Shown here one piece after another: positions 1-53,808 of a stretch of 53,808 bases of DNA. The DNA lies in the UHGV virus genome UHGV-0110229; one strand, given 5' to 3'. The stretch is from a virus. The notes under the pieces are model-generated. The model saw only the letters and a program-made list of their open reading frames with translations, ran no database searches and had not been told where the DNA came from. The number at the start of each line of letters is the position of its first letter. The stretch's first letter is position 1. Made by a program: the position numbers and the translations under genes.

Positions 1-1200
1 ATGCTTACAGATACCAAACTAAGAAACATCCACGGCAAGCCATACGACGGCCCGGAAGAAGTACCGGATGCGGGCGGATTGTCTGCCAGGATAAGCCCGC
101 GCGGAGTTATATCTTTCCAGTATCGCTACCGATTCAACGGCAAGCCTCGACGGATGAAGATCGGCACATACGGAGAAATAACACTTAAAGAAGCCCGCGC
201 GGCGGTGGCTGAACATAAGGAAGTGTTAAACTCAGGACGAGATCCATCAATCGTAAAAAGAATGCACTTTTCCCGCGTTACGACACGGGCAACGGTTGAG
301 GATATTGTCAGGGAGTACATGGAATCACCGCAGGCAAGAAACATGGTTAACTATAAGCAGGTTGAAGCGATGTTGAATAAGCACGTCATCAGGCCATACG
401 GTGTCTATATAGTCGATGATATGGACGCTATGATGTGGGAGGGTGTTTTTAGAAAGGTGGCTAATGGTGGTGCACCAGTTCAGGCGGGCATAGTTCTCAA
501 CAGAATGAAAGCGGTAATAAAATACGCCATGCGTCGCCGCCGCGTGGATCGTGACGACATATCGTTACTACGCGTGAAAGACGTTGGTAAAAACCCGGCG
601 CAAGGGAAGCGGGTTTTATCAATACAGGAGATTCGCCATCTAATCAGCCTTATAGACAGTTCAAAAATGGCGCGTCTAAATCAGATATTGATGAAACTGA
701 TTATATTCACCGGATGCAGGACAAGCGAGCTAACAAACGCAAGGCGAGAACATTTCGATCTTGATAACTGCGTGTGGACTGTGCCTGGTGCATTGAGTAA
801 GAACAGAAACGAGTTTAAACGCGGTTTATCCGACGTTAGCGTCGATTTATTGCGTGAGGCTATGGATCTGCATAGCTTTGATTTTGTCTTCGTTCCCGTT
901 CTTTCTGGAAGGGATGAGGCGGTGGACAGAAGCGTACCGAAAACAGCGGCAAGGGATTTAATGATGAGGATGGGCGGCGAGCCGTGGTCGTGTCACGATC
1001 TACGCCGCACCGTGAGGACAAACCTTTCAGCGCTTGGCGTTGCGCCTCACGTCGCTGAAAAGGTTTTGGGGCATAAGCTGGCGGGGATGTTGGCTATATA
1101 CGATCAGTATGACTATGTGAGGGAACAAATAGAGGCGATGAATAAGCTGGCTGATTATTACATGAAGCCCATTGATTTACAAAATGAAATAACATCCTGA
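1..1200 (+). CDS. int: Tyrosine recombinase / phage integrase (P4/CP4-57-like, arm-binding N-terminus)
   Basis: 399 aa ORF; catalytic-type motifs TGCRTSEL, HDLRRT, LGH and C-terminal Tyr (AIYDQY). ORF starts at window base 1, so the true 5' end and att site cannot be checked. Confidence 0.85.
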   Translation: MLTDTKLRNIHGKPYDGPEEVPDAGGLSARISPRGVISFQYRYRFNGKPRRMKIGTYGEITLKEARAAVAEHKEVLNSGRDPSIVKRMHFSRVTTRATVEDIVREYMESPQARNMVNYKQVEAMLNKHVIRPYGVYIVDDMDAMMWEGVFRKVANGGAPVQAGIVLNRMKAVIKYAMRRRRVDRDDISLLRVKDVGKNPAQGKRVLSIQEIRHLISLIDSSKMARLNQILMKLIIFTGCRTSELTNARREHFDLDNCVWTVPGALSKNRNEFKRGLSDVSVDLLREAMDLHSFDFVFVPVLSGRDEAVDRSVPKTAARDLMMRMGGEPWSCHDLRRTVRTNLSALGVAPHVAEKVLGHKLAGMLAIYDQYDYVREQIEAMNKLADYYMKPIDLQNEITS

Positions 1201-1376
1201 TAACGGTAAAGAGATCCGCCGCGCTTTAATGCTGGCATCCCCTTAACAGGTTCAGGGAAAGGAGTTCCCGCATCTTTCCATTTTTTAACGAGCTTAAAAA
1301 AGGCGGACTTACTAAGCCCGCCCAACATTTTTTGCACTTGCTCACGATTAATAAGTATTGTCCCGATCTTATCCAT
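1158..1376 (-). CDS. xis: Excisionase-like HTH DNA-binding protein (Xis/AlpA family)
   Basis: 72 aa; excisionase-like pattern (FPEPVKG..R..YRYQDV); convergent with int, 3' ends overlap by 43 nt. Confidence 0.5.
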   Translation of the reverse strand: MDKIGTILINREQVQKMLGGLSKSAFFKLVKKWKDAGTPFPEPVKGMPALKRGGSLYRYQDVISFCKSMGFM

Positions 1377-2038
1377 TATCTTTTCCCCGTGAATTCAACA
1401 TGTCCGATACATCCATCAATAATAGCTTGCGCCATATTGCGATAATCGCACGAAAAATCGTTGTCGTGGTTAAAGTCAATCTCTTTTGCCGCGTCTTCAC
1501 CCATGACATTGATAGCAAGTGCAAGCGCGATTTCAGATAGTGCCTTTTCTTTCGGGTCAATGTGAATGCGGTAAGAGTATTGTTTCCATGCGATTGCTGT
1601 TTCAATATCTGATACTAATTTACTGTGAGCGATAGCCCAATTATCACCGAGATATAAAAACTTGACGACATCAAGAACCGTTCCGCTGGTTACACCCATA
1701 CAATCAAGCCACACATTAACAGGAGGTTTATCACCTGCGGCCCATTCCGTTTTTTCTGGTTGTTTTTCGCAGTCATGCCGCTCATCTTCGATTAATTCAT
1801 CAATGATCTCACTTTCTTTATTCATGCCGTCATCATCCTTATTCGATAAATTAGCGTATTTATCAAATTTCCAGCTTGCAGCCATAACCGAATAAGTGCC
1901 GCCAGTGTCAGCGCGAACACCCAATAGATAGTATGATCCAAAATTATATTCTGTGCGGCATGTTGTTACCTCAAACGATGGGTAACATTCAGGGTTAGTG
2001 CGATGGCTAATCACGCCAATTGCTTTAAGTTTATTCAT
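1376..2038 (-). CDS. Hypothetical protein (distal gene of leftward early operon)
   Basis: 220 aa ORF, acidic central region; no family recognised. Confidence 0.4.
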   Translation of the reverse strand: MNKLKAIGVISHRTNPECYPSFEVTTCRTEYNFGSYYLLGVRADTGGTYSVMAASWKFDKYANLSNKDDDGMNKESEIIDELIEDERHDCEKQPEKTEWAAGDKPPVNVWLDCMGVTSGTVLDVVKFLYLGDNWAIAHSKLVSDIETAIAWKQYSYRIHIDPKEKALSEIALALAINVMGEDAAKEIDFNHDNDFSCDYRNMAQAIIDGCIGHVEFTGKR

Positions 2039-2052
2039 TTGCTTATCCTCAA

Positions 2053-2229
2053 TTACGCCACCGTTACATTGTCAACTTTGATAAAATATTCAGGATGGTT
2101 TTCTATTTCGTGCTTGAAGTGTGCGTGACACAATCGCCAATCACGCGCCTGGTTGTGAAAGTAATAAACATATTCGCCATCAATCTTATACAAAATTCCA
2201 GTAGGTTTAGCCATATAATAACGAGCCAT
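2053..2229 (-). CDS. Hypothetical small protein
   Basis: 58 aa from ATG at 2229..2227, overlapping the ninB stop (TAATG coupling); longer 76 aa version in the ORF track. Confidence 0.3.
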   Translation of the reverse strand: MARYYMAKPTGILYKIDGEYVYYFHNQARDWRLCHAHFKHEIENHPEYFIKVDNVTVA

Positions 2230-2660
2230 TATTGCCCCCAGCGTTTTATAAATTCCTCGTTTAACTTCGTATCGCCAGACCACTGAACACCGTGTTCAGC
2301 GCCGAACGAGTAGATCAGTTCGATTAATTCGCTAAATTCTGATTTACTCATCCGGCTGGTTGATGTTCCCAGCACAACAAAACCTGATTTATCCAGGTTA
2401 GGGACAACGCCATATTTCTTAAGCCCGGCAGTGAATACCGCCTTCCAGTCTTCCGGCGACAGCTTTTTGCCGTACCAATTAACCTGATCGCTAACGTCTG
2501 TCAGCAGCGCCCAAAGTAACGCGTTTTGACTCAGCGAGCGGGTTTTCTCCTGGATGGTAATGACCAGCGGGCTTTTGCTATCAGGCAGGATTTCCTTTAT
2601 CTGCCTGATAGCGTTTTCTTTTACGGCATCGTTGACTATTTCAAATCTTATTTGCCTCAT
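2229..2660 (-). CDS. ninB: NinB/Orf recombination mediator
   Basis: 143 aa; close match to lambda NinB as recalled (FEI..NAI..I.EILPD...P.VVTIQE..RSL.QN..LWA.L.DVS.QV.W.G..L..E.WK.VFTA.LK...VVPNL...GFVV.G.STSRM...EF.EL.ELI..FG.E.GV.WS). Confidence 0.8.
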   Translation of the reverse strand: MRQIRFEIVNDAVKENAIRQIKEILPDSKSPLVITIQEKTRSLSQNALLWALLTDVSDQVNWYGKKLSPEDWKAVFTAGLKKYGVVPNLDKSGFVVLGTSTSRMSKSEFSELIELIYSFGAEHGVQWSGDTKLNEEFIKRWGQ

Positions 2661-2854
2661 GATACACCGTTACTATTTTTCCACTGTGCCCGCGCATACA
2701 TGATCGCCCGCAAAGAAATTAGGCGCGAGCTTGTCATGAAAGCGCTTTTTAAGTACCTCATATCAACAACAACAGGCTTATCAGGATCGTCGCCGCGCAT
2801 GTATTCCGCAATTGTGCTTAAGTCTTCCACGGTCAAATCTAATTCCCTATTCAT
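2657..2854 (-). CDS. Hypothetical protein
   Basis: 65 aa ORF; 4-nt overlap with ninB start. Confidence 0.35.
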   Translation of the reverse strand: MNRELDLTVEDLSTIAEYMRGDDPDKPVVVDMRYLKSAFMTSSRLISLRAIMYARAQWKNSNGVS

Positions 2855-2863
2855 GGCCGCCCC

Positions 2864-3070
2864 TTACACAATCCGCATTGTGTTTCGTAACTCACCGCGC
2901 AGCGCCTGCAAAGCGTAACGAATAGGCACAAAAGCCCGGTTAAATTTTACATGCTTATACTTGCGCATTAATGGAGGCGTATAAACCATCGTGCCGCAAC
3001 GATCGCATGTGAATTTAAAGTGAGATTCGTCAATAAACGTTTCAACTGAATAAAAAATTACCCGTCTCAT
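2864..3070 (-). CDS. Hypothetical small protein
   Basis: 68 aa ORF in the operon. Confidence 0.3.
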   Translation of the reverse strand: MRRVIFYSVETFIDESHFKFTCDRCGTMVYTPPLMRKYKHVKFNRAFVPIRYALQALRGELRNTMRIV

Positions 3071-3624
3071 AATTCCAACCCCGTTTCTCCGTTAAGTTTT
3101 TCAATCTCAAATACTGGTTTATCAGGTAGCAGGTAGTTATTTTTCCGGTACTCGTTCAGGCGGCTGTCAAAGTCAAACGCCAAATCATTGGCGTGACCGA
3201 ATCGCCCAGGTTTAAACAGTGAGTAAAAATTAACCCCATGCCTATTTGGATCAACGCAAAGCGTTTCATCAATCACCATTAAACGCAGAGTACGAGAAAG
3301 ATAATTCCACGGTATACCCGTTTCAGCGCTAATGTCGCGCATACGCTTTTTAACGCTGTAGTCACCAAATAACGACGCGACACGCTCACGACGTTCAGCA
3401 TATAACTGTTTAATACGATAACCCAGCAGGCGGCGGCGGCGTCCAAAGCATGTATACACGCGCTCGACGATGCCGTTTTTTATTAAGTGTTTAATTGTCT
3501 CAGGCATGATTCCATACTTATCATACCCAGCCAATAACCCTGTTTTCTGGCGTAACTGGTGCATTGTTGCGATGCCATCAAGTTCAAGGATATTGATAAT
3601 TTTTGTTTCAATTTCAGCGCTCAT
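3067..3624 (-). CDS. Hypothetical protein
   Basis: 185 aa ORF tightly packed between helicase and nin-like genes. Confidence 0.4.
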   Translation of the reverse strand: MSAEIETKIINILELDGIATMHQLRQKTGLLAGYDKYGIMPETIKHLIKNGIVERVYTCFGRRRRLLGYRIKQLYAERRERVASLFGDYSVKKRMRDISAETGIPWNYLSRTLRLMVIDETLCVDPNRHGVNFYSLFKPGRFGHANDLAFDFDSRLNEYRKNNYLLPDKPVFEIEKLNGETGLEL

Positions 3625-3700
3625 TTTTAGCCTCGTTTAAAACGCGATAACAGCCACCAGAAAGCGGTAAACTTTCCGGTAAGCCGTTTGCTCAGATTAA

Positions 3701-5116
3701 TTAAAAAGATGTGTTATTCTGATTGTTTCGTTGGTTAAAACGGCTTGTGCGATGATTCATTGACTGAATACACGCGGCGGCGGCGCGAGCCTGGTCGCAT
3801 GGCAAGATATTACCGTTGTCATCAAACCGCTGGTAAACAGTTCCAGACTTACCATGACGGTTTTTTGACACAATGATTTCCATATATTCGCGGGCAACAG
3901 ACTGTTCATCGTAATATCCATCTCGGTAAACCATGATTATCCTGTCGGCATCTTGCTCAAGGTTGCCAGAATCACGAAGATCAGAATTGTTAGGGCGCTT
4001 GTTCGGTCGTTCCTCAACGCGGCGTGACAGTTGCGCCAGCGCCAACACTGGTACACGCAATTCTTTCGCCATCATCTTCAACGACCACGACAATTGCCCT
4101 ACAGCGAGATCGTGACGTTCGGCCTTAGCCAGCTTCATTAACCCGATGTAGTCAATCATTACCATGCCCAAATTTGGGTGATCCTGTTTCATGCGTTCCG
4201 TTGTTGCGCGTATTTCCTCAACCGTTAACTGCGACGCGTCAACGATCCACACATCAAGGTTAGCAAGTGCGCTCATGCCCTGGCCGACATGCGCCCACCC
4301 CTCATCATCAAGTTTTACCGGATTGCGCAGGCAGTCGGTTGATAAATTACCAGCGCCAGCGATGGCGCGTTCAGTCATCTGATCGAGTGACATTTCAAGC
4401 GTGAAGAACAAAACGCCAACCCGCTGATCTTTACTGCCAGGGTAAGGGCGTTCAGCGGCAGCGCGGGCAATTGCAAGCGCCAACGCAGATTTACCAGACC
4501 CAGGACGTCCAGCTAAAAGCACCAAATCAGTAGCGTTAATGCCGCCCAACATCTCATCGAGTGGATCTATCCCTGTTTTGATGTTGTCAGAATTAACACC
4601 GCATTCCATGCGCTTGCTTAAAACGTCCGTATATTCCTGTACCGCATCACGCAACAGAACAGGAATGATCTTATCTTTCGTTACCTTTAATTTTGAATAC
4701 CGGGAATCAAAATCTTTCATCGTCTCTTTGACGACCTCAAGCGTCCCCGTCTCCAGTTTGTAGCGCATATCGTCGATGAGTTCCAACATCTGCCGCCGCT
4801 GGTGCTCTTCACGTAGTAGCTGTGCGTATCCCTTAAGGTTGGCAGCAGAAGGGCACGAACGCGCCGTTTGCATTAGGGGCACGAAATTTTCATTGCCAAT
4901 CTCATCGCCAACAAGCAATGCGTCTATCAGATTCCTGTTTCTGGCTTGCGCCCGGATAACTTCAAACGCACGTTTATAAAGCGGGATCGTGAACACTTCA
5001 GGATCAAGCGTGGCGAGAACATCTTGCGCGTTAGGAGTAAGGCCACCCAACAACAGCCCGCCGATAACTGACGCCTCACGTTCCTGCCGTAGTGAGTTTA
5101 TTTGCTCAGTTACCAT
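3701..5116 (-). CDS. Replicative DNA helicase, DnaB family
   Basis: 471 aa; Walker A GRPGSGKSALALAIA; DnaB-like motifs (IDYIGLM, LAQLSR, NRHG). Confidence 0.85.
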   Translation of the reverse strand: MVTEQINSLRQEREASVIGGLLLGGLTPNAQDVLATLDPEVFTIPLYKRAFEVIRAQARNRNLIDALLVGDEIGNENFVPLMQTARSCPSAANLKGYAQLLREEHQRRQMLELIDDMRYKLETGTLEVVKETMKDFDSRYSKLKVTKDKIIPVLLRDAVQEYTDVLSKRMECGVNSDNIKTGIDPLDEMLGGINATDLVLLAGRPGSGKSALALAIARAAAERPYPGSKDQRVGVLFFTLEMSLDQMTERAIAGAGNLSTDCLRNPVKLDDEGWAHVGQGMSALANLDVWIVDASQLTVEEIRATTERMKQDHPNLGMVMIDYIGLMKLAKAERHDLAVGQLSWSLKMMAKELRVPVLALAQLSRRVEERPNKRPNNSDLRDSGNLEQDADRIIMVYRDGYYDEQSVAREYMEIIVSKNRHGKSGTVYQRFDDNGNILPCDQARAAAACIQSMNHRTSRFNQRNNQNNTSF

Positions 5117-5134
5117 TATGTTATTTCCTCCGGT

Positions 5135-6253
5135 TTACAAAATGGAAAATTCAGGGTAATAAACAAAGCGCCCGATCTCACCATGATCCGGGCTGTAGAT
5201 GATAACCGCCGCCAGGCGACGCGACCGCCATCCGCCATTAGTCGAATAAGCATCCTTACCGGCTAACGTGCCGTGGTGCTCAACAATTCCGAGCGACGTT
5301 TCAACGACTGATTGATGGTGCAGATGTCCAGTGTGCGCGTAAACAGCAACCGACTTCCCGAAATCCTCGCGCCAGTCAGAGACGCAAGCAGCCAATAAAT
5401 TTTCAGGCTTTTTGATAGTGTGCCCGTGGTGGTAAGCGAGAAATGTTTTACCGTACTGCGTGTGGTGAACGATAGCAGGTGACACATCAACCGTCACACG
5501 CGGTTCATCTTCGTAAAAAGCCGCCAGCGCCGCACGTAACCAGATCATCCCTGACTGATCGTGATTGCCTGATAACACCTGGATTTCAATATCCTTATGA
5601 TTTAACAACATCTTACCTACAGCACGCCGGACAGACCTGATCGCTACATAGACAAGTTTTGCATAACGACTATCTTGATCAAGAATGTGCCCGCTTGTTG
5701 GCGTAACCGGGACCATTCCATCAGAATGAAGCAGGTCGCCACCTAGAAGCAAAACGGCTTTTTCAGACATCGGCGCGGCGCCCACAGCGTAGTCAAAGAA
5801 GTCATTCAACACGCGCTCAGCGATCCCGGTGTCGTAGCTCTCGCCGCATTCTGCTTTGTGAGCAAGTGCGCCGATATGCAGATCAAATACCGGATAAAGG
5901 GCCAGGCTTTTTTGGAAATCAATTTCCGGCACTGGCACGGCCTCCGCGCGTGGTATTTCTTCCGTGAATGCGTCGCGGGCCGATTCCATTAGCTGTTCCA
6001 TTTCATCGCGGTCACGGGCTGTTTTAATCCAGCGCATGATCACATTGCCGTTCTTATCGACTAGCAACGACTCGCCATTGACGCCAAAACCAGGCGCGCG
6101 GCGTGTTGACAATAAACCGCGTTTCGCCAGTTTTGCCCCCAGGCGCTCTACGTTGCGTTTTGACATGCCGTACTTTTCAGCGATCTGCTTGTACGTTAAA
6201 CCGTTGTTATATTCAGCGATCAATTGCTCATCGCTTATCTTTCTTTGTGACAT
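5135..6253 (-). CDS. HTH domain fused to calcineurin-like (Mre11/SbcD-type) metallophosphoesterase
   Basis: 372 aa; N-terminal HTH (LTYKQIAEKYGMSKRNVERL); phosphoesterase motifs DLHIG, GGDLLHSD, SGNHD, YHHGH, HTGHLHH. Confidence 0.6.
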   Translation of the reverse strand: MSQRKISDEQLIAEYNNGLTYKQIAEKYGMSKRNVERLGAKLAKRGLLSTRRAPGFGVNGESLLVDKNGNVIMRWIKTARDRDEMEQLMESARDAFTEEIPRAEAVPVPEIDFQKSLALYPVFDLHIGALAHKAECGESYDTGIAERVLNDFFDYAVGAAPMSEKAVLLLGGDLLHSDGMVPVTPTSGHILDQDSRYAKLVYVAIRSVRRAVGKMLLNHKDIEIQVLSGNHDQSGMIWLRAALAAFYEDEPRVTVDVSPAIVHHTQYGKTFLAYHHGHTIKKPENLLAACVSDWREDFGKSVAVYAHTGHLHHQSVVETSLGIVEHHGTLAGKDAYSTNGGWRSRRLAAVIIYSPDHGEIGRFVYYPEFSIL

Positions 6254-6287
6254 AGTGTCATTTCCTCACGAATAACAAATTGTATAC

Positions 6288-7028
6288 TTAGTTACAAGTT
6301 AAAAGCTCAGTGATCCATACTTGTCCTTTAGCAGTGAATACAGCCTGCTCATATCCATCGTGAGTTACCCTCATTTCACCGTAGCCCTCATCAATAAACC
6401 ACTGACTGAATACACGGCGGCGACAGCGAAGATCGTAAACACCAACCGCCGAAAGTTTTCTGTTTAATTTTACGGCTGACATTCCCAGCGGTTTAGCTAC
6501 CTCTGAAGCCGTTCGGTGCATATCGTTTTTGACTATCGCGTCACATACAGCCGCTTTCGGAGCCAGCACCTTGTTTTCAAGCGTAAGCCGTTCATTTTCT
6601 TTCTTAACTAACAATTTTTGCTCAACCTCATCCGCCCATGCGCGGGCTGCCGCAACCGGATCAGTGAAATCCGGCAAAGCTAGTTTGTGTTGCGCCTCCT
6701 CCAACTCTTTAACGCGTTTAATTACCTTCATGCGTTGCTTAACGTCATAGCCAGTGATCAAGCACATTGTTAGCTCTTTATTTAGCAAAACCTCATCAAT
6801 GACGTTGCGACCTTTGTACTGCTTGTACTTAAACAAAAACCCTATAAATTCAAAATCCTGCATTTTTGCAGGATAAAAATCATGTTCAGTAAACCCTAAA
6901 TCTAGCAGCATGTTTTTAATATCACGCACAACCACAGAAGAATGATCCTTGTCTGTTGCTTCTGCTATTTCACGCGATGAAATCATTAATACTTCGCTAT
7001 CGACATCAAAAACCATCAATTCAGACAT
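6288..7028 (-). CDS. Rha-family regulator with KilA-C (antirepressor-type) C-terminal domain
   Basis: Start taken at MSELMVFDV (GGAGAAAA RBS upstream); N-terminus Rha-like, C-terminus KilA-C-like; ORF track gives a longer 6288..7088 version. Confidence 0.55.
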   Translation of the reverse strand: MSELMVFDVDSEVLMISSREIAEATDKDHSSVVVRDIKNMLLDLGFTEHDFYPAKMQDFEFIGFLFKYKQYKGRNVIDEVLLNKELTMCLITGYDVKQRMKVIKRVKELEEAQHKLALPDFTDPVAAARAWADEVEQKLLVKKENERLTLENKVLAPKAAVCDAIVKNDMHRTASEVAKPLGMSAVKLNRKLSAVGVYDLRCRRRVFSQWFIDEGYGEMRVTHDGYEQAVFTAKGQVWITELLTCN

Positions 7029-7160
7029 TGTATTTTCTCCGTAAAACGCGCTACAACGCAAAAATCCCACCGCGTAACCCGTTTGCACAGGTTGCAGTGT
7101 CTTATTGCGTTATAGACGCTCTCAGGTGGCTAATTTTTGATTTACAGGATGGTATGAAGG

Positions 7161-7262
7161 TTATAGATTGACCAGAAGGAACAAACCGCCGAACAAAGCG
7201 ACGTTAACGGCGATTGCAGCAGCGATGGCAAAAGCCAGGGCAAAAACGTGTTTACCGTCCAT
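7161..7262 (-). CDS. Possible small hydrophobic peptide (33 aa, single TM)
   Basis: MDGKHVFALAFAIAAAIAVNVALFGGLFLLVNL with GAGAGG RBS; sits in the gap between the replication initiator and Rha genes. Confidence 0.25.
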   Translation of the reverse strand: MDGKHVFALAFAIAAAIAVNVALFGGLFLLVNL

Positions 7263-7395
7263 TTTGAAATCCTCTCTAAAACGCTCTCTAACGAGATAAA
7301 TAGCTAAAGGTATGCAAGTGTAGCACTCAATGCTTTTTAGCTCGCTGGTGAGCTTGTTTTGCGGGTAATTTTGTGTTTTTGCGTATCGTGTTTGG

Positions 7396-8454
7396 TCAAA
7401 GAGCGCCACATCGTGTATCACGTAGCGTTTTTGGTTTAAGCAGGAAATCAAGTGTCGCAGTGAAGCCATCGCCGAAGTAAAAATCTGAAGCATTGTTTTT
7501 GAACGTTTCAAAGTAGGCGACAAAGCCGTTAATGCTTTTGTCTTTCAGGTAGTCAGTGAACGCATAAATCTTGCGTTCAAGATCCCGATCCAGTTCGGCA
7601 GGTGGCAACATGCCATCAAACGTGCTGTTAAATGCCTCCACTACGTCGGCAGCGTTTGCAGTGGCTGACAGTTTGCGCCATTTTTCAGCATCAGCCAGAT
7701 ACCCATCAAATTTAGTCACCCGGCAAATGTTTATAGGCTTAGGTGTTCCACCACGGCTACGCCATTGCGTTAAAGCCCACTCAATCACTAATGTGATCTC
7801 ATCCTCCGTATACGCTTTACGTGTTTTTGTTTCTGTCAGTAGTTCTACGAATGGCTTAGCATCACGACACTTGCATCCTGCCTTGTCGTTGTAGAAGGCC
7901 AGACAACGCAACGCCGCTTCGTTTACGCCATCCTGACTGACCGTTTTTTGTTCATTTTCGACAATACACGAAGTGTATATATCTTTTTCTCTTTCTTCTT
8001 CTTCTTCTAATTCTAATTCATGACCCTTTCCTGACCCTGTCATGACCCTATCATGACCTTTTTGTGTTTGATTGATTAGCTTTTCTAATTTTAATTGCTC
8101 CTTAGCTGTGTTTATTGCTGCCCTGTATGCGCTTTTAGAAGTCATTGATTGGTCAAGCCTTTTCAATAACTTTAAACAAGTTATGTGGCCCTGAGAACAT
8201 TCGAATAAACCAATTTCGATAAAGTATTTCATCATTTCTTCTATGCGCTTTTCAGTAGATCCTACGTTTCGCGCAATGATTCTTGCATCGTGTCGAAGGT
8301 CAAAATTAAGGTTGTGCTGATCTACGTCGTAAGTTATCAGTTCGAGGCAATACCAATAAAGACCGTAACCTTCCAGGCCATAATCTAATAAAACGTTTTG
8401 AAGTTTTTCATCGCGGTTCGCATCGCTATCATGCTTAAACCACTTCATAATCAT
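7396..8454 (-). CDS. Putative replication initiation protein (phage O/DnaD-like)
   Basis: 352 aa; N-terminus MKWFKHDSD..YGLEGYGLYWY resembles phage replisome-organiser N-terminal domains; acidic linker; sits upstream of the helicase. Confidence 0.5.
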   Translation of the reverse strand: MIMKWFKHDSDANRDEKLQNVLLDYGLEGYGLYWYCLELITYDVDQHNLNFDLRHDARIIARNVGSTEKRIEEMMKYFIEIGLFECSQGHITCLKLLKRLDQSMTSKSAYRAAINTAKEQLKLEKLINQTQKGHDRVMTGSGKGHELELEEEEEREKDIYTSCIVENEQKTVSQDGVNEAALRCLAFYNDKAGCKCRDAKPFVELLTETKTRKAYTEDEITLVIEWALTQWRSRGGTPKPINICRVTKFDGYLADAEKWRKLSATANAADVVEAFNSTFDGMLPPAELDRDLERKIYAFTDYLKDKSINGFVAYFETFKNNASDFYFGDGFTATLDFLLKPKTLRDTRCGAL

Positions 8455-8705
8455 TCCTCCGGCAACATAACTACATAGACACCACTAAACGCATCAATAC
8501 GGCAAACAAACCCTTTGCTAATTAATGCGGCGAAGGCATCATGTACCGTATGAACAGGAAGTTCACACATTTTTGCTACTTCTTCGCGTGATACGCTTGT
8601 CCGCCCCTGGCTATCCGCCGTCTCAGCAAGGGCGATCAAAACTAGTTTTTGAATCGGGCTGTTAAGTTTTACGTTCCATGCTTTGCTAATTATGTTCATG
8701 CTCAT
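8451..8705 (-). CDS. HTH DNA-binding protein, first gene of leftward early operon (Cro/cII-position)
   Basis: 84 aa from ATG at 8705..8703 with AGGAG RBS; HTH-like segment REEVAKMCELPVHTVHDAFAAL; divergent from cI. Confidence 0.45.
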   Translation of the reverse strand: MSMNIISKAWNVKLNSPIQKLVLIALAETADSQGRTSVSREEVAKMCELPVHTVHDAFAALISKGFVCRIDAFSGVYVVMLPEE

Positions 8706-8814
8706 CGTGTTTTCTCCTATGGTTAGAGTGAACGCGCTGGCGGGCATCCAATTAGCATTAGATAGCAGTGACTGACCGCTCAACAGATCCCGCCGTTGCG
8801 TGATATTTGTTTTT

Positions 8815-8846
8815 CGCTTCGCAGCGACACCGGATTTTTAAAGAGC
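8815..8846 (-). promoter_or_regulatory. nut-like site (boxA + boxB-type hairpin) for the leftward operon
   Basis: On the minus strand: AGCTCTTTAAAAATCCGG followed by hairpin CGCT-GCGA-AGCG; shares the 17-mer GCTCTTTAAAAATCCGG with the site at 17292. Confidence 0.5.
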
Positions 8847-8887
8847 TTTTAAGGTATGTTCCTTTTGTGCTTTCCATTATCTTTTTT

Positions 8888-8903
8888 CTTGCATCCTTGC
8901 AAG
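8888..8903. promoter_or_regulatory. Candidate operator palindrome in the cI/cro-side intergenic region
   Basis: CTTGCA-TCCT-TGCAAG perfect 6-bp inverted repeat; further TGCAAG/CTTGCA half-sites at 8921 and 8976. Confidence 0.35.
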
Positions 8904-9011
8904 TATGGACTTACCTTGTCTGCAAGTTTACAGAATGGCGTTAACAGGTCAAGGATTGAAAAATACATTTTGTGACTTGCATCAAACTTTTTTAGCTTAT
9001 AGGGTAGCGAC

Positions 9012-9659
9012 ATGAAAACAAAATGGTATGACTTGGCAAAACAACTCATGCGGGCGCAGGGCATGAGTCAGGATTCACTGGCTGATCTCATGGGGATAAC
9101 AAAAGGCGGCTTGTCGCACTGGCTGAACGGTCGCCGTGAGCCAAATCTTGAAGATATTGCGCGGATCATGCGGGCGCTTGGGCGTCGGCAATTCACTGTC
9201 ACACATGATGGGATGGTCATCGATGATTCTGTTTCTAACACGTTACCGGGAGCGCCACCGCGTGATTTAGGCAGTTACCCGGTTGTTGACTGGAAGGACG
9301 CAGTAAACAATATGGAAGATGCAAGGCGATCAACATTACCACACGTTACAACTAGCGTTATTTGTTCTGATGATAGTTATTGGCTGGTAGCTAAAGGCGA
9401 ATCAATGAACGCTCCGCAAGGATTGAGTATACCAGCGGGGACGATGATACTTGTCGATCCGCACGCGCCAGCTATTGACGGCAAACTAGTTATAGCCCAA
9501 CTGGAGGAAGGGCAAACTCCTACGTTTAAACAGCTTGTTATTGATGGAGGTCAAAGGCTTTTACGTTCACTCAATCCGCTGTATCCACCGATCCCTATGA
9601 ATCCAGAATCTAAAATCATAGGTGTGGTAGTGGATGCGAAGATCGTAAACCTGCCATAA
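9012..9659 (+). CDS. cI: CI-type prophage repressor (HTH + S24 LexA-like autopeptidase)
   Basis: 215 aa; N-terminal HTH (QDSLADLMGITKGGLSHWLNG); C-terminal S24 motifs (AKGESM Ser, later Lys). Confidence 0.85.
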   Translation: MKTKWYDLAKQLMRAQGMSQDSLADLMGITKGGLSHWLNGRREPNLEDIARIMRALGRRQFTVTHDGMVIDDSVSNTLPGAPPRDLGSYPVVDWKDAVNNMEDARRSTLPHVTTSVICSDDSYWLVAKGESMNAPQGLSIPAGTMILVDPHAPAIDGKLVIAQLEEGQTPTFKQLVIDGGQRLLRSLNPLYPPIPMNPESKIIGVVVDAKIVNLP

Positions 9660-9664
9660 ACACT

Positions 9665-9689
9665 AGCCGCCGAATGGCGGCTTTTCTTT
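9665..9689 (+). terminator. Rho-independent terminator after cI
   Basis: AGCCGCC-GAAT-GGCGGCT stem-loop followed by TTTTCTTTG. Confidence 0.6.
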
Positions 9690-9781
9690 GCTAAAAAACA
9701 CCAAAACGTAAACAGAAAACCATGTTTATCATTTAAATATCAAGTGCTTATAAAATTTTATAAAAAAGTATACAAAATGTG

Positions 9782-9819
9782 TTGACTCGTGTTTTTACGG
9801 GGCGTATATTTCGAGTCAA
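9782..9819 (+). promoter_or_regulatory. Sigma70 promoter (PL-like) embedded in an operator palindrome
   Basis: TTGACT-17 nt-TATATT; flanked by perfect inverted repeat TTGACTCG (9782-9789) / CGAGTCAA (9812-9819); AT-rich upstream. Confidence 0.6.
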
Positions 9820-9852
9820 AAGGAGGAAGCAAGGCAGGGAAAGAAGGTTACT

Positions 9853-9890
9853 TGCTCTTTAATAATCTGGTCAGCCGCTGGAAGTGCGGC
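9853..9890 (+). promoter_or_regulatory. nutL-like site (boxA + boxB hairpin)
   Basis: TGCTCTTTAATAA matches boxA (rrn-type TGCTCTTTAACAA); then hairpin GCCGC-TGGAAGT-GCGGC; lies between promoter and the N-like gene. Confidence 0.6.
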
Positions 9891-9946
9891 AATTAACGAA
9901 GATGATTTTTTATTAAGTATCATCAAGGATATAAGGAGATCAGATC

Positions 9947-10237
9947 ATGACAGTTACAATCATGTATGGCAAATGTGACAGTAAACTGAATGCCAGGGAA
10001 CGCAGAAGAATAAAAAGAGAAAACGAAAGAAAATCATCACCTGCAATTAATAAAACAGACAATGTGGATAAAGCTATTCGCTTTGCAAACGAGGAAAGAT
10101 GCAAACCAAATAGCATTAAAGAACGTCGCAAAGGAGCAGTAAAATGGTATACGGAAAATGAAAGCGGCAACTACTACCACGCAACGCAACCACGCCATTT
10201 AGGGGAAAAACCACTTGATAAAGTCCGTTACCATTAA
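9947..10237 (+). CDS. N-type transcription antiterminator (P22 gp24-like, N-terminal arginine-rich motif)
   Basis: 96 aa; N-terminus MTVTIMYGKCDSKLNARERRRIKRE resembles P22 N as recalled (MTVITYGKS..NAKTRRHERRRK); AGGAG RBS; first gene after promoter and nut. Confidence 0.7.
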   Translation: MTVTIMYGKCDSKLNARERRRIKRENERKSSPAINKTDNVDKAIRFANEERCKPNSIKERRKGAVKWYTENESGNYYHATQPRHLGEKPLDKVRYH

Positions 10238-10267
10238 TACAAAATGTAAACAGCCGGAGGTGACGTT

Positions 10268-10390
10268 ATGGTTATTCAGGCGCTCCAATTCAAACTGGCG
10301 GTAGCGGAAATGCTTCATGATGCCGAAATGTGGAGCGCCGCGAATAAAGCCTTATATATAGTGTTAACAGCGAAGGAGATTAAAGAGTGA
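10268..10390 (+). CDS. Small ORF upstream of erf (positional analogue of P22 arf)
   Basis: 40 aa, GGAGG RBS, stop overlaps the erf GTG start (GTGA). Confidence 0.3.
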   Translation: MVIQALQFKLAVAEMLHDAEMWSAANKALYIVLTAKEIKE

Positions 10391-11028
10391 AAACAGAGTT
10401 ACACAAAAAACTGTGGACGATTCAGCAAACGCTGAACGCGCCGAAAAATCAGCGTAATAATTTCGGTGGATACAATTACAGGTCGGCGGAGGATATTTTA
10501 GAAGCGGTCAAACCACTGCTTCAAAGTATTACGCTGACTGTAAGCGATGAAATTGTCCTGATCGGCAATCGCTATTATGTGAAAGCCACTGCGACACTAA
10601 GCGACGGTGAGGATGAAATAGCGGTAACGGCTTACGCCAGGGAGGAAGAAAGCAAGAAGGGAATGGACGCAAGCCAGTTAACTGGCGCGACATCAAGTTA
10701 CGCGCGTAAATACGCTTTGAACGGGTTGTTCTGCATTGATGACGCAAAAGATCCTGATACTGATGCTTACGCGAAACAGACAAATCAACAGCCACGCCAG
10801 CAGAAAAACCCACCAAAACAACAACCACAGCAGCAGAAAGCGCCTCCAAATCCTGATGAGGTGTTAGCGCGTTTCTGTGATGCGGCAGCGAAAGCGCAGG
10901 ACGCTAACAAATTGCGCGAGATCTTCTGGAAGTGCTGGAAGCTACTGCCTAAAGATTCAGAGCAGCAACAGAAAGCCAAAGACGTTTATGACATTAGATT
11001 AAAAGAGCTTAACGGGGAGATCAGTTAA
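10387..11028 (+). CDS. erf: Erf-family single-strand annealing recombinase
   Basis: 213 aa, GTG start with AAGGAG RBS; strong resemblance to P22 Erf N-terminal domain as recalled; Q/P-rich linker. Confidence 0.8.
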   Translation: MKTELHKKLWTIQQTLNAPKNQRNNFGGYNYRSAEDILEAVKPLLQSITLTVSDEIVLIGNRYYVKATATLSDGEDEIAVTAYAREEESKKGMDASQLTGATSSYARKYALNGLFCIDDAKDPDTDAYAKQTNQQPRQQKNPPKQQPQQQKAPPNPDEVLARFCDAAAKAQDANKLREIFWKCWKLLPKDSEQQQKAKDVYDIRLKELNGEIS

Positions 11029-11444
11029 TGAGCTTAAATTTAATCACACTTGGCGGTAATATCGGGAATGATATGGAAATTCATTACACGCAAAACGGAA
11101 AGGCGATTGGTAGTTTTCCGTTAGCTGTAACGAATGGCTACGGCGATAATAAGCGGACAATGTGGGTCACTTGCCTGGTATTTGGCGAGCGTGCGGAAAA
11201 ATTAGCGCCACATATCCGCAAGGGTGGGAAAATAGTGGTAAGCGGTCGCCTGGATGTTCGGCAATATGACCGGAACGACGGCACGAAGGGGACGGCGGTA
11301 GAAGTGGCGGTTAACGAATTTGAATTCATGAACGTTAACCAACAAGGCCAGCAGCAAGGCCAGCAGCAGAAAGCGCCACCGCATCAAAATAATAACGTGA
11401 ATAATCCTCCGCCGATGGACTTCGACGATGATATTCCGTTCTGA
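11028..11444 (+). CDS. ssb: Single-stranded DNA-binding protein
   Basis: 138 aa; OB-fold-like N-terminus, Gln-rich linker, acidic C-terminal tail DFDDDIPF. Confidence 0.85.
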   Translation: MSLNLITLGGNIGNDMEIHYTQNGKAIGSFPLAVTNGYGDNKRTMWVTCLVFGERAEKLAPHIRKGGKIVVSGRLDVRQYDRNDGTKGTAVEVAVNEFEFMNVNQQGQQQGQQQKAPPHQNNNVNNPPPMDFDDDIPF

Positions 11445-11459
11445 TTCAATAGGTTAGCG

Positions 11460-11738
11460 ATGGGTGATTATTTAAAACCGCCACCGCCACCGCGAACAAA
11501 AGAGCAAGTTCTAAAAGAAGCCCGTGATCATATCGATCATGGGCTTTTTTTATGCGGAACGGCAGCGGAACGGATGGCAAAAAGATTTAGTGACCTGTAC
11601 GCAAAACAAATATGGTTCGACAACTGGCAGGCAAGTTTTTACCCACTGCAAAGAAAACCGGATATGCATTGGCCTGAATATGTCGATCCACGTATGCGCA
11701 AATATCGCGGGCGTATGGGTCAGGTTATTAACGATTAA
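11460..11738 (+). CDS. Hypothetical early protein
   Basis: 92 aa ORF after ssb; position where P22 carries anti-RecBCD genes, but no sequence evidence. Confidence 0.4.
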   Translation: MGDYLKPPPPPRTKEQVLKEARDHIDHGLFLCGTAAERMAKRFSDLYAKQIWFDNWQASFYPLQRKPDMHWPEYVDPRMRKYRGRMGQVIND

Positions 11739-11752
11739 TGAGGTATTAAATC

Positions 11753-11977
11753 ATGATCGAAGGTAAAGAAGTTGATAGGGAAATGCCTGACACAGCAGAT
11801 GACTACGTTACTTTTGATGGTGGCATGTATGAGTTCGATACGTCGGCTGGTTGGCATGATAAATGGCCTCTGCCTACTCGCAAGGAATTGAATGACCGTA
11901 AATCATTCGGCGAAGATGCCGAACGCCTGGCGAATAACAAATGGCTTGATAAATTCATTGCGGAGGGTGGCAAATGA
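11753..11977 (+). CDS. Hypothetical early protein
   Basis: 74 aa ORF. Confidence 0.4.
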   Translation: MIEGKEVDREMPDTADDYVTFDGGMYEFDTSAGWHDKWPLPTRKELNDRKSFGEDAERLANNKWLDKFIAEGGK

Positions 11978-12081
11978 AAAAGATTGCAATGTTAGCCGCA
12001 TTTGTTGCTGTGGCGGCTGTTTACCTTAGTGCGTCACTTTATATCACTGTGGCGATTGTTAAGCTGATTACTGACATGTGA
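11974..12081 (+). CDS. Small hydrophobic peptide (35 aa, single TM)
   Basis: MKKIAMLAAFVAVAAVYLSASLYITVAIVKLITDM; GGAGGG RBS; ATGA overlap with upstream gene. Confidence 0.35.
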   Translation: MKKIAMLAAFVAVAAVYLSASLYITVAIVKLITDM

Positions 12082-12088
12082 GGCTTAT

Positions 12089-12205
12089 ATGCGAGTCGAT
12101 AAAAATACTGTAAGGGCTGTTTTCTGCGTGGTCGCTTTCGTCTTCATGGTGGTAATAGCTGGCGCTACTGCGGCAATTATTAGCTATATCGGCGGGGTGA
12201 TGTGA
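12089..12205 (+). CDS. Small hydrophobic peptide (38 aa, single TM)
   Basis: MRVDKNTVRAVFCVVAFVFMVVIAGATAAIISYIGGVM; stop overlaps next start (TGATG). Confidence 0.35.
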   Translation: MRVDKNTVRAVFCVVAFVFMVVIAGATAAIISYIGGVM

Positions 12206-12477
12206 TGATTACTTGGAATGCAAAAGATGGCGATCTTGTTGTTTTACCTGAGTATCGTAGTGACCCTGGCCTGGTCGTGCTGAATAAGACATTTAATGAT
12301 CTTGAGCGCCCGATCCTGGTTAAATACCTGGACGGAACAATTATAGAGCCGCGTTTCTTTGACAAGATTGAACTGAAGGCCCGAAATGTTCGCGTTAAGC
12401 CGTTCCGGGCTTATGCTGAAAACCACTGGCGGAAATTATTCGCCGGACTGAATGGGATGTACGGCGTATGGCTATAA
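12205..12477 (+). CDS. Hypothetical early protein
   Basis: ORF (track 12202..12477); ATG at 12205. Confidence 0.35.
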   Translation: MITWNAKDGDLVVLPEYRSDPGLVVLNKTFNDLERPILVKYLDGTIIEPRFFDKIELKARNVRVKPFRAYAENHWRKLFAGLNGMYGVWL

Positions 12478-12659
12478 AATTAGTGAAAGTTAAAGATTTA
12501 AAAGGTGGTGAAAAGATCCGAACGTGGTATGGCTATAAATTTATTATAGCTGCCTTTTCTTTTGGGCCAGGTGGTCAGGTAACATTATTTGATGAGGAAG
12601 ATGACGAGGTTGGTAAATGGCATCTTGAGCAATACGTCGAGGTGTTAAATGAAAATTAA
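12468..12659 (+). CDS. Hypothetical early protein
   Basis: 63 aa ORF, coupled to neighbours. Confidence 0.3.
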   Translation: MAIKLVKVKDLKGGEKIRTWYGYKFIIAAFSFGPGGQVTLFDEEDDEVGKWHLEQYVEVLNEN

Positions 12660-12981
12660 ATTCCATAAAGGCTATGATTCAGCTACTAACAAGCTATCGC
12701 TATTTATTGAGTTCGAGCGCAGGATCGTGGTTGTTCCTTATTCTCGGCGCTTTAATGATGCGGCAGGGCGGAGACAGTTCGCGTTAGACATGTTGTTACG
12801 TGGTTGCGGCCTTATGCGCCCGCTATCTGATTTAAAACGGATAATGCCTGGATCGTTCGGTCAGATTGATGAAATAGAAATAAGCCAGGAAGAGCTAAAA
12901 CGGGAGCGTGATTTATTCCTTTCAAGTGAAGGAAACCCGTTCAATCCAGAAACTGAAATGAAATGGCATCACCCACTATAA
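12649..12981 (+). CDS. Hypothetical early protein
   Basis: 110 aa ORF. Confidence 0.35.
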   Translation: MKIKFHKGYDSATNKLSLFIEFERRIVVVPYSRRFNDAAGRRQFALDMLLRGCGLMRPLSDLKRIMPGSFGQIDEIEISQEELKRERDLFLSSEGNPFNPETEMKWHHPL

Positions 12982-12993
12982 AGGATAAATATC

Positions 12994-13614
12994 ATGAACG
13001 ACATCAAAACAGCTTATTCACTCGGCAGCGAAGGCATGTTAATCACTCGCTACACTGAAGACGCAAGTTTTCATGAAGTTGAAATTAAAGATTATCACGA
13101 AGTATTGAAAGATATGGAAGCTGGCAAGTATGACGCTGATTTGAATCTGGCGTTACAGATTGTTGATATTGTGATGGATGCGTCGATCCGCGATTATGTG
13201 TCTTTAAATGCTGAAGAAAAAACGGCCGTAGCTCGTTATGTCTTCTGCCTTACTTTCGTAAAACGAATGGAAGAAGAATTTGGACGAGTACCAGTGCCGG
13301 AAGAAATTGACCCGCTGGCGTTCGGAAGTGCTGTTATTTTCCCGTTAGATGAAAATCATATGGGTAGCGTTGCGCTGTATTCTATGCGCGGCGTAATGAA
13401 AGAAATATTCGAGGCTAAAGCGTTACAGAAGTGTATTGATGAAGGGCACAAAGAGGAAGACGTAAAGGCGATCATGCCATTGTTTTACGGCGAAATGGTT
13501 GGAAATAATATGCGTGCAAATGATTTAGGTGTACAGGCGGCTATAGCTGTGCTTAATGATGTACGGAAAAACGTGCAGCCAATGCCTGAACCTGAAAAGC
13601 GCGTACTTCATTAA
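12994..13614 (+). CDS. Hypothetical early protein
   Basis: 206 aa ORF, acidic. Confidence 0.45.
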   Translation: MNDIKTAYSLGSEGMLITRYTEDASFHEVEIKDYHEVLKDMEAGKYDADLNLALQIVDIVMDASIRDYVSLNAEEKTAVARYVFCLTFVKRMEEEFGRVPVPEEIDPLAFGSAVIFPLDENHMGSVALYSMRGVMKEIFEAKALQKCIDEGHKEEDVKAIMPLFYGEMVGNNMRANDLGVQAAIAVLNDVRKNVQPMPEPEKRVLH

Positions 13615-13713
13615 CGTTGTGGTTGCGATCGCATAAATATACGTTTTGTGTTGCGATCGCAAATCCGTTTTGTGAACTGAAATCAAAAGGTTTACGGCGC
13701 GGAGGAAAACAAG

Positions 13714-13932
13714 ATGGCCCGCGAATTAATGCTTTATTGTGTTGAGGGTGGAGTAGGTCACGATGCCTACGTCGCCGGGAAAGGCTATCCAGCCGATGAA
13801 GTGCTTTCTAATATGCACTTCCGGGAAAATGAAAGCCGGGTGTCTGTGTGGAAACGGTGCATTGATGGTATTGAAGTTGTAAGTATCGAACGGTATTTAG
13901 GCACATTTGATTACGGTGTTATTGAGGCTTAA
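13714..13932 (+). CDS. Hypothetical protein
   Basis: 72 aa ORF. Confidence 0.35.
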   Translation: MARELMLYCVEGGVGHDAYVAGKGYPADEVLSNMHFRENESRVSVWKRCIDGIEVVSIERYLGTFDYGVIEA

Positions 13933-14030
13933 TTATGGACGACACATTGTTTTATATGTGCTGTTGCTGGGGTTTTATTGCCTTATGCCTGTTTATCAGG
14001 TGGTTTATTGAATACCATATGAGGTGATTT

Positions 14031-14222
14031 ATGAAGTGCGTTGCATACTATAGGCTACCTGATAACGCTAAATTAGCTGGGATCGGTTATGCTGGCTGTT
14101 ATTACTATAACGCGGTCGGTGATATTTACAGAGTTAACATTATTGATGGTGTGCAGCATTTTCGCCTAATGACTTGCACATTAAAAGAGCTAAAACAGGC
14201 GGTAAATATGTATGAAGTTTAA
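14031..14222 (+). CDS. Hypothetical protein
   Basis: 63 aa ORF. Confidence 0.3.
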   Translation: MKCVAYYRLPDNAKLAGIGYAGCYYYNAVGDIYRVNIIDGVQHFRLMTCTLKELKQAVNMYEV

Positions 14223-14415
14223 ACAGTATAAAGAATGGAAGATTCCAGAATCAGCAACAAAGGCAGCGCCCGGAAACTTTTCGGGCGTTTATTTTTATAT
14301 GGAAGGGAAATGGTATTTCGGCAGCAGGCCGGATCACTATTATCAAGAAATATGCAAGCCTCATGTGTGGGATATTAAGGAACGCGTGCAAGGTGGTGTA
14401 ATAGACGAGGTTTAA
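14212..14415 (+). CDS. Hypothetical protein
   Basis: 67 aa ORF. Confidence 0.3.
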   Translation: MKFKQYKEWKIPESATKAAPGNFSGVYFYMEGKWYFGSRPDHYYQEICKPHVWDIKERVQGGVIDEV

Positions 14416-14416
14416 A

Positions 14417-14653
14417 ATGGTTAAGAGCTTTTTTAACTGGTTGGGGGCGTGGCTTTTGGCTACGCTTTTTGTTTTTTTGGTGTTCAGCGGCGGCATCGTC
14501 ATATTTACGCTGGCTGTGATGTTTGTTACATGGTCAGTACCTGAGTTTAATGACTTGGGATCTATTCTTACCATAGCCCGCGCTTTATTGGCTGTTAGCT
14601 CATTTATTGGTTTTTGCTGGACTGTAGCGCCTGATTGGGGTGATGAATGGTGA
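14417..14653 (+). CDS. Small membrane protein (2 predicted TM helices)
   Basis: 78 aa, two hydrophobic stretches. Confidence 0.35.
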   Translation: MVKSFFNWLGAWLLATLFVFLVFSGGIVIFTLAVMFVTWSVPEFNDLGSILTIARALLAVSSFIGFCWTVAPDWGDEW

Positions 14654-14891
14654 TCCTATGGCTTTGTTTAATATGTCAGAGCCGCAATTTAACGCCGTTA
14701 AAGCTGCCGCCCGCGCCGCGCTTTCTGCCTGCAAAGCGGAGGTAGAGAAAAACGGATACAGCGATAAAGCTACGCGGCTGATATTAGAAAAGCATTATCG
14801 CAAAGTCGCCCCGCTAATCAGCATCGAGCGTTTTGTCTGGCTGGTGGGGTATTTAAACAACAGATGGGGAACTGATCAGGATTATTTCTAA
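14640..14891 (+). CDS. Hypothetical protein
   Basis: 83 aa ORF. Confidence 0.35.
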   Translation: MMNGDPMALFNMSEPQFNAVKAAARAALSACKAEVEKNGYSDKATRLILEKHYRKVAPLISIERFVWLVGYLNNRWGTDQDYF

Positions 14892-14900
14892 GGGGGCGTA

Positions 14901-15440
14901 ATGAAGAATGACTACGGCGGAAGCCATACGCCGAAGGAAATTAAAGACCTATGGCAGACGCCAAAACCAGTTTTTAGAGGAATGGATCGCGAGTTCGAAT
15001 TTGTCGCAGATGTGGCGGCAAACAAGGCAAATGCGCTAGTTCCGCGATATATAACCGAAGAAATGGACACATTGCATTATCCGTGGGGAGCGGTGGCAAT
15101 GCCTGGTGAGTATGTATGGCTTAATCCGCCATATTCTAATCCGGGGCCATTCGTTGATAAAGCTGCGCTTGAACACAGCAGAAACCATATCGGATGCGTA
15201 ATGCTGTTGCCCGCTGATATTTCTGTTAACTGGTTTATGAACGGCGTGGGGACGGCAAACGAATGCAGATTAATCACGCGCGGGCGGCTGGCTTTTATAA
15301 ATGCTGCGACTGGTAAGCCAGTGAGCGGAAACAATAAAGGCAGCTTGTTTTTGATCTGGCATCCACGGTGCAGACATGAATGTATTTTTACACACGTAAC
15401 GCGCAAAGATCTATATGCAAGAGGTGCAGATAATGACTAG
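14901..15440 (+). CDS. Phage Dam-type DNA N6-adenine methyltransferase
   Basis: 179 aa; amino-methylase motif NPPYS; size and layout typical of small phage Dam enzymes. Confidence 0.65.
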   Translation: MKNDYGGSHTPKEIKDLWQTPKPVFRGMDREFEFVADVAANKANALVPRYITEEMDTLHYPWGAVAMPGEYVWLNPPYSNPGPFVDKAALEHSRNHIGCVMLLPADISVNWFMNGVGTANECRLITRGRLAFINAATGKPVSGNNKGSLFLIWHPRCRHECIFTHVTRKDLYARGADND

Positions 15441-15930
15441 TGCAGCAGATTTATTACGACTTGCAGCGGAAACAATTGAGCAAAGAGGGAAACAAAACGG
15501 ATACGACAGAAAACAAGAAAAATCAGCGCCAAAAATAGCCACTATATACAACGCTAAGAAGGGCGCAAATTTAACCCCACTTGATGTATGGGATCTGTTG
15601 ATTTGTCTTAAGGAGGCGCGTTTAGAGGCAATTTTGGCTAATGGTTCTGACCCTACTGATACTTTGGTTGACTTAATCAGCTACAGCGCACTAAAAGCGG
15701 AGCAAATATTAAATGATCGGGAGAATGAGCAAAAGAAAAATCAGTTCACTGCCGCCAATATTAATGATGGAATAATAAATGACGCAGCAATAACAAGCTG
15801 TAAGGGGTTGCCACCTTCAATGCTTAATCCTCAATGTGGTTGTATTTCAACTCGGCTTGATTTGAATTTCAAAAGATCTGAGGCTATTCGCGATAAGAGG
15901 TATGACCCAAATGAAAAAGGTGACAATTGA
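15433..15930 (+). CDS. Hypothetical protein adjacent to methyltransferase
   Basis: 165 aa from ATG at 15433 (GAGGTG RBS), overlapping the methylase stop. Confidence 0.4.
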   Translation: MTSAADLLRLAAETIEQRGKQNGYDRKQEKSAPKIATIYNAKKGANLTPLDVWDLLICLKEARLEAILANGSDPTDTLVDLISYSALKAEQILNDRENEQKKNQFTAANINDGIINDAAITSCKGLPPSMLNPQCGCISTRLDLNFKRSEAIRDKRYDPNEKGDN

Positions 15931-16414
15931 CAGGTTATTGGCCTGCGTTTACGTCGCCGTTTTCGTGATCATCAACCTTATTGTTAACCATTGCGGTCCG
16001 TGGGTAATTCCTATCACCACGGTAGCCGTAGTGTGTGTCAATATGATGATCCGCGACTTTCTGTTATATGACGGCGGCCTGAAATGGTCGGCTACAACAT
16101 GCGCCGCCGCTGGCGCAATCACGGTGCTGATAAATTATGACGCAGGGATGGTGGCAATCGCGTCATTCGTCGCGGTTGTTTCTGGTGCGCTTATATCTGG
16201 CGGCGTTTACCGGGTTTTACCTGGTGATTTCGATTCGAAACGCTGGCCTGCAAATATAGCGTCAGCCATTGGCGATGCGTTGATTTTCCCTACGTTATCG
16301 TTTATGGCATTCATGCCGGAAATATCAGCAATGCAATTCATCTCAAAAATGGCAGCGGTAACGGTGATCACTATCATCATGCGCCGCTATTTCACGTTTG
16401 AGGGCAAAAAATGA
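15902..16414 (+). CDS. Integral membrane protein (4-5 predicted TM helices), function unknown
   Basis: 170 aa, strongly hydrophobic throughout; lies between two methyltransferase-like genes. Confidence 0.45.
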   Translation: MTQMKKVTIDRLLACVYVAVFVIINLIVNHCGPWVIPITTVAVVCVNMMIRDFLLYDGGLKWSATTCAAAGAITVLINYDAGMVAIASFVAVVSGALISGGVYRVLPGDFDSKRWPANIASAIGDALIFPTLSFMAFMPEISAMQFISKMAAVTVITIIMRRYFTFEGKK

Positions 16415-17193
16415 GCAAGGGTAAACACTGGTTAAATAATTGGCTTAGAAGTTGGGTTGTGTGGTCGCTGTACGACGGCAGCGGGTACGCCGTTAAAGAT
16501 TGGGCGGAAGCAGGATATAAGTGCTATTGCTTCAACTATGACGGCGCAAATCACGGCGATTATGAAGGCGTTAAAATCATTCATCCGAATATTGAATACG
16601 TTAACGTGTGGATTGACAGCCATTTCCTGGTAATGTTCTCCCCTGAATTGTCTGTTTATCCAGAGCCTGACATTATCTTGGGTTTTCCTCCATGCGACGA
16701 TCTCGCCGTGTCTGGCGCTCGCTGGTTCGCTGATAAACGGAAAAAAGATCCTGACTTCCAGGTGAAGGCGGCGAATAGCGCAAAACTGGTAGAAAAACTG
16801 GCGGATATGCACAACGTTCCGTGGATGGTGGAAAATCCGGTGGGAGCACTGTCAACGCTATGGCGCAAACCTGATTTTATCTTCAACCCGTGCGCTTACG
16901 GTGGCTACCTGCCTGAAGATGACAAACATCCTGCTTTCCCTGATGTTTACCCGCCGCGAGACGCGTACACGAAGAAAACTTGTATTTGGTGCGGCAACGG
17001 ATTTAAACAGCCGCTTTTTAGACCTGTAGATCTTAACTCTGGTGATAACCCTGGGTGGGCGAAAACCGGAGGAAGGACGAAACGAACAAAGATGATCCGC
17101 TCACTAACGCCGCGTGGCTTTGCCCGTGCTGTATTCCTGGCTAACGACCTGGCCATCAATCGTGCTACGCTCAACCGCGTTTTACCGGACTGA
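16411..17193 (+). CDS. DNA C5-cytosine methyltransferase-like protein with atypical PPCD motif
   Basis: 260 aa; motif I-like LYDGSG, motif IV-like GFPPCDD (Cys kept, Q replaced), motif VI-like VENPVG; short variable region. Confidence 0.45.
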   Translation: MSKGKHWLNNWLRSWVVWSLYDGSGYAVKDWAEAGYKCYCFNYDGANHGDYEGVKIIHPNIEYVNVWIDSHFLVMFSPELSVYPEPDIILGFPPCDDLAVSGARWFADKRKKDPDFQVKAANSAKLVEKLADMHNVPWMVENPVGALSTLWRKPDFIFNPCAYGGYLPEDDKHPAFPDVYPPRDAYTKKTCIWCGNGFKQPLFRPVDLNSGDNPGWAKTGGRTKRTKMIRSLTPRGFARAVFLANDLAINRATLNRVLPD

Positions 17194-17290
17194 AATTTAC
17201 AAAATGGCGTCATTGCGTGATGTGGATCACATAATGGCGCTTTTTACCTTGTTCTGACGTATCCATTTTGTATACTTCAAACAAGCAAAA

Positions 17291-17325
17291 TGCTCTTTAA
17301 AAATCCGGCAGCGCTGAAATGCGTA
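17291..17325 (+). promoter_or_regulatory. Internal nut-like site (boxA + weak hairpin) upstream of the ninF/ninG-like genes
   Basis: TGCTCTTTAAAAATCCGG then CGC-TGAAAT-GCG; the 17-mer GCTCTTTAAAAATCCGG is identical to the leftward nut-like site. Confidence 0.4.
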
Positions 17326-17352
17326 GAAATCACCTGAAAAGGAGAGAGCATT

Positions 17353-17529
17353 ATGCCTTTTGATAATTACCAATGGCATGACGACTATGAACGAGAAAGC
17401 GTCATGCGTGCAATGTGCAATGTATGCAGCACGAAGAAAGGAGACTGCAACGAGTGCAACGAATGTTTAGATCATTGGCTAAAGGCCGGACACGCCGAAA
17501 GGCTGAACGAAACAGAGAATCAAAAATAA
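17353..17529 (+). CDS. Small Cys-rich protein (NinF-position)
   Basis: 58 aa MPFDNYQWHDDYERESVMRAMCNVCSTKKGDCNECNECLDHW..; strong RBS GGAGAGAGCA; just upstream of ninG. Confidence 0.35.
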   Translation: MPFDNYQWHDDYERESVMRAMCNVCSTKKGDCNECNECLDHWLKAGHAERLNETENQK

Positions 17530-17543
17530 TCGGGGTGGTTTTT

Positions 17544-18149
17544 ATGCAAAACCCTAAAAAACCCATAAGACGCCGTTGCAAATGCTGCGGCGTTTTTTTT
17601 GAGCCTAAATATCACAATCAAACATGGTGCAGCGATGAATGTCTGGAAGAACTGAAATTTGATCAGCTATGTCGCGATCGTGAGAAGGCTATGAAGGCTA
17701 TGGAACGGAAGAAACGCCGTGATAGCCAGCGTGAGGAACGCAACCGGAAGCGGAAGCAGTTAAATCCGCGCAGCTACTGGATTAAACAGGCGCAAAACGT
17801 TTTTAACGCTTATATACGCGAGCGTGACGCGCTATTGCCGTGCATATCATGCGGGACTTACTACGGTGAGCAATGCGGGTGGGATGCAGGCCATTACAGG
17901 ACGGTAGCCGCCGCCGGACACCTTCGCTTTAACGATGATAATTGTCACAAGCAATGCAGGCACTGCAACCAGACACTAGACGGCAACATCGGAGGGTATC
18001 GCCCTGCGCTGATTCGAAAAATTGGCCTCGCCAGGGTAGTAGCTCTGGAGAACAACAACGAAACTCACAAATGGACGATAGAAGAATGCAAGGAAATCAT
18101 AAAAGTCTATCAGGCTAAATTAGACGCCTTAAGGAGAAAGGCAGCATGA
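17544..18149 (+). CDS. ninG: NinG/Rap-family recombination protein
   Basis: Start at MQNPKKP (17544); Cys-rich N-terminus (RRCKCCGVFFEP) and conserved HYRT..G..RFN..NCHKQCRHCN pattern typical of NinG. Confidence 0.7.
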   Translation: MQNPKKPIRRRCKCCGVFFEPKYHNQTWCSDECLEELKFDQLCRDREKAMKAMERKKRRDSQREERNRKRKQLNPRSYWIKQAQNVFNAYIRERDALLPCISCGTYYGEQCGWDAGHYRTVAAAGHLRFNDDNCHKQCRHCNQTLDGNIGGYRPALIRKIGLARVVALENNNETHKWTIEECKEIIKVYQAKLDALRRKAA

Positions 18150-18559
18150 ACGAATATACATTTAGCCTACCTTACCCGCCATCGAATAACCGCTATTACC
18201 GACATTCGCGCGGTTTTCACTATATAAGCAAAGTTGGGAAGGAATATCGGGAACAAGTAAGAGACATCATCGAGCTATTAAATTTAAACATTAACCTACC
18301 TTGCCGACTGGCAATCGCCATCTATGCCGCGCCGCCGGATAACCGGATCAGAGATCTGGATAATATCCCTAAATGCCTTTTTGATAGCCTTACCTATGCC
18401 GGATTTTGGAAGGATGACGGGCAAATTGACTCAATAAAAATTGTCCGCTGCCGGAAGGTAAAAGGCGGACGCTTGTTTATTAAGATCCGCGAACGCGGCG
18501 ACCTGCTACCGGATATTGACGAATACGCGACGAATACGTGGGGGTTACAATGGAGCTAA
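18146..18559 (+). CDS. rusA: RusA Holliday junction resolvase
   Basis: 137 aa; signature LPYPPSNNRYY and D-containing catalytic region. Confidence 0.85.
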   Translation: MNEYTFSLPYPPSNNRYYRHSRGFHYISKVGKEYREQVRDIIELLNLNINLPCRLAIAIYAAPPDNRIRDLDNIPKCLFDSLTYAGFWKDDGQIDSIKIVRCRKVKGGRLFIKIRERGDLLPDIDEYATNTWGLQWS

Positions 18560-18786
18560 TAAACATTGTTGTTAAATGTACTCAATCAAGCGTCGATTTT
18601 TTCACTGAAGGTAAAAAATATTCAGGTTTTATAAAGCATGGGTGCTTTGCTTTCATTCTACAAGACGATCTTGTATCTGATTTCGACGACGCCGACGCAT
18701 GGCGATTAGTCCAGTATTTCCCGTCAAAAAATGAGTATTTTTTGCAGGGTCATTTTAAAACTAGGTTTAAGGTGGTAGAGAAATGA
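18550..18786 (+). CDS. Hypothetical protein
   Basis: ATG at 18550 overlapping the rusA stop. Confidence 0.3.
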   Translation: MELINIVVKCTQSSVDFFTEGKKYSGFIKHGCFAFILQDDLVSDFDDADAWRLVQYFPSKNEYFLQGHFKTRFKVVEK

Positions 18787-18965
18787 AAAACGAAATTAAA
18801 GATCTGCAAATAGATATTCAGCGCGATGAGCATGATTTAGAAACGGTCCGACAAATCCAGGCTTTTCATATGCGCGAATTGCTTGCATTGAAAGAGCTTG
18901 AGAGAAAGTTAGTTCAGTCTATTTCTGATCGTAAACACCTTATTGCTCGTTACGGGGGCAAGTAA
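18783..18965 (+). CDS. Hypothetical protein
   Basis: 60 aa ORF. Confidence 0.3.
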   Translation: MKNEIKDLQIDIQRDEHDLETVRQIQAFHMRELLALKELERKLVQSISDRKHLIARYGGK

Positions 18966-19687
18966 TGAATCTGGAATCTATTCTCAAATTCCACTTCCCA
19001 AAATCACCGCGTTTATCAGATGAAAGCCGGGGCACGTCCCCGGATGCACTTAATACTACGGATGCACTAACAGCAGCAGGCATGGCGCAATCGCGCGTAG
19101 AGCTTGGTTATAGCGCTTTTTTAGGGAAGATGGAACTATCACAAGCCGAAAAACATAAGGCCGTAGTTTTGCTTACAGAGCGTTTAAGGACTATGGCAAA
19201 AGATTATGAATACGTTATGGAACTGGACGAGGCCAAACGCAATGATCTTATTATTCTTGTTGCCGTTTTCGCGTTTCGGGATTATTGCCAAAGCGCCGCG
19301 ACGGAAAAAACTTGCCCGGAGTGCGGCGGATATAAATTTACGTTTGACGACTACGGAGAAAAACACCTTTGCAAAAAATGCAAGGGGCATGGGACAGTTC
19401 GCAATCATTGTAAACAATGCAAGGGCCGTGGCGAAGTACCGGATAAAGCAGCCAGTGAAGCGGCGGAAATGCCAGTGTTCAAAACGTGCCAGCATTGCGG
19501 CGGGCGCGGGTACTCGCGTTTCCCTGTAGATCTTGTACGGCAGGCGGTTAATCAGCTTGTTTTTCCGGTAAGCCGATCAACATGGTGGAAAAAGTACCGG
19601 GCTTTCTATGAAGACGCCATTGCTGAATTGTTCAAAGAAGAGGCGCTGGCAGATAACGAAATTAAAAGAGTGACGCGGGGTGAATGA
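18965..19687 (+). CDS. DnaJ-type zinc-finger protein (4x CxxCxGxG); positional candidate for late antiterminator Q
   Basis: 240 aa; four motifs CPECGG, CKKCKGHG, CKQCKGRG, CQHCGGRG; located after ninG/rusA where Q sits in lambdoid phages; function not established. Confidence 0.4.
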   Translation: MNLESILKFHFPKSPRLSDESRGTSPDALNTTDALTAAGMAQSRVELGYSAFLGKMELSQAEKHKAVVLLTERLRTMAKDYEYVMELDEAKRNDLIILVAVFAFRDYCQSAATEKTCPECGGYKFTFDDYGEKHLCKKCKGHGTVRNHCKQCKGRGEVPDKAASEAAEMPVFKTCQHCGGRGYSRFPVDLVRQAVNQLVFPVSRSTWWKKYRAFYEDAIAELFKEEALADNEIKRVTRGE

Positions 19688-19890
19688 TGGATAAGCTGGA
19701 AATAAACGATCAGTTTGCTGTTATCTTGTTCGAAGATAAAACGGGCGGTGCATGGTGTAAGAAAGTCACTGGTGCGGAAGCACGATTAATATTGGGTATG
19801 GCAAGCGCGTTAAATGATGGTGAATTGCCAGCCGTACCAGTTGAGCCAGTACATATTTACGGACGGAATAAAGATAATGAAAATAATTAA
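19684..19890 (+). CDS. Hypothetical protein
   Basis: 68 aa ORF. Confidence 0.3.
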   Translation: MMDKLEINDQFAVILFEDKTGGAWCKKVTGAEARLILGMASALNDGELPAVPVEPVHIYGRNKDNENN

Positions 19891-20224
19891 TATTGGGTGG
19901 CTGTATTGCGAAAACTGCGACGACGATGGTATGGTCGTAAAAACTGAAAAAGGTTGCGGCTTCATGCTGTATCAAGGTGATAAATTCGTTTGTCCTCGCT
20001 GCGGCGGCGGTGGTGAGATAGAAATCGTTAATGATATTGCTACAGCACATAAGCCATCTCGCATTGTCCTTGATGAAAAAATAAAAATTCATCCTGATTT
20101 ATTACAGCAAATTATCGATCACGTATCGGCAGCCGCAATCTATAGCGATAACAATTATCAGCGTGAAATGAACGTCAAACGTGCTATTAAGCAGTATTTC
20201 GAGGTTGACGACAATGAAGCCTAA
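19877..20224 (+). CDS. Hypothetical zinc-ribbon protein
   Basis: ATG 19877; CENC..CPRCGG motifs. Confidence 0.35.
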   Translation: MKIINIGWLYCENCDDDGMVVKTEKGCGFMLYQGDKFVCPRCGGGGEIEIVNDIATAHKPSRIVLDEKIKIHPDLLQQIIDHVSAAAIYSDNNYQREMNVKRAIKQYFEVDDNEA

Positions 20225-20486
20225 ATTAAAGGAACATCTATTTGCAAAACTGGTTAACGAATTAACGGAAACGGCACACCATTACGCTGGAACACAACAG
20301 CTACGCGGACGGTTGTCTTCAGTTGTCAACCGTTACATTGATGCAGGATGTCACCGCAAAGGTGAAATGACTATGGACAAGGCCATCAAGCGCCGTTCGG
20401 CTGAATGGTCAGTGAGTAACACCGGATTAACCGGATACATTGAAGGCTATAACGACTGTTTACAGGATCATAGCAATGAAAAGTAA
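20214..20486 (+). CDS. Hypothetical protein
   Basis: ATG 20214 within track ORF 20181..20486. Confidence 0.3.
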   Translation: MKPKLKEHLFAKLVNELTETAHHYAGTQQLRGRLSSVVNRYIDAGCHRKGEMTMDKAIKRRSAEWSVSNTGLTGYIEGYNDCLQDHSNEK

Positions 20487-20694
20487 CCGCAAGCGCCTTG
20501 TAAGGGCATATGACAAAGCATTAAAGGCTTTTGATGATCTGCGAAGCAATAAGCGCCAGCGCCGCAAATGGGCGCGCATGCTTGTTCATGAATGGCATTA
20601 TCCTGATGCTGCCTTGATAGAAGGTGCACCGCCATTTACACAGGAACAAGCCGACGAAGTAGCTAACGATAACGTTTATTATATGATGTGGTGA
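20476..20694 (+). CDS. Hypothetical protein
   Basis: ATG 20476 within track ORF 20440..20694. Confidence 0.3.
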   Translation: MKSNRKRLVRAYDKALKAFDDLRSNKRQRRKWARMLVHEWHYPDAALIEGAPPFTQEQADEVANDNVYYMMW

Positions 20695-20698
20695 TAAT

Positions 20699-21064
20699 AT
20701 GCAAATAATCATTGATTATCTTTGTCATGCTGCAAATACGCTTTTTGGTTTTTATCAACAACCATTCCTCAAAGAATGGGACGAAATGCTGAATGACATC
20801 ATTGATAAAGGGTTAATAATGGAGGTTGACGATCTCACAATCAAATTTAATTACGATGGTAAAGAATATCTAATTTGGGTTGGTAATAGATGGTATTCAT
20901 ACGGTCATATTTATTCAATTGGTGGTAAGTTCATTAAAAGAAACCAGGAATTTAGGCCACGCTTCCGCACAATGCGCCGCCTGCATGACCTGCATATGAA
21001 GATATTTGAAGATCAGGAAGAGCGCGAACTATTCAAGATCTACGGGGATAAATCATGGAATTAA
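20699..21064 (+). CDS. Hypothetical protein
   Basis: 121 aa ORF. Confidence 0.35.
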   Translation: MQIIIDYLCHAANTLFGFYQQPFLKEWDEMLNDIIDKGLIMEVDDLTIKFNYDGKEYLIWVGNRWYSYGHIYSIGGKFIKRNQEFRPRFRTMRRLHDLHMKIFEDQEERELFKIYGDKSWN

Positions 21065-21285
21065 AAATCTGGCAGGCTATCGACGTAGTTGATAATGCGT
21101 TATCTATGTTCGCCACCGATGGGAAACGCGTAGCAATCACTACATGGACGCGCAACTATGATGATATTTCTTTTCGTCGCAGAACGGCGGAGTGGTTTTT
21201 CTCTGAAGGCGGCTACACGATGAACATCGCACAGCTTGCCAGAATGAAAGATGAAAAGCTGGTGGACAGCTACACAACTGCGTAA
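21055..21285 (+). CDS. Hypothetical protein
   Basis: 76 aa ORF. Confidence 0.3.
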   Translation: MELKIWQAIDVVDNALSMFATDGKRVAITTWTRNYDDISFRRRTAEWFFSEGGYTMNIAQLARMKDEKLVDSYTTA

Positions 21286-21295
21286 CGGGGTAAAT

Positions 21296-21529
21296 ATGCG
21301 TATCTATGAACACAAGCGGGATAAAACCCGCTTTTTTGTTCGTGCTGGCGTGGCGTACCAGTATCACGAATGCGGTTACATTGAGGCGCTTGCTTACGAT
21401 CTGGACTTCGAGCAAGAAAAGGAATGGTTCGATTTTAAAATTTACCGTAAGCGCAAACCAACTCGCGACGAGCGCCACGCTATCCGTGAATTTTTAATCA
21501 GCATTGAACGTTGGGAGACAGAAGAGTGA
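21296..21529 (+). CDS. Hypothetical protein
   Basis: ATG 21296 (MRIYEHK) within track ORF 21251..21529. Confidence 0.3.
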   Translation: MRIYEHKRDKTRFFVRAGVAYQYHECGYIEALAYDLDFEQEKEWFDFKIYRKRKPTRDERHAIREFLISIERWETEE

Positions 21530-21753
21530 AAGTTAAATTCTTGCACGATCACGGTTATCCGTCACTGAAACAGGTTGTTGGTAAGGTTGTTAACGTCGTC
21601 CATAGCGATGATGTCACTTGCATGATTAACGGTGCTGATTTAATCGCCGCTGGCGCTGATGATCATTACATCAATCCTGCCTGGTCGTATACGTTCAGCC
21701 TGGGTGACTTCGTTGGCGACAAGGGGCGCGGGCTGGAAGTAGTCGAGGGTTAA
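21526..21753 (+). CDS. Hypothetical protein
   Basis: GTG start overlapping previous stop, GGGAGA RBS. Confidence 0.3.
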   Translation: MKVKFLHDHGYPSLKQVVGKVVNVVHSDDVTCMINGADLIAAGADDHYINPAWSYTFSLGDFVGDKGRGLEVVEG

Positions 21754-21757
21754 CATC

Positions 21758-22006
21758 ATGGACGTTTACGAAGATCTATACCTCCAGACAAACACCCGCA
21801 CTTTTTATTTTCTGAAAAACGGCGTCGTATATCGCAGCGACGACGGGGTAATAATGAAGGAGTGGTTATTTAAGCGTAAAGACCTACTCGACGATCTGGT
21901 TTTTGCCGGGATATTTCGTAAACGTCCGGCTAACCTGGAAGAAGAAATGTTGATTGAGGTATATCAAAATGAAAATCAGGGTAAGTTATTTCCGGGCGAA
22001 AGATAA
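21758..22006 (+). CDS. Hypothetical protein
   Basis: 82 aa ORF. Confidence 0.3.
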   Translation: MDVYEDLYLQTNTRTFYFLKNGVVYRSDDGVIMKEWLFKRKDLLDDLVFAGIFRKRPANLEEEMLIEVYQNENQGKLFPGER

Positions 22007-22220
22007 GGCAACAGGAAAGCAGATGGCGATCCTGGTAAACGAGGCCAATTACATGTTTGTGCTTCAACCGTGGTGTATAGCTGACTATAACGATAATTAT
22101 CGCCGCCACAGCGCGCGTGGTGCTGTAGGGATGAAAGGCTGGCAGCCGCGCGACATGGAAAGCTATTGTGAATGGAAGCTGATAGCAAAATACACGGTCG
22201 ATTATAAAGGTGTGTTCTGA
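21969..22220 (+). CDS. Hypothetical protein
   Basis: ATG 21969 with GAGGT RBS; overlaps the previous ORF by 38 nt, so one of the two may be wrong. Confidence 0.3.
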   Translation: MKIRVSYFRAKDKATGKQMAILVNEANYMFVLQPWCIADYNDNYRRHSARGAVGMKGWQPRDMESYCEWKLIAKYTVDYKGVF

Positions 22221-22330
22221 TGGTATTGCTTTCACGCAATAAATATAAAACGTGATCTACCTCGCAAAATATACGAAATGGCATTGTTTCGGCAGTGCCA
22301 TTTTGTTATATATAAGCCACCGAAAGACGG

Positions 22331-22642
22331 ATGGGCAAAATCATGAAAAGCAATAAATTCATAGCGTGCTGTTTTGTTGAAGTACCTGAAGGTGATGTCT
22401 TCTGCAATTACGAATTTAAAGACAGTTGGGGAAAATCTCATGTTGTAGTTGGCAAGCGCGGGGACTGGTTATACATAACAGACGATGACATGATTTTTAC
22501 TGTAAGCCAGTTATTCAAAATTAAGTCAGAAAATAGTGAAGCACCACTTTGCAGAATGTTTAACATGCATTATCACTCACTATTATTGTTAAAACAAGAT
22601 GTTGTAAACAAAGCGCGTAGCTTACCTGGTGCCGAATTTTAA
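22331..22642 (+). CDS. Hypothetical protein (AT-rich cargo island)
   Basis: 103 aa ORF; preceded by an inverted repeat/hairpin at 22276-22303. Confidence 0.35.
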   Translation: MGKIMKSNKFIACCFVEVPEGDVFCNYEFKDSWGKSHVVVGKRGDWLYITDDDMIFTVSQLFKIKSENSEAPLCRMFNMHYHSLLLLKQDVVNKARSLPGAEF

Positions 22643-22665
22643 TTTCTTACGAAGGAGAATGACAA

Positions 22666-22866
22666 ATGTCTAAATTTATCAGCGTTAAAGTTTTTCGTGG
22701 CACTTTTCCAGAAGATGAAAAAAATGGACAATTCGCCGGACAACCTGGCGCATGTTTCCGTGTAGCAACTGACAACGAAGATTGCGTAAAATGCTACCAC
22801 GTATCTGAACCTCCTTTTGACGTGAAATATCTTGATAATGCAGATCACGTTAAATTTTTATCTTAG
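22666..22866 (+). CDS. Hypothetical protein
   Basis: 66 aa ORF with strong RBS GAAGGAGA. Confidence 0.35.
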   Translation: MSKFISVKVFRGTFPEDEKNGQFAGQPGACFRVATDNEDCVKCYHVSEPPFDVKYLDNADHVKFLS

Positions 22867-22965
22867 TATCATTGGAACTTAATCCATTCCCTGGTGATGA
22901 AGTGGAATTGATTGGCGCTGAACTGGTCGCTGAATACAAAATGACTGAAGGTGTAACAGGGGGAA

Positions 22966-23220
22966 TTGACATTGAGCGCATCAAGTAAGCTATACAAGAT
23001 CAGGTGTAAAGGCGAATATCCTGGCTTTACGACTGGTTGCGAATACCTGGGCCATATTGGGTACGGCCCTTTCGGCGAATTAGGGATGAATACGCTGGAC
23101 GACGATGGCGACAACAGGACGCTTGATCTTGATTCTGATGATTTCGAATACATCCCGCCAGTAACTTACCGCGTGGTTGATGAGTTCCTGGCTGAACATG
23201 AAGACGATGAGGATGATTAA
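22966..23220 (+). CDS. Hypothetical acidic protein (start uncertain, TTG only)
   Basis: 84 aa ORF without in-frame ATG near 5' end; an upstream TTG-start ORF 22872..22988 overlaps in another frame. Confidence 0.2.
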   Translation: MTLSASSKLYKIRCKGEYPGFTTGCEYLGHIGYGPFGELGMNTLDDDGDNRTLDLDSDDFEYIPPVTYRVVDEFLAEHEDDEDD

Positions 23221-23344
23221 ATGGAAGATTGGTATAAAAATTTGCTAATTATGTTTCTTTCTGAAAATTGGGCGCTATTTGAGCGTTTTTGCGAGGAACA
23301 TGGAGAAGACCCTAACGATATTTATCACGATCTTGGGGGTGAAG

Positions 23345-23545
23345 ATGATTGAATGCCTTATTATTGCGGTTATTATCATTTACCTGGCTGGCGTCATTTT
23401 AATGGGCGCTTTTCAGAAAGCTGTTGATAGTGACGGCATTATTTGGTTCGAGCTAGTCTTCTGGCCTTTCATTACGATATACGCATTCAGTGACGCTATG
23501 CGTATTAACATCATGCGAGCCATTAAGGAGCGCAAAAATGATTGA
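23345..23545 (+). CDS. Small membrane protein
   Basis: 66 aa MIECLIIAVIIIYLAGVILMGAF.., GGGGGTGA RBS. Confidence 0.35.
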   Translation: MIECLIIAVIIIYLAGVILMGAFQKAVDSDGIIWFELVFWPFITIYAFSDAMRINIMRAIKERKND

Positions 23546-23720
23546 AGATGGCGTGTACGCGGCAACAGTAGTTGAAAGGCTGTTTTACCGCGTAGAAGGC
23601 GATGATATTCGTATCCGCGTTGGCGGTGGCGAGTGGGTAGCGCCAATCATTAAGACGACGCGAGAAACAATTAAAATATTTCTTGATGCTGGCGAACTGG
23701 TGAAGGTTGGCGACCTATGA
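23538..23720 (+). CDS. Hypothetical small protein (MIEDGVY paralogue 1)
   Basis: 60 aa; AGGAG RBS. Confidence 0.3.
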   Translation: MIEDGVYAATVVERLFYRVEGDDIRIRVGGGEWVAPIIKTTRETIKIFLDAGELVKVGDL

Positions 23721-23893
23721 ATGAGATCGAAGATGGCATCTATTTGCATAAGGTATTCAACATCGCTTATTTGGTTAGAGGTGAAGCGGTGATGATAAGA
23801 CCTGATGACGTTCCGTATTGGGAATTAAGCGACATGGATCGGTGGCACATGCAAATGCTACTTGATAATGGACTGATATACAGAAAGCGGTAA
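23717..23893 (+). CDS. Hypothetical small protein (MNEIEDGIY paralogue 2)
   Basis: 58 aa; N-terminal similarity to the preceding ORF. Confidence 0.3.
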   Translation: MNEIEDGIYLHKVFNIAYLVRGEAVMIRPDDVPYWELSDMDRWHMQMLLDNGLIYRKR

Positions 23894-23958
23894 AGCCGTA
23901 TTTGTGGGTCGAAAACAAACAGATTAAAATATTACCTAACAATGCGAAAGTGTAACTA

Positions 23959-23980
23959 CCCGGCCCCGTGCCGGGTTTTT
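23959..23980 (+). terminator. Rho-independent terminator upstream of lysis cassette
   Basis: CCCGGC-CCCGT-GCCGGG followed by TTTTT. Confidence 0.6.
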
Positions 23981-24000
23981 GCTTTGTTGGAGGTAAATCT

Positions 24001-24201
24001 ATGTTCGACAGAATACGGGAGGCGTGTGCGTATGTGACCGGGGCCGTAACTGCTTTTTTCGGCGCGATAACCATCAATGACATTGCCGTCTTTGTGGGTA
24101 TCTTATCAACCATTGGCACATTTGCCGTTAATTATTACTTCAAATCACAGGAGAACAAGCGAGCGCAAGAGGAACACGACGCGCGAATGGGGAATAAGTA
24201 A
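24001..24201 (+). CDS. Class II holin (pinholin-like, two TMDs)
   Basis: 66 aa from ATG 24001 (GGAGGT RBS); two hydrophobic segments and charged C-terminus; resembles phage 21 S-type holin. Confidence 0.6.
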
Positions 24202-24202
24202 C

Positions 24203-24694
24203 ATGATTAGCCAATCGCTGAAAAACAAGATTGTTGCGGCGGCGGCTGGTGGGGCGATCGCTATTGCGGCGGTGATGATTAAGCCATTAGAGGGAGTTGA
24301 TTACAATCCTTATCGTGATGTTGTTGGTGTATGGACTGTTTGCCACGGTCATACGGGAAAAGACATCATGCTTGGCAAGACTTACACGCAATCAGAATGC
24401 GATGCTTTGTTAAATAAAGATCTACACAAGACCGCAAAAGCGATCGATCCATATATTAAAGTCGAAATATCAGATTTTACCCGCGCAGCACTTTATTCAT
24501 TCGCCTATAACGTAGGCGCTACCAATTTCAAAACATCAACCTTATTGAAGCTACTCAATGACGGCAAGAAATCAGAAGCGTGCGCACAGCTTAAACGCTG
24601 GGTATACGCTGGCGGTAAGAAGTGGCAAGGCCTGGTTAACCGCCGCGAGGTTGAATATGCCGTTTGCGAATGGGGTGAAACATGGACAAGGTGA
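24203..24694 (+). CDS. SAR endolysin (T4-lysozyme-type muramidase with N-terminal signal-arrest-release domain)
   Basis: Gly/Ala-rich weakly hydrophobic N-terminus ([17 protein letters not shown]) then E-8aa-D-5aa-T catalytic triad ([16 protein letters not shown]). Confidence 0.85.
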
Positions 24695-25152
24695 AGACGT
24701 TAATCATCGCCGTTGTTGTTTGTATTGTTGTTGGCCTTGTTGCCGCGCTCAGTCATTGCCAGTCAGTGATAAACACAATGCAAAGCGAGCTAACTACTAC
24801 GCAGGGCGCACTAAAAACAGCAAGTAACACTATTCAGCAGATGAAGGAGCGAAACGCCGAACTGTCAAAACTTGATAAGAGGTATCACGATGAGATTAAA
24901 GCTATCAGATCTGACATTGCCGATCTGCGCACTGGCATTGATAACGGTACTATCCGGTTGCGCGTCAACGCAATACCCGTGCGAGTGTCCGACTCCACCG
25001 GAACCGCCAGCCGCATTGATGGAGCCACCTGTAGACTCACTCCCGACGCTGAATCAGCTTATCTATCCCTCAGAGAACAACTAAAAACGAAAGACGCTCA
25101 GATCACTGGGTTACAGGACTACATCAAAACGCAGTGCTTACGCAAAGAATAA
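24682..25152 (+). CDS. Rz: Rz-like i-spanin
   Basis: 156 aa; N-terminal TM anchor, coiled-coil periplasmic domain; overlaps the endolysin 3' end. Confidence 0.6.
24890..25084 (+). CDS. Rz1: Rz1-like o-spanin lipoprotein embedded in Rz (+1 frame)
   Basis: [26 protein letters not shown].. with lipobox LSGC and Pro-rich mature region; AAGAGG RBS. Confidence 0.55.
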   Translation: MRLKLSDLTLPICALALITVLSGCASTQYPCECPTPPEPPAALMEPPVDSLPTLNQLIYPSENN

Positions 25153-25431
25153 CAGCGCGTGGACGTGTCGCCGTTTCCGCCAGCCAGCCATAACCGGGCC
25201 AATCCTTCCCGCGAGCGACGGCGGAAAAGTCAAAAACACGTAATACCTGGTCAACAGCCTCATTAACAGGTCCGGCGCTACCTGGGTAGAAGAAAGCGCC
25301 ATTCTCCAGTTTTATAAAATTCTGAAAACGGTACTCATGCAGCGCCGTTTTTAGTGTTTTATAGCTGTTTTCACTCCCTGCGGTGTCCGGTTTTGCGGGG
25401 GTTATATTTTTCAGGATAGAGGAATATTCTG

Positions 25432-26016
25432 ATGGCTAAGGCTAAAGGCATCAAGTTGCCTCAATTCAAAGTTCCGCTCTTTGAGCATACAACTGTTTTC
25501 TTCTGCCCGACCCGCGAGATGTTCTATGAGTTTTGCGAAAAGGCAGGGATCCCAATCGAACCTGATTTCGAACTGGCAGGGGGATTAACACTTACTTGCA
25601 CTGGAGAGAAAGGCGGTAACTTCTACGTGATCGCAGTATTCGACAATGAGTTAGGAACGCTGGTACACGAATGCGCCCACACCACATTTCACGTATTAAG
25701 TGATGTAGGTGTCGTGGCGACAACTGATCCAACTCATCCGGCAAACGAGACTTACGCTTACATGGTAGGCCGCATCTTTGATGCATTCTTCCCGATCCTG
25801 GCTGAATCAAACGAAGCACAGGTGGCAGCTATGCAGGCCGCTGAAGTCGTAGAGAAGGCATTAGACCAGGCAGAAAAGGCGACTGATGCAGCAGAACAGG
25901 CAGTTGAACAGGCAGAGGAGCCGAAAGAAGAGAAAAAACCAGCGAAGAAAGGCAAACGTAAGCCTAAAGCAAAAGAAGCGCTTGTACCGCGTGTAATGAG
26001 CTTTAAACGGGGGTGA
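25432..26016 (+). CDS. HExxH-motif protein (putative metallopeptidase-like) with K/E-rich low-complexity tail
   Basis: 194 aa; single HECAH motif; C-terminal EEPKEEKKPAKKGKRKPKAK. Confidence 0.45.
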   Translation: MAKAKGIKLPQFKVPLFEHTTVFFCPTREMFYEFCEKAGIPIEPDFELAGGLTLTCTGEKGGNFYVIAVFDNELGTLVHECAHTTFHVLSDVGVVATTDPTHPANETYAYMVGRIFDAFFPILAESNEAQVAAMQAAEVVEKALDQAEKATDAAEQAVEQAEEPKEEKKPAKKGKRKPKAKEALVPRVMSFKRG

Positions 26017-26018
26017 TT

Positions 26019-26087
26019 ATGGTTACTTTTCTGTTGGGTTTATTTATCGGAATGGCTGCCGCTGTAATATTACTGGTTGGTGAATAA
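26019..26087 (+). CDS. Mini membrane peptide P1 (22 aa)
   Basis: MVTFLLGLFIGMAAAVILLVGE; GGGGGTGA RBS; starts 3 nt after upstream stop. Confidence 0.3.
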   Translation: MVTFLLGLFIGMAAAVILLVGE

Positions 26088-26091
26088 TGTT

Positions 26092-26274
26092 ATGGATGAT
26101 TATATCATTGCCGGATTGATCGGCATTTCTGTATATCTGGTGGGTTTTATTGCAGTTGCACTAATAAACGCAAAGATCAAGCGCTGGCTGGAGGGCAAGA
26201 TGATTGACCCGCTCGTTATCCTTTCTTTATGCGTCGCTGTATGGCTGGCGATCATGATATTCATTGAAAGCTGA
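26092..26274 (+). CDS. Mini membrane protein P2 (60 aa, 2 TM)
   Basis: MDDYIIAGLIGISVYLVGFIAVALI..; first ATG within track ORF 26077..26274. Confidence 0.35.
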   Translation: MDDYIIAGLIGISVYLVGFIAVALINAKIKRWLEGKMIDPLVILSLCVAVWLAIMIFIES

Positions 26275-26285
26275 AGGTATTCACC

Positions 26286-26360
26286 ATGAATATTTACGAT
26301 CTCATCTGGTGGTCAGTGGTCGCCGTCATTATCTATTTCTGGTGGAAGAATGTTGTATAG
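26286..26360 (+). CDS. Mini membrane peptide P3 (24 aa)
   Basis: MNIYDLIWWSVVAVIIYFWWKNVV. Confidence 0.3.
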   Translation: MNIYDLIWWSVVAVIIYFWWKNVV

Positions 26361-26368
26361 GTGACGGC

Positions 26369-26467
26369 ATGGATATATTCGAATTACTGGCGATTATGTG
26401 CGGAATGATGCTAGGCGTTGTCGCCATAATCATAATCATCGGCCTTGTTATGGGTAGCATCAAATGA
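26369..26467 (+). CDS. Mini membrane peptide P4 (32 aa)
   Basis: MDIFELLAIMCGMMLGVVAIIIIIGLVMGSIK. Confidence 0.3.
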   Translation: MDIFELLAIMCGMMLGVVAIIIIIGLVMGSIK

Positions 26468-26544
26468 ACGCATACGAAATGCTATTGCTGGTGGCTGTTA
26501 TTACAGTTATTGCCGTTGATTTCTATCGAGGGTTTAAAAGATGA
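26464..26544 (+). CDS. Mini membrane peptide P5 (26 aa)
   Basis: MNAYEMLLLVAVITVIAVDFYRGFKR; ATGA overlap with P4. Confidence 0.3.
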   Translation: MNAYEMLLLVAVITVIAVDFYRGFKR

Positions 26545-26612
26545 GAGAAGCAGACTTCTTTTGCATGATTATAGTGATTGTCATCGTTGCGGTGCTTTTA
26601 AGTGTTAACTGA
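26541..26612 (+). CDS. Mini membrane peptide P6 (23 aa)
   Basis: MREADFFCMIIVIVIVAVLLSVN; ATGA overlap with P5. Confidence 0.3.
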   Translation: MREADFFCMIIVIVIVAVLLSVN

Positions 26613-26628
26613 ATCGCAGGAGTTAAAA

Positions 26629-26697
26629 ATGAAATGGCTTGATTTCTTTTTCCTGATTGTCGCAATTGTTCTAACCATGACCGCGCTGACTCAATAG
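26629..26697 (+). CDS. Mini membrane peptide P7 (22 aa)
   Basis: MKWLDFFFLIVAIVLTMTALTQ; AGGAG RBS. Confidence 0.3.
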   Translation: MKWLDFFFLIVAIVLTMTALTQ

Positions 26698-26765
26698 GTT
26701 GTGGCTTGGACGCGCATTTTATGCGCTTCCTAAATTCATCAAGTCAAATAAAGTGGATGGTAACG

Positions 26766-26852
26766 ATGAAAGAGCTATTCGACTTTCTGGAAACGGTAAC
26801 ATACTGCGCAACATTAATTGCGTGTTTATATATTCTGTGCAAATGGTTTTGA
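26766..26852 (+). CDS. Mini membrane peptide P8 (28 aa)
   Basis: MKELFDFLETVTYCATLIACLYILCKWF. Confidence 0.25.
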   Translation: MKELFDFLETVTYCATLIACLYILCKWF

Positions 26853-26862
26853 GAGGTGAAAT

Positions 26863-27348
26863 ATGGCCCGCACTAAAAAGGCAAAAGCTGACGATAAAAA
26901 GCCAGCAGCTAAAAAGGTGGGCCGTCCGCATGGTTATACCGAAGAAAAGGCATTAGAGATCTGTGAGCTGGTGGCGGACGGTCAAAGTATTAACAGGATT
27001 TCGAAGATGCCTGATATGCCTGCGCGTTCAACAATCCTTAAATGGTTCAGAGACGTGCCAGAGTTCTCGGACATGTACATACGCGCGAAAGAGATCGGTT
27101 TTGAGGTATTGGCTGATGAGATTATCGACATAGCTGACGCAGCGGAGAACACCGATAAAGACCAATGCCGCCGCCATCAATTGATGATTGAAACCCGTAA
27201 ATGGCTATTGGCAAAACTGCAACCGCGTAAGTATGGCGAACGCGTTACGCAGGAAATCGTAGGCAACAGGGAAGAAGCACCAGTACAGGTAGAAGTCACA
27301 AAAGAAGAGATCGCCCGCATCGTTCAGGAAGTAGAAGATGAGGTGTGA
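26863..27348 (+). CDS. Terminase small subunit
   Basis: 161 aa; basic N-terminus with HTH-like segment (GQSINRISKMPDMPARSTILKW); immediately upstream of TerL with ATGA overlap. Confidence 0.6.
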   Translation: MARTKKAKADDKKPAAKKVGRPHGYTEEKALEICELVADGQSINRISKMPDMPARSTILKWFRDVPEFSDMYIRAKEIGFEVLADEIIDIADAAENTDKDQCRRHQLMIETRKWLLAKLQPRKYGERVTQEIVGNREEAPVQVEVTKEEIARIVQEVEDEV

Positions 27349-28829
27349 TTATGCTGACAATCAAAGAACGAGTTATTCAGTCCAAATGTGAAAACGATGG
27401 CCTGTTTTTCAATCGCTACTTCTATAAGCAAGCGAACGGAACGAAGATGTTAATCTCAGGCCATCACTTAGCTATCCGCGACGCACTGCAACGCGTTGTC
27501 AATGGTGAGATAACCCGACTCATCATTAACATCCCTCCAGGGTACGGCAAAACCATGATCGCAACTATCAACATGATGGCGCGGTCACTCGCAATAAATC
27601 CCCGCACACGATTCCTTCATGTCTCCTATTCCAACAACCTGGCGTTACTCAATTCCTCGACCGTAAGAAACATGATCTGTACGCCTGAATATCAGGCAAT
27701 GTGGCCCATGAGGATCCGCAACGATGCAAACTCAAAATCAATGTGGTGGACTGAATACGGTGGCGGCGTGTATGCAACGTCATCGCTTGGCCAGGTTACA
27801 GGGTTCCGCGCGGGGTATATGGAACCAGGATTTAACGGCGCGTTAATCATCGACGACCCATTAAAACCCGCTGACGCTTATTCTGACGTGGTGAGAAAGC
27901 AGGTTAACACTAACTATAACGACACGCTTGCTTCACGTCTGGCAGTGCAAACAACGCCTGTTATCGTCATTATGCAGCGCATCCACTACGATGATTTGTC
28001 CGGCTACCTGCTACGCGGTGGAAGCGGTGAAAAGTGGTATCACCTTAACCTGCCAGTGAAGATCGACAACAGCGTTGACTACCGGGATTTGTATCCTGAA
28101 AACGAGTTCGCAATCCCTATTCCTCACAACCTGCCTGATGGCTGGCTGTGGCCTAAAAAGCACAATGACGCCCATGAAGCTGGACTGAAAGCACACAGGC
28201 GGTCATTTGAGGCCCAGTACATGCAGCGCCCGCGTAAATTCGACGAAGAGGGTGCATTGTGGACTGAAGCGATGATAACCGCAGCGCACCGTATGCAGAT
28301 AACGCAGGACAAGATCCGCACCGTGATAGCCATTGACCCGGCGACAACATCATCTGATGAGTCAGACGAAACGGGGATCGTGGCGTGTTCCGCTTATGGT
28401 GGCGGTAAGAATGCTCAGTATTCTGTTGATGGTGACTATTCGGGCCGCATGTCGCCTAACGACTGGGCGCAGGCATCAATGAACGCCTACAACATCCATG
28501 AAGCTGACGCGATAGTTATCGAAACCAACCAGGGCGGCGAAATGGCAGAGGCCACGCTACGCAATGCCGGATTCAAAGGCCGAATTGTTAAGGTGCACGC
28601 AAGCAAAGGTAAATTCGCCCGTGCCGAACCAATATCTGCACTGTATGCGCAAGGAAGGGTTGCACACACTGGCAGCCTGTACACGCTGGAAAATCAAATG
28701 ATGGAATACGTGCCAGCCACCGCCAAAAAATCCCCTGACCGTATGGATGCGATGGTATGGGGTATCACCGAATTAAGCCAGCCACAGGCAATGGGCCTCA
28801 TGTTACCGAAGCGCCTGCGCGGATTTTAA
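27345..28829 (+). CDS. Terminase large subunit (ATPase + nuclease)
   Basis: 494 aa; Walker A-like NIPPGYGKTM; Walker B-like ALIIDDP; acidic nuclease-type residues in the C-terminal half. Confidence 0.8.
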   Translation: MIMLTIKERVIQSKCENDGLFFNRYFYKQANGTKMLISGHHLAIRDALQRVVNGEITRLIINIPPGYGKTMIATINMMARSLAINPRTRFLHVSYSNNLALLNSSTVRNMICTPEYQAMWPMRIRNDANSKSMWWTEYGGGVYATSSLGQVTGFRAGYMEPGFNGALIIDDPLKPADAYSDVVRKQVNTNYNDTLASRLAVQTTPVIVIMQRIHYDDLSGYLLRGGSGEKWYHLNLPVKIDNSVDYRDLYPENEFAIPIPHNLPDGWLWPKKHNDAHEAGLKAHRRSFEAQYMQRPRKFDEEGALWTEAMITAAHRMQITQDKIRTVIAIDPATTSSDESDETGIVACSAYGGGKNAQYSVDGDYSGRMSPNDWAQASMNAYNIHEADAIVIETNQGGEMAEATLRNAGFKGRIVKVHASKGKFARAEPISALYAQGRVAHTGSLYTLENQMMEYVPATAKKSPDRMDAMVWGITELSQPQAMGLMLPKRLRGF

Positions 28830-28907
28830 AATCTGACTCACAATCCACCACAAGTTTTTCTATTTTTCGCGTAGCAACGCGTAAACATGTATTCAGGAGT
28901 AAACATT

Positions 28908-30278
28908 ATGCCATCCAATTTAGAATTGGCGGTTAATGCTGCCTTGTCACAACGTAAGGCGGCCTATGCCCGCTATGCAGCCGCCAACCCATTCACTATG
29001 GGGATAGATGCCAAACGCGATACTGCGTGGAGTGAATACGGATTCAAAGAAGAGATCACGTATGACGACCTGTACAAACTGTACAGACGCGGTGGTATTG
29101 CTCACGGTGCTATTGAGAAAATCATCACGACGTGCTGGCGCACCAAGCCAAAGATGATCGAAGGAACTGAAGACGAGAAAGCGAAAAAGGAAACACCGTG
29201 GGAAAGAGAAATCAAGAAGAAATTTAACAACAGATTTTGGCGCACTGTTGCTGAATGTGATCGCCGCCGCCTCATTGGTCGTTATGCTGGCCTGTTGATT
29301 CATGTAAGAGATAACCAGCCGTGGGATCAGCCAGTGACAAAAGGTGTAGGCATTGCCAAATTTACCCCGGTATGGGCTGGCGCTCTTACACCGAAGGAGT
29401 TCGAAGAAGACCCGAACAGTGAAAACTATGGCCTGCCAACGTGGTGGGAATACAAAGAACGCATTAACAGTAAGACCATTGCCAGAAGAATCCACCCTGA
29501 CCGCATATTCATCTTTGGCGACTATTCTGATGATGTCATCGCTTTCCTTGAACCGTCCTATAACGCCTTTGTGTCACTTGAGAAGGTGGAAGGGGGTAGC
29601 GGTGAATCATTCCTGAAAAACGCCGCCCGCCAGCTTGCTATCTCGTTCGATAAAGAGATTGACTTCCGTTCCCTTGCTGCAACATACGATTGCGACGTTA
29701 CAGAGTTACGCGAAAGATTTAATGAGGCTACTGCTGAAATGAATAAGGGTAATGACGTAATGATGGCGTTACAGGGTGCAACAGTAAGCCCGCTGGTTAC
29801 TGCTGTATCTGACCCGTCATCAACCTATGACGTAAACCTGCAAACCGCCGCCGCTGGTGTTGATATTCCAACCCGCATCCTGGTAGGGAACCAGCAGGGC
29901 GAACGCGCATCAACCGAAGACCTCCGCTACTTCAACAGCCGCTGTATGACCCGCAGGGAGGAAATTGGCGGTGAACTTGAAGATCTGTTCCGCAAGATGG
30001 CAGATCTCCGCCTTATCAGTATGCCAATTGACGTATCAGTGATATGGGACGACCTGAACGCCATGACCAAAGCGGAGCTACTGGAAGCCGCAGACAAGAT
30101 GGCGCAAATCAATCAGGCTTGTTTGGCTACTGGTGAAGAAATATTTAGCGGTGACGAGATCCGCGAGGCTGCCGGATACGATGGCCCTGCCAGTGTAGTT
30201 GAAACGGAAGAGGAAGACGATGATGAAGGTGAAGAAGATAATCAGGCGAATACCTCCAGCCGCGATAATGCCATCTAA
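28908..30278 (+). CDS. Portal protein
   Basis: About 456 aa from ATG 28908 (AGGAG RBS; alternative ATG 28887); position after TerL; acidic C-terminal tail. Confidence 0.6.
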   Translation: MPSNLELAVNAALSQRKAAYARYAAANPFTMGIDAKRDTAWSEYGFKEEITYDDLYKLYRRGGIAHGAIEKIITTCWRTKPKMIEGTEDEKAKKETPWEREIKKKFNNRFWRTVAECDRRRLIGRYAGLLIHVRDNQPWDQPVTKGVGIAKFTPVWAGALTPKEFEEDPNSENYGLPTWWEYKERINSKTIARRIHPDRIFIFGDYSDDVIAFLEPSYNAFVSLEKVEGGSGESFLKNAARQLAISFDKEIDFRSLAATYDCDVTELRERFNEATAEMNKGNDVMMALQGATVSPLVTAVSDPSSTYDVNLQTAAAGVDIPTRILVGNQQGERASTEDLRYFNSRCMTRREEIGGELEDLFRKMADLRLISMPIDVSVIWDDLNAMTKAELLEAADKMAQINQACLATGEEIFSGDEIREAAGYDGPASVVETEEEDDDEGEEDNQANTSSRDNAI

Positions 30279-31164
30279 CACCGAAGACCCGACCATGACA
30301 GGGAAGTTACGGTCTGGCGCTATCAAGCGTTTTAAAGCCTGCCTGAAGAAAGTTGCGGATCCGTATATTGCCATACTGGACAGAATGCAATATAGCCTGG
30401 CTGTTAATAAAAAATACACCTTCCAGATCTACATCGACGAATTACATGACTTGCTGGAAGACGCCAGCGATATGATTGATGAGATATTCGACCTGACTGA
30501 CCCGGAAAACTTCTGGTTCTGGCAGGAATACGTAAAGGTGGCATATCAGCGCGGCACTTCTCAGGAATATGCCAACCTCGCTAACCAGTCGGTCACATAT
30601 TCCAGGGCTTACCCTGAAGTGTCTGCAGTATTAACCAGCCAGACCTATCGCACCCGCCTTGCCCTGGTGCGTACCCGTGTATTTGAAGAGATGCGCGGGC
30701 TGACAGCACAGATCAAGAAGGATATGGCCCGCCGATTAACCGAAGGCATGGCCCGTGGCTTAAACCCACTCGAAATAGCGCGCACATTGCAGCAGGAAAC
30801 GCAATTGCCGCTATACAGGTGCAAACGTATTGCCCGTACTGAAATATGCACAGCGTTGCGCACAGCGCGTATGGATGAGGCTGAGGCAGCATCGGAAGAG
30901 CTTAACTTGCGCACTATGCAGATGCACATTTCGGCATTATCACCGACTACCAGGCTATCACACGCACAGCGGCACGGGAAAACGTACACCATAGACGAGC
31001 AGCGCGAATGGTGGAGTAAATCCCCCAATTCAATTAACTGCAAATGTAGCACAATTACCGTGCTGGTGGATGAATCTGGTAACATATTAAACAAAAGAAT
31101 CATTGAGCGAGCGCAAGAAAATTACAAAGTTGCGCACGCTAAATATGGCGAAGATTGGGAGTAA
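30220..31164 (+). CDS. Head morphogenesis protein (Mu F / SPP1 gp7-like minor head protein)
   Basis: Follows portal; conserved-looking central region; start uncertain (30220 or 30268). Confidence 0.5.
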   Translation: MMKVKKIIRRIPPAAIMPSNTEDPTMTGKLRSGAIKRFKACLKKVADPYIAILDRMQYSLAVNKKYTFQIYIDELHDLLEDASDMIDEIFDLTDPENFWFWQEYVKVAYQRGTSQEYANLANQSVTYSRAYPEVSAVLTSQTYRTRLALVRTRVFEEMRGLTAQIKKDMARRLTEGMARGLNPLEIARTLQQETQLPLYRCKRIARTEICTALRTARMDEAEAASEELNLRTMQMHISALSPTTRLSHAQRHGKTYTIDEQREWWSKSPNSINCKCSTITVLVDESGNILNKRIIERAQENYKVAHAKYGEDWE

Positions 31165-32441
31165 AAACCGTGAATAAAGAACTGATTCAGGTTAATACCA
31201 AATTAACCGCTAATACCATCCGCAGGGAAACATATAACGGGCGAGAACACATCGTGGTCCCGTCTTATACGTTGCCCTTCAATATCGTTATGAATCGGGA
31301 ATATTACCCGGAAGCCGAAATCATTGCTAATTATCAATCTCTGGAAGGTACGCTTGCACCGCTGGGCCATCCTACGGTTAACGGTGAATTTGTTTCCGCA
31401 TTTAGCCCTGAAGGTCTGAATATTGGCTTTTGTGGCGCATGGAACAGGAATGTTGAATTACGCGGCAACCGTGTTTATGTGGAAAAATGGGTGGATGTTG
31501 AAACAGCCAGCCATTCAGAACAGGGGCGCGAATTATTAAGCCGACTCGAAGCACTGGAAAAAGGCGAAAGCAAAGATCCGATCTGGTCATCTGTTGCCGT
31601 ATATCGTGAGCGTATGCCAGCAACCGAAGAGATGAAGGCACAGGGCGCTGACAGCGTTGTCAAAATCATGTCAATTGACCATGACGCCATCTTACTACAT
31701 GAACCGCCAGCCGCATCGCCAGAACAGGGCGTTGGCCTGATGGTTAACACTGACCAGGCGAAGCCGTTAATGGCGGTGGCAATGAAAGAAAACAGCTATC
31801 GCACGCTTGAAAGACAATTGGAAGAAGCGGCGCGTAAACTGTTCCCAGATGCAGATTATGTCTATGTCGTGGACTTCACTGATAAAGAAGTGACCATTGC
31901 CACTAATGCCGAAAGTGCTCAAGTTTGCACGTATGAAAAACAGGCTGATAAAATAATTCTCAATAATGGCGAGCTTGCAACCAACGAGGAAAGTAAATCC
32001 TGGTTCGCCCAGTTCGCTGAACACCTATCTAATCTTTTCTCCCTGAATGAAAAAATTAAGGCCAATAAATCGGAGGGTGAACCCATGCCTTTGACCAAAG
32101 AAGAACGCGCCGAACTGGTAAAAGAAATTAACGAAAGCATCACCGCAAATATGGCTAATGCAATCGCTGAAGCGCTTAAACCAGTACAGGCAAGCGTTGA
32201 AGAATTACAGACCAATCAGAAAGCGATTAAAGAAGAGATCGCAGCAAACGCAAATAAAGAAGAAGCAGAAAAACGCGCCGCAGTAGCAAAAGTACACGGC
32301 GAAATTGTTGCTAACGCATTAAGCGGTGAAGCGTTAGAAGCAATGTTTAAATCCCTGGGCAAAGCAGCACCAATGGCAGCAAACTCCGCCGCTGGTGGAA
32401 ATAAACCTGCCACCCCTGACATTAACAACTATTTCGCATAA
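31155..32441 (+). CDS. Putative scaffolding / prohead-associated protein
   Basis: 428 aa; position between head morphogenesis and capsid genes; Ala/Glu-rich coiled-coil C-terminus; start TTG 31155 or GTG 31170. Confidence 0.4.
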   Translation: MGVKTVNKELIQVNTKLTANTIRRETYNGREHIVVPSYTLPFNIVMNREYYPEAEIIANYQSLEGTLAPLGHPTVNGEFVSAFSPEGLNIGFCGAWNRNVELRGNRVYVEKWVDVETASHSEQGRELLSRLEALEKGESKDPIWSSVAVYRERMPATEEMKAQGADSVVKIMSIDHDAILLHEPPAASPEQGVGLMVNTDQAKPLMAVAMKENSYRTLERQLEEAARKLFPDADYVYVVDFTDKEVTIATNAESAQVCTYEKQADKIILNNGELATNEESKSWFAQFAEHLSNLFSLNEKIKANKSEGEPMPLTKEERAELVKEINESITANMANAIAEALKPVQASVEELQTNQKAIKEEIAANANKEEAEKRAAVAKVHGEIVANALSGEALEAMFKSLGKAAPMAANSAAGGNKPATPDINNYFA

Positions 32442-32451
32442 GAGGTGAATT

Positions 32452-32880
32452 ATGGCCCGTTTTCGTCGTGTAAATATTGACGGTAAATCCGTTACTGAAA
32501 CCGCAGTATCTGACGCAGCACTTAAGCCAGGTACTCCGGTAAAAATGGCGGCTGGTAAATTCGCTGCCGCAACTGATACCGAAGGCCGTATTTATGTTGT
32601 AAATCCGGCATACCATGAAGGTTTAGGCATTGAAGATGTGATCCCGGTTGGTCATTCCGTGGTTGCTGACTACGCAGAAGAAGGACGCGAATTTGCAATT
32701 CTTCTTCCTGAAGGTACTTACACCAAAGACGCAGGAATCACCATTGGCGAGTCTGGCTTCGCATTAGCAAAACCAGCGTCCAGCGAGCCATCACAAACCC
32801 CTGCTGATCCGGTTTTCGCTTTCTGCCAGGAAACTGTAACCCTTGAAGCGGCTGATTTTGTACGTGTCCGCGTTGCATAA
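32452..32880 (+). CDS. Putative head decoration / cement protein
   Basis: 142 aa ORF directly upstream of the major capsid gene. Confidence 0.35.
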   Translation: MARFRRVNIDGKSVTETAVSDAALKPGTPVKMAAGKFAAATDTEGRIYVVNPAYHEGLGIEDVIPVGHSVVADYAEEGREFAILLPEGTYTKDAGITIGESGFALAKPASSEPSQTPADPVFAFCQETVTLEAADFVRVRVA

Positions 32881-32899
32881 TAATAAGAGGTGAAAAACT

Positions 32900-33952
32900 A
32901 TGCTGTTTAATAAACACAACCTTGCTACCAACAGCCGCATTCGTGCTCAGTGGGATCACCTTTGGGCGCAGCGCAACATGTTCAATGATCGTGACGGCGC
33001 TCTTATTGCCGCAAATATGGCAAACATGACCGCTGACATCCTGGCATGTAATGCCGTTGGCGGCTTCGATCAGGAATTCTGGAAAGCTATCGATAACCAG
33101 ATTATCGAAATGAGCACCGAAGAGACTGGCATCGAAATTGTAAACGACCTGATGGCTGTTCAAACCGTATTACCAATCGGTAAAACCGAGAAAATGTACA
33201 GCGTATCCGGTGATATTAACGATGAAGTTGTCGTTAGTATTGATGGTCAGGCTCCGCATGGCTTCGATCACACTGAATACGGTAGCGATGGCGACCCGAT
33301 CCCGATGTTCACAGCTGGTTACGGTGTCAACTGGCGTCATTCCGAAGGTCTGAAAACTGCTGGTATTGACCTTGCACTGGATAGCCAGCGCCTGAAACTG
33401 CAAAAATTCAACAAAGCCCGCGTTGATTATTACCTTAACGGTAACGCAAAAATCAACGTCAACGGTAAACCTGGCCAGGGTATTAAAAATCACCGTAATA
33501 CCCAGCAACTGACCATGAGCACCGAAGACCTCACCACTGACGGATTTGACGATCTAATCAAATTCTTCACCACTGGTGCATTCGGTGTTATGGCCCGCAA
33601 CAACCGCGTTGATCAGTATGACATCATGTGGGTGTCCCCTGAAATTATGGCTAACATGGCGGCGCCGCACATTGCTAACGGTACTGTTGTTGGTACTGTA
33701 CTGAATATCGTTAAACCGTTCATTCCGGTTAAAGAAATCCGTCAGACCTTTGCTCTGAAAGGTAACGAGTTCATTGCTTACCAACGCCGTCGCAACGTCA
33801 TTACCCCGCTGGTTGGTATGACTACTGGTGTTGTCCCTCTGCCGCGCTTTATGCCGACTGATAACTACAACTTCAAAATCATGTCTGCCGAAGGTTTACA
33901 AATCACCTGCGACATGCTGGGCCGTTCCGGTGTCGTTTACGGTCACAAATAA
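32900..33952 (+). CDS. Major capsid protein
   Basis: 350 aa; position, size and strong downstream terminator typical of a major capsid gene. Confidence 0.6.
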   Translation: MLFNKHNLATNSRIRAQWDHLWAQRNMFNDRDGALIAANMANMTADILACNAVGGFDQEFWKAIDNQIIEMSTEETGIEIVNDLMAVQTVLPIGKTEKMYSVSGDINDEVVVSIDGQAPHGFDHTEYGSDGDPIPMFTAGYGVNWRHSEGLKTAGIDLALDSQRLKLQKFNKARVDYYLNGNAKINVNGKPGQGIKNHRNTQQLTMSTEDLTTDGFDDLIKFFTTGAFGVMARNNRVDQYDIMWVSPEIMANMAAPHIANGTVVGTVLNIVKPFIPVKEIRQTFALKGNEFIAYQRRRNVITPLVGMTTGVVPLPRFMPTDNYNFKIMSAEGLQITCDMLGRSGVVYGHK

Positions 33953-33971
33953 TTTTGTATTTCCTGTAACT

Positions 33972-33999
33972 CCCCGGCGCGATGCCGGGGATTTTTTTT
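33972..33999 (+). terminator. Rho-independent terminator after major capsid gene
   Basis: CCCCGGC-GCGAT-GCCGGGG followed by TTTTTTTT. Confidence 0.7.
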
Positions 34000-34017
34000 G
34001 TATGTGGAGCAAACAAA

Positions 34018-34404
34018 ATGGTCACTACAGAACAGGCGCGGGAATATCTTGAAAGCCAGGGTATTGACCTGCCAGACATTATCTTATCCTTGCTGGTGGA
34101 GCAGGCAAATAGCGTTAATGAATGCCTTGATGCCAACTATCCGGCCTCCACTGCAACATTAATCCAACTTTATCTGATTGGCCTGTTAGGACTCACTCAG
34201 GCTAACAAGTACGTTTCCTCGCAAACTGGTCCGAACGGTGCAGGCCAGTCATACCGCTATGTCGATTTTAATAAAAAATGGAAGGCAGCCTACTCGTTGC
34301 TTTACTCCCTTGATAAACATCACTGTACAGCCGAACTGATTCCACCAGATCCAGAAAACACCGCGCACGCAGGATTGTGGATAGGTAAAAGCGGGAGGAT
34401 GTAA
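34018..34404 (+). CDS. Putative head-tail connector / adaptor protein
   Basis: ATG 34018 with GGAG RBS after the terminator; track ORF start 33982 lies inside the hairpin. Confidence 0.4.
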   Translation: MVTTEQAREYLESQGIDLPDIILSLLVEQANSVNECLDANYPASTATLIQLYLIGLLGLTQANKYVSSQTGPNGAGQSYRYVDFNKKWKAAYSLLYSLDKHHCTAELIPPDPENTAHAGLWIGKSGRM

Positions 34405-34406
34405 CA

Positions 34407-34592
34407 ATGTGGAACGACCTGACATTACCGGATCCGCTATTGCCGAAACTGTTTACCCGCGTGTGGGTGAAAACTGACACCGGGCGACAGGTGGCGGCCT
34501 ACCTCAATGATGCTGGTGAATGGGTAATTCTTTGCCCGCGCGTGGCGAAAACCCATCCGAAAATCGTTAAATGGAGCTATGGCTATGAGTAA
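34407..34592 (+). CDS. Hypothetical structural-module protein
   Basis: 61 aa ORF. Confidence 0.3.
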   Translation: MWNDLTLPDPLLPKLFTRVWVKTDTGRQVAAYLNDAGEWVILCPRVAKTHPKIVKWSYGYE

Positions 34593-34953
34593 GATCGCGA
34601 GATTCAGTTACAAGGCATTAGCCACCATTTACCCCGTGACGCGTGACGACTGGATAAACTCCGATGTATACGGAACGCCATACCTGATTGATTGTGCATG
34701 GGAACGCACTGACGGAACAGCAACAGACGCAAACGGGAATGAGGTTAGCAACACGATAACCGTATATACCGAACTGCTTTACAAGATGCAGCCAGTTCAG
34801 CGCCCTGAAAAAGGGTGGATGATTGCCACTGGCGACACTACCGCTATCGCTGACCCGCTGGCGGCTGGGGCCAACTTTATAACCGGGATCGTTGAATGGG
34901 ACATGAGTATGTTTAACGACACTCCGGATTATAAGATCGTCACAGGAGGTTAA
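34579..34953 (+). CDS. Putative head closure / head-tail joining protein
   Basis: 124 aa ORF in connector region. Confidence 0.35.
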   Translation: MAMSKIARFSYKALATIYPVTRDDWINSDVYGTPYLIDCAWERTDGTATDANGNEVSNTITVYTELLYKMQPVQRPEKGWMIATGDTTAIADPLAAGANFITGIVEWDMSMFNDTPDYKIVTGG

Positions 34954-34955
34954 TC

Positions 34956-35429
34956 ATGCCACTGAAAGGCGTCAGGCGTGTCCGTATGAAAATGACGGAA
35001 GAGATCAGGAATATAGCAGACAAAAAGACTTACGAAGTGTTGTGGATAGTTGGCAACGTTGCATCCGGCCTTGCATCTGGAATGACGCCAGTTGATACGG
35101 GTTTTTTAATTAACAGCATGTATCAGACAGTTGAGAAAAACGGTAACGGTCTTTGTCTAAGGGTTGGATATACCGCCCGCTATGCTGAATGGGTGCATGA
35201 CATGCCAGGGACATTAATGGGGCAGCCTCGCGAGCATTTCGGTAAAACCAATAACCTTTCAGATTTTGGCCCAAAACAGGTAGTTGAGTTCGGCGGCGGT
35301 ACTGGGAAGGGTTATTATTGGGATCCGAACGCGGAACCGGAATTTTTGCGCAAGGCGTTCGAGGAACCAGATAATTTTAATGAGATCTGGAACACGATTA
35401 AACTTGGTTACTGGACGAAACAATCATGA
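34956..35429 (+). CDS. Putative tail-component (HK97 gp10-like) protein
   Basis: 157 aa ORF, position-based. Confidence 0.35.
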   Translation: MPLKGVRRVRMKMTEEIRNIADKKTYEVLWIVGNVASGLASGMTPVDTGFLINSMYQTVEKNGNGLCLRVGYTARYAEWVHDMPGTLMGQPREHFGKTNNLSDFGPKQVVEFGGGTGKGYYWDPNAEPEFLRKAFEEPDNFNEIWNTIKLGYWTKQS

Positions 35430-35812
35430 AACGCAGCGAAGTATACGACGAAATAAGGGATTGGATTAAATCCCACGGGTACGACGAAGGTTATATTTTG
35501 CAGGCCCGTTTCTGGAATGAGCGATCCAATTCTAATAACGACCGATATATTGTTATCCAGCAAAATGGCGGGGCGGCTGGTGAAGAAGCAGTAACCCGTG
35601 ACTACTTCCGCATCCTGGTTATTTCAGCGCGCAATGATGCAAATATCAGTGAAGTGGAAGATCTCGCCGACGCAATACGTCAAAGTATGATAACCGAATA
35701 CAAAACTGATAAAATTACACACATGAAGCCAGTTGGCGCTATTCCTGCAATGCAGACAAGAGAAGGGCGCTTTATTTTTACCGTAGCTTTTCAAACCATC
35801 ATATCTAGATAA
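35426..35812 (+). CDS. Putative tail completion / terminator protein
   Basis: 128 aa ORF immediately upstream of the major tail gene. Confidence 0.35.
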   Translation: MKRSEVYDEIRDWIKSHGYDEGYILQARFWNERSNSNNDRYIVIQQNGGAAGEEAVTRDYFRILVISARNDANISEVEDLADAIRQSMITEYKTDKITHMKPVGAIPAMQTREGRFIFTVAFQTIISR

Positions 35813-35825
35813 GAGGTAACTAAAC

Positions 35826-36302
35826 ATGTCTCAGACTTGTGATAAAGGTTCGTTCTTAGGCCGCGACGTTGCCGTATTTTACGCTATCGCTTGCCCTAAT
35901 GCGAAACCTAATGACGAAGCATATAAAGCGTTAGGCATGATGCGTGGTAAATCTCTTTCCGTAGAATGGGAAACCGCAGACGCCACCGCTGACAAATCAG
36001 CAGACTACACCAAAGAATCACTGGTAACTTACAAGTCCGTTTCCTTCTCAGGTGACGGCGTATCCCGCACAGAAGCGCTTCACAATCAGAAAGAGTTGAA
36101 ACGCCACGTTATTAACCCTGGTGAGGTAACTGGTTCTCAGCCAATCGTATGGTTAAAAATTGTTTCTCCGCTTGATGTGACTGAAGGCCCGTTTCTTTGC
36201 ACTTCCTTTAAAGAAGAAGATCCGCATGACGATGTGTCCACCTGGTCCATTGAATGCGAAAGCGCTGGCAAGGTTACAGTAGCTGACGTTCCGGCGGCGT
36301 AA
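35826..36302 (+). CDS. Major tail (tube) protein
   Basis: 158 aa; position before chaperone and tape measure; followed by terminator hairpin. Confidence 0.5.
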   Translation: MSQTCDKGSFLGRDVAVFYAIACPNAKPNDEAYKALGMMRGKSLSVEWETADATADKSADYTKESLVTYKSVSFSGDGVSRTEALHNQKELKRHVINPGEVTGSQPIVWLKIVSPLDVTEGPFLCTSFKEEDPHDDVSTWSIECESAGKVTVADVPAA

Positions 36303-36320
36303 CAACAAACACTGACATTG

Positions 36321-36346
36321 GGGGCCATTTGGCCCCTTTATTTTTA
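36321..36346 (+). terminator. Rho-independent terminator after major tail gene
   Basis: GGGGCC-ATTT-GGCCCC followed by TTTATTTTT. Confidence 0.6.
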
Positions 36347-36357
36347 AGGTGACAGCT

Positions 36358-37038
36358 ATGATTCATGTTCGAACAGGACAATTTGCGGCTGTGGTCGATG
36401 GCAGGCGGTATGTGTTTAATCCCTGCTTTGCTGCAATGGCTAAGATCGGCAGTGACAGGGAATTGGTCGAATACTTCGCAACTGTGCACGGTGGTAAATA
36501 TCCACAGCGTTTGCCAACGGATCCAGACCTCCGCAATCGCATTATGGCGCGTTGTTATGGTGAGTTAGTGCAAACGTCCATCCACGTCCTGAAATGTTGC
36601 TCAGAATGCGAAATAGGCCAGTTATTGGGCGAATGCAGCTTTACTCCTTCGGGTAAGTTGAGACTGAAACCTGGGTTGATGCCCACCAGCGACGTTATCA
36701 CGCTGGCGCAACACTGCATGTTCCACGGTTTAATTGGTGACGGTCCAGAGGAAGACACGGGCGAAAACCATGATGGCGAGTACAAGCCCACATTCGACAT
36801 CCTCGAATATGTTTACTCCGCCGTTGCTCACCTGGGATTGTCTGAATCTGAAGCATGGGGCATGACAATGACCGGATATAGGGCCGCTGTACGAGCTAAA
36901 ACGCCACCAGACGAAAGAAACGAGAAAGGTAAACCAAACGTTCATATAAATAAACGTGATTATGATGAGCAAATGGAGGCCGCTAAAAGGGTGCTGGAAT
37001 TGATGAAAAAACGCGAGCAAGAAAAAGCCCGGGGTTAG
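36358..37038 (+). CDS. Putative tail assembly chaperone (gpG-position)
   Basis: ATG 36358 with AAGGTGA RBS; sits between major tail and tape measure genes; no frameshift partner identified. Confidence 0.4.
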   Translation: MIHVRTGQFAAVVDGRRYVFNPCFAAMAKIGSDRELVEYFATVHGGKYPQRLPTDPDLRNRIMARCYGELVQTSIHVLKCCSECEIGQLLGECSFTPSGKLRLKPGLMPTSDVITLAQHCMFHGLIGDGPEEDTGENHDGEYKPTFDILEYVYSAVAHLGLSESEAWGMTMTGYRAAVRAKTPPDERNEKGKPNVHINKRDYDEQMEAAKRVLELMKKREQEKARG

Positions 37039-37044
37039 CCGGGC
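37021..37044 (-). terminator. Terminator for reverse-strand moron A
   Basis: GCCCGG-GGTTAG-CCGGGC hairpin with T-run on the minus strand (plus-strand GAAAAA). Confidence 0.45.
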
Positions 37045-37078
37045 GTTATATGTCGATGATGCTTTTTGATAGTGCCCA

Positions 37079-37495
37079 TTATCTGAACCTTACTATTTCA
37101 ATTCTGCCGTTGCCCAAGTCAATGATGGCATGATTTTTTATACCCGCGCCGCCTTCGTTAAATATTCTTTCAGCAAATGCGGCTTTATCAGCGTTACACT
37201 CATTGGCTATTCTGTTTCTTATTTCATCGTTGCCTTCGAATACGACGCCTACAGCAGCCTCCTTCACAAGCCCCCAGTTAAACCATCTTGCGTAAACTGG
37301 TTTACCTTCGAAATGCTTATCAATTGCTTCATAAAAAACCTTAATGGCGGCCGGTTCCTTCTTGAAAATTTTATGGTATTCGGCAACGTTGTTTGCTACT
37401 TCATTGCAGTTTATGTTTATTGCTTCGTTTGCATTGGCGTTGAATGCCATACCAACCATTACCGCCATCACCGCCGCTTTGATTAACCGTTTCAT
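37079..37495 (-). CDS. Secreted/periplasmic moron protein (signal peptide), function unknown
   Basis: 138 aa; N-terminal signal peptide MKRLIKAAVMAVMVGMAFNANA; opposite strand to the tail operon. Confidence 0.5.
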   Translation of the reverse strand: MKRLIKAAVMAVMVGMAFNANANEAININCNEVANNVAEYHKIFKKEPAAIKVFYEAIDKHFEGKPVYARWFNWGLVKEAAVGVVFEGNDEIRNRIANECNADKAAFAERIFNEGGAGIKNHAIIDLGNGRIEIVRFR

Positions 37496-37507
37496 AACCC
37501 ACCCCGC

Positions 37508-37594
37508 TTAGTTTTTATTTTTAAGTGCTTTCAGCATTTCTTCTATAAAGTCGGCATAGTGCTCATGCTCGTTGGGTCGGTAGTAGTTTTTCAT
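37508..37594 (-). CDS. Possible small hydrophilic ORF (28 aa) upstream of the secreted moron protein
   Basis: MKNYYRPNEHEHYADFIEEMLKALKNKN with AAGAGGAT RBS; 12 nt upstream of the moron gene. Confidence 0.25.
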   Translation of the reverse strand: MKNYYRPNEHEHYADFIEEMLKALKNKN

Positions 37595-37751
37595 TTTCTT
37601 ATCCTCTTTTGCTTCCTCCGGTTAATCCGGCCTTTTAAGTCCCTTCGCTCTATCCCTTTTCTTTATCTTCTTTATACAAAATGTACTCGTTGAAGTGAAG
37701 CCATTTTGTATAAAATAGAGACGTGGATCACATTTCGTATGAGGTTAAATC

Positions 37752-40091
37752 ATGGCTACCAGTTTAGGTACAATTTATTACGAAGTCGATGCAAAAACTG
37801 GTCAGCTTCTTGTCGCTCAACGACAGGCAGACCAGGCTTTTGACAGTATAGAACGCGGCGCAAAACGTGCTGACCGCCAGGTAAACACACTGAAGACATC
37901 AATCAAAGCACTGTCCAGGGTTATACATCTGCTACTTGCCGCAGAGGCTGTACGCCAGTTTATTGACATGGCGGAGCAAGCAAAAATGCTTCGCGTAAAA
38001 ATCAAAATGCTTACTGGTGATGCAGAGGTCGCAGGACGTGTTTTCGATGGCCTGAAAGAAATATCAAAAGAAACCGGGCAAAGCCTGAAGGATACTGGCG
38101 AACTATGGCAAGGCCTGGCTATCTCACTGAAGAACACGTCAGCTACGGATGGTCAATTGCTTAACCTGGTTGGCACGATTCAAAAGATGGGGGCGTTAGG
38201 CGGCGCGTCAGCGGAACAGATGTCTAATTCTATGCGCCAGTTCCGCCAGTCTATAGACGGTGGCGTTCTTCGTGCCGAAGAGTTTAACAGTCTGCTTGAA
38301 AACACGCCGACCATCGTACAGACAATGGCCCGCCATATGGGGTTGTCAATGGGTCAGTTCCGCGCCGAAATGCTGGACGGCAAGATCACGGCTGAAAGGA
38401 TGGTTAACGCGATCCAGGCAGCTACACAGGAAACAAACGAGAAGTTTGCACAGTTGCCTCGCACATCCGGCAAGGCTATCAATGAGCTTAAAGTAGAGGT
38501 GATGGGGCTTGTTGAGCAACTGGATGATCTTTTCGGTGTATCAGATGGCGTTGTGTCAGCTATCGACCTAATAACTGGCGGCGTTGAGGGATTAGGTAAA
38601 GGTGCAAAATTCGCCGCAACCTGTTTCAATACACTCAAAACCGCTGGCAGCGAGTTTATAGACATGTTTGACGACGTTGCTGTTAAAGCTGGTGAGGTGG
38701 CGGAAGAGATTATCAGGATGGTAACGCCAATAAAAGCGCTAATGGATGGCTACAAATGGATGAAGGAGATCATTGATAAACGCAAGGAAGAGCTAAACAG
38801 CAATAACGAGAAGAAATTCGGCCCCACCATTGGCAAATTCATGACGTTTAAGAATGACATCGAAAAAGCAACTGCCGCTTATGATGAGTTCATGCAGAAA
38901 CAGGGTGAGGCTAACGATGGCAAGATCACCGGATTCGATCAGCCAGTTGGTAAGCCGAAAAAACCGAAAAAACAAAAGAAATCTGAAGCTGATCGGCTTG
39001 GTGATGAAGGTATAAAAGTGTCCGACCAGTACAACAAGGACGCCGCCGCTATGCGTAAAGCACTGGAGAACGGCAAGGCCATTGATGCTGCATTCGCCCA
39101 GGGAAAAATAACCCTCCTTGAGTACAAGGCCGCGCAGAAAGGGATAGGTAAGGAACTGAAGGACGAATTGGCCCAAATCCCGGTGGAAGAATTGCAAGAC
39201 AAATGGGCGCACATAGTAAGCCCAATGGATCAACTTAAGGGCGAAATTGACCCCATCAAACAGGTGCAGAATGAGTGGGCCGTCAAAAAACAAATGCTGA
39301 TAGACCTGGGCGCTACAGAAGCGCAACAGAAACAGGCGCTTTTGGAATATGAGCAACAGATACGAGATCTGAAGTGGGAACAATGGCAGGCGCAAAGCGA
39401 CACGAATAGCCTAATCGGTGCTTGTGTTAGTGGCCTAAAAGGTGGCATGGGTAATGCGCTCACCGGCCTGTTAAACGGTACTCAATCATTAAGCGAGGTT
39501 TTCGCCAACCTGGGAAGCAGTATCCTCAATACCGTTGGCAACAAACTATCAGAGATTGCCGCTAACTGGATAGCAGATCAATTGATGATGGAAACGCAAA
39601 GCAAGGCTACCCAGGCAAGTACAACTGCTGGCGCTGTGGCGGCGCAAGGTCAGATTGCTGCGGCGGCGGCCCCGGCTGCGGCTGCAACGGCTGCGTCAAC
39701 TGGTGGTAGCTGGGCTGCGGCTGGTGCTGCGGCACTTTCTGCGATCATGTCGCTGGCAACATCAATTTTTGGCGGCGGGCGTTATAATGGTGGTTCTGTA
39801 AATGGTGGCAGCCTGTATCGCGTAGGGGAACACGGGATTCCTGAGTTATTCCAGACGAGCAACGGGCGTCAGTATATGATTCCTGGGGAAAATGGCAGGG
39901 TTATTCCTGGCCGCGATCTCTTCAATGGTGGCGGCATCAATATGCCTGTTAACATCACAGTACAGACCACAAACGGATTTAGCGACGAAGACGGTCGCAG
40001 ACTTGAACAGACGATGGAACGCGTAGCAATGAAAATGATGGCAAGGGAATCGCAACGACCGGGAGGAATGTTGCAACCGCGCCGCAAATAA
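37752..40091 (+). CDS. Tail tape measure protein
   Basis: 779 aa; long helical Q/A/K-rich protein with Gly/Ala-rich hydrophobic stretch near C-terminus; position in tail operon. Confidence 0.8.
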   Translation: MATSLGTIYYEVDAKTGQLLVAQRQADQAFDSIERGAKRADRQVNTLKTSIKALSRVIHLLLAAEAVRQFIDMAEQAKMLRVKIKMLTGDAEVAGRVFDGLKEISKETGQSLKDTGELWQGLAISLKNTSATDGQLLNLVGTIQKMGALGGASAEQMSNSMRQFRQSIDGGVLRAEEFNSLLENTPTIVQTMARHMGLSMGQFRAEMLDGKITAERMVNAIQAATQETNEKFAQLPRTSGKAINELKVEVMGLVEQLDDLFGVSDGVVSAIDLITGGVEGLGKGAKFAATCFNTLKTAGSEFIDMFDDVAVKAGEVAEEIIRMVTPIKALMDGYKWMKEIIDKRKEELNSNNEKKFGPTIGKFMTFKNDIEKATAAYDEFMQKQGEANDGKITGFDQPVGKPKKPKKQKKSEADRLGDEGIKVSDQYNKDAAAMRKALENGKAIDAAFAQGKITLLEYKAAQKGIGKELKDELAQIPVEELQDKWAHIVSPMDQLKGEIDPIKQVQNEWAVKKQMLIDLGATEAQQKQALLEYEQQIRDLKWEQWQAQSDTNSLIGACVSGLKGGMGNALTGLLNGTQSLSEVFANLGSSILNTVGNKLSEIAANWIADQLMMETQSKATQASTTAGAVAAQGQIAAAAAPAAAATAASTGGSWAAAGAAALSAIMSLATSIFGGGRYNGGSVNGGSLYRVGEHGIPELFQTSNGRQYMIPGENGRVIPGRDLFNGGGINMPVNITVQTTNGFSDEDGRRLEQTMERVAMKMMARESQRPGGMLQPRRK

Positions 40092-40097
40092 ACAAAA

Positions 40098-40125
40098 CCC
40101 CGGTACAATGCCGGGGTTATCTTTT
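40098..40125. terminator. Bidirectional rho-independent terminator
   Basis: CCCCGG-TACAATG-CCGGGG flanked by A-run upstream and TTATCTTTT downstream. Confidence 0.6.
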
Positions 40126-40300
40126 AGTTATTCTCAAAACTTGTATATCCTCTTTCAATTTTCCCTCCGTGTACACTTCTGGCAAATACCGCGTCAGTAT
40201 ACCTGAAAAATGGGCATGTATATGTATCCCCTTTACTATCCATATATTTTAGCACCCACGCCATACGTTTTACGTTGCTTTTATTTGCCGGGTTTTTCAT
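40124..40300 (-). CDS. Moron B gene 4, hypothetical (58 aa)
   Basis: MKNPANKSNVKRMAWVLKYMDSKGDTYTCPFF..; GGAGG RBS. Confidence 0.3.
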   Translation of the reverse strand: MKNPANKSNVKRMAWVLKYMDSKGDTYTCPFFRYTDAVFARSVHGGKIERGYTSFENN

Positions 40301-40318
40301 TTTATTTTCCTCCGCAAA

Positions 40319-40411
40319 TCACAATCTTCCGTTTCTTGCTACATAGCTGCGAGCAAACATCACCTGCCAGATGTTCCAGATCTCCCTCCAGGTGAATTTA
40401 TCGTCATCCAT
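40319..40411 (-). CDS. Moron B gene 3, hypothetical (30 aa)
   Basis: MDDDKFTWREIWNIWQVMFARSYVARNGRL; GAGGTGA RBS. Confidence 0.25.
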   Translation of the reverse strand: MDDDKFTWREIWNIWQVMFARSYVARNGRL

Positions 40412-40419
40412 ATTTCACC

Positions 40420-40674
40420 TCATTTATGTGCCCCTTTTACGCCACAGTGGCGGTTGTATTCCAGATGGTCAATAATTAACCACATCTTTAGATCTTCGCT
40501 GAATAACCGCCAATCGGGGTTGATGTCAAATTTATAACCGTAGCCATCGCGTAATTTTTTGGGGTTGGCCTCTTTTTTCAGGAAAGCATTTAATAAAGCC
40601 TTGCCTTTTTTGATGATCCGTTCCTGGGCGTTTTTCTGTGCTTTCAGGTTTTTGCCAATCATTACCAATTTCAT
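40420..40674 (-). CDS. Moron B gene 2, basic 84 aa protein
   Basis: Lys-rich; 20 nt downstream of gene 1. Confidence 0.4.
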   Translation of the reverse strand: MKLVMIGKNLKAQKNAQERIIKKGKALLNAFLKKEANPKKLRDGYGYKFDINPDWRLFSEDLKMWLIIDHLEYNRHCGVKGAHK

Positions 40675-40694
40675 AACTCACCCCACGCAATCAA

Positions 40695-40850
40695 TCAGTT
40701 GACCACTTTCAGGAAGAAATCACGGTATTCATCTTCTTTTGCATTCATCATAAATTGACCGTATTTGAATGCATCATCAAAACCCTTCACAATCGCAACT
40801 TCCACCTGTTCGAATGCTTTGTTTAGCATTACCACTACATAGCGTTCCAT
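40695..40850 (-). CDS. Moron B gene 1, acidic 51 aa protein
   Basis: MERYVVVMLNKAFEQVEVAIVKGFDDAFKYGQFMMNAKEDEYRDFFLKVVN; GGAGG RBS. Confidence 0.3.
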   Translation of the reverse strand: MERYVVVMLNKAFEQVEVAIVKGFDDAFKYGQFMMNAKEDEYRDFFLKVVN

Positions 40851-40891
40851 ATTGGCCTCCTTTGTTGGTGCTGCTTTCTCTTCTTGATTTC

Positions 40892-40920
40892 TATATACAT
40901 CTTGTCACGTCATGTGTGAA
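40892..40920 (-). promoter_or_regulatory. Sigma70-like promoter for moron B (reverse strand)
   Basis: On the minus strand TTCACA-17 nt-TATATA; a plus-strand TATAAT at 40939-40944 may drive gpM. Confidence 0.4.
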
Positions 40921-41019
40921 GCCGTTTTGTAAACTGGGTATAATTCTTGTGACAAAGTTCTCATTTTTCGCGTAGAAGCGCGTAAAGATGTATGCAATAT
41001 GTAACTTATAGGGGGAATC

Positions 41020-41373
41020 ATGCCGGAAGTTTTCAGATGGACGCCGCAAAGAAGCTACAGCGTGACCAGGGAACCAAATGTGTCAGTCGTTAAACTTGGT
41101 GATGGTTATGAGCAAAGGCAGGCAAAAGGTATCAACACATTACTTGATAGCTACACCCTGGTTTTTAAAGGCAGTAGCGCAGGATGCGGTGATAGCGGGA
41201 ACGTAGCGATCCAGGCGGAAGCATTCTTGAGGGCGCGCGGCGCTGTCGAGGCTTTCTACTGGACGCCGTCGATGGATAGGGTGCAAAGGCTTTTCGTTTG
41301 CCGTAGCTGGAGTATGACTAAGGACGGACCTGTGTACACGCTAAACGCAACGTTTGAACAAGTTGTTGGCTAA
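41020..41373 (+). CDS. M: Minor tail protein M
   Basis: 117 aa; resembles lambda gpM as recalled (FRW, GDGYEQR, ..FEQVV C-terminus). Confidence 0.75.
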   Translation: MPEVFRWTPQRSYSVTREPNVSVVKLGDGYEQRQAKGINTLLDSYTLVFKGSSAGCGDSGNVAIQAEAFLRARGAVEAFYWTPSMDRVQRLFVCRSWSMTKDGPVYTLNATFEQVVG

Positions 41374-41570
41374 TGGAGGTTGTTATGTACGGGACTTGTG
41401 TAGTTGACAAAACTGACGCTTTTACATTGTTTGACGACTATGAGATCAACGACCTTACTGTAAAGGCTGACAATGGCGATACCTGGTATCTTCATGATGT
41501 TGGTGACGGGTATGTGGGATGCAGATCCAGGGAAGGCAAGGAGGTTTTATTTTTGGTTGATGGCGTGTAA
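41373..41570 (+). CDS. Hypothetical small protein between gpM and moron C
   Basis: 65 aa ORF; ATGA overlap with M stop; followed by terminator. Confidence 0.35.
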   Translation: MEVVMYGTCVVDKTDAFTLFDDYEINDLTVKADNGDTWYLHDVGDGYVGCRSREGKEVLFLVDGV

Positions 41571-41576
41571 TAACAA

Positions 41577-41600
41577 CCCCGCTTCTCGCGGGGTTTTCTT
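41577..41600. terminator. Rho-independent terminator (shared by plus ORF and moron C)
   Basis: CCCCGC-TTCTC-GCGGGG followed by TTTTCTT. Confidence 0.6.
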
Positions 41601-41749
41601 GTCAGTAGTTAATGTAAATCAAACTCATTGGGTGAGCGTGCGCCATATTATTGGCTATCGCCGCCCAATCCCAATCAGCAGCGTGAACGCCAAATACTAT
41701 AAGTCCCATTATTATTAGCGCCAAAACTTCTATTTTCATAATCTGTCAC

Positions 41750-41998
41750 CTATAAGTTATCACGCAGATAATTAACGCCCTTATCAGTGACGAATGAATG
41801 GTTAACCTGGTTTTCATCCGTCATGATGATGAATAACTTTTCCTGTAGGTATTTCGCTTTTGGGTACAGTGTTAAACAGACTTGATACAGTATCCCGCGC
41901 TCAATCAGCAAATCAATAAATTCGTGTTCATGATAACCGATGAGGCGGGCGGCCTGTTTCAACGTGTACACATAATCGCCGTGATTGCGCCGCCCCAT
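41750..41998 (-). CDS. Moron C gene 3, 82 aa protein with possible HTH
   Basis: Segment TLKQAARLIGYHEHEFIDLLIERG resembles an HTH. Confidence 0.4.
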   Translation of the reverse strand: MGRRNHGDYVYTLKQAARLIGYHEHEFIDLLIERGILYQVCLTLYPKAKYLQEKLFIIMTDENQVNHSFVTDKGVNYLRDNL

Positions 41999-42007
41999 GT
42001 TGCCGCC

Positions 42008-42358
42008 TTATTTATCGAATGCGCCCAGGTTATCTATGCAGAAATCTTTTGCCGCTTTTTCGTATTCGCGTTTTGCTTGCGGATCGTCTGCCGGGAAACC
42101 TTTTGCGTGTATTTCACCAGGGCAAGACTGATCCATAGAGTCAGCAAGGTTAACATTGACATTGAAATTGACATCTTTCGGGTTCATCTCTTCCACCTTA
42201 TCCGGTACTTGTACTGGAACAACATAATAATAACGAGCATTAGACCAACAGCGCAGTAATTCACGACCTTCATCACACGCTGATTCATATGTATCAAATA
42301 GCCCCATGCGTTCCCATTCGTATTTATCAGTCCACACGTCTAATCTGTATTTTTCCAT
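42008..42358 (-). CDS. Moron C gene 2, 116 aa hypothetical protein
   Basis: ORF with Cys and aromatic residues; no family recognised. Confidence 0.4.
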   Translation of the reverse strand: MEKYRLDVWTDKYEWERMGLFDTYESACDEGRELLRCWSNARYYYVVPVQVPDKVEEMNPKDVNFNVNVNLADSMDQSCPGEIHAKGFPADDPQAKREYEKAAKDFCIDNLGAFDK

Positions 42359-42373
42359 TTTTTGTTATAACCC

Positions 42374-42559
42374 TCATTTGACAGGTTCGATCCTGTACCC
42401 CAAAACGCGTTCGTCTTCAGCGAGTAAGAGCGCGTCGGTAAGTGCCTCGCCTTCATCTTTATACAGGGCCACAGTCATTTTCCTGCCATCCGCAAGGAAC
42501 ACCGTCAACCTCCACACCTTGTCATCCATTTCACACCTCCGCGCCATTTTGTTAACCAT
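42374..42559 (-). CDS. Moron C gene 1, 61 aa hypothetical protein
   Basis: Start at MVNKMARR (ATG 42559..42557) downstream of promoter with AAGGAAG RBS; track ORF extends to 42616. Confidence 0.4.
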   Translation of the reverse strand: MVNKMARRCEMDDKVWRLTVFLADGRKMTVALYKDEGEALTDALLLAEDERVLGYRIEPVK

Positions 42560-42575
42560 GCTTCCTTTTGAGTAC

Positions 42576-42604
42576 AATATACATATTGTAAAAAACGCGA
42601 TCAA
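42576..42604 (-). promoter_or_regulatory. Sigma70-like promoter for moron C (reverse strand)
   Basis: Minus strand TTGATC-17 nt-TATATT; adjacent direct repeat TGATTTAG x2 at about 42616-42633. Confidence 0.45.
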
Positions 42605-42657
42605 CCGTTTTGGCATGATTTAGCGTGATTTAGATCACAAAATGACAAGGTGATAAA

Positions 42658-43362
42658 ATGCGCAGCATACCTACAGAAATGATTATTGATTCCGTGGATG
42701 CCGGAGTCGGCGCGGTCATTGACTTATTTGAACTGGACCTCACGCCCCTGGGTGGCGAGGTTATCCGCTTCCATTCCGGCGCGAATGGTTATTACGGCCC
42801 TGTTATCTGGAAGGGATTGGCTTACAACAGCTACCCAATCGAGGCTACCGGCTTCGAAATGAAAAACGAAGGCGTTTACTCACGCCCCCAAATGGTCGTA
42901 GCCAACATTGGCGGCCTAATCACTGGGATGAATAACGATTTTAACGACCTGCGAGGAATGAAGGTTACGCGCCGCCAGGTGGAAGTAAAATACCTGGATG
43001 CTGTTAACTTCCCCAATGGCAACCCGGATGCAGATCCGTCTATCGAGGCGGTATCTTTTTACGTCGTTGAGGCGATGAGCGAAGAAACAGCCGACCAGGT
43101 GCAATATGAACTGTCAACGCCAATTGATGCTGACAAGGCTGTTATCCCTGGGCGCACAATCCTCGCTGACGTTTGCCAGTGGCAATATCGCGGCGACGGT
43201 TGCAGATACAGTGGCGGCCCTGTAGCCACTGACAAAGACGAGCCAACCAGTGATCCGAAGCTGGATAAATGCAGCCACCGCCTGAGCGGTTGCCGTTTGC
43301 GATTCCCGCGCCCGAATCCGTTACCGATTTCATGTTTCCCCGGATCAAGTAAGGTCGGTTGA
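42658..43362 (+). CDS. L: Minor tail protein L
   Basis: 234 aa; strong resemblance to lambda gpL as recalled including the C-terminal Cys cluster. Confidence 0.8.
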   Translation: MRSIPTEMIIDSVDAGVGAVIDLFELDLTPLGGEVIRFHSGANGYYGPVIWKGLAYNSYPIEATGFEMKNEGVYSRPQMVVANIGGLITGMNNDFNDLRGMKVTRRQVEVKYLDAVNFPNGNPDADPSIEAVSFYVVEAMSEETADQVQYELSTPIDADKAVIPGRTILADVCQWQYRGDGCRYSGGPVATDKDEPTSDPKLDKCSHRLSGCRLRFPRPNPLPISCFPGSSKVG

Positions 43363-44096
43363 TTATGGCACTTGAAGATAAAATGATTCGCTATGCAGCG
43401 GCCCACCCTGACGAGGAAGTATGCGGGCTGGTGATAGATAATGATTATTTTTACCCGTGCTTAAACGTGTCTGAAACGCCTCACAACAGCTTTAAAATCT
43501 CGCCTGACGATTATATCAAAGCTGACGAATTAGGCGTTATAACAGCCGTTTTTCACTCCCATACTGACGATTCGTTGGTATTGTCAGCACTGGATCGGCA
43601 GCAACAGGTTATTTCCGGCCTGCCGTGGTATTTGTGTTCCGGTGGCAGGGTAAGAAAATTCCGCCCGGTTGCGCACCTGTTGGGCCGTAAATTTGAGCAC
43701 GGGAAAACGGATTGTTACTCGCTTTTTCGTGACGCCTATCACCTTTGCGGCGTGGATCTACCGGACTTTGAGCGCCACGATGGGTGGTGGCTGCGTGGGG
43801 AAAACCTGTACATAAAAAACCTGCCATTGAACGGGTTTTTCATGGTTGACGCGCAAAGTATTCAGCCTGGTGATGTGATTATTCGCCAGCCGTTTAAGGG
43901 TGCAGATCCATGCCACGCGATGATTTACCTGGGTGACAACACTGTTTTGCATCATGACAATGCCGGACTGTTAAGCCGCCGCGAGCAAATGCGGCCCGCG
44001 TATGTTCGACAGACTAATTCAATATGGAGATCTGACAAATGCTCAAATTTAGATTTACGGGCAATCTTCGAAGATATTACGGCAAGGTGTGTTTAA
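43359..44096 (+). CDS. K: Tail assembly protein K (MPN/JAB + NlpC/P60-like)
   Basis: 245 aa; HSH..D JAB-like motif (AVFHSHTDDS) and Cys/His peptidase-like C-terminal part. Confidence 0.8.
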   Translation: MIMALEDKMIRYAAAHPDEEVCGLVIDNDYFYPCLNVSETPHNSFKISPDDYIKADELGVITAVFHSHTDDSLVLSALDRQQQVISGLPWYLCSGGRVRKFRPVAHLLGRKFEHGKTDCYSLFRDAYHLCGVDLPDFERHDGWWLRGENLYIKNLPLNGFFMVDAQSIQPGDVIIRQPFKGADPCHAMIYLGDNTVLHHDNAGLLSRREQMRPAYVRQTNSIWRSDKCSNLDLRAIFEDITARCV

Positions 44097-44569
44097 ACGT
44101 TGATACGCCAGCGCAAGGACTTAGCATATTGACCGCGCAGGATCAGGAGTTCAAGAAGGCTTTTTTAAATACACCTTTGCGCTTACGAATTGCCGGAAAA
44201 GATTATGACGAAAAGACGGCCCCGGCAGCGGTTAATAGTAAATACCCTGACGGAACTACAGTGATTGTTGCGCCAGTGGTGGAAGGTGGTATTGCTGGGA
44301 TTGGCGTTGTAGGCTGGATTTTAATCGGTGTTTCTGTTGTTAGCGTTGCTTTCTCGATCTTTATGTCACGCAACATGAAGATAAAAACATCAGCAGAAAG
44401 CGCACAAGATAACACCATATCTAACAACACATACACCAGCATTGAGAACAAAGTAGGACAGGGTAGACCAGTGCCAATCCTGTTGGGTGAAATGAAAATA
44501 GGTTCAAATGTCGGGTCGTTAGGCATAGACACAAGCAACAACAGAGACGCCCTTGACGTTGTAAGTTAA
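44039..44569 (+). CDS. I: Tail assembly protein I
   Basis: 176 aa; lambda gpI-like layout with hydrophobic central segment; overlaps the K 3' end. Confidence 0.7.
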   Translation: MLKFRFTGNLRRYYGKVCLNVDTPAQGLSILTAQDQEFKKAFLNTPLRLRIAGKDYDEKTAPAAVNSKYPDGTTVIVAPVVEGGIAGIGVVGWILIGVSVVSVAFSIFMSRNMKIKTSAESAQDNTISNNTYTSIENKVGQGRPVPILLGEMKIGSNVGSLGIDTSNNRDALDVVS

Positions 44570-44582
44570 CAGGAGAAAAACC

Positions 44583-47500
44583 ATGAGTAGCGGCGGCGGC
44601 AAAGCCAAAACACCAACATTATTAAACGATAACCTGTTTCATAAACAGTTTTATCGTGTTTTGGACATTCTCAGCGAAGGCCCAATCTACGGCCCTGTAA
44701 ACCAGAAAGCGCCATTAAACAGCGTAATGCTTAATGACAGCCCAATCACTGACGCCAACGGCGGCACATCGGTCCCTGGCGTTAGCGTGGCGTGGCGTAA
44801 TGGTACGGCTGACCAGTCACCAATCAACGGCTTCAACGCCATTGAATCAACCGTTATTGTTAACGCAAAAGTGACTCACGATACGCCAATAATCAGGACT
44901 GTTTCAGATCCAAACGTTAACCGCGTAAGGCTGAATCTTGGCGTTGATTCTCTGGTTCAGTCAGATGATAAGGGCAATCAATACAATACATCTGTTGTGT
45001 TGATGGTTGATGTTAAGCCATCATCGTCAACAACGTGGTCACTGGTCAAAGATATTACCATTGGCCCTGGTAAACAAAGCGGCGAGTATATGGAAGCGCA
45101 CATCATCCAAGCGCCGGATGAAAAACCGTTTGATATTCGCGTTCGTCGCGTAACGCCAGACAGTAAAAGCGATCTACTTCGCAATGACACCAGGTGGAGC
45201 AGTTACAGCGAGATAATAGACGATAACTTGTCTTATCCCCATACCGCTGTAGCAGGCGCGGTAATTGACCACGATCAGTATACCGACACGCCGACACGCA
45301 CCTATCACATGCGCGGCCTGATTGTTGACGTGCCTGATAACTACGACCCGGAAACACGCACATACTCAGGTTTATGGCTTGGTGGCTTCAAAAAGGCATA
45401 CACCAACAACCCTGCATGGCTTTTCCGGTATCTGGTGAAAAATGAACGCTTCGGGCTTACCCGCCACGCCGGTTACATTGACGTTGATGATGGCGCATTA
45501 TATGTGCTTTCTCAATACTGCGACCAGTTGGTAAACGACGGTTACGGCGGCCTTGAACCACGCATGACGCTTAACGCTTACATCACTGAGCAAATTAGCG
45601 CCCGCGACTTGCTGGACAACATTGCAGGCATGTTCCGTGGTATCGCGTTATGGGACGGGCAGCGCCTTACGGTGATGATTGATGCACCGCAAGATCCAAT
45701 TGCCACCATCACGAATGCAAACGTCGTTGATGGCGCATTTACTCGTTCAAGTATCGCCCGCGCGGAATCTTACAACGCTGTGATTGTGTCATGGACTGAC
45801 CCGGAAAACGGTTGGGAACAATCAAAAGAATACGTAGCAGATGATGAACTGATCGCCCGCGATGGTTACAACGAAACCACTTTGGAGGCTTTTGGTTGCA
45901 CGTCACGCGGGCAGGCGTACCGCGCTGGCAAATGGCTGATAGAAACAGCAAAACGCGAACCCTCAAAATTCACGTTTAAAATGGCCCGTGACGCGATTCA
46001 CTTCACCCCAGGGGATATTATCGAGATACTCGACAATAACCGCGCTGGCGCTCGTTTAGGTGGTCGCATCGTGGCGAATAACGGGAAAGTGATAACCGTA
46101 GACAAGGTTGATTCTGACCTGGTGGCGGCTGGTGACACTATCAGCTTACTGGACAGCGACGGTAAGTTTAAAAAACATCAGATCACTGGGGTTAACGGAA
46201 ACAATATTACCCTTGCGGCAGCGCCCGCATGGATTCGTAACGGAACCGTATTTGCCGTTTCAACTGAATCCGCAAAACCTGTTCTGTGCCGAATTACCAG
46301 CGTAGCGGAAACCGAAAATAACAGCGTGTACACCATTGAGGCTGCACAGCACGATCCTCACAAACAGGCTGTAGTTGATGAAGGCGCAATCTTCGAGGTA
46401 AACAACGACACGCTTAATCACTTCCGCGTGCCGAACATTGAAAATCTGAAGGTGTTAAATGTTGGTTCTGAAACTGTTCAATGTCGCGCAACATGGGAAA
46501 CACAGACGACAACGCATCGCCTGACCTTTGAAATCCGCGTATATAACACCGAAGGCCGCATTGTGGCAACTTATGAAACCACGAATTACCGCTATGATTT
46601 TTATGGCCTCGACGCTGGCAGCTACACGCTTGGTATTCGCGGGCGTAATGACACTGGCATGAAGGGTGCGGAAAGTATTGTAGACCTGGTTATTGGTGCG
46701 CCAGCGGCCCCGATTGGAGTCAATTGGGTTCCAGGTGTCTTCCAGGCAACGGTATATCCGATCAGCAAAACAACCCTTACCACTGATACGGCATATGATT
46801 TCTACTACTCAGGTGAAAATCAGATCACAGATCCATCAAAAGTAACCACGCTGGCGCAATTCACCGGGCGCGGCTACCAATGGACTTTTGGCGGTATGAA
46901 TACGGGACACACTTATTACGTCTATGTGCGCACGCGTAATGCCTTTGGTGTGTCAGACTTCGTTGAGGCATCAGGTAAACCGACTGAAAACTTCGACGAA
47001 ATCAGCGACTACGTGATGAAGGATGTCATGGAGTCAGAACAATTCAAGGACATGATTGGCGACATTAAAGATCTTGGCGACCGTGCCGACCTTATCGAAA
47101 GCGCTACAAATGACCTTAAAAACGCTACTGACAACCTCAAAACTGCAACTGACACCCTGACAAACGTCACTGACGAATTGAGGACTGATACTGACAACCT
47201 GACAAACATCACTGAGGATTTAAGGACTGACACTGACAGCTTAATCACAGAAACAGGAGTCATAAAAGCTGACACGGACACACTGAAAAAAGAAACGGAA
47301 GATCTCTACAAAAAAGTTAAAGAGAACGCCGATGATATTGGTCAGCATGAGTCCAGAATCGACTTATTAGAAGTGTCAAGCGAAAAAGTTGACAGCGAAC
47401 TGGCGCAGGCAAAAGCAAGCCTGCAAAACGCTTCATTGGCGCTTATCAACAACTCGCTTGCACAGACAAACACGCGCGTAACCCTTACCGCCCAGTATAA

Positions 47501-50024
47501 GAAAGGCATGACGGAAACGAAAGCGGAAATTGACCGTATTGACAACGTTATCGCTGAAGAGAAAAAAGCGACAGCGGAATCACTGGAAACCATCACGGCA
47601 GAAATGAACACGATGGATTCCAACCTTAAAGGTCAGATTTCCAGCGTGGAACGTGCAGTGGCTGACGAGGCCAGCGCACGCGCCGAAGCTATTAACGGTG
47701 TGAACGCCTCAATAGACAATCTCGACAAGAAAACTGACGCCAGCGTTAAACGTCTGGACCAGGCAATCGCCGATGAATCGAGCGCGCGCACCCAGGCTGT
47801 CAGCGACGTTAACGCAAGCATTTCAGCACTTGACAAGAAAACTGACGCCAGCGTTAAACGCCTTGATCAAGCTATTGCAGACGAAACAAGCGCACGCGCC
47901 GAAGCTATCAATGGGGTAAATGCCTCAGTATCAGCACTTGATAAGAAAACCGATTCAAGCATAAGCCGCCTTGATAAAGCTATTGCCGACGAAACGAGCG
48001 CGAGAACCGAAGCCATCAATGGTGTGAAGGCATCAATCTCCACACTTGACGGCAAGGTAACAAGTAACGTTAATCGCCTTGATAAAGCTATTACAGACGA
48101 AACTAAGGCACGCACTGACGCTATCAGCAGCGTTAATGCAAGCATCAGCACGCTTGAAAGCAACACTGAATCAGAGGTGAACAGACTCGACCAGGCCATC
48201 GCTGACGAGGCCAGCGCACGCGCACAGGCCATCAGTGGCGTGAAGGCATCGATAGACACCCTTGATAAGAAAACAGACGCCAGCGTTTCCCGTCTTGATA
48301 AAGCGATAGCAGACGAAACTCAGGCAAGAAGCGCCGCAATAACAGATGTTAAGGCTGATTTGACAACGCTCGAAAACAGCACAAACGCCAGCGTCAAACG
48401 CCTTGACCAGGCGATTGCTGACGAATCAAGTGCCCGCGCTGAAGCAATATCAGGCATTAACGCAGAGATCGGCAGCATCGAAAACAACGTTGACAAAAAC
48501 AGCGATGATATAAATCAGACCAAAGCAAGCCTGCAAAACGCTTCATTGGCGCTTATCAACAACTCGCTTGCACAGACAAACACGCGCGTAACCCTTACCG
48601 CCCAGTATAAGAAAGGTCGCAAGGAAACAAACGCGCAGATTGATCGTATTGACAGTGTTATCGCTGAAGAGAAAAAGGCTACAGCCGAAGCAATTGGCGT
48701 GGTAAAAGCATCGATCACCGATCTTGACAAGAAAACAGACGCCAGCGTTTCCCGCCTTGACAGAGCGATTGCAGACGAAACAAGCGCACGCAGCGAGGCT
48801 ATCAGCGGCGTGAACGCATCAATTTCCACCATTGATAGTAATGTGAAAAGCAATATTACCAGGATGGATAAGGCTATCGCCGACGAAACAAAAGCACGCG
48901 CAGACGCAATAAGCGGCCTTAATGCATCGCTTACCAGTACGATCACCTCGAAAGTATCTGAGGTATCAACGGCACTGGCTACGCATGAGGAATCAAGCGC
49001 TGAAAAATTCAGCCAGATCTCAGCGTCATTCGAACTAGTAGACGCAAGTATCACTGAATGGTCGCAGGCGATGGCTACGGCTGACGAGGCGTTATCAACG
49101 AAAATCGATCAGCTAACAGTGACCGTTAACGGGAATAAGACGGCAATAGAAACGACATCTAAAGCATTGACCGACTTCAAGGGCAATGTTGATGCGTCGT
49201 ACTCTATCAAGCTGGCGACCGACAACAACGGAATGAAATACGCAACAGGTATGTCGCTTGGCCTCACTGGTGACGGCACTAACTTTCAGTCGCAGTGTAT
49301 TTTCCTTGTTGACCGTTTCGTGTTAATGACCGCAGCAAACGGCACATATACAACGCCTTTCTATGTCACCAATGGCGCAATGTATGTAAGAGAAGCGTTT
49401 ATTAAGGACGGAACTATCAACTCCGCCAAAATAGCTGATCGAATACAGTCAGTTAATTACAGCTGGGAAAACGGTACAGGATGGGCGATAGATAAAGCCG
49501 GTGACGCAGTATTTAACCAGGTAACCGTAAGGGGTACGGTATACGCTTATGCTGGTGTGTTTAACGGTACTGTTTACGCAACTGGCGGTAAATTTACTGG
49601 AGCAGTTGAAGCTACAAGTTTTGTTGGTGACGTGGCAAGTATGTCAGTGATAAACGAGGATGTATTTCCGTCAATGAGGGGAAATGGCAGCAGGCGCGTT
49701 TCGAAAACTTATCTTGATTCAAGTTCATCAAGTTTATCAAAAACAGTTTACGTTATGATTCCGTATGATTTGTCATACCATACATATAGTGAATCTTCTC
49801 GCATCAATGTAACTATAAATATAAGCGGACACACAAAAACAATTAATATAGAAAGGCCAGCATCAGGCCAAGCAATGTCATCTGTCGCGGTGCACTGTGT
49901 ATCTGGCCTCACATACCCAACAATTACAGTCGAGGTGACGGAAAACTTTACCAATACATCTAATGCAGCAATAAGAAAACCAGGTTTAATACTTATAACA
50001 AGAAGTTCAGGAACATGGATATAA
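44583..50024 (+). CDS. J: Tail tip central fiber / host specificity protein J, extended with coiled-coil repeat region and distinct C-terminal domain
   Basis: 1813 aa; N-terminal part lambda J-like; then about ten 36-aa tandem repeats and a separate C-terminal domain. Confidence 0.85.
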   Translation: MSSGGGKAKTPTLLNDNLFHKQFYRVLDILSEGPIYGPVNQKAPLNSVMLNDSPITDANGGTSVPGVSVAWRNGTADQSPINGFNAIESTVIVNAKVTHDTPIIRTVSDPNVNRVRLNLGVDSLVQSDDKGNQYNTSVVLMVDVKPSSSTTWSLVKDITIGPGKQSGEYMEAHIIQAPDEKPFDIRVRRVTPDSKSDLLRNDTRWSSYSEIIDDNLSYPHTAVAGAVIDHDQYTDTPTRTYHMRGLIVDVPDNYDPETRTYSGLWLGGFKKAYTNNPAWLFRYLVKNERFGLTRHAGYIDVDDGALYVLSQYCDQLVNDGYGGLEPRMTLNAYITEQISARDLLDNIAGMFRGIALWDGQRLTVMIDAPQDPIATITNANVVDGAFTRSSIARAESYNAVIVSWTDPENGWEQSKEYVADDELIARDGYNETTLEAFGCTSRGQAYRAGKWLIETAKREPSKFTFKMARDAIHFTPGDIIEILDNNRAGARLGGRIVANNGKVITVDKVDSDLVAAGDTISLLDSDGKFKKHQITGVNGNNITLAAAPAWIRNGTVFAVSTESAKPVLCRITSVAETENNSVYTIEAAQHDPHKQAVVDEGAIFEVNNDTLNHFRVPNIENLKVLNVGSETVQCRATWETQTTTHRLTFEIRVYNTEGRIVATYETTNYRYDFYGLDAGSYTLGIRGRNDTGMKGAESIVDLVIGAPAAPIGVNWVPGVFQATVYPISKTTLTTDTAYDFYYSGENQITDPSKVTTLAQFTGRGYQWTFGGMNTGHTYYVYVRTRNAFGVSDFVEASGKPTENFDEISDYVMKDVMESEQFKDMIGDIKDLGDRADLIESATNDLKNATDNLKTATDTLTNVTDELRTDTDNLTNITEDLRTDTDSLITETGVIKADTDTLKKETEDLYKKVKENADDIGQHESRIDLLEVSSEKVDSELAQAKASLQNASLALINNSLAQTNTRVTLTAQYKKGMTETKAEIDRIDNVIAEEKKATAESLETITAEMNTMDSNLKGQISSVERAVADEASARAEAINGVNASIDNLDKKTDASVKRLDQAIADESSARTQAVSDVNASISALDKKTDASVKRLDQAIADETSARAEAINGVNASVSALDKKTDSSISRLDKAIADETSARTEAINGVKASISTLDGKVTSNVNRLDKAITDETKARTDAISSVNASISTLESNTESEVNRLDQAIADEASARAQAISGVKASIDTLDKKTDASVSRLDKAIADETQARSAAITDVKADLTTLENSTNASVKRLDQAIADESSARAEAISGINAEIGSIENNVDKNSDDINQTKASLQNASLALINNSLAQTNTRVTLTAQYKKGRKETNAQIDRIDSVIAEEKKATAEAIGVVKASITDLDKKTDASVSRLDRAIADETSARSEAISGVNASISTIDSNVKSNITRMDKAIADETKARADAISGLNASLTSTITSKVSEVSTALATHEESSAEKFSQISASFELVDASITEWSQAMATADEALSTKIDQLTVTVNGNKTAIETTSKALTDFKGNVDASYSIKLATDNNGMKYATGMSLGLTGDGTNFQSQCIFLVDRFVLMTAANGTYTTPFYVTNGAMYVREAFIKDGTINSAKIADRIQSVNYSWENGTGWAIDKAGDAVFNQVTVRGTVYAYAGVFNGTVYATGGKFTGAVEATSFVGDVASMSVINEDVFPSMRGNGSRRVSKTYLDSSSSSLSKTVYVMIPYDLSYHTYSESSRINVTINISGHTKTINIERPASGQAMSSVAVHCVSGLTYPTITVEVTENFTNTSNAAIRKPGLILITRSSGTWI
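47690..48940 (+). repeat. In-frame tandem 108-bp (36-aa) coding repeats within J, plus a 95-bp perfect direct repeat
   Basis: Repeat unit VNASIxxLDKKTDASVxRLDxAIADExSARxEAIxG about 10 times; identical 95-bp segment at 47412-47506 and 48522-48616. Confidence 0.8.
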
Positions 50025-50031
50025 AAAACAA

Positions 50032-50056
50032 CCCCGCTTCGCGCGGGGTTTTCTTT
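50032..50056. terminator. Bidirectional rho-independent terminator after J and the lipoprotein gene
   Basis: CCCCGC-TTCGC-GCGGGG with A-run upstream and TTTTCTTTT downstream. Confidence 0.65.
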
Positions 50057-50304
50057 TAGTAGTTAGCTACACAGTTAGAAGGGCTACCGATGCGGCGCAT
50101 GTTGTGATCGAGTTCGTGACACCATTGACCAGTATATGGCAGTTTTTCAGTGTCATAGACTAGATGCCCGCCACCATCATAAACAACATCTTGCGGAATT
50201 ACTCCACTATTCGGCAGGTTATGCAATGCAGCCTCTTTGTCAACAGAGCAACCAGTAAGAGCAACAGCCGCAGCGAACAAAACCACTTTGAACACGTTTT
50301 TCAT
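50056..50304 (-). CDS. Small lipoprotein moron (candidate Cor/Llp-type superinfection exclusion protein)
   Basis: 82 aa; signal peptide with lipobox LTGC; opposite strand between J and stf. Confidence 0.5.
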   Translation of the reverse strand: MKNVFKVVLFAAAVALTGCSVDKEAALHNLPNSGVIPQDVVYDGGGHLVYDTEKLPYTGQWCHELDHNMRRIGSPSNCVANY

Positions 50305-50481
50305 TTTTGAACCCTCATTCTTGTTTGTTAATCCGGTTCACCCGGTGACTTAAATATCCGGCAAAACCACATTTCGTATATTGACACAGATCAACAAATA
50401 CATTTTGTGTAAGCAGAAAATGCAACACAGATCACAAAATGGTAGAATTATTCCGTTAATTAACAAAATGGAGTCATCGAG

Positions 50482-53400
50482 ATGATTTACACAACTGGAA
50501 CAATTGCCATCAGCGGCAATACTGTTACAGGCACGGGCACAAACTTTTCCGCGCCGCTTTCTCTTATTCGTGTAGGTTGCACGCTCATTGCTGTTGGCAA
50601 CCCTGTACAGATCTTTACCATCACGGAAATCAAAAGTGGTACTGAACTGTCAGTGACGCCAGCGGCTAACCCCGCCATCCCTGCCGGGACAAAATTTAGC
50701 ATCCTGCTATCTGACTCGATCTCAGTTGATGGGCTTGCTCAGGACGTGGCTGAAACCCTGCGTTACTACCAGAGCAAAGAAACAGAAATCGCCTCCGCTG
50801 TAGAGTGGTGGGAAGATTTCGGCGGCGAAGGTCAGTTGGATCAGCTTCTTACCAACATTCGCGCAGAAACAGCACAATCAACCGCCAACGCTCAAAAAAC
50901 AGAAACTGACAAAAACGCAGCAGAAGCGTCAAAAACAGCGGCTGCAAAATCTGCCACAGCAGCGAAAACATCAGAAACTAACGCTAAGGCAAGCGAGACG
51001 GCAGCGAAAACAAGCGAAACCAACGCCAAAACATCAGAGAACAGGGCGCAAGAATATCTGAATCAGATAATAAGGTCTAACAACGCATTGGTACAATGCA
51101 ATTGGCCTGTTACAACTGAAGCCTTTGCCCGTTATGTGAAGATCGCTAAACTAACCGATCCGGGTGCAGTAAGCTGCCATTTAACACTAATGATCGCCAA
51201 TGGCGGTAACTACGGTACAAGTTACGGGAATATTGACTTTGTAGAGATCTCCGCTCGCGGTCTTAGCGATGTGGAAAGCATAACCAGTGAAAATATAACT
51301 AAATTTTTAAGTGTTCGCCGCCTCGGATCGCCTAACCTTGCTAATGACAACCAAATGCGTTACGGCCTGGTTAAAGGTGACGGCTATATCGAGGTCTGGT
51401 GCTACCAGCGAGCTTTTATTAAAGAAACAAAGGTTGCGATACTGGCACAGACTGGCAGAACTGAATTATACATTCCTGAAGGGTATGTCGTTCAGGAAGC
51501 CGAACCCGCTGGATATGTTGAAAGCCCAGCAGCAAGGATTTACGATCAGGTAAACAAACCAAGCAAGGCAGACTTAGGCCTTTCTAATGCTATGCTTATA
51601 GGCGCTTTTGGTCTTGGCGGCAGCGGTCCGTCATCAAACGGCATGATGAGCAATACAGAGCTATTAAAAGCACTGCGTGCAAAAGGTAGTCATTTCTGGC
51701 GTGCTGATAAGCCTGACGGAAGCACAGCGACACATTACGCCCACGGTTCTGGTATATTCTCTCGGTGCGGTGATACATGGTCGGCGATCAACATAGAATA
51801 CGAAAATGCCAGAGTTAAGATTTTCGCTGGCAATGATAACAAACTTGAAACTGCAACTTATGCCGTAAATGAGCTATACGGAACCAAAAATAAGCCGTCG
51901 AAATCTGACGTTGGACTTGGCAACGTAACTAATGATGCGCAGGTGAAAAAATCCGGCGATATTATGTCTGGCGACCTGGCGGTCTATAAAGATACTCCGT
52001 CACTATTCCTTAGGGCAAAAGATGGAGCAGGTGCTGCCGCTGTGCGGTTTTTCACTGATCAAAACCTGGAGCGCGGCATAATCTATGCTATTCAAAACAC
52101 TGATACGCTTGGAGAAGTTCGCATTAGGGCTAAAAACGCAAAAGGTGAAACAAACGGTGATCTTGTTGTTCGCCACAACGGGGTGGTTGAGGTTCAGAAT
52201 CTCACAGCGGCTAAAAAAGTAAAAAGCGTAAACGCAGAGCTTGCAAACACATCAACTAACACGCTTGAGAACACGTTAAAAATCAGCGGTCAACAGCATA
52301 CTCCATTACTTTTAACGCGTACCGGTTATACTGAAAACCTATCCATTGGCTTTAAGGTTGACAACCTTGATCAAAAATATCTCGGAATCAATGGCAGTGG
52401 AGATCTAGCTTTTGGTAAAAATGCTGATCATAAACAAAACAGCAGAGTGATTACGCAAGCAATACTGGATAGCGGGGTGACGGTAGGCGGCAAAACAACA
52501 TTTTCTGACCTTGCCACATTTAACGCAGGTATGGCTGGAGCAATTGAGCCTGAAAGCATTTCTGAAGTGGCTGTTGATCTTAATAATCTGACCATAAAAG
52601 GCACAGATAAAGGTTCAGTTAAATACTATCACTGCAGAACTGCCGGAGGCGGTGCAAATATTACCAATAAGCCTGCTGGCATAGGTGGTAACTTTTTGCT
52701 TCGTGTAGAGTCAATTCGTAAGATCACGGATTCAGATTATACAAACTTGCAAACCCTTGTTGGCACAGACACAAAACAAATATACGTTCGCTATTGTGAA
52801 AATGGCAATTGGTCTGCATGGAGTCAGATTGTTGTTTCAGGAAGAAATCAGGATGTAACCGTCAGGTCGTTAACCTCGACGACTCCATCAAAATTAGGTG
52901 GCGGGCGTATTGATGTGCTTGGGAGTACGTCAGATTATAACAGCATGAATTGTACCGTGCGCGGTGTTGATAGCAGCGGAACTAATTCTGCGTGGTCAGT
53001 AGGCACATCAGTAGACACTGGCAAAATGTTGTTCCTGAAAAACCACAGAAGCAGCGCTCAAGTGCTGTTAAATGGCGATGACGGCGCGGTTCAACTACTA
53101 AGCGGTACTGTCAACGGTGCTACAGCACAGGCGCTAACCATCAACAAAGATGAGGTTAACTCAACTGCTGATTTAGTAATTAGAAAACAAACAGGGACTG
53201 GCAATCGTTTTGTTTTACAGAACGCAGGTAATGCAGAACTACCGTTTTCTGTCAGTGTGTGGGGTTCCAGTACTCGACAAAACGTTTTTGAGGTTGCCAC
53301 GTCTGCTGCGTATCTGTTTTATGCGCAAAAAACGTCAGCAGGCCAGTTGTTTGATGTAAATGGCGCTATTAATTGCACAACGCTGAATCAGTCATCAGAC

Positions 53401-53808
53401 CGCGACCTTAAAGACGATATTCTCGTTATCAGCGACGCGACGAAAGCAATCCGTAAAATGAACGGATACACCTACACGCTCAGGGAAAACGGGATGCCTT
53501 ATGCTGGCGTTATTGCACAGGAAGTAATGGAGGCGCTACCGGAAGCCGTAGGATCGTTTACTCGTTACGGTGAAGAATTGCAGGGTCCGACCATTGATGG
53601 CAACGAGCTACGCGAAGAAACGCGTTACCTCAATGTTGATTATGCGGCGGTGACTGGTTTACTTGTCCAGGTGGCACGCGAAACGGATAACCGCGTCACC
53701 AAACTGGAAGAGGAAAACGCCAGCCTGAAAGCTAACATTGCCGCAATGGATGAGCGTATCGCAAAACTTGAAGCGCTTGTCAGTCAGTTGACCGGAAGCG
53801 AAGAATAA
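50482..53808 (+). CDS. stf: Side tail fiber protein with C-terminal intramolecular chaperone (peptidase S74-like) domain
   Basis: 1108 aa; lambda Stf-like N-terminal region with KTSETNA repeats; C-terminal SDRDLKDDI Ser-Lys motif and coiled-coil end; stop at the last base of the window. Confidence 0.75.
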   Translation: MIYTTGTIAISGNTVTGTGTNFSAPLSLIRVGCTLIAVGNPVQIFTITEIKSGTELSVTPAANPAIPAGTKFSILLSDSISVDGLAQDVAETLRYYQSKETEIASAVEWWEDFGGEGQLDQLLTNIRAETAQSTANAQKTETDKNAAEASKTAAAKSATAAKTSETNAKASETAAKTSETNAKTSENRAQEYLNQIIRSNNALVQCNWPVTTEAFARYVKIAKLTDPGAVSCHLTLMIANGGNYGTSYGNIDFVEISARGLSDVESITSENITKFLSVRRLGSPNLANDNQMRYGLVKGDGYIEVWCYQRAFIKETKVAILAQTGRTELYIPEGYVVQEAEPAGYVESPAARIYDQVNKPSKADLGLSNAMLIGAFGLGGSGPSSNGMMSNTELLKALRAKGSHFWRADKPDGSTATHYAHGSGIFSRCGDTWSAINIEYENARVKIFAGNDNKLETATYAVNELYGTKNKPSKSDVGLGNVTNDAQVKKSGDIMSGDLAVYKDTPSLFLRAKDGAGAAAVRFFTDQNLERGIIYAIQNTDTLGEVRIRAKNAKGETNGDLVVRHNGVVEVQNLTAAKKVKSVNAELANTSTNTLENTLKISGQQHTPLLLTRTGYTENLSIGFKVDNLDQKYLGINGSGDLAFGKNADHKQNSRVITQAILDSGVTVGGKTTFSDLATFNAGMAGAIEPESISEVAVDLNNLTIKGTDKGSVKYYHCRTAGGGANITNKPAGIGGNFLLRVESIRKITDSDYTNLQTLVGTDTKQIYVRYCENGNWSAWSQIVVSGRNQDVTVRSLTSTTPSKLGGGRIDVLGSTSDYNSMNCTVRGVDSSGTNSAWSVGTSVDTGKMLFLKNHRSSAQVLLNGDDGAVQLLSGTVNGATAQALTINKDEVNSTADLVIRKQTGTGNRFVLQNAGNAELPFSVSVWGSSTRQNVFEVATSAAYLFYAQKTSAGQLFDVNGAINCTTLNQSSDRDLKDDILVISDATKAIRKMNGYTYTLRENGMPYAGVIAQEVMEALPEAVGSFTRYGEELQGPTIDGNELREETRYLNVDYAAVTGLLVQVARETDNRVTKLEEENASLKANIAAMDERIAKLEALVSQLTGSEE

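Follow-up and report, generated by a model that had tools for sequence, protein, structure and literature searches.

The region from position 11,460 to 14,891 of the window, the 53,808-nucleotide virus genome UHGV-0110229, very probably represents the counterpart of gp21-gp29 of phage mEp021 within a long early rightward operon, a judgement that applies to the explanation as a whole, the constant early block together with its product assignments. Fourteen plus-strand ORFs, here called o1 to o14, lie between the SSB gene (11028-11444) and a Dam-like methyltransferase gene (14901-15440) and take up 96% of the DNA of the region (Table 1). Sequence comparison indicated that the phage is a temperate E. 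coli phage of the mEp021 type within the published mEpimmI coliphage group (Frontiers in Microbiology 2025, PMC11893012), and its early gene block is a fairly ordinary representative of this already described group. The original prediction had treated the region as one in a lambdoid position; this does not apply, since the mEpimmI (mEp021-like) phages were classed as non-lambdoid by their describers.

Table 1 ORFs and non-coding elements of the early block. KD19, Kyte-Doolittle 19-mer maximum.
Feature	Position	Strand	Length (aa)	Description	Detail
o1	11460..11738	+	92	Predicted divergent Abc2-like (anti-RecBCD / RecBCD-hijacking)	PHROG 656, E 1.5e-31
o2	11753..11977	+	74	Acidic, DUF2737-like	PHROG 4684, E 1.9e-4
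o3	11974..12081	+	35	Single-TM peptide	KD19 2.26; start overlaps o2 stop (ATGA)
o4	12089..12205	+	38	Single-TM peptide	KD19 2.76; stop overlaps o5 ATG (TGATG)
o5	12205..12477	+	90	ORF opens at GTG 12202	PHROG 28396 only
o6	12468..12659	+	63	Acidic, several allele classes	PHROG 34199
o7	12649..12981	+	110	Highly conserved	PHROG 34371
o8	12994..13614	+	206	Acidic (pI 4.7)	PHROG 1515, E 4e-56
Non-coding element	13626..13703	+		Conserved, two hairpins	Inside sole intergenic gap (13615-13713)
o9	13714..13932	+	72	Acidic	PHROG 28996
o10	13935..14027	+	30	Cys-rich single-TM peptide, nearly invariant	KD19 1.88
o11	14031..14222	+	63	Most variable gene of block	PHROG 37004, E 1.4e-11
o12	14212..14415	+	67	DUF7274	Pfam PF23939, 32.9 bits, cut-off 24.5
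Hairpin in o12	14265..14299	+		Intrinsic-terminator-like hairpin (11 pairs) + T-tract	TERM_3 of mEp021
o13	14417..14653	+	78	Two TM segments	KD segments 19-37, 49-67
o14	14658..14891	+	77	Ipe	75/77 identical to mEp021 Ipe

Comparison of 15 genomes indicated that all 14 ORFs are real genes, each under purifying selection that is confined to its own frame. NG86 omega ranged from 0.08 to 0.39 in the frame of each ORF, compared to 0.7-3.6 in the two other frames, and a third-position excess was present in all 14. About 14 translationally coupled small ORFs had been predicted between ssb and the Dam-like gene, and 14 were found, overlapping or nearly abutting. The junction overlaps were 4, 1 (TGATG, ATG at 12205), 10, 11, 11 and 14 nt, and the remaining junctions were gaps of 1-15 nt, except for one of 99 nt. 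Shine-Dalgarno sequences of the GAGG/GGAGG type were located 5-10 nt 5' of most starts. The ORFs had also been described as lacking any recognisable family. This was not upheld: o1, o12 and o14 belong to PHROG 656, DUF7274 and Ipe/PHROG 303, respectively, o2 is weakly DUF2737-like, and a PHROG family was assigned to every ORF of at least 63 aa.

Early expression of the block, as originally proposed, is plausible. A promoter-like site (9782-9810), a boxA/boxB nut-like site (9853-9890) and an N-like gene, gp17, lie upstream of the block in the same arrangement as in mEp021, and nut sites and Gp17 antitermination have been described for the mEpimmI group. Based on synteny with mEp021 and on sequence signals, with timing and antitermination transferred from mEp021, transcription would begin at the promoter-like site and cross the nut-like site, where N-like Gp17 would make it terminator-resistant. 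Antitermination by Gp17 would allow read-through of the terminator within o12, and transcription would then reach o13, Ipe and the methyltransferases. The o12 hairpin was matched in a scan (Delta-G -15.8 kcal/mol, z -3.3) and carries a terminator annotation in mEp021, mEp010, mEp013, mEp554 and mEp515. Its pair 14271/14283 covaries between C-G and A-U, both at synonymous third positions, and the covariation score was 0.100 vs 0.045, with none of 500 shuffles as high. Translation would be chained by way of overlapping or abutting stop and start signals. o9 would be the exception, with a Shine-Dalgarno sequence of its own that a conserved hairpin of the intergenic gap partly occludes. Hairpin 1 of this gap (13626-13659) carries GATC in each arm, and the 3' arm of hairpin 2 (13664-13703) covers the o9 Shine-Dalgarno. 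Conservation of the gap equals that of coding DNA, and the element has an MFE of -33.3 kcal/mol (z -2.8); its consensus fold was kept in 98% of cells, with changes nearly all wobble-preserving, and the shuffle control of the fold was not significant. A kil-type function had been suggested for the region itself, and the Kil-like ORF was instead located upstream of it, at 10268-10390.

The original prediction also listed anti-RecBCD and toxic functions, and homology backed both. The o1 product (omega 0.14) is a putative divergent Abc2, an anti-RecBCD-type protein, with 37% identity to Abc2 of phage JEP4 over 81 aa and 43% identity to HK620 Abc2 over the C-terminal 37 aa. HK620 Abc2 in turn matched P22 Abc2 (PDB 8b1t) at E 6e-55, and a phmmer search of o1 against the P22 Abc2 chain gave no direct match. 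Two features are invariant, a proline at the position of P22 P68 (the PpiB site) and the C-terminal E..DPR.R.Y..R motif. Like Abc2 of P22 (PDB 8b1t/8b1u), HK620, Sf6 and JEP4, o1 is about 92-98 aa long, belongs to the same PHROG, keeps the longer pattern E..DPR.R.Y..R..G...N, and has its gene placed directly 3' of those for the annealase and SSB, with a DUF2737-type gene next; the annealase-SSB-Abc2-DUF2737 order is identical in the window and HK620. It differs in its low identity to these homologues (26-36%) and in its N-terminus, where a PPPPP run is present and the 'CSGNS' segment is missing, and the recombinase partner is Erf in the window and in P22 and Sak4 in HK620. P22 Abc2 binds RecC, turning host RecBCD toward phage recombination (PMC9836394). 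By homology, o1 would most likely work with the Erf annealase and SSB encoded upstream to redirect RecBCD to phage recombination via RecC. The N-terminal two thirds of o1, which correspond to the region contacting RecC in P22, are weakly similar to P22 Abc2, and binding of E. coli RecC by o1 is therefore putative. The next gene, o2 (omega 0.19), matched HK620 hkaI (BLASTP E 6e-5), and both lie directly 3' of abc2; the match to Pfam DUF2737 was below the cut-off (E 0.031). These matches weakly suggest that o2 is the DUF2737-type partner gene that follows abc2 in P22-like phages.

The toxic candidate is o14, which is 97% identical to the studied Ipe of mEp021 and is predicted to be a small basic helical protein (PHROG 303, E 6e-25; omega 0.08). 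Overexpression of mEp021 Ipe reportedly led to haemolysis and cell death, and homology supports the same toxicity for o14. The o14 ORF opens at GTG 14640, and its in-frame starts would yield products of 83, 82, 77 and 72 aa, a four-start architecture that matches the description of mEp021 ORF-4. Outside the mEpimmI group the Ipe family was found in 427 phage records, in the Drexlerviridae early ORF cluster. The T1-like homologues begin near the 77-aa start of o14, are 75-77 aa in length with 31-49% full-length identity, keep the pattern F..E..N..K...K...D...H...F.WL.GY...R.G, and are sited among early small ORFs. Unlike the window phage, these phages are virulent, and they carry the gene upstream of terminase and not beside a Dam gene. 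The common occurrence of the family in early regions of T1-like virulent phages makes a role in host takeover more likely for Ipe than one as virulence cargo.

The products of o5-o9, o11 and o12 appear to be group-restricted. Searches by tblastn outside the mEpimmI group gave no match for o2, o5-o9 or o11-o13 (low-complexity masking took o3 out of this search). o5 was found only in mEpimmI phages. Its 46 homologues include 41 that span nearly the whole protein at ≥67% identity and 4 that are short fragments; no Pfam domain occurred in any of the 46, and o5 itself had no NCBIfam, Pfam, PADLOC or PDB match. Its RefSeq label, 'toxin-antitoxin system toxin subunit', was without model support. When o8 was compared with 1.84 billion representatives, the sole match outside the immediate family at E ≤1e-10 was P0170 (29% identity), followed by a weaker match to P0171 (E 1.2e-4), and no match was found in the PDB. 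The AF2 models of o5 (pLDDT 51) and o8 (pLDDT 45) were unusable. Omega was 0.17 for o6, 0.11 for o7, 0.12 for o9, 0.30 for o11 and 0.16 for o12, and identity across loci was 61-100% for o6, 88-99% for o7 and 40-87% for o11.

The two adjacent single-TM peptides of 35 and 38 aa noted in the original prediction, o3 and o4, each contain one hydrophobic segment, and at least 46 of 48 distinct haplotypes carry each of them intact. PGAP usually leaves both unannotated. Omega was 0.16 for o3, compared to 1.2-1.6 off-frame, and 0.36 for o4. o3 was present in 58 of 60 related loci and occurs as 24 protein variants among the 48 haplotypes, with the C-terminal YLSxSLYITVAIxKLI kept; family searches with o3 gave no match. 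The two allele classes of o4 are perfectly linked to those of o3, with 10 haplotypes of the window type for both, 38 for neither and none mixed (10:0:0:38), and o3 and o4 are inherited as a matched pair. This linkage could simply come from physical closeness between recombination breakpoints. We propose with low confidence, on the basis of their adjacency, coupling and allele linkage, that o3 and o4 would jointly engage a membrane target of the host from within the membrane in the lytic phase.

Hok/TisB/Ldr-type peptides are small, cross the membrane once and carry positive charges at the N-terminus. Their resemblance to o3 and o4 in these respects, together with the location in an early operon, would fit Kil-type or type-I-toxin-like poisons that depolarise or permeabilise the inner membrane and so shut down the host or help kill it, as was also inferred originally. 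This is unlikely: o3 and o4 have no sequence similarity to any family searched and are embedded in a polycistron with translational coupling, no antisense RNA or promoter of their own was found, and the o3 C-terminal motif and matched alleles fit a specific partner better than generic membrane damage. What o3 and o4 have in common with Hok, TisB and Ldr toxins, and equally with AcrZ/MgrB-type regulators, is a length of 30-40 aa, one TM helix and a short charged N-terminus; they differ in their sequences and in lacking a stand-alone locus, being coupled in tandem and co-varying inside a phage operon.

o10 and o13 are further small membrane proteins, missed by the original prediction. With o3 and o4 they are predicted to be very small inner-membrane proteins. 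o10 (omega 0.21) is identical to the window sequence in 24 of 48 haplotypes, and its exact sequence occurs in at least 429 public contigs. o13 (omega 0.39) has several very divergent alleles, with 28-100% identity across loci, and is frameshifted in MagusPhagus; PHROG 14059 was a weak match only, and its RefSeq name, 'FtsK', was unsupported. Sequence divergence between loci lies mainly in o3/o4, o6, o11 and o13, and the genes flanking the divergent ones stay 85-100% identical. Its concentration in o3/o4, o11 and o13 would be expected if divergent alleles reflected an arms race, with o3/o4, o10 and o13 as exclusion or anti-defence factors that keep the DNA of competing phages out of the cell or disarm a membrane-bound host abortive-infection effector. 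An extra 60-aa TM gene in the same block of two relatives likewise suggests turnover of small membrane proteins. We consider such a role quite improbable. TM segments tolerate substitution, so the high divergence may reflect relaxed constraint, and omega is still below 0.4; moreover, repression of the operon in lysogens, if it occurs, would make prophage exclusion unlikely. No PADLOC or other family match was obtained for these proteins, and across the whole block PADLOC, NCBIfam, Pfam and PDB searches detected no anti-restriction, other anti-defence or defence family, leaving that part of the original prediction without support.

The preferred reading, a constant early block, was further assessed from gene content. 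For thirteen of the 14 ORFs, a match over >80% of the length was obtained in 58-60 of the 60 related loci; o11 passed this cut in 30 loci, matched over <80% in the other 30, and was thus in 60 of 60 once partial matches counted. Every complete relative has the full set of 14, so the block is not 'accessory', as it had been called, in the sense of variable content. The only content change seen was one 195-nt insertion, in two loci, which brings the 60-aa TM gene. Many small uncharacterised ORFs 3' of recombination genes, as in lambdoid phages, and the published placement of most of the flexible genes in the regulation cluster (PMC11893012) would suit a cargo (moron) region of variable, phage-specific content, like the lambda b or P22 ea genes, but gene set and order kept in every complete locus examined, save that insertion, make this very improbable. 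That o3, o4 and o10 are non-genes, either chance hydrophobic ORFs (among the 236 ORFs of 30-45 aa in the six frames of the window, 6 have a KD of at least 2.26) or by-products of regulatory DNA (the mEp021 GenBank record has a terminator, TERM_2, and no CDS over the o3 sequence, and PGAP left o3 and o10 unannotated in 7 of 7 prophages inspected), is exceedingly improbable given their omega relative to about 0.7-1.6 off-frame, their third-position excess, reading frames that stay intact in 46-48 of 48 haplotypes while the proteins vary (24-29 variants) and keep their motifs, their GAGG/GGAGGG Shine-Dalgarno sequences and coupled starts, and the weak o3 hairpin in the window (5 pairs, poor T-tract).

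The constant block resembles the lambda PL-operon and P22 ea regions in its N-type antiterminated early operon, kil-like and recombination genes, many uncharacterised small ORFs and internal terminators. It differs in its non-lambdoid setting and in a gene content that is fixed across the group and not mosaic. The closest likeness is to mEp021 gp21-gp29, which has the 14 ORFs in identical order at 85-87% nucleotide identity, with repressor, N-like gp17, Kil-like, Erf and SSB genes upstream and Dam, DUF6378, membrane protein and Dcm genes downstream in both phages. In the mEp021 GenBank record o3, o4, o6, o10 and o12 are without gene annotation, and the window represents another haplotype, with the rarer o3/o4 allele pair that it has in common with MagusPhagus and some prophages.

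The 3.4-kb block of plus-strand ORFs o1 to o14, which lies between the SSB gene and the Dam-like methyltransferase gene, shares 85-87% DNA identity with its counterparts in seven sequenced coliphages (mEp010, mEp044, mEp013, mEp554, mEp021, mEp515 and MagusPhagus). Among 5426 complete E. coli genomes, 35 (~0.6%) contain prophages with up to 92% identity to the block. The original prediction had assumed a lambdoid phage; the group concerned is mEpimmI, described in 2025 as Nus-dependent yet non-lambdoid, with mEp021 as its prototype (PMC11893012). Collinearity of the window with the whole mEp010, mEp044 and mEp013 genomes extends from base 1 through the first 25 kb, which makes it probable that the window is a complete phage of this type. 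Gene order in the annotated relatives begins with the repressor, the N-like antiterminator gp17, a Kil-like 40-aa ORF, Erf and SSB, followed by the block, and continues with a Dam-type methyltransferase, a DUF6378 protein, a membrane protein and Dcm. The layout of the window matches, with the block as the counterpart of mEp021 gp21-gp29, and exact copies of eight products that were looked up (o3, o4 and o10 among them) already have public database entries as hypothetical proteins. The gene block as such had been described before, and the window carries a new haplotype, or distinct sequence version, of it; only two points are mildly new, namely the mini-membrane proteins, which are conserved yet usually lack annotation, and how widely the Ipe family extends.

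Positions of the genes, ORFs and nucleic acid signals of the locus, in window coordinates
Feature	Position	Remarks
Promoter-like site	9782-9810	TTGACT-17-TATATT
5-bp hairpin	9874-9890	Downstream of boxA
Kil-like ORF, 40 aa	10268-10390	Between N-like gene and erf, outside the block
Erf	10387-11028	
SSB	11028-11444	
o1	11460-11738	Abc2-like
o2	11753-11977	
o3	11974-12081	
o4	12089-12205	
o5	12205-12477	
o6	12468-12659	
o7	12649-12981	
o8	12994-13614	
Intergenic gap	13615-13713	
Gap hairpin 1	13626-13659	GATC in each arm
Gap hairpin 2	13664-13703	Sequesters part of the o9 Shine-Dalgarno sequence
o9	13714-13932	
o10	13935-14027	
o11	14031-14222	
o12	14212-14415	DUF7274 gene
Terminator-like hairpin	14265-14299	11 pairs, then T-run; inside o12
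o13	14417-14653	
o14	14658-14891	Ipe by homology
Dam-like methyltransferase	14901-15440	

About 14 small, translationally coupled ORFs had been predicted from ssb to the Dam-like gene, and 14 plus-strand ORFs were indeed found, covering 96% of the interval. Neighboring ORFs overlap by 1-14 nt or are separated by 1-15 nt, the sole exception being the 99-nt gap before o9, and a GAGG or GGAGG motif lies ahead of most starts. Selection was assessed by aligning the block interval with 14 relatives. Variable sites of o1-o14 were concentrated at third positions, and Nei-Gojobori omega for every ORF was 0.08-0.39 in its own frame versus 0.7-3.6 when read in either of the other two. Scanning IMG/VR with Ipe as the query added 46 loci, for a total of 60 related loci. 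With 80% of ORF length as the cut-off, matches to every ORF except o11 exceeded it in 58-60 of the 60. Matches to the hypervariable o11 exceeded it in 30 loci and were shorter in the other 30. Taken together, the junctions, the in-frame selection and the presence across loci indicate that all 14 ORFs, including the very small ones, are genes. The block had also been termed accessory, a description at odds with the recurrence of these genes across the related loci if it is meant as variable gene content. Judged from these alignments, divergence is patchy and concentrated in certain genes while gene content is constant. Protein identity across loci was 82-100% for o1, o7, o12, Ipe and dam, barring two loci with partial-length dam matches, and ranged from 46-100% for o3, 42-97% for o4, 61-100% for o6, 40-87% for o11 and 28-100% for o13.

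At the 5' edge of the block, the gene preceding o1 in mEp021, mEp515 and mEp554 is unlike the SSB gene of the window. The mEp021 version is 58% identical, and in mEp554 and mEp515 no SSB match was found within the short flank 5' of o1 that was examined; the gene at the SSB position in mEp554 carries the annotation 'endonuclease VII'. Similarity of the window to these three phages begins approximately 10 bases inside o1, which points to a recombination breakpoint at the SSB/o1 boundary.

The first gene of the block, o1, is by sequence homology a divergent Abc2, and an anti-RecBCD-type gene, considered likely for this region, is thereby present by homology. The o1 product matched PHROG 656 ('abc2 anti-RecBCD') with an E value of 1.5e-31 over residues 3-92, Abc2 of phage JEP4 with 37% identity over 81 aa (BLASTP, E 1e-15), and Abc2 of HK620 with 43% identity in the C-terminal 37 residues. 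The HK620 protein, in turn, has almost the same sequence as P22 Abc2 in PDB 8b1t. Residue P62 of o1 aligns with P22 P68 and is invariant in a five-sequence alignment, and the C-terminal E..DPR.R.Y..R motif is also invariant in the joint Abc2 alignment. In the RecBCD-Abc2-PpiB structure, P22 P68 enters the active site of host PpiB (PMC9836394). The divergence of o1 is real, since a single-sequence phmmer search against PDB did not recover 8b1t at E values up to 1 and the N-terminal helices, which contact RecC, are weakly conserved. In the window, Erf and SSB are followed by o1 with no phage exonuclease adjoining; HK620 likewise has an annealase, SSB, abc2 and a DUF2737 gene, and JEP4 has the same annealase-SSB-abc2 order. 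With Erf and SSB, o1 would redirect RecBCD in the manner of P22 Abc2, and binding to RecC is predicted.

The last gene of the block, o14, is by homology Ipe ('inducer of pleiotropic effects'). Its product is identical to mEp021 gp29 at 75 of 77 residues, and the gene occupies the same position before dam. Four in-frame starts would yield proteins of 83, 82, 77 and 72 aa, the same layout that was described for the mEp021 gene (PMC6379469). Overexpression of the 77-aa form in mEp021 is reported, in published summaries, to result in hemolysis via HlyE-containing vesicles, altered morphology and cell death (PMC11893012, PMC6379469). A likely toxic gene, as originally proposed, is thus present by homology, its toxicity being that reported upon overexpression in the mEp021 literature. 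Full-length Ipe homologues with 31-49% identity were identified by tblastn in 427 other phage records, most of which were virulent T1-like Drexlerviridae of Escherichia, Klebsiella, Salmonella and Citrobacter; a word-index homologue search with Ipe returned close relatives only. In all three T1-like phages inspected (loci L063-L065), the homologue is located among small early ORFs upstream of terminase, and the N-terminus of the T1-like homologues aligns with the 77-aa start of Ipe. The occurrence of early-ORF homologues in virulent phages argues that Ipe is of a general host-takeover type rather than a lysogenic-conversion gene, and Ipe would act on a host target. This tie to a T1-like phage family would make future work on the Ipe mechanism more widely relevant.

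The ORFs had been described as lacking any recognizable family, which the homology of o1 to Abc2, o12 to DUF7274 and o14 to Ipe contradicts. The o12 product passes the gathering cut-off for Pfam DUF7274 (PF23939; 32.9 bits versus 24.5, E 5.9e-8). The score of o2 against Pfam DUF2737 (PF10930) is below threshold (14.6 bits versus 25). A remote relationship of o2 to DUF2737 is suggested by matches to PHROG 4684 (E 1.9e-4) and to HK620 hkaI (BLASTP, E 6e-5), by the shared position after abc2, and by one homologue that PGAP named DUF2737. Searches of NCBIfam and PADLOC with 10 of the ORFs gave no match for any, and a PDB sequence search with o1, o5, o8 and Ipe returned nothing meaningful. When 50,697 phage records were searched by tblastn with o2, o6-o9 and o11-o13 concatenated, and with o5 separately, matches were found in mEpimmI phages only. 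Homologues of o5 are labeled 'toxin-antitoxin system toxin subunit' in RefSeq; this label is unsupported, as no NCBIfam, Pfam, PADLOC or PDB match was found, and a Pfam domain is absent from all o5 homologues. AlphaFold2 yielded low-confidence models for o5 (pLDDT 50.8; 18-sequence alignment, 69-94% identity) and o8 (pLDDT 44.9; 17-sequence alignment, 93-99% identity). Among 1.84 billion representative proteins, the matches to o8 outside its immediate family were two proteins, P0170 (29% identity) and the weaker P0171 (E 1.2e-4), and otherwise fragments.

The kil-type function expected within the block may instead be located upstream of erf, in the Kil-like ORF. This ORF scored 21.1 bits against Pfam Kil, below the cut-off of 27.6 (E 2.2e-4), and matched PHROG 2055 Kil with an E value of 0.0015; the 2025 mEpimmI paper likewise calls it Kil-like (PMC11893012). 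What sequence comparison establishes here is that the genes are real, coupled and conserved, together with the homology of o1, o12 and o14. The original prediction was thus largely right in what it observed, and its anti-RecBCD and toxic genes are borne out by homology; 'lambdoid', 'no family' and 'accessory' were not upheld. A supposedly unrecognizable early region is largely placeable as a putative RecBCD-hijacking module (Erf-SSB-Abc2-like), a toxic Ipe and fixed, group-specific small genes.

RNA signals were also identified in and around the block. The terminator-like hairpin within o12 has a free energy of -15.8 kcal/mol (z -3.3), and five relatives carry a terminator annotation for it. 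The two bases of its central pair are third codon positions of Pro20 and Ser24, both synonymous; across 23 haplotypes, this pair was C-G in 9, A-U in 8, a wobble pair in 3 and broken in 3. The covariation score was 0.100 compared to 0.045 +/- 0.013 for shuffled controls, none of which (0 of 500) scored as high, with the caveat that the sequences are related. We take this hairpin to be a real terminator, an RNA signal by which the coding sequence of o12 is constrained. By analogy with published mEp021 work, the N-like system would read through the terminator, and the block would be transcribed early under Gp17 antitermination.

The 99-nt gap before o9 is the only intergenic gap of the block, and its conservation equals that of coding DNA. 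Base pairs of the two gap hairpins were maintained in 98% of cells, chiefly by changes that allow wobble pairing, and because the shuffle control was not significant, a conserved two-hairpin fold stays a suggestion. A promoter or operator in the gap was rejected, as no sigma-70-like site scored there, and so was a nut site, since the published nut sites lie elsewhere. The GATC sites of hairpin 1 were lost in 4-7 of 34 haplotypes, and thus no claim of Dam regulation is made. Two IMG/VR loci (L057 and L058) carry an insertion of ~195 nt at the equivalent of window position ~13706, directly after hairpin 2 and just before o9, which codes for one more single-TM protein of 60 aa (MTNFERNHKSKLNPHFIIERTLGGLFAILVPAAAVMLVYMIIDLIIKAFNNGICMYAVCY), for which Pfam gave no match. 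A search of Rfam at E values up to 1 over 9000-17500 returned two sub-threshold chance matches only. Downstream of the promoter-like site lies a sequence (TGCTCTTTAA at 9853-9862) that we take to be an rrn-type boxA. The location of the promoter-like site, boxA and 5-bp hairpin (9782-9890) agrees with that published for nutR1, ahead of gp17, and they are probably the nutR1 site of the group.

Two adjacent single-TM peptides of 35 and 38 aa had been noted from the outset, and o3 and o4 each possess one strongly hydrophobic segment. Of 236 six-frame ORFs of comparable length across the window, only 6 are at least as hydrophobic as o3. The six-frame count also revealed two more strongly hydrophobic plus-strand mini-ORFs elsewhere, at 24297 (38 aa) and 26602 (31 aa). 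Two more small membrane proteins were overlooked in the original prediction: o10, a Cys-rich protein of 30 aa that is almost invariant, and o13, a protein of 78 aa with two hydrophobic segments. The RefSeq label 'cell division protein FtsK' on o13 homologues is unsupported, given a length of only 78 aa, two TM segments and no Pfam or NCBIfam match. In seven RefSeq prophages inspected (L003 and L009-L014), PGAP left o3 and o10 unannotated in all seven and annotated o4 in one. Standard prokaryotic annotation (PGAP) routinely misses o3, o4 and o10, three conserved peptides (30-38 aa) that are under purifying selection and lie in prophages of ~0.6% of complete E. coli genomes, and they represent cheap, well-defined candidates for small-protein and anti-defense screens.

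Haplotypes carry the window-type alleles of o3 and o4 either jointly (10 haplotypes) or not at all (38 haplotypes). Each peptide has two net positive charges at its N-terminus and a helix rich in small residues. From these charges, helices and matched alleles, we would guess, with low confidence, that o3 and o4 work jointly in the inner membrane, each inserted N-in. Rival readings of the same hydrophobic pair are that they are generic membrane poisons, or that they are exclusion or anti-defense factors. That they are non-genes is very unlikely: among 48 distinct haplotypes, which encode 24 (o3) and 29 (o4) protein variants, 46-48 have the ORFs intact. Searches of phages by tblastn gave nothing or one near-identical match for o3 and o4, but the low-complexity filter masks these hydrophobic queries, and the result does not speak for their absence elsewhere. 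Carried further, the reading of o3 and o4 as joint membrane peptides leads to a proposal that we ourselves consider improbable. In this proposal, the two form a matched inner-membrane module, possibly with o10 and o13, that would be a previously unrecognized kind of phage early effector against a host membrane machine or a membrane-bound defense effector; an arms race would be recorded in the two sharply different, perfectly linked allele pairs and in the gain and loss of small TM genes in the block; and, separately, the Ipe family, which virulent T1-like phages share by the hundreds, would be a host-takeover factor of general use, and its target would account for the hemolysis and cell death. 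A search for an antisense RNA to o3 and o4 found neither a promoter-like site in antisense orientation over 11974-12205 nor an Rfam match. Small size, hydrophobicity and a single TM segment each are features that o3 and o4 share with type I toxin and Hok-like peptides; unlike those loci, which stand alone with a promoter of their own and a cis-antisense RNA antitoxin, o3 and o4 are embedded in a polycistron with overlapping stop and start signals.

Follow-up and report, generated by a model that had tools for sequence, protein, structure and literature searches.

Dam- and Dcm-like DNA methylases beside an orphan VUT/YhhQ-family membrane protein in an mEp021-like coliphage

Four overlapping genes in a temperate coliphage probably comprise a pair of anti-restriction DNA methylases, one Dam-type and one Dcm-like, together with a DUF6378 protein and an orphan VUT-family transporter, all of them neighbours rather than the parts of a pathway. 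The block is a known kind of anti-restriction methylation, and the orphan transporter in it stands as an unexplained, if modest, lead. This reading draws on family memberships, sequence motifs, a predicted fold, genomic context, the absence of Dpd and Que genes, and the selection acting on each gene. It departs from a preliminary description of the same DNA, which took an atypical catalytic motif and a membrane protein sandwiched between two methylase-like genes as hints of altered chemistry or of a different base modification.

The four-gene block across mEpimmI phages

The window, the whole stretch of 53,808 nucleotides that was analyzed (53.8 kb), covers the complete genome of a temperate coliphage of the mEp021-like (mEpimmI) group. 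Its block is ~92-93% identical at the nucleotide level to those of mEp010, mEp554 and mEp021 (GenBank MH706966), and is the same set of genes as gp30-gp33 of mEp021, which are annotated as a putative N6-adenine methyltransferase, a hypothetical protein, a putative membrane protein with six transmembrane segments, and a putative cytosine methyltransferase (MH706966; PMC11893012). That public annotation connects neither the membrane protein to VUT/YhhQ nor the cytosine methylase to the Dcm enzymes that trigger retrons. The four genes are:

ORF1, 14901-15440, + strand: phage Dam-family N6-adenine DNA methyltransferase, 179 aa
ORF2, 15433-15930, + strand: DUF6378 protein, 165 aa (171 aa from an upstream ATG at 15415)
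ORF3, 15911-16414, + strand: predicted divergent short VUT/YhhQ-family (COG1738) membrane protein, 167 aa (170 aa from 15902)
ORF4, 16411-17193, + strand: predicted phage Dcm-like C5-cytosine DNA methyltransferase, 260 aa

The co-directional, overlapping arrangement recognized in the preliminary description is real. All four genes lie on the + strand, a GAGG-type ribosome-binding site precedes each of them, and the junctions overlap by 8 nt (ORF1/ORF2), by 20-29 nt (ORF2/ORF3) and as an ATGA that joins stop and start (ORF3/ORF4). Conserved copies occur in seven phage isolates, in 35 genomes of E. coli and in dozens of contigs from metagenomes, and the dN/dS values of the genes against relatives are low (0.085 for ORF1, 0.29 for ORF2, 0.045 for ORF3 and 0.10 for ORF4, at dS ~0.3), so they are not chance open reading frames; the block is under purifying selection across the phage group.

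The genes would form an accessory block of the delayed-early rightward operon of this mEp021-like phage, as translationally coupled neighbours and not as a single pathway. In the mEpimmI group, the cytosine methylase gene is closely followed by nutR2 (PMC11893012). A simple scan for terminators did not recover the one that is annotated behind the mEp021 gene.

The second gene had been listed as a 165-aa protein of unknown function, and this length agrees with the start at 15433 that is used by its homologs, which are also 165 aa, and by public annotation. It can now be placed in Pfam PF19905 (DUF6378; E = 9.4e-8, 32.7 bits against a cut-off of 27.1, residues 13-96), a domain present in all 119 full-length homologs among the matches listed, and it also matches phrog_474/9871. 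Its N-terminal ~95 aa constitute a conserved helical domain that is invariant in the alignment, followed by ~70 variable, mosaic residues, so that its predicted contribution to the block is that of a DUF6378 helical protein. A profile search of the PDB matched nothing meaningful, the AF2 model (pLDDT 50) was too poor for a structure search and was left unused, and a relationship to MazG was dropped after hhalign found no similarity to a MazG-like protein encoded next to a related VUT gene. In the literature, DUF6378 receives passing mentions only.

The two DNA methylases

ORF1 had been taken for an NPPY-type N6-adenine methylase, and profile searches bear this out. Like other members of the PF05869/TIGR01712 phage Dam family, it carries NPPY (residues 75-78, nt 15123-15134) and scores far above both curated cut-offs, reaching E = 2.4e-51 and 174.2 bits with PF05869 (cut-off 28.1) and 136.5 bits with NCBIfam TIGR01712 'phage_N6A_met' (cut-off 97.05). 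The Dam-like methylase of the T1-like phage KarlJaspers is 40% identical to ORF1, which is the shorter of the two (179 aa against 233 aa). ORF1 would N6-methylate adenine, with GATC as the target suggested by its family; the genome shows no avoidance of GATC (261 sites observed against 206 expected) or of CCWGG.

For ORF4, the preliminary description had assigned C5-methylase motifs I, IV and VI, a PPCD in place of the usual catalytic motif, and a short target-recognition region, all of which fall where it placed them. Motif I is DGSG (residues 22-25, nt 16474-16485) within SLYDGSGY (residues 19-26), in which G23 and S24 do not vary among 23 homologs. Motif IV is PPCD (residues 93-96, nt 16687-16698), with invariant P93, P94 and the catalytic Cys95, and motif VI is ENP (residues 141-143, nt 16831-16839), with Glu141, N142, P143 and V144 all invariant, giving ENPV and not ENV. 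An invariant Asn42 stands at the spot where many C5 methylases carry the acidic motif II residue. A KK pair occupies residues 188/189 (nt 16972-16977), and the stretch between motifs VIII and X is short, as is the target-recognition region with its DNPGWAKTGG loop (nt 17044-17073).

Relationship to methyltransferases, which the preliminary description had presumed, was reached through homologs, since direct searches came back empty: ORF4 itself matched nothing in Pfam (including PF00145), NCBIfam or PDB sequences at E up to 0.1-10. Among 23 close homologs, however, 10 match PF00145 (best E = 1.3e-6). The hoped-for alignment to C5-methylase profiles thus succeeded in part, in that the motifs of the family consensus align with those of DNMT3B (motif I with SLFDGIATG, motif IV with SPCNDLS) but ORF4 alone gives no PF00145 match, and the family profile finds DNMT3B and M.HaeIII at weak scores (E = 0.08-0.24). 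Structure comparison points the same way: the top 50 PDB matches that Foldseek returned for the AF2 model (pLDDT 87, pTM 0.86) are all DNMT3A/3B/3C catalytic domains, the best being DNMT3B/3A (E = 3e-7, probability 1.00, TM ~0.5). ORF4 also matches phrog_757 (E = 7.5e-87), and its family contains more than 7,700 proteins and 1,517 phage records, amounting to ~3% of sequenced phage genomes.

The closest characterized comparison is with the 'Dcm-like C5 cytosine methyltransferase' of KarlJaspers (Bas06; bas06_0055), which is 62% identical to ORF4 over 232 aa (E = 5e-107). The KarlJaspers genome is 95.4% identical to that of phage K42, and the dcm genes of both are 711 bp. The K42 enzyme is the trigger of retron Ec86, and its expression places 5-methylcytosine on msDNA at CCWGG as detected by LC-MS, a signal that required the CCWGG site and residues C82, E128, K175 and K176, the quadruple mutant being inactive (bioRxiv 10.1101/2023.08.16.553469). 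All four mutated residues are conserved in ORF4, as C95, E141, K188 and K189. The K42/KarlJaspers enzymes, from Drexlerviridae phages, and ORF4 have in common a nearly identical recognition loop and a minimal DNMT3-like fold that omits the large target-recognition domain; all are orphans with no cognate nuclease, and each shares its genome with a Dam-family methylase. ORF4 differs at the residue that follows the catalytic Cys, which is Asp and not Thr (PPCD for PPCT), in an extra 13-15 aa at the N terminus and a C-terminal extension of ~15 aa, and in its setting, since it belongs to a temperate phage and lies beside a VUT gene; its activity and specificity are predicted, unlike those of the K42 enzyme.

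A second comparison is offered by Pantoea phage AAS23, whose DNA was reported to be Dam- and Dcm-methylated on the basis of restriction analysis (PMC8004638). Its DNA cytosine methyltransferase, gp52, is 57% identical to ORF4, and its genome also encodes a Dam-superfamily methylase, gp34, as the present phage encodes ORF1. AAS23 is a virulent siphovirus, though, in which these two genes lie far apart, with no VUT or DUF6378 gene between them. Dam plus Dcm-like methylase pairs are common in T1-like phages.

These comparisons give no support to reading PPCD as a sign of altered chemistry. The residue after the catalytic Cys is Asp in ORF4, Thr in the rest of its family, where PPCT is the norm, Asn in DNMT3, the best structural match, and Gln in classical enzymes, and a near-identical sibling of the 62%-identical family member makes ordinary 5-methylcytosine. 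Judged by sequence and family, ORF4 is an ordinary, widespread phage Dcm-like C5 methylase and not an exotic one. It would form 5-methylcytosine by using Cys95, Glu141 and S-adenosylmethionine, most likely at CCWGG, although the target sites of both methylases are extrapolated from relatives that are 40-62% identical. Together, ORF1 and ORF4 would self-methylate replicating phage DNA, presumably against host restriction, and ORF4 would incidentally be an enzyme of the type sensed by retron Ec86.

A membrane protein probably derived from DpdA-linked transporters

ORF3 had been described as a 170-aa membrane protein with four to five transmembrane helices. Its predicted membrane character stands, but five to six hydrophobic segments were found instead, the GenBank note for mEp021 giving six, and the 167-aa start at 15911 is supported by ribosome-binding site spacing and by 167-aa homologs. 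Direct searches returned no match in Pfam (including PF02592) at E up to 0.1 and nothing in NCBIfam or PDB sequences; phrog_4899 was matched at E = 2e-46. A word-indexed homolog search gave 11 close relatives only, so an exhaustive phmmer search was needed, which yielded 153. PF02592 (Vut_1) is matched by 75 of the 78 relatives tested and by 10 of 10 longer ones. When compared by hhalign, a family profile that contains ORF3 aligns with gp41 of phage CAjan, a preQ0-transporter homolog (97.7% probability, E = 1.7e-12), and with E. coli YhhQ (93.6% probability, E = 2e-7), whereas a profile of the ORF3 clade by itself barely aligns with YhhQ (E = 0.09). By way of its relatives and these profile comparisons, ORF3 is best placed as a divergent member of the VUT/YhhQ family. 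It appears to have the multi-pass layout of CAjan gp41, the DpdA-linked phage VUTs and E. coli YhhQ, and is similar in size to phage VUT proteins (~160-170 aa).

The divergence is concentrated at particular positions. ORF3 retains the core residues N25, G32, R51, D52, S88, N118, D125 and K149, all but S88 of which were also noted as common to CAjan gp41/YhhQ. Replaced in ORF3 are D47, H55, D99, S117, S126, G135, G152, G153 and W156, and the signature of its clade is N47, S99, M135, A152/V153 and I156. Between 82% and 97% of the relatives keep D47, D99, H55, W156 and the GG motif. Two of these, D47 and D99, are shared with E. coli YhhQ as well, and their loss makes retention of preQ0/preQ1 transport by ORF3 doubtful.

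Relatives of ORF3 usually accompany DpdA. Among 80 viral VUT loci, 73-74 have a DpdA-like gene on the same strand within 300 bp; of those remaining, three have a TGT plus DUF6884 protein and the last three lie at contig ends. The DpdA-like identity follows from published genetic evidence on CAjan gp35 and from Pfam TGT or PGAP names in some loci; the alignment matched nothing among PDB sequences. Thus ORF3 corresponds to the YhhQ-like transporter gene of DpdA-based 7-deazaguanine systems, from which it differs in that DpdA and the preQ0 synthesis genes are absent and its neighbours are methylases rather than Que/Dpd genes. Scans of all six frames of the 53.8-kb genome with an HMM of CAjan DpdA and 39 relatives gave a best E of only 0.65, phmmer searches of any frame with the CAjan preQ0 synthesis proteins (FolE, QueC/D/E) gave a best E of only 0.07, and the PGAP annotation of a sibling prophage contains no DpdA, FolE or QueC/D/E. 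On the strength of these scans, an unrecognized DpdA or Que gene in the phage was rejected.

Phages of the mEpimmI and rV5-like types, along with other large phages, carry this DpdA-less clade, whose substitutions are fixed in nine representatives from at least four genomic contexts, while sister VUTs of T1-like phages that have DpdA kept D47, G135 and G152. The neighbours of the clade are methylases in two contexts, the present phage and locus L164, where an N6_N4 methylase lies 0.8 kb away, and a DNA ligase and a MazG-like protein in another. Travel with DNA methylases, for instance for methyl-donor-related import, was considered and rejected as a rule, with L189-L191 and L167 in disagreement. 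For one further protein (P0132), no genomic context was found in the viral and genome collections.

ORF3 is also the most constrained gene of the block, its dN/dS being the lowest of the four (19 comparisons, dS 0.34) and its protein 94-99% identical across ~40 loci, in which the neighbouring ORF2 falls to 60%. This conservation makes it barely credible that ORF3 is a functionless, decaying remnant of a DpdA-VUT module, even though DpdA is gone and truncated or fused variants occur in some contigs (P0127-P0131, L012). ORF3 is instead a predicted inner-membrane small-molecule transporter. It would derive from the YhhQ-like importers that phages use for 7-deazaguanine precursors and normally encode beside DpdA; its lineage appears to have shed DpdA and a number of conserved residues, polar or aromatic, and yet remained strongly conserved. 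Most likely it either continues to import a purine-like base for use by host pathways (e.g. Tgt and tRNA queuosine) or has changed its substrate; it would not feed a phage DNA modification. Both the substrate and the direction of transport are suggested by its family.

Continued import of preQ0/preQ1 or queuine-like bases, by which the phage would increase the queuosine of host tRNA in the course of lytic growth and tune translation, is a tentative proposal that we regard as unlikely. It is consistent with the homology of ORF3 to YhhQ/VUT proteins and to the CAjan preQ0-transporter homolog, with the finding that phage YhhQ homologs are uncorrelated with DpdA groups, and with the suggestion that phages having Q-pathway genes without DpdA might boost tRNA queuosine (Hutinet et al., 2019; PMC6884629). 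The strong purifying selection on ORF3 and the supply of Tgt by the host would also suit it. However, YhhQ is already present in E. coli, and with D47, D99, H55, W156 and the GG motif replaced, its binding site in ORF3 looks remodelled. E. coli also makes preQ0 de novo, which counts against a need for this import. In addition, deletion of yhhQ from CAjan left its DNA modification unaffected (PMC7544227), so the ancestral role of phage YhhQ proteins is subtle.

Repurposing of ORF3 after the loss of DpdA, either for another solute or as a membrane effector unrelated to deazaguanines (superinfection exclusion or membrane perturbation, for example), is possible but falls well short of probable. 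The loss of DpdA coincides with the substitutions fixed at otherwise conserved polar and aromatic positions, three of which the DpdA-containing T1-like sisters retain; the low dN/dS indicates that the new state is maintained, and neighbouring genes differ between the DpdA-less contexts. Still, no particular new substrate or effect is positively supported, and the retained N25, G32, R51, D52, N118, D125 and K149 are consistent with a working transporter of a similar kind, although a non-transport role is conceivable.

Neighbouring genes and their meaning for gut coliphages

The hint that the sandwiched membrane protein serves another base modification holds for its DpdA-linked ancestry, but the DpdA and preQ0 genes that such a system would use are absent and ORF3 and ORF4 are separable. 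That the two form a new pathway, in which a precursor is imported and ORF4 catalyzes a non-methyl transfer or some altered chemistry, is accordingly very improbable. Such a pathway could draw on the ATGA overlap, on the adjacency of the pair in nearly all mEpimmI genomes, on the restriction of PPCD, in place of the usual PPCT, to the mEpimmI group, and on the ancestry of ORF3 in a DNA hypermodification system. Against it stand the identity of ORF4 to a plain 5-methylcytosine enzyme family, with all the mutated catalytic and binding residues and the recognition loop kept, and the natural variability of the residue after the catalytic Cys (Q, N or T).

The distribution of the two genes argues against it as well, since 60 loci have ORF4 homologs and no VUT gene such as ORF3, and the 80 VUT loci include a single ORF4-family match, on the opposite strand (L098). 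Natural variants, moreover, lose either gene independently, so ORF3 and ORF4 are probably not one pathway: L012 kept ORF4 without ORF1-3, L188 kept ORF3 with a catalytically deleted ORF4 (motifs IV-VI gone), and L185 pairs ORF3 with an unrelated Dcm-like allele (FPDCT) behind an inserted HNH gene. Because the DpdA and preQ0 genes are absent, ORF3 has no constant link to ORF4-family genes beyond this phage group and variants split the pair, the four genes are best described as neighbours and not as a demonstrated pathway. Mere neighbourhood does not, however, account for the tight translational coupling of ORF3 and ORF4 in most members of the group.

It is a long shot that the remodelled, DpdA-less VUT clade performs an unrecognized phage function, such as bringing in a nucleobase or cofactor that is not preQ0. 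The imported compound could then serve, during infection, to reprogramme host tRNA modification or nucleotide pools, or it could feed a DNA modification that is independent of DpdA, for which the enzyme, in the strongest version, could be the PPCD-type ORF4.

The odd-looking cytosine methylase thus turns out to be routine, and the value of the analysis lies mostly in corrected expectations. Protection of DNA and activation of retron Ec86 are both known from relatives of ORF4. Prophages of the mEpimmI group are common in the human gut and should therefore be regarded as carrying a retron trigger together with Dam/Dcm-type self-methylation. If ORF3 still moves queuosine precursors, a prevalent gut coliphage would be tied to the tRNA-queuosine economy of its host; if its substrate has changed, it would be an example of the deazaguanine DNA-modification toolkit giving rise to a new accessory function.

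The block in its phage genome

At 53,808 bp, the window is a whole mEp021-like temperate coliphage genome. The phage belongs to the 'mEpimmI' group, whose members are non-lambdoid, depend on Nus factors and are common in the human gut. The flagged region is 87-94% identical in nucleotide sequence to mEp010, mEp554, mEp515, mEp021, mEp044 and mEp013, and is found in 35 of 5,426 complete E. coli genomes. The four-gene block is already in published mEpimmI genomes, with similar annotation, and its counterparts in mEp021 are gp30-gp33. All four ORFs proposed in the preliminary description are present, and dN/dS values indicate that they are real genes under selection:

14901-15440, + strand: ORF1, Dam-family methylase
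15433-15930, + strand: ORF2, DUF6378 protein
15911-16414, + strand: ORF3, divergent VUT/YhhQ-family membrane protein
16411-17193, + strand: ORF4, Dcm-like C5 methylase, 260 aa

ORF1 and ORF2 overlap by 8 nt if ORF2 is read from the ATG at 15433 (giving a 165-aa product, as in all homologs), ORF2 and ORF3 overlap by 20-29 nt, and ORF3 and ORF4 are joined by an ATGA overlap. For ORF3, starting at the ATG at 15911 gives better spacing from an AGAGG site and a length that agrees with 167-aa homologs. In comparison with sibling phages (dS ~0.3), dN/dS is 0.085 for ORF1, 0.29 for ORF2, 0.045 for ORF3 and 0.10 for ORF4, so ORF3 is the most constrained of the four genes; the adjoining NinG and RusA genes give 0.04-0.06. 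A nutR2 site lies immediately downstream of the cytosine methylase gene in the mEpimmI group (PMC11893012), which places the block in the delayed-early rightward operon.

Several neighbouring features of this genome were also recorded. Just upstream of the block (14417-14891) are two small ORFs, one encoding a 78-aa hydrophobic protein that is much more variable in the group (30-77% identity), and the other an 83-aa product that is conserved across the group and 96% identical to mEp021 Ipe ('inducer of pleiotropic effects'). A candidate Q-like antiterminator of 240 aa (18965-19687) contains repeated CxxC/CxxCxG zinc-finger-like motifs, and the ORF at 19814-20224 has a faint DnaJ_CXXCXGXG match (E 0.006). 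The 463-aa ORF at 28887-30278 matches Pfam Phage_portal_3 (E 2e-20); PGAP calls the equivalent gene product of prophage NZ_CP023377 an 'anti-CBASS protein Acb1 family protein', an automatic name that looks doubtful.

Two methylases of known families

The motifs named in the preliminary description lie where it placed them in both ORF1 and ORF4. ORF1, with NPPY at residues 75-78, matches Pfam Dam PF05869 (E 2.4e-51) and the NCBIfam 'phage N-6-adenine-methyltransferase' model, both far over cut-off, and shares 40% identity with the Dam-like methylase that the T1-like phage KarlJaspers encodes. The DUF6378 match of ORF2 is barely over threshold; in alignments it is nearly invariant over the N-terminal ~95 residues and mosaic over the C-terminal ~70. 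PDB and literature searches with ORF2 gave nothing, and its predicted structure was too weak for use.

No direct match to the ORF4 sequence was obtained in Pfam, NCBIfam or PDB. It matches phrog_757 'DNA methyltransferase' (E 7.5e-87). Its homologs number more than 7,700, and 1,517 of 50,697 phage records contain relatives, T1-like, Dhillonvirus-like, rV5-like and Klebsiella Webervirus phages among them. Aligning 23 homologs reveals invariant G23-S24 (motif I), P93-P94-C95 (motif IV) and E141-N142-P143-V144 (motif VI), as well as W151-R152, K188 and a C-terminal RSLTxR motif. PF00145 is matched by 10 of these 23 homologs, and the family profile matched only DNMT3B and M.HaeIII in the PDB, aligning motifs I and IV. 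In addition, the AF2 model of ORF4 is confident (pLDDT 87, pTM 0.86), and the 50 PDB structures closest to it are without exception DNMT3A/B/C catalytic domains (best E 3e-7), which resemble ORF4 in their very small recognition domain and carry PCN as the catalytic motif.

The decisive connection to a known reaction comes from experiments on a sibling phage, K42, which is 95.4% identical to KarlJaspers/Bas06 and has a 711-bp dcm gene whose product places 5mC on retron Ec86 msDNA at a CCWGG site, as determined by LC-MS; this Dcm triggers the retron, and a combined C82A+E128A+K175A+K176A mutant is inactive (bioRxiv 10.1101/2023.08.16.553469). The KarlJaspers genome also contains a 711-bp gene, annotated 'Dcm-like C5 cytosine methyltransferase', whose product and ORF4 share 62% identity over 232 residues (E 5e-107) and the loop DNPGWAKTGG, and the K42 residues C82, E128, K175 and K176 align with ORF4 C95, E141, K188 and K189. 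ORF4 also shares 57% identity with gp52 of Pantoea phage AAS23, the DNA of which is reported to be Dam- and Dcm-methylated (PMC8004638).

Motif IV is PPCT family-wide; PPCD occurs only in mEpimmI alleles, where the next residue is D, N or H, and on one mEpimmI-like metagenomic contig (L185) ORF4 is replaced by a 47%-identical allele with FPDCT. We therefore take ORF4 to be a routine Dcm-like 5mC methylase whose target is probably CCWGG. The earlier suggestion that PPCD signals altered chemistry is not supported: the change is minor, and K42, the sibling of a 62%-identical relative, makes plain 5mC. Across the whole window, GATC (261 observed, 206 expected) and CCWGG (129 observed, 82 expected) are over-represented rather than avoided, consistent with a phage that methylates those sites itself.

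During early lytic growth, the operon would be transcribed by read-through from the rightward promoter, and ORF1 and ORF4 would methylate replicating phage DNA. These marks may protect progeny from the restriction enzymes that they block, and relatives of ORF4 also expose the phage to retron Ec86. ORF3 would reside in the inner membrane and move a small solute. We infer the target sequences of both methylases, the anti-restriction benefit and the ORF3 substrate.

A YhhQ/VUT-family branch without DpdA

An exhaustive search with ORF3 yielded 153 relatives. PF02592 Vut_1 (YhhQ family) is matched by 10 of the 10 longer relatives tested and by 75 of 78 others, and a family profile that includes ORF3 matched the 159-aa 'putative preQ0 transporter' of phage CAjan (97.7% probability, E 1.7e-12) and E. 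coli YhhQ (93.6% probability, E 2e-7).

The surroundings of short VUT genes related to ORF3 were compared in 80 viral contigs, and 73-74 have a DpdA-like gene within 300 bp on the same strand, usually directly upstream; three more have a TGT+DUF6884 protein, and in the last three a contig end interrupts the neighbourhood. The DpdA HMM was seeded with CAjan DpdA, deletion of which removes preQ0 from DNA (PMC7544227). In these environmental phage contigs (L084-L163; e.g. L129 6378-7453 and L086 6270-9056) the DpdA-like gene encodes ~245 aa, and many have a ~530-aa ResIII/SNF2-type helicase directly after the VUT gene, which suggests a compact DpdA-transporter(-helicase) module without preQ0 synthesis genes in the flanks obtained. 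The order is VUT, then DpdA in the T1-like coliphages Opt-719 and LHE71; ~2 kb from this pair, LHE71 has a Dcm-like gene in two overlapping ORFs, reflecting a frameshift or sequencing error, and these two LHE71 loci occupy L166 1175-1908 and 4004-5307.

In contrast to these loci, DpdA, FolE, QueC, QueD and QueE were not found in a six-frame scan of the window or in the annotation of a sibling prophage, and no DpdA lies within 7-8 kb of ORF3-clade genes among members whose context was obtained. In a neighbour-joining tree, ORF3 clusters with P0132, P0134 (from L164, a rV5-like 136-kb phage), L167 (a Succinivibrio MAG contig) and P0140, and the sister group is the DpdA-linked T1-like VUTs; the VUTs of L189-L191 (130-137-kb phages), absent from the tree, carry the clade's residue signature. 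This fixed signature comprises D47N, H55 to a hydrophobic residue, D99S/A, G135M/L/S, G152-G153 to A/S/T-V/I, and W156 to I/L/Y/V, at positions that are 82-97% conserved in 135 other family members; E. coli YhhQ likewise has D47 and D99. The simplest reading of these comparisons would be a transporter lineage in which the DpdA partner was lost and the binding site altered, and which has been retained in some other role. Each specific proposal for its present use has a fairly low probability: either a new substrate or function or, slightly less likely, retained import of the preQ0/preQ1 type that feeds host tRNA queuosine.

Neighbours rather than one pathway

The idea that the four genes form one pathway is contradicted by relatives and natural variants in which ORF3 and ORF4 occur apart, and a pathway shared by these two proteins is very improbable. 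For example, among 60 loci with ORF4 homologs and no ORF3, Dam and DUF6378 genes are nearby in only five, in a different order, and just one of the 80 VUT loci has an ORF4-family gene, on the opposite strand. A deletion represented in seven contigs (P0129; L012 4663-5007) joins the N-terminus of Dam to the C-terminus of ORF3 and keeps ORF4. In L188 (8510-9085), ORF3 is intact and ORF4 has lost residues ~52-162 in frame, motifs IV and VI among them. In L185 (8504-9722), a 175-aa HNH/AP2-like (homing-endonuclease-type) ORF is inserted right behind the VUT gene, and the FPDCT allele takes the place of ORF4. Elsewhere, ORF3-clade genes neighbour a different N6/N4 methylase (one case) or DNA ligase and a MazG-like protein (another).

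On present evidence, ORF1-4 are not a new kind of system, and ORF1 and ORF4 belong to known families, one of them characterised experimentally. That the 'membrane protein' falls in a remodelled YhhQ/VUT branch lacking DpdA is a new detail and a modest lead.

Follow-up and report, generated by a model that had tools for sequence, protein, structure and literature searches.

The intergenic site that follows the cytosine methyltransferase gene of UHGV-0110229 is, as judged by orthology, nutR2, the second rightward nut site of mEp021-like phages, which has already been published; what is re-found here is the third nut site of the mEpimmI phages and not a new kind of element. We consider it highly probable that Gp17 and Nus factors load RNA polymerase at this site and that terminators are passed before the nin and Q genes. 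This reading is based on sequence anatomy, conservation, covariation, genomic context, and orthology, and Gp17 dependence has been reported by others for mEp021. We infer the contacts with Nus factors, which terminators are bypassed, and the logic of reloading at nutR2.

The window, i.e., the whole 53,808-nt stretch of DNA that was analyzed, is by its sequence matches an mEp021-like (mEpimmI) E. coli phage. Positions 16400-18200 match Escherichia phages mEp554, mEp010, mEp013, mEp044, mEp515, mEp021, and MagusPhagus at 90-94%, and the immunity region matches the same seven phages. A cI-like repressor gene with HTH_3 and Peptidase_S24 domains (9012-9659) runs rightward and has a terminator at its end. 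To its left, a leftward promoter candidate (8952-8925) precedes the nut-like site at 8830-8846, an HTH gene, and the replication genes. Rightward, the window's top-scoring promoter match (9782-9810) is followed by the site at 9854 and by the N-like antiterminator gene (9947-10237, plus strand), whose 96-aa product carries the arginine-rich motif NARERRRIKRENERK, is identical to mEp021 Gp17 at 94/96 positions, and gave a subthreshold match to Pfam N_peptide (E value of 0.0085). Beyond this gene lie erf, ssb, many small genes, a Dam methylase gene, and the cytosine methyltransferase gene (16411-17193), called Dcm-like in relatives. As described in the first-pass annotation, nutR2 is flanked by this methylase-like gene upstream and by ninF-like (17353-17529) and ninG (17544-18149; Pfam NinG, 8e-68) genes downstream. 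These are followed by rusA, whose product matches Pfam RusA, and by a Q-type late antiterminator gene (18965-19687; Pfam Antiterm PF03589). Based on Pfam matches and the mEp021 annotation, the block that nutR2 would serve (17353-19687) thus comprises the ninF-like gene, ninG, rusA, small ORFs, and the Q-type gene. All genes from 9947 to 21300 lie on the plus strand, the same strand as nutR2. No Rfam family was found across the whole window at gathering thresholds.

Two further observations concern other parts of the window. CTTGCA / TGCAAG half-sites (CTTGCATCCTTGCAAG, CTTGTCTGCAAG, and ACTTGCATC, at 8890-8927 and 8976-8985) occupy the interval between the leftward promoter and the divergent repressor promoter, are kept in mEp021, and are probable repressor operators; none was evident at the rightward promoter, which is flanked by TTGACTCG...CGAGTCAA instead. 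Within a 1813-aa ORF (44583-50024), the 12-mer AACGCTGGCGTC occurs at 47736, 47844, 48276, and 48738, and three of the copies are spaced at multiples of 54 nt (108 and 432 nt), a pattern suggestive of a tail protein with repeated domains.

Anatomy of the nut sites and their resemblance to host rrn spacers

The 17-mer GCTCTTTAAAAATCCGG occurs exactly at 17292-17308 on the plus strand and at 8830-8846 on the minus strand, an identity that the first-pass annotation had recorded correctly, and a third copy, GCTCTTTAATAATCTGG, differs at two positions and is found at 9854-9870 on the plus strand. When up to three mismatches were allowed, these 3 matches compared with 0.17 expected, and 3 matches were reached in 0/100 shuffles. 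At nutR2, the 17-mer consists of boxA GCTCTTTAA (17292-17300) and the conserved 3' extension AAATCCGG. Aligned with the lambda nutL/nutR and rrn boxA regions, TGCTCTTTAAAAA at 17291-17303 agrees with the boxA pattern (CGCTCTTA / TGCTCTTTAACAA). The leftward site, nutL (8814-8846, minus strand), combines the 17-mer (8846-8830) with the boxB UCGCU-GCGA-AGCGA (8827-8814) downstream of promoter candidate 8952-8925, and nutR1 (9854-9890, plus strand) combines GCTCTTTAATAATCTGG with the boxB GCCGC-UGGAAGU-GCGGC downstream of the top-ranked promoter at 9782-9810. All three sites share a layout of boxA GCTCTTTAA, a conserved extension, and a short GC stem 10 to 12 nt later, and the order of boxA and boxB is that of lambda.

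The weak hairpin previously noticed after the 17-mer (CGC-TGAAAT-GCG) is present at 17311-17324 on the plus strand, where folding and covariation define a boxB with a GCGC/GCGU stem, a U.U closure, and a GAAA loop. The sequence GCGC-U-GAAA-U-GCGU starts 10 nt past GCTCTTTAA and forms a 4-pair stem that includes a G.U pair (17311-17314/17321-17324) and a U-GAAA-U loop. Its folding energy was indistinguishable from that of shuffled sequences (z = -0.29), as expected for a boxB this small. Across the three sites, the stem is closed by U.U or U-A and the loop is of the GNRA type (GAAA at nutR2, GCGA at nutL, and GGAAG at nutR1). The loop and the three inner pairs do not vary among 33 distinct relatives; at the outer pair, 26 of these have G.U, 4 have A-U, and 3 have C-G, the last of which requires a change on both sides. 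The outer pair thus covaries, this being a single pair among closely related sequences. One of the relatives with a compensatory C-G pair (L063) also carries a 163-aa HNH-type ORF (6976-7467) inserted between ninG and rusA, as well as a divergent ninF allele.

Counterparts of the 17-mer outside these phages are found in enterobacterial rRNA operons. When the pattern GCTCTTTAAHAATCYGG was scanned against species-representative genomes, it returned mostly Enterobacterales rRNA spacers and no distant phage homologs, and a boxA-N11-boxB pattern of the nutR2 type had no match in one-genome-per-species representatives. The E. coli sequence GCTCTTTAAAAATCTGG, located between the spacer tRNA and the 23S rRNA, agrees with the phage 17-mer at 16/17 bases, and the exact 17-mer (17/17) occurs in the rrn spacers of Buttiauxella, Cedecea, and Dryocola. 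Judging from these comparisons, constraint towards a strong NusB/NusE site, and not recent duplication, explains the stretch that nutL and nutR2 have in common: the two 17-mers would be identical despite their differing flanks and boxB hairpins because they are constrained towards the host rrn boxA context.

Conservation of the nutR2 cassette and the predicted terminators around it

The 159-nt intergenic cassette that contains nutR2 is 98.1% identical to that of mEp021, relative to 89.6% for the surrounding 1.8 kb. In both phages the site lies after the Dcm-like methylase gene and before ninF/ninG, boxA and boxB are alike, the nutL, nutR1, and nutR2 layout is the same, and Gp17 is 98% identical. 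The differences are at the strain level only, e.g., a distance between nutR1 and nutR2 of 7,438 nt in the window versus 7,947 nt in the mEp021 record. The third, internal nut site proposed in the first-pass annotation can thus be identified as the ortholog of mEp021 nutR2, with which conservation and covariation agree. According to published work that cites Valencia-Toxqui et al. 2023, Gp17 acts on nutL, nutR1, and nutR2 in mEp021, nutR2 is located after the cytosine methyltransferase gene, and the three sites mediate Gp17- and Nus-dependent read-through of downstream terminators (PMC11893012). Three nut sites are the published hallmark of this non-lambdoid (mEpimmI) group, which bears out the earlier remark that the arrangement is not standard lambda logic.

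The cassette was found in 7/50,697 phage records and in 35/5,426 complete E. coli genomes, in a single copy each time; no homologs outside the mEpimmI group were found among the 50,697 phage records. It is 92-99% identical in the seven phage records, and across some 45 phage and prophage genomes the coding sequence on either side is less well conserved. Most of the 33 distinct relatives were retrieved through the 17-mer, so its invariance among them arises by construction. With an anchor outside the 17-mer, however, 36 homologous cassettes were obtained, 35 of which contain the exact 17-mer and one of which has two changes in the extension, and the 17-mer is also intact in the four most divergent E. 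coli prophage copies identified by BLAST. The search of related phages that had been suggested for this element thus found it conserved.

Some variation was observed near nutR1 in these phages. An extra segment of ~240 nt lies between the rightward promoter and nutR1 in mEp021 and holds a degenerate nut-like string, CACTTTAAAAAATCAGG (L079 2503-2520; about 12002-12019 in the mEp021 record), and the nutR1 boxA is GCTCATTAACAA in mEp021 and GCTCTTTAACAA or GCTCTTTAATAA in other relatives.

Upstream of nutR2, a 15-bp hairpin at 17206-17241 on the plus strand (dG of -20.2 kcal/mol, z = -4.4) corresponds to the predicted terminator t4, which is annotated as TERM_4 just 5' of the nut site in the mEp021 record. 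In 33 relatives, 99% of the cells in its stem are paired and only wobble-preserving changes occur, with a hypervariable loop. Since only three U residues of the tail are conserved (the mEp021 tail is UAUUC), t4 would be a weak terminator at best in many relatives. The apex of the hairpin is the palindrome CGTGAT-N4-ATCACA (17216-17231), which includes GTGGATCACA; this element was previously said to recur at 37723, and both copies are present (17222-17231 and 37723-37732).

Downstream, a hairpin followed by U8 is located within the first 57 nt of ninG (17571-17600, plus strand; dG of -17.2 kcal/mol, z = -3.5), 265 nt from the nutR2 boxA. In 24 distinct relatives it shows no synonymous-site variation outside the loop, while the codons next to it vary freely at such sites. 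It is annotated as ARNold terminator T7 in mEp554 and is unannotated over the same stretch of the mEp021 record. This element is likely the first intrinsic terminator that a polymerase loaded at nutR2 must pass. A second terminator-like site, upstream of the lysis genes (21314-21333, plus strand), is the positional equivalent of mEp021 TERM_5 (t5). nutR2 lies on the transcribed strand upstream of both.

These features are consistent with the following mechanism. The transcribed boxA GCUCUUUAA, which has the rrn-type consensus, would recruit host NusB/NusE, and the boxB GCGC-U-GAAA-U-GCGU would bind the arginine-rich motif of Gp17. Together with NusA and NusG, these contacts would convert the passing RNA polymerase to a termination-resistant form able to read through the ninG hairpin-U8 and later t5, such that expression of ninG, rusA, and the Q-type late regulator would require Gp17. 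The early rightward promoter 7.4 kb upstream is the most likely source of the polymerases that use nutR2; these would be modified first at nutR1 and loaded again at nutR2, as in rrn operons at the spacer boxA. The model published for mEp021, as set out in the abstract of Valencia-Toxqui et al. 2023 (Arch Virol 168:92), is said to be read-through from nutR1, with polymerase reportedly reading through to nutR2 "more than 7.9 kbp" past nutR1. A polymerase modified at nutR1 should not need nutR2 if the modification persists as in lambda, and the rationale for reloading is one that we infer by analogy.

A promoter-like island upstream of nutR2

The first-pass annotation had argued that a nut site in the middle of an operon implies an internal promoter. 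This does not follow. rrn operons carry a boxA in the leader and another in the 16S-23S spacer and modify polymerase at both without a new promoter (PMC6614797), so that a mid-operon nut-like site does not by itself imply one.

A position weight matrix (PWM) identified a putative promoter-like element, TTGTTC-16 nt-TATACT, at 17249-17276 on the plus strand, with a predicted start near 17283. This candidate ranks 66 over 107,564 positions, and the same matrix places the candidates for the expected early promoters pR1, pL, and pRM at ranks 1, 4, and 11. A simple sigma-70 consensus scan of the window did not report it, its -35 matching at only 3/6 positions, and its score had shuffle P values of 0.06 within a 50-nt segment and 0.18 within the whole intergenic region when composition was preserved. 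Because shuffled sequences reach the score this often, the sigma-70 match by itself proves nothing; the pattern of conservation, in contrast, is suggestive. Among the 33 distinct relatives, neither TTGT nor the 22-nt block around the putative -10, with GTATCCATTTTGTATACTTCAA, changes, while the patches on either side vary, and the same blocks are kept in the most divergent prophage copies. The spacer is 15 nt in one relative. The element has the same -35/-10 geometry as the pL candidate and is identical to it at 21/32 positions; this similarity is not significant as an alignment, and paralogy of the segment with pL was rejected on that basis.

Given these observations, nutR2 might mainly serve transcripts from an internal sigma-70 promoter starting near 17283, a possibility that we regard as doubtful yet worth setting out. 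An active promoter at 17249-17276, which we put forward only tentatively, would add to the published read-through model and not replace it. The order of terminator, promoter, and nut site would then be the same as at nutR1, the poorly conserved U tract of t4 and the invariance of the TTGT and -10 blocks next to varying patches and a varying hairpin loop would fit, and the second nut site would have a clear purpose. Against it stand the insignificant sigma-70 score with its poor -35, the insignificant similarity to pL, and the 15-nt spacer, and the literature examined on mEp021-like phages does not mention such a promoter.

The palindrome at the apex of t4 also resembles a CRP site. In the window, CGTGA-N6-TCACA agrees with the CRP pattern TGTGA-N6-TCACA at 9/10 positions, and in 13/33 relatives the agreement is 10/10; relative to the predicted start, its center would fall between -59.5 and -61.5, close to the position of a class I site (approximately -61.5). 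A second copy of CGTGAT-N4-ATCACA, at 42624-42639, precedes the rank-2 promoter (42604-42576, minus strand) and lies ~62 bp upstream of its predicted start. However, a prophage variant (TTACA) retains G.U pairing in the stem and breaks the half-site, which favors an RNA hairpin. The rank-2 promoter itself faces three small minus-strand ORFs (41750-42616) that lie among plus-strand tail genes and are likely a moron cluster.

The proposed promoter had been called motif rich, on the strength of an inverted repeat and the GTGGATCACA element. The motifs are indeed present, but they belong mostly to the conserved t4 hairpin and to a repeated motif family. Both arms of the inverted repeat were located as described: the left arm, TACAAAATGG, at 17198-17207 is a member of this family, and the right arm, CCATTTTGTA, at 17263-17272 overlaps the putative -10 region. 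The possibility that the repeat forms a long RNA stem around t4 is not supported by the minimum free energy and consensus folds, which pair the right arm with ACAAAATG beside boxA. A small intergenic ORF (e.g., 17204-17257, or 17227-17379 on the minus strand) was rejected, given its hypervariable loop and spacer patches and the 1-nt indels in three relatives. At two or fewer mismatches, the motif family (TATACAAAATGG / CCATTTTGTATA) is matched 23 times, relative to 6.9 expected, mainly in intergenic regions (17196-17207, 17263-17274, 22270-22309, 37673-37712, 42544-42555, 50369-50471, 8927-8938, and 9769-9780). Inverted pairs spaced 28 bp center to center precede the genes at 22331 and 37752. 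One single copy is beside the -35 of the early rightward promoter, and another overlaps the -10 of its leftward counterpart. A half copy, ACAAAATG, adjoins the nutR2 boxA in most relatives, the window having GCAAAATG at 17285-17292. The motif cassette at 22270-22310 had no homologs in the loci that were compared.

It is conceivable, if rather unlikely, that nutR2 is fed by its own promoter, one of a family of TATACAAAATGG-marked cassettes and possibly aided by CRP at the t4 apex. If this were true, the nin-Q block of mEpimmI phages would be an independently initiated, Gp17-gated unit, perhaps responsive to cAMP, and not the distal end of one early operon.

Proposed loading at nutR2 compared with known systems

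Reloading of Gp17-modified polymerase at nutR2 remains our preferred reading, and comparisons with other antitermination systems bear on it. The phage lambda nutL and nutR sites are built like those of the window, from a boxA, a spacer, and a 3' boxB hairpin whose loop is purine rich and GNRA-like. Also shared are a dependence on Nus factors, a position ahead of early-operon terminators, and an N protein that carries an arginine-rich motif. In contrast, lambda has two nut sites, each shortly past an early promoter, whereas the window has a third site, 7.4 kb into its rightward operon. The lambda boxA is CGCTCTTA, whereas that of the window has the rrn consensus, and the lambda boxB, with its 5-bp stem and pentaloop, is unlike that of nutR2. 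Also unlike lambda, the window has its N-like gene in the rightward operon and its replication genes in the leftward one. The put sites of phage HK022 are, like nut sites, cis-acting RNA elements of early operons that make polymerase terminator resistant. put RNA acts with neither boxA nor an N protein and folds into two larger stem-loops, and no such structures were found at nutR2 in the folds.

The E. coli rrn spacer resembles nutR2 in being a second, mid-operon Nus loading site without a new promoter (PMC6614797), and its GCTCTTTAAAAATCTGG sequence is one base off the phage 17-mer. This resemblance, together with the 17/17 match in Buttiauxella, Cedecea, and Dryocola and the thermodynamic weakness of the nutR2 hairpin, would be expected if nutR2 were a Nus-only, rrn-type boxA at which NusB/E (with SuhB and S4) suppress Rho-dependent termination without Gp17 and the hairpin is incidental. 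We consider this improbable. The loop and inner stem of the hairpin are invariant and its outer pair covaries, and a GNRA-type hairpin lies equally far 3' of boxA at all three sites, as in lambda. In rrn operons, boxB is 5' of boxA and dispensable, the context is that of rRNA, no N-like protein takes part, and the complex counters Rho-dependent termination; nutR2, in contrast, is in a phage, has a 3' boxB and a phage N-like protein, and is followed by nearest downstream terminators that are intrinsic. Moreover, Gp17 is reported to act on nutR2 (PMC11893012).

The remaining explanation, that a recent local duplication of nutL left nutR2 behind as a nonfunctional relic, as the first-pass annotation had allowed in view of their identical 17-mer, is extremely improbable, because the similarity ends at the nut site (32/41 positions) with differing flanks, boxB stem, and loop, the cassette is better conserved than its coding flanks in the phage and prophage genomes, and constraint towards the host rrn boxA context would explain the shared 17-mer.

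Taken together, these analyses place a known nut site in this phage genome and add three details to it: a nut boxA region that copies the host rrn spacer boxA context, a synonymous-site-constrained terminator at the start of ninG, and a conserved promoter-like island between the t4 hairpin and nutR2. The boxA context, the ninG terminator, and the promoter-like island could guide experiments on why mEpimmI phages need a second rightward site.

Follow-up and report, generated by a model that had tools for sequence, protein, structure and literature searches.

Does the array of small genes between the Q antiterminator gene and the lysis cassette of this phage represent late, Q-dependent cargo of the Stx-phage type, as an initial annotation had suggested by analogy, or does it belong to another expression class? 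We addressed this question in the window, i.e. the whole 53,808-nucleotide stretch of UHGV virus genome UHGV-0110229. The window phage shares ~90% nucleotide identity with mEp010, mEp021 and MagusPhagus, and is a coliphage and temperate siphovirus of the mEpimmI group of mEp021/mEp010 relatives (PMC11893012). The zinc-finger Q candidate proposed at the left end of the interval is confirmed by matches to PF03589 (E=4.5e-30, exceeding the gathering score), phrog_127 (E=1.5e-78) and the lambda Q structure PDB 7UBM (E=8e-40), the last being full length and covering both protein halves. By these sequence matches it is a true lambda Q homologue, with an additional ~32-aa zinc-ribbon insert relative to Q-lambda at residues 115-146. 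NinF, NinG and RusA homologues are encoded upstream of Q, and a nutR2-like site in the same direction has sister nut-like sites at 9853 (+) and 8835-8847 (-). Three nut sites have been reported in mEp021 (PMC11893012), and the three window sites agree with them in position.

17291-17325, + strand: nutR2-like site 1.64 kb before Q, composed of boxA TGCTCTTTAAAAA and a small hairpin resembling boxB
18965-19687, + strand: Q antiterminator, 240 aa, with PF03589, phrog_127 and PDB 7UBM matches

Between the Q stop (19687) and position 23893 we counted 18 + strand genes in 19 ORFs, the numbers differing because o12 is split by a frameshift; the earlier estimate of about 17 small ORFs is thereby borne out. 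The genes are tightly packed, overlapping or lying 0-23 nt apart with the exception of two larger gaps of 122 nt (22221-22342) and 107 nt (23894-24000). The Q stop overlaps the o01 start, overlaps of 4-14 nt each continue from there through the left arm, and Q through o10 are without intergenic space. Across relatives, ~41 ORF families make up a collinear "menu" of fixed order, in which a variable arm lies on either side of a conserved core (o05-o10); the Q-to-holin distance ranges from 2007 to 7143 nt.

19684-20694, + strand: left variable arm, o01-o04; pN/pS 0.17-0.38; in 20-45 of 49 related loci
19684-19890, + strand: o01, left arm
19877-20224, + strand: o02, left arm, zinc ribbon
20214-20486, + strand: o03, left arm
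20476-20694, + strand: o04, left arm
20699-22220, + strand: conserved core, o05-o10; in 48-49 of 49 loci; pN/pS 0.06-0.20
20699-21064, + strand: o05, core
21055-21285, + strand: o06, core
21296-21529, + strand: o07, core
21314-21341, + strand: terminator-like hairpin plus T-run inside o07, from the terminator scan
21526-21753, + strand: o08, core
21758-22006, + strand: o09, core
21969-22220, + strand: o10, core
22343-23893, + strand: right variable arm, o11-o17
22343-22642, + strand: o11, right arm
22666-22866 and 22872-22988, + strand: o12a and o12b, right arm, a single frameshift-split gene
22966-23220, + strand: o13, right arm, acidic
23221-23352, + strand: o14, right arm, acidic
23345-23545, + strand: o15, right arm, membrane protein
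23538-23720 and 23717-23893, + strand: o16 and o17, right arm, tandem paralogues

All array genes are under purifying selection, with pN/pS of 0.06-0.53 across every cargo ORF (16-38 distinct homologues each). PHROG matches are strong for 16 of the 19 ORFs and weak for o02, and o09 and o11 have no PHROG family match; the o11 start at 22343 is backed by alignment A1 and by the PGAP annotation of L004. Over its 4.3 kb the interval holds a genuine array of small phage genes, conserved but highly shuffled, and the earlier description of a small-gene region between a genuine Q and the lysis cassette stands, with accessory and variable content and with nearly all ORFs matching PHROG families without known function. 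Individual features pointed out previously were also recovered, namely a zinc ribbon (o02, CxxC...CxxCGGGG, with a weak DnaJ_CXXCXGXG match), a single small membrane protein (o15, with a Kyte-Doolittle maximum of 2.88) and a tandem paralogue pair (o16 and o17, both matching phrog_15318, with 29% mutual identity). Among 33 distinct homologous sequences the hairpin within o07 hardly varies, and in one relative two synonymous changes compensate each other. For o09, the homologue mEp021_41 bears the annotation "virion structural protein". Homology searches of the cargo proteins, Pfam, NCBIfam and PADLOC among them, yielded no assignable individual function, and the 18 cargo ORFs submitted to PADLOC models, which included all 17 complete cargo genes and the two halves of o12, had no match at E<=0.05 (o12a and o12b were scanned separately). 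Many of the genes are missing from viable relatives such as mEp021, suggesting that the array is probably dispensable in part. Most likely, the cargo encodes accessory factors that act early, in host takeover or in an anti-defence-type role.

In Stx and lambda-like phages, PR'-tR' precedes the cargo. The initial annotation had seen no late promoter plus tR' directly after Q, and we likewise found no promoter/terminator pair where the Q stop runs into o01. A cryptic late promoter at the Q/o01 junction, making the array Q-dependent with read-through of the pre-holin terminator, could be sought in a weak look-alike at the Q stop (19670-19711; GTGACG-N16-TAAGCT-N7-AACGAT), which has its pause-like hexamer in common with lambda. 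We regard this Stx-like arrangement as very improbable, as the look-alike sits within coding sequence, has no terminator within 1.6 kb after it and is missing in mEp021, a viable phage, and in six further relatives with another o01 or none (L015, L023, L025, L027, L033 and L046), whereas the element before the holin is kept in all 48 relatives. The components of the latter are as follows.

23902-23943, + strand: candidate late promoter PR' plus Q-utilisation features, layout shared with Q-lambda-family phages
23902-23907, + strand: -35 position of PR', TTGTGG, varying among relatives
23908-23924, + strand: PR' spacer, QBE-like, conserved
23925-23930, + strand: -10 of PR', TAAAAT, 5/6 consensus matches, invariant
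23938-23943, + strand: -10-like pause element AACAAT, 7 nt after the -10
23958-23985, + strand: intrinsic terminator, candidate tR' (t5 of mEp021), top rank in the terminator scan
24001-24201, + strand: holin, first late gene (PF16080, E=1.8e-14)

This block (TTGTGG-N17-TAAAAT-ATTACCT-AACAAT-terminator) falls entirely within the 107-nt pre-holin spacer, which is 93.5% identical to that of mEp021. It is single-copy, restricted to this phage group and nearly invariant in 48 relatives irrespective of flanking genes, being kept with differing upstream genes, with two holin types and in a prophage with a Q of only 71% identity. In the core of the block, 30 of 36 columns are invariant among 32 distinct sequences and the pairwise difference is 0.046, compared to a pS of 0.195 in the adjacent holin. 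The full pattern has only two matches on the + strand of the window, the second starting at 14028. Eight Q-lambda-family phages (lambda, P22, HK225, SEN22 and four others) share the layout -35 / N16-17 / -10 / N4-7 / AAC[GA][ACG]T / terminator, the P22 copy being annotated as Plate, qut and tlate; AH07, a ninth comparison phage, gave no clear match to it. The window's TAAAAT-N7-AACAAT, an element without variation in 48 relatives, compares with TAAATT-N6-AACGAT in lambda and TAATAT-CATTTCT-AACAGT in SEN22, which has the closest outside Q and the late-promoter element most like that of the window. The spacer motif AAAACAAAyAGAT is conserved in the group, and is a candidate QBE only, bearing no evident resemblance to the lambda QBE.

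The strong terminator that had been noted just before the holin ranks first in our scan and consists of a hairpin (23958-23976) plus T-run with a fold of -21.8 kcal/mol (z = -3.7). It corresponds to TERM_5 of MH706966, and the t5 terminator of mEp021 is listed as experimentally demonstrated (PMC11893012). Given the near-invariance of the block and its Q-lambda-family layout, this terminator is most likely tR'.

The promoter part of the block calls for more caution. Most relatives have TTGTGG or TTGTAG at the -35 position, but ~25% of relatives, and also L108, have TCGCGC, so promoter activity of the proposed PR' is not assured. A sigma-70 consensus scan listed neither this promoter nor the one proposed at 22248-22320 (see below), and the region has no excess of promoter-like sites (15 against 19.8 expected). 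The block could be imagined as no promoter at all but a terminator combined with a Q-utilisation or pause site for polymerase arriving from PR or an internal promoter, late transcription starting upstream and Q loading on elongating complexes; the unconserved -35 and the upstream gene of L108, which extends into the -35 position, would fit. In the known Q-lambda systems, however, Q engages a sigma-70-dependent complex paused close to the promoter, the TAAAAT is invariant and at the right distance to the pause element, and initiation can occur despite a weak -35, making this explanation a poor prospect.

The 122-nt gap within the array contains the inverted repeat previously noted ahead of an AT-rich island (22230-22870). 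Both were recovered, the island having a GC of 0.371, below every sampled 641-nt stretch of the window, and the repeat mapping to 22273-22306 (z = -4.0 for the 121-nt fold).

22248-22320, + strand: composite stem-loop/promoter-like cassette, conserved, with covariation
22251-22266, + strand: CRP-like site, imperfect (CGTGA-N6-TCGCA)
22273-22306, + strand: cassette hairpin with U-rich tail, with covariation
22284-22289, + strand: -35-like TTGTTT in the hairpin loop
22304-22312, + strand: extended -10-like TGtTATATA

The inverted repeat is a conserved composite stem-loop/promoter-like cassette at a shuffling junction. Of 48 loci, 36 have it, always ahead of family 6 or 20 genes and with a varying upstream neighbour; mEp021 and 11 other relatives lack it. 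One copy occurs in the window and in 35 relatives, with two only in L010 and L108, where duplicate copies flank inserted cassettes. The hairpin has four covarying pairs, a value attained in 0 of 500 shuffles, and the pattern TTGTTN-N17-(TGn)TATANN is conserved while the hairpin arms covary; a search of ~1 Mb of related loci located the strict promoter pattern nowhere but in the cassette (twice in L010 and L108). The mEp010 record annotates the cassette as terminator T8. A perfect TGTGA-N6-TCACA is present in 16 relatives, centred 48 nt before the -10 (~-60.5/-61.5, class I geometry).

For the right arm, the next strong terminator after the cassette is the candidate tR', 1.6 kb downstream. It is possible, though we hold it only tentatively, that o11-o17 form an autonomous moron operon read from the promoter-like half of the cassette and ending at the pre-holin terminator, possibly lysogen-expressed and possibly cAMP-CRP-controlled. 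The low GC of the island, the persistence of the promoter-like pattern, the perfect CRP-type sites and the constancy of the downstream families against a changing upstream neighbour all point in this direction. On the other hand, the CRP-like site is imperfect in the window and degenerate in the divergent L108 copies, the GTGAT/ATCAC palindrome of some relatives could be a mere hairpin, as at 17216, and a dozen relatives, mEp021 included, do without the cassette. Such an operon would be compatible with the reading that we prefer for the left arm and core.

That reading, to which as a whole we assign a probability of about 0.6, is that the array is co-transcribed with Q as the far end of the early rightward operon. 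Polymerase modified by the N-like Gp17 at nutR2 (17291) would transcribe Q and the array, passing the internal terminator-like hairpins in o07 and at 22273-22306. The pre-holin block would constitute PR'/qut/tR'. RNA polymerase pausing in this block would be joined by Q, acting in trans over ~4.2 kb, and would in this way pass tR' and read on into the lysis and structural genes. Transcription of the right arm, AT-rich island included, may additionally start from the promoter-like half of the cassette, which would double as a recombination junction at which gene cassettes are gained and lost. Co-transcription with Q is suggested by the absence of intergenic space from Q to o10 and by the upstream nutR2, and an early class by o05 homologues found in the early operons of P2-like and Mu-like prophages. 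The only conserved PR'-like element is found beyond the 3' end of the cargo, placing the cargo upstream of the putative Q-dependent promoter and suggesting that the array genes are probably early accessory genes rather than late toxin-like cargo; they are most likely carried on the early (Gp17/N-like antiterminated) transcript and/or one from an internal promoter. The Stx-type analogy of the initial annotation is not supported, the only Q-lambda-family late-promoter signature being downstream of the cargo. That annotation had also named two outcomes that would count against it, a lack of conservation or expression of most ORFs and a canonical Q gene with PR' located elsewhere: a PR'-like site does occur away from Q, but the ORFs are conserved, so the former does not refute its finding. 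We somewhat favour viewing the interval as a hyperplastic accessory-gene array of the mEpimmI lineage, carried between Q and its site of action. A broader proposition, which we consider unlikely, is that Q has become uncoupled from its action site and that the gap is a plastic gene nursery combining PeSL-like exchange with a lysogen-expressed, cAMP-CRP-responsive right-arm moron operon ending at tR'; if true, this operon would give the host catabolite-controlled prophage functions, e.g. defence or anti-defence.

Compared to known systems, the locus resembles the lambda/P22 late control module in full-length Q homology and in the order -10, 6-7 nt, AACNNT, intrinsic terminator and holin. It differs in being split, Q and PR' being kept apart by 2.0-7.1 kb of accessory genes (4214 nt from the Q stop to the PR' -35 position here, <=100 nt from the Q stop in the eight comparison phages), in its weak or variable -35, and in the zinc-ribbon insert of Q. 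Like the lambda nin region, a delayed-early P-to-Q interval in which N overrides internal terminators, the array consists of small packed same-strand genes downstream of nut and upstream of PR' with terminator-like hairpins inside (21314, 22273), but it follows Q, and o01-o17 have no Nin family match in Pfam or NCBIfam. Stx-phage cargo occupies the equivalent place on the map, from Q to the lysis cassette, and likewise varies in content, but is downstream of PR'-tR' and Q-dependent (PMC6266700, PMC7547250), whereas the present array lies upstream of the PR'-like element and has no tRNA genes or toxin homologues. PeSLs of T4-type phages are composite terminator/promoter cassettes mediating shuffling of hyperplastic regions (PMC2839356, PMC4122927), and this mobile-cassette exchange mechanism has so far been described for lytic T4-type phages. 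The cassette found here is similar in its covariation-supported stem-loop with U-rich tail, its conserved putative promoter, its place at a variable gene junction and its duplication around inserts in two relatives; it differs in occurring mostly once per genome rather than in dozens of copies and in residing in a temperate siphovirus, the likeness being one of layout. Finally, the island downstream of the cassette is AT-rich, as the "morons" of lambdoid phages often are (PMC3594210).

The 9.5 kb around the array of small genes lying between Q and the lysis cassette (19684-23893) shares 88-92% identity with Escherichia phages mEp010, mEp044, mEp554, mEp013, mEp515, mEp021 and MagusPhagus, with no other matches among 50,697 phage records, distant search mode included. 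Together these phages make up the mEpimmI group, described as Nus-dependent, non-lambdoid temperate siphoviruses common in the human gut, which encode an N-like antiterminator (Gp17) and a Q-like protein and have three nut sites (PMC11893012). A survey of 5,426 complete E. coli genomes found related prophages in 35, and the comparison set also took in 45 related viral contigs.

From the Q stop (19687) to 23893 there are 18 plus strand genes, or 19 ORFs as o12 is split, where the initial annotation had counted about 17 small ORFs. The features it named are all present, namely a zinc ribbon (o02), one small membrane protein (o15), a tandem paralogue pair (o16 and o17, both matching phrog_15318) and an AT-rich island preceded by an inverted repeat, the GC content of the island (0.371) being below that of every sampled 641-nt stretch of the 53.8-kb window. 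Neighbouring array ORFs share 4-38 nt or stand 0-23 nt apart, larger gaps occurring only at 22221-22342 (122 nt) and 23894-24000 (107 nt), and the stretch from Q to o10 is contiguous with zero intergenic space. Every ORF is under purifying selection (pN/pS 0.06-0.53, pS 0.24-0.51, against 16-38 distinct homologues). PHROG matches are strong for 16 of the 19 ORFs and weak for o02, with none for o09 and o11, and no matched family has a known function. Among relatives, Q and the holin are between 2,007 nt (mEp021) and 7,143 nt apart, and the repertoire amounts to about 41 ORF families in fixed order; the core genes (o05-o10) are found in 48-49 of 49 loci, and the arm genes (o01-o04, o11-o17) in 20-45. 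Tandem duplicates are common (families 2, 5, 6, 10, 12 and 29), and an ASCH-domain "RNA-binding protein" that many relatives have is missing from the window. The split of o12 (22666-22988; phrog_23107, 107 aa) is due to a 1-nt deletion in a T homopolymer at 22853-22857, which is T5 in the window and T6 in three related loci (L004, L001 and L031); what remains is a truncated product of 66 aa plus an orphan ORF of 38 aa, and the split may mark a genuine pseudogene or stem from an error in sequencing. The adjacent o13 and o14 (22966-23352) encode small, very acidic proteins (pI 4.1), the former with the C-terminus DDDGDN..DLDSDDFEY..EHEDDEDD; in relatives only its C-terminal 43-44 aa are annotated, and PHROGs holds an 83-aa form.

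The Q candidate matches Pfam PF03589 (E=4.5e-30) and phrog_127 and aligns full-length with the solved lambda Q (PDB 7UBM, E=8e-40), and by these matches is a genuine Q. It has an extra CxxC insert of roughly 32 residues. Outside the group it is nearest to the Q proteins of Salmonella phages of the P22 kind, SEN22 among them (40% identity), and a Q search of species-representative genomes found nothing. We compared the sequence downstream of Q in nine Q-lambda-family phages (lambda, P22, HK225, SEN22, ES2, Klebsiella ST16-OXA48phi5.1, SfV, phiEt88 and AH07). Eight share a layout less than 100 nt from the Q stop, consisting of a -35 (TTGACT, TTTACT or TTTACA), 16-17 nt, a -10, 4-7 nt, AAC[GA][ACG]T and, 20-60 nt past this motif, an intrinsic terminator; AH07 has no clear match to it after Q. 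The P22 record labels these elements Plate, qut-like site and tlate, and the sigma-70-dependent pause element of lambda is AACGAT at +1 to +6. Directly after the window Q there is no promoter/terminator pair of this layout, as the initial annotation had observed. A degenerate PR'-like motif at the Q stop (19670-19711; GTGACG-N16-TAAGCT-N7-AACGAT) was rejected as a late promoter, lying in coding sequence and being absent from mEp021 and six other relatives; it overlaps the o01 start, and might be what is left of a late promoter that ancestrally stood next to Q, or a chance occurrence. An element resembling the layout is instead found before the holin, together with the strong terminator that had been noted there:

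107-nt spacer before the holin, plus strand: candidate PR', TTGTGG-N17-TAAAAT-ATTACCT-AACAAT with a terminator hairpin 14 nt on; the spacer from -35 to -10 contains AAAACAAAC
23958-23985, plus strand: strong terminator (candidate tR'), from terminator scan and fold

The window element is most like that of SEN22 (TAATAT-CATTTCT-AACAGT), and a relaxed pattern of the full layout has two plus strand matches in the window, the holin-proximal site and one starting at 14028. The block AAACAAA ... TAAAAT ... CTAACAATGCGAAA ... terminator is almost invariant in 48 relatives (32 distinct sequences), with 30 of 36 columns invariant and a mean pairwise difference of 0.046 versus a synonymous divergence of 0.195 in the adjacent holin gene. 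It is single-copy, limited to the mEpimmI group, and kept under differing upstream genes (family 5, 6, 25, 26 or membrane protein) and two holin types, as well as in a prophage with a Q only 71% identical and an array of 6.7 kb, in which the distance from -10 to pause element is 6 nt, like that of lambda. The window terminator is the counterpart of TERM_5/t5 of mEp021, listed among experimentally demonstrated terminators (PMC11893012). Because the -35 position varies and is weak (most relatives have TTGTGG or TTGTAG, while about one quarter and L108, an E. coli prophage locus, have TCGCGC), promoter activity of the holin-proximal element can only be inferred. Taken together, Q probably acts at the spacer before the holin, on a candidate PR'/qut/tR' at 23902-23985. 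A further TAAAAT-N6-AACGGT lies at 25315-25332, in intergenic sequence past the Rz-like gene and near the terminator that is labelled TERM_6 in mEp021.

If 23902-23985 is indeed PR'/qut/tR', the Q-dependent promoter lies downstream of the array. The expression class of the array can be considered alongside the following elements:

17291, plus strand: nut-like site (nutR2), boxA TGCTCTTTAAAAA and a small hairpin, with the array 1.6 kb downstream
9853, and 8835-8847 (minus strand): sister nut-like sites, which together with 17291 match the three nut sites described for mEpimmI phages
21314-21341: terminator-like hairpin and T-run inside core gene o07
22248-22320: conserved composite element of ~70 nt within the 122-nt gap

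On the simplest reading the array would be the distal part of a Gp17-antiterminated early rightward operon. Across 33 distinct homologous sequences the o07 hairpin hardly varies at synonymous sites, and in one relative two synonymous changes compensate each other (GCGGG/CCCGC to GCGCG/CGCGC); internal terminator-like hairpins such as this and the inverted repeat would fit an antiterminated early operon. Between 17 and 27 kb, terminator-like sites are enriched (22 found versus 10.1 expected) and promoter-like sites are not (15 versus 19.8). Homologues of o05 (42-46% identity) lend the early class independent support: P2-like Salmonella prophages have them between cox and gene A of the early operon, and a Mu-like phage has one between gemA and mor of its early region. 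The array most likely consists of early accessory genes and not of Q-dependent late cargo, as far as expression timing can be inferred from sequence. The initial annotation had likened it to the late cargo of Stx phages; an accessory region it is, but the PR'-like element downstream of the array speaks against late cargo. A lack of conservation or expression for most ORFs, with a canonical Q gene and its PR' turning up elsewhere, had been named as evidence against that reading; the ORFs are conserved (pN/pS 0.06-0.53), and the candidate PR' lies before the holin.

The composite element at 22248-22320 is present once in 36 of 48 relatives, always preceding family 6 or 20 genes (o11 belongs to family 6) and with differing upstream neighbours, and is marked as predicted terminator T8 in the mEp010 record. 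Its hairpin (22273-22306) has 96.7% of cells paired and four pairs with compensatory changes, a covariation reached by 0 of 500 shuffles; slid controls are 35-59% paired. The loop TTGTTN and, 17 nt on, TGnTATANN are constant while the stem arms covary, and look like a -35 and an extended -10; ~1 Mb of related loci yields no further site that fits the strict pattern. The cassette is doubled in L010 (another related locus) and L108, around inserted cassettes. One such insertion is the 239-aa gene of L108 (10383-11102; Q 71% identical), which has a weak PAPS_reduct match and lies in the array between two diverged copies of the element. Thus 22248-22320 resembles a cassette that joins a terminator to a promoter and sits at a shuffling junction.

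A perfect TGTGA-N6-TCACA is centred 48 nt before the -10 in 16 relatives (class I CRP geometry), is imperfect in the window and is lost in divergent copies. CRP control of the putative promoter is only a possibility, downgraded in view of the divergent L108 copies. Predicted terminator t4 by nutR2 (17205-17245) holds the palindrome CGTGATGTGGATCACA, which in many relatives is a perfect TGTGA-N6-TCACA with a variable centre and may serve as the stem of a hairpin, as a CRP site or in both ways. Its presence in this hairpin weakens the CRP reading of such palindromes. That the TGTGA-N6-TCACA ~1.5 kb upstream of Q is a by-product of CxxC coding was ruled out, as it sits in the intergenic hairpin by nutR2.

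Searches of Pfam, NCBIfam and PADLOC gave no named-family match usable for function for any cargo ORF, and a PDB sequence search of seven of them gave nothing significant, the best matches (o07 to UHRF1, E about 0.04; o02 to a serpin, E 0.035) being judged chance. Rfam and tRNA scans found none, a protein search with o08 returned close relatives only, and o11 is restricted to E. coli prophages of mEpimmI type. The mEp021 homologue of o09 (21758-22006; an 82-aa core protein), mEp021_41 (L002 3634-3882), carries the label "virion structural protein" in GenBank MH706966, unexpected for a gene at such a position and presumably based on virion mass spectrometry reported in PMC11893012. The array proteins could be host-takeover or anti-defence factors, a suggestion drawn from their small size, their plasticity and the early-operon setting.

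The initial observation is confirmed, and its interpretation finds partial support, the region being accessory but most likely not late cargo. If true, the Q-to-lysis genes of this common gut coliphage group would be reclassed from Q-dependent late cargo to early accessory genes, shifting expected roles from release-coupled toxins to host takeover or anti-defence, and the roughly 41 small-gene families of the Q-to-holin slot form a compact candidate set for functional screens. It also predicts that the late promoter/qut site of mEpimmI phages, so far unmapped, is 2-7 kb from Q, a spacing that a Q-lambda-type system would then tolerate and that bears on the long-standing question of a cis preference in Q action. 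The composite cassette at 22248-22320 is a second testable prediction.

Several known systems offer parallels. Analogues of the cassette are the PeSLs of T4-type phages (PMC2839356, PMC4122927), a mechanism that a shuffling junction in a temperate siphovirus would extend, and moron boundaries (PMC3594210). The candidate late promoter, if real and constitutive, would give a terminated RNA of ~45-50 nt (23937-23985) in lysogens, a counterpart of lambda 6S RNA and likewise of StxS, a regulatory Stx-phage sRNA (PMC7547250). The array itself would be a functional parallel to the lambda nin region, placed after Q.
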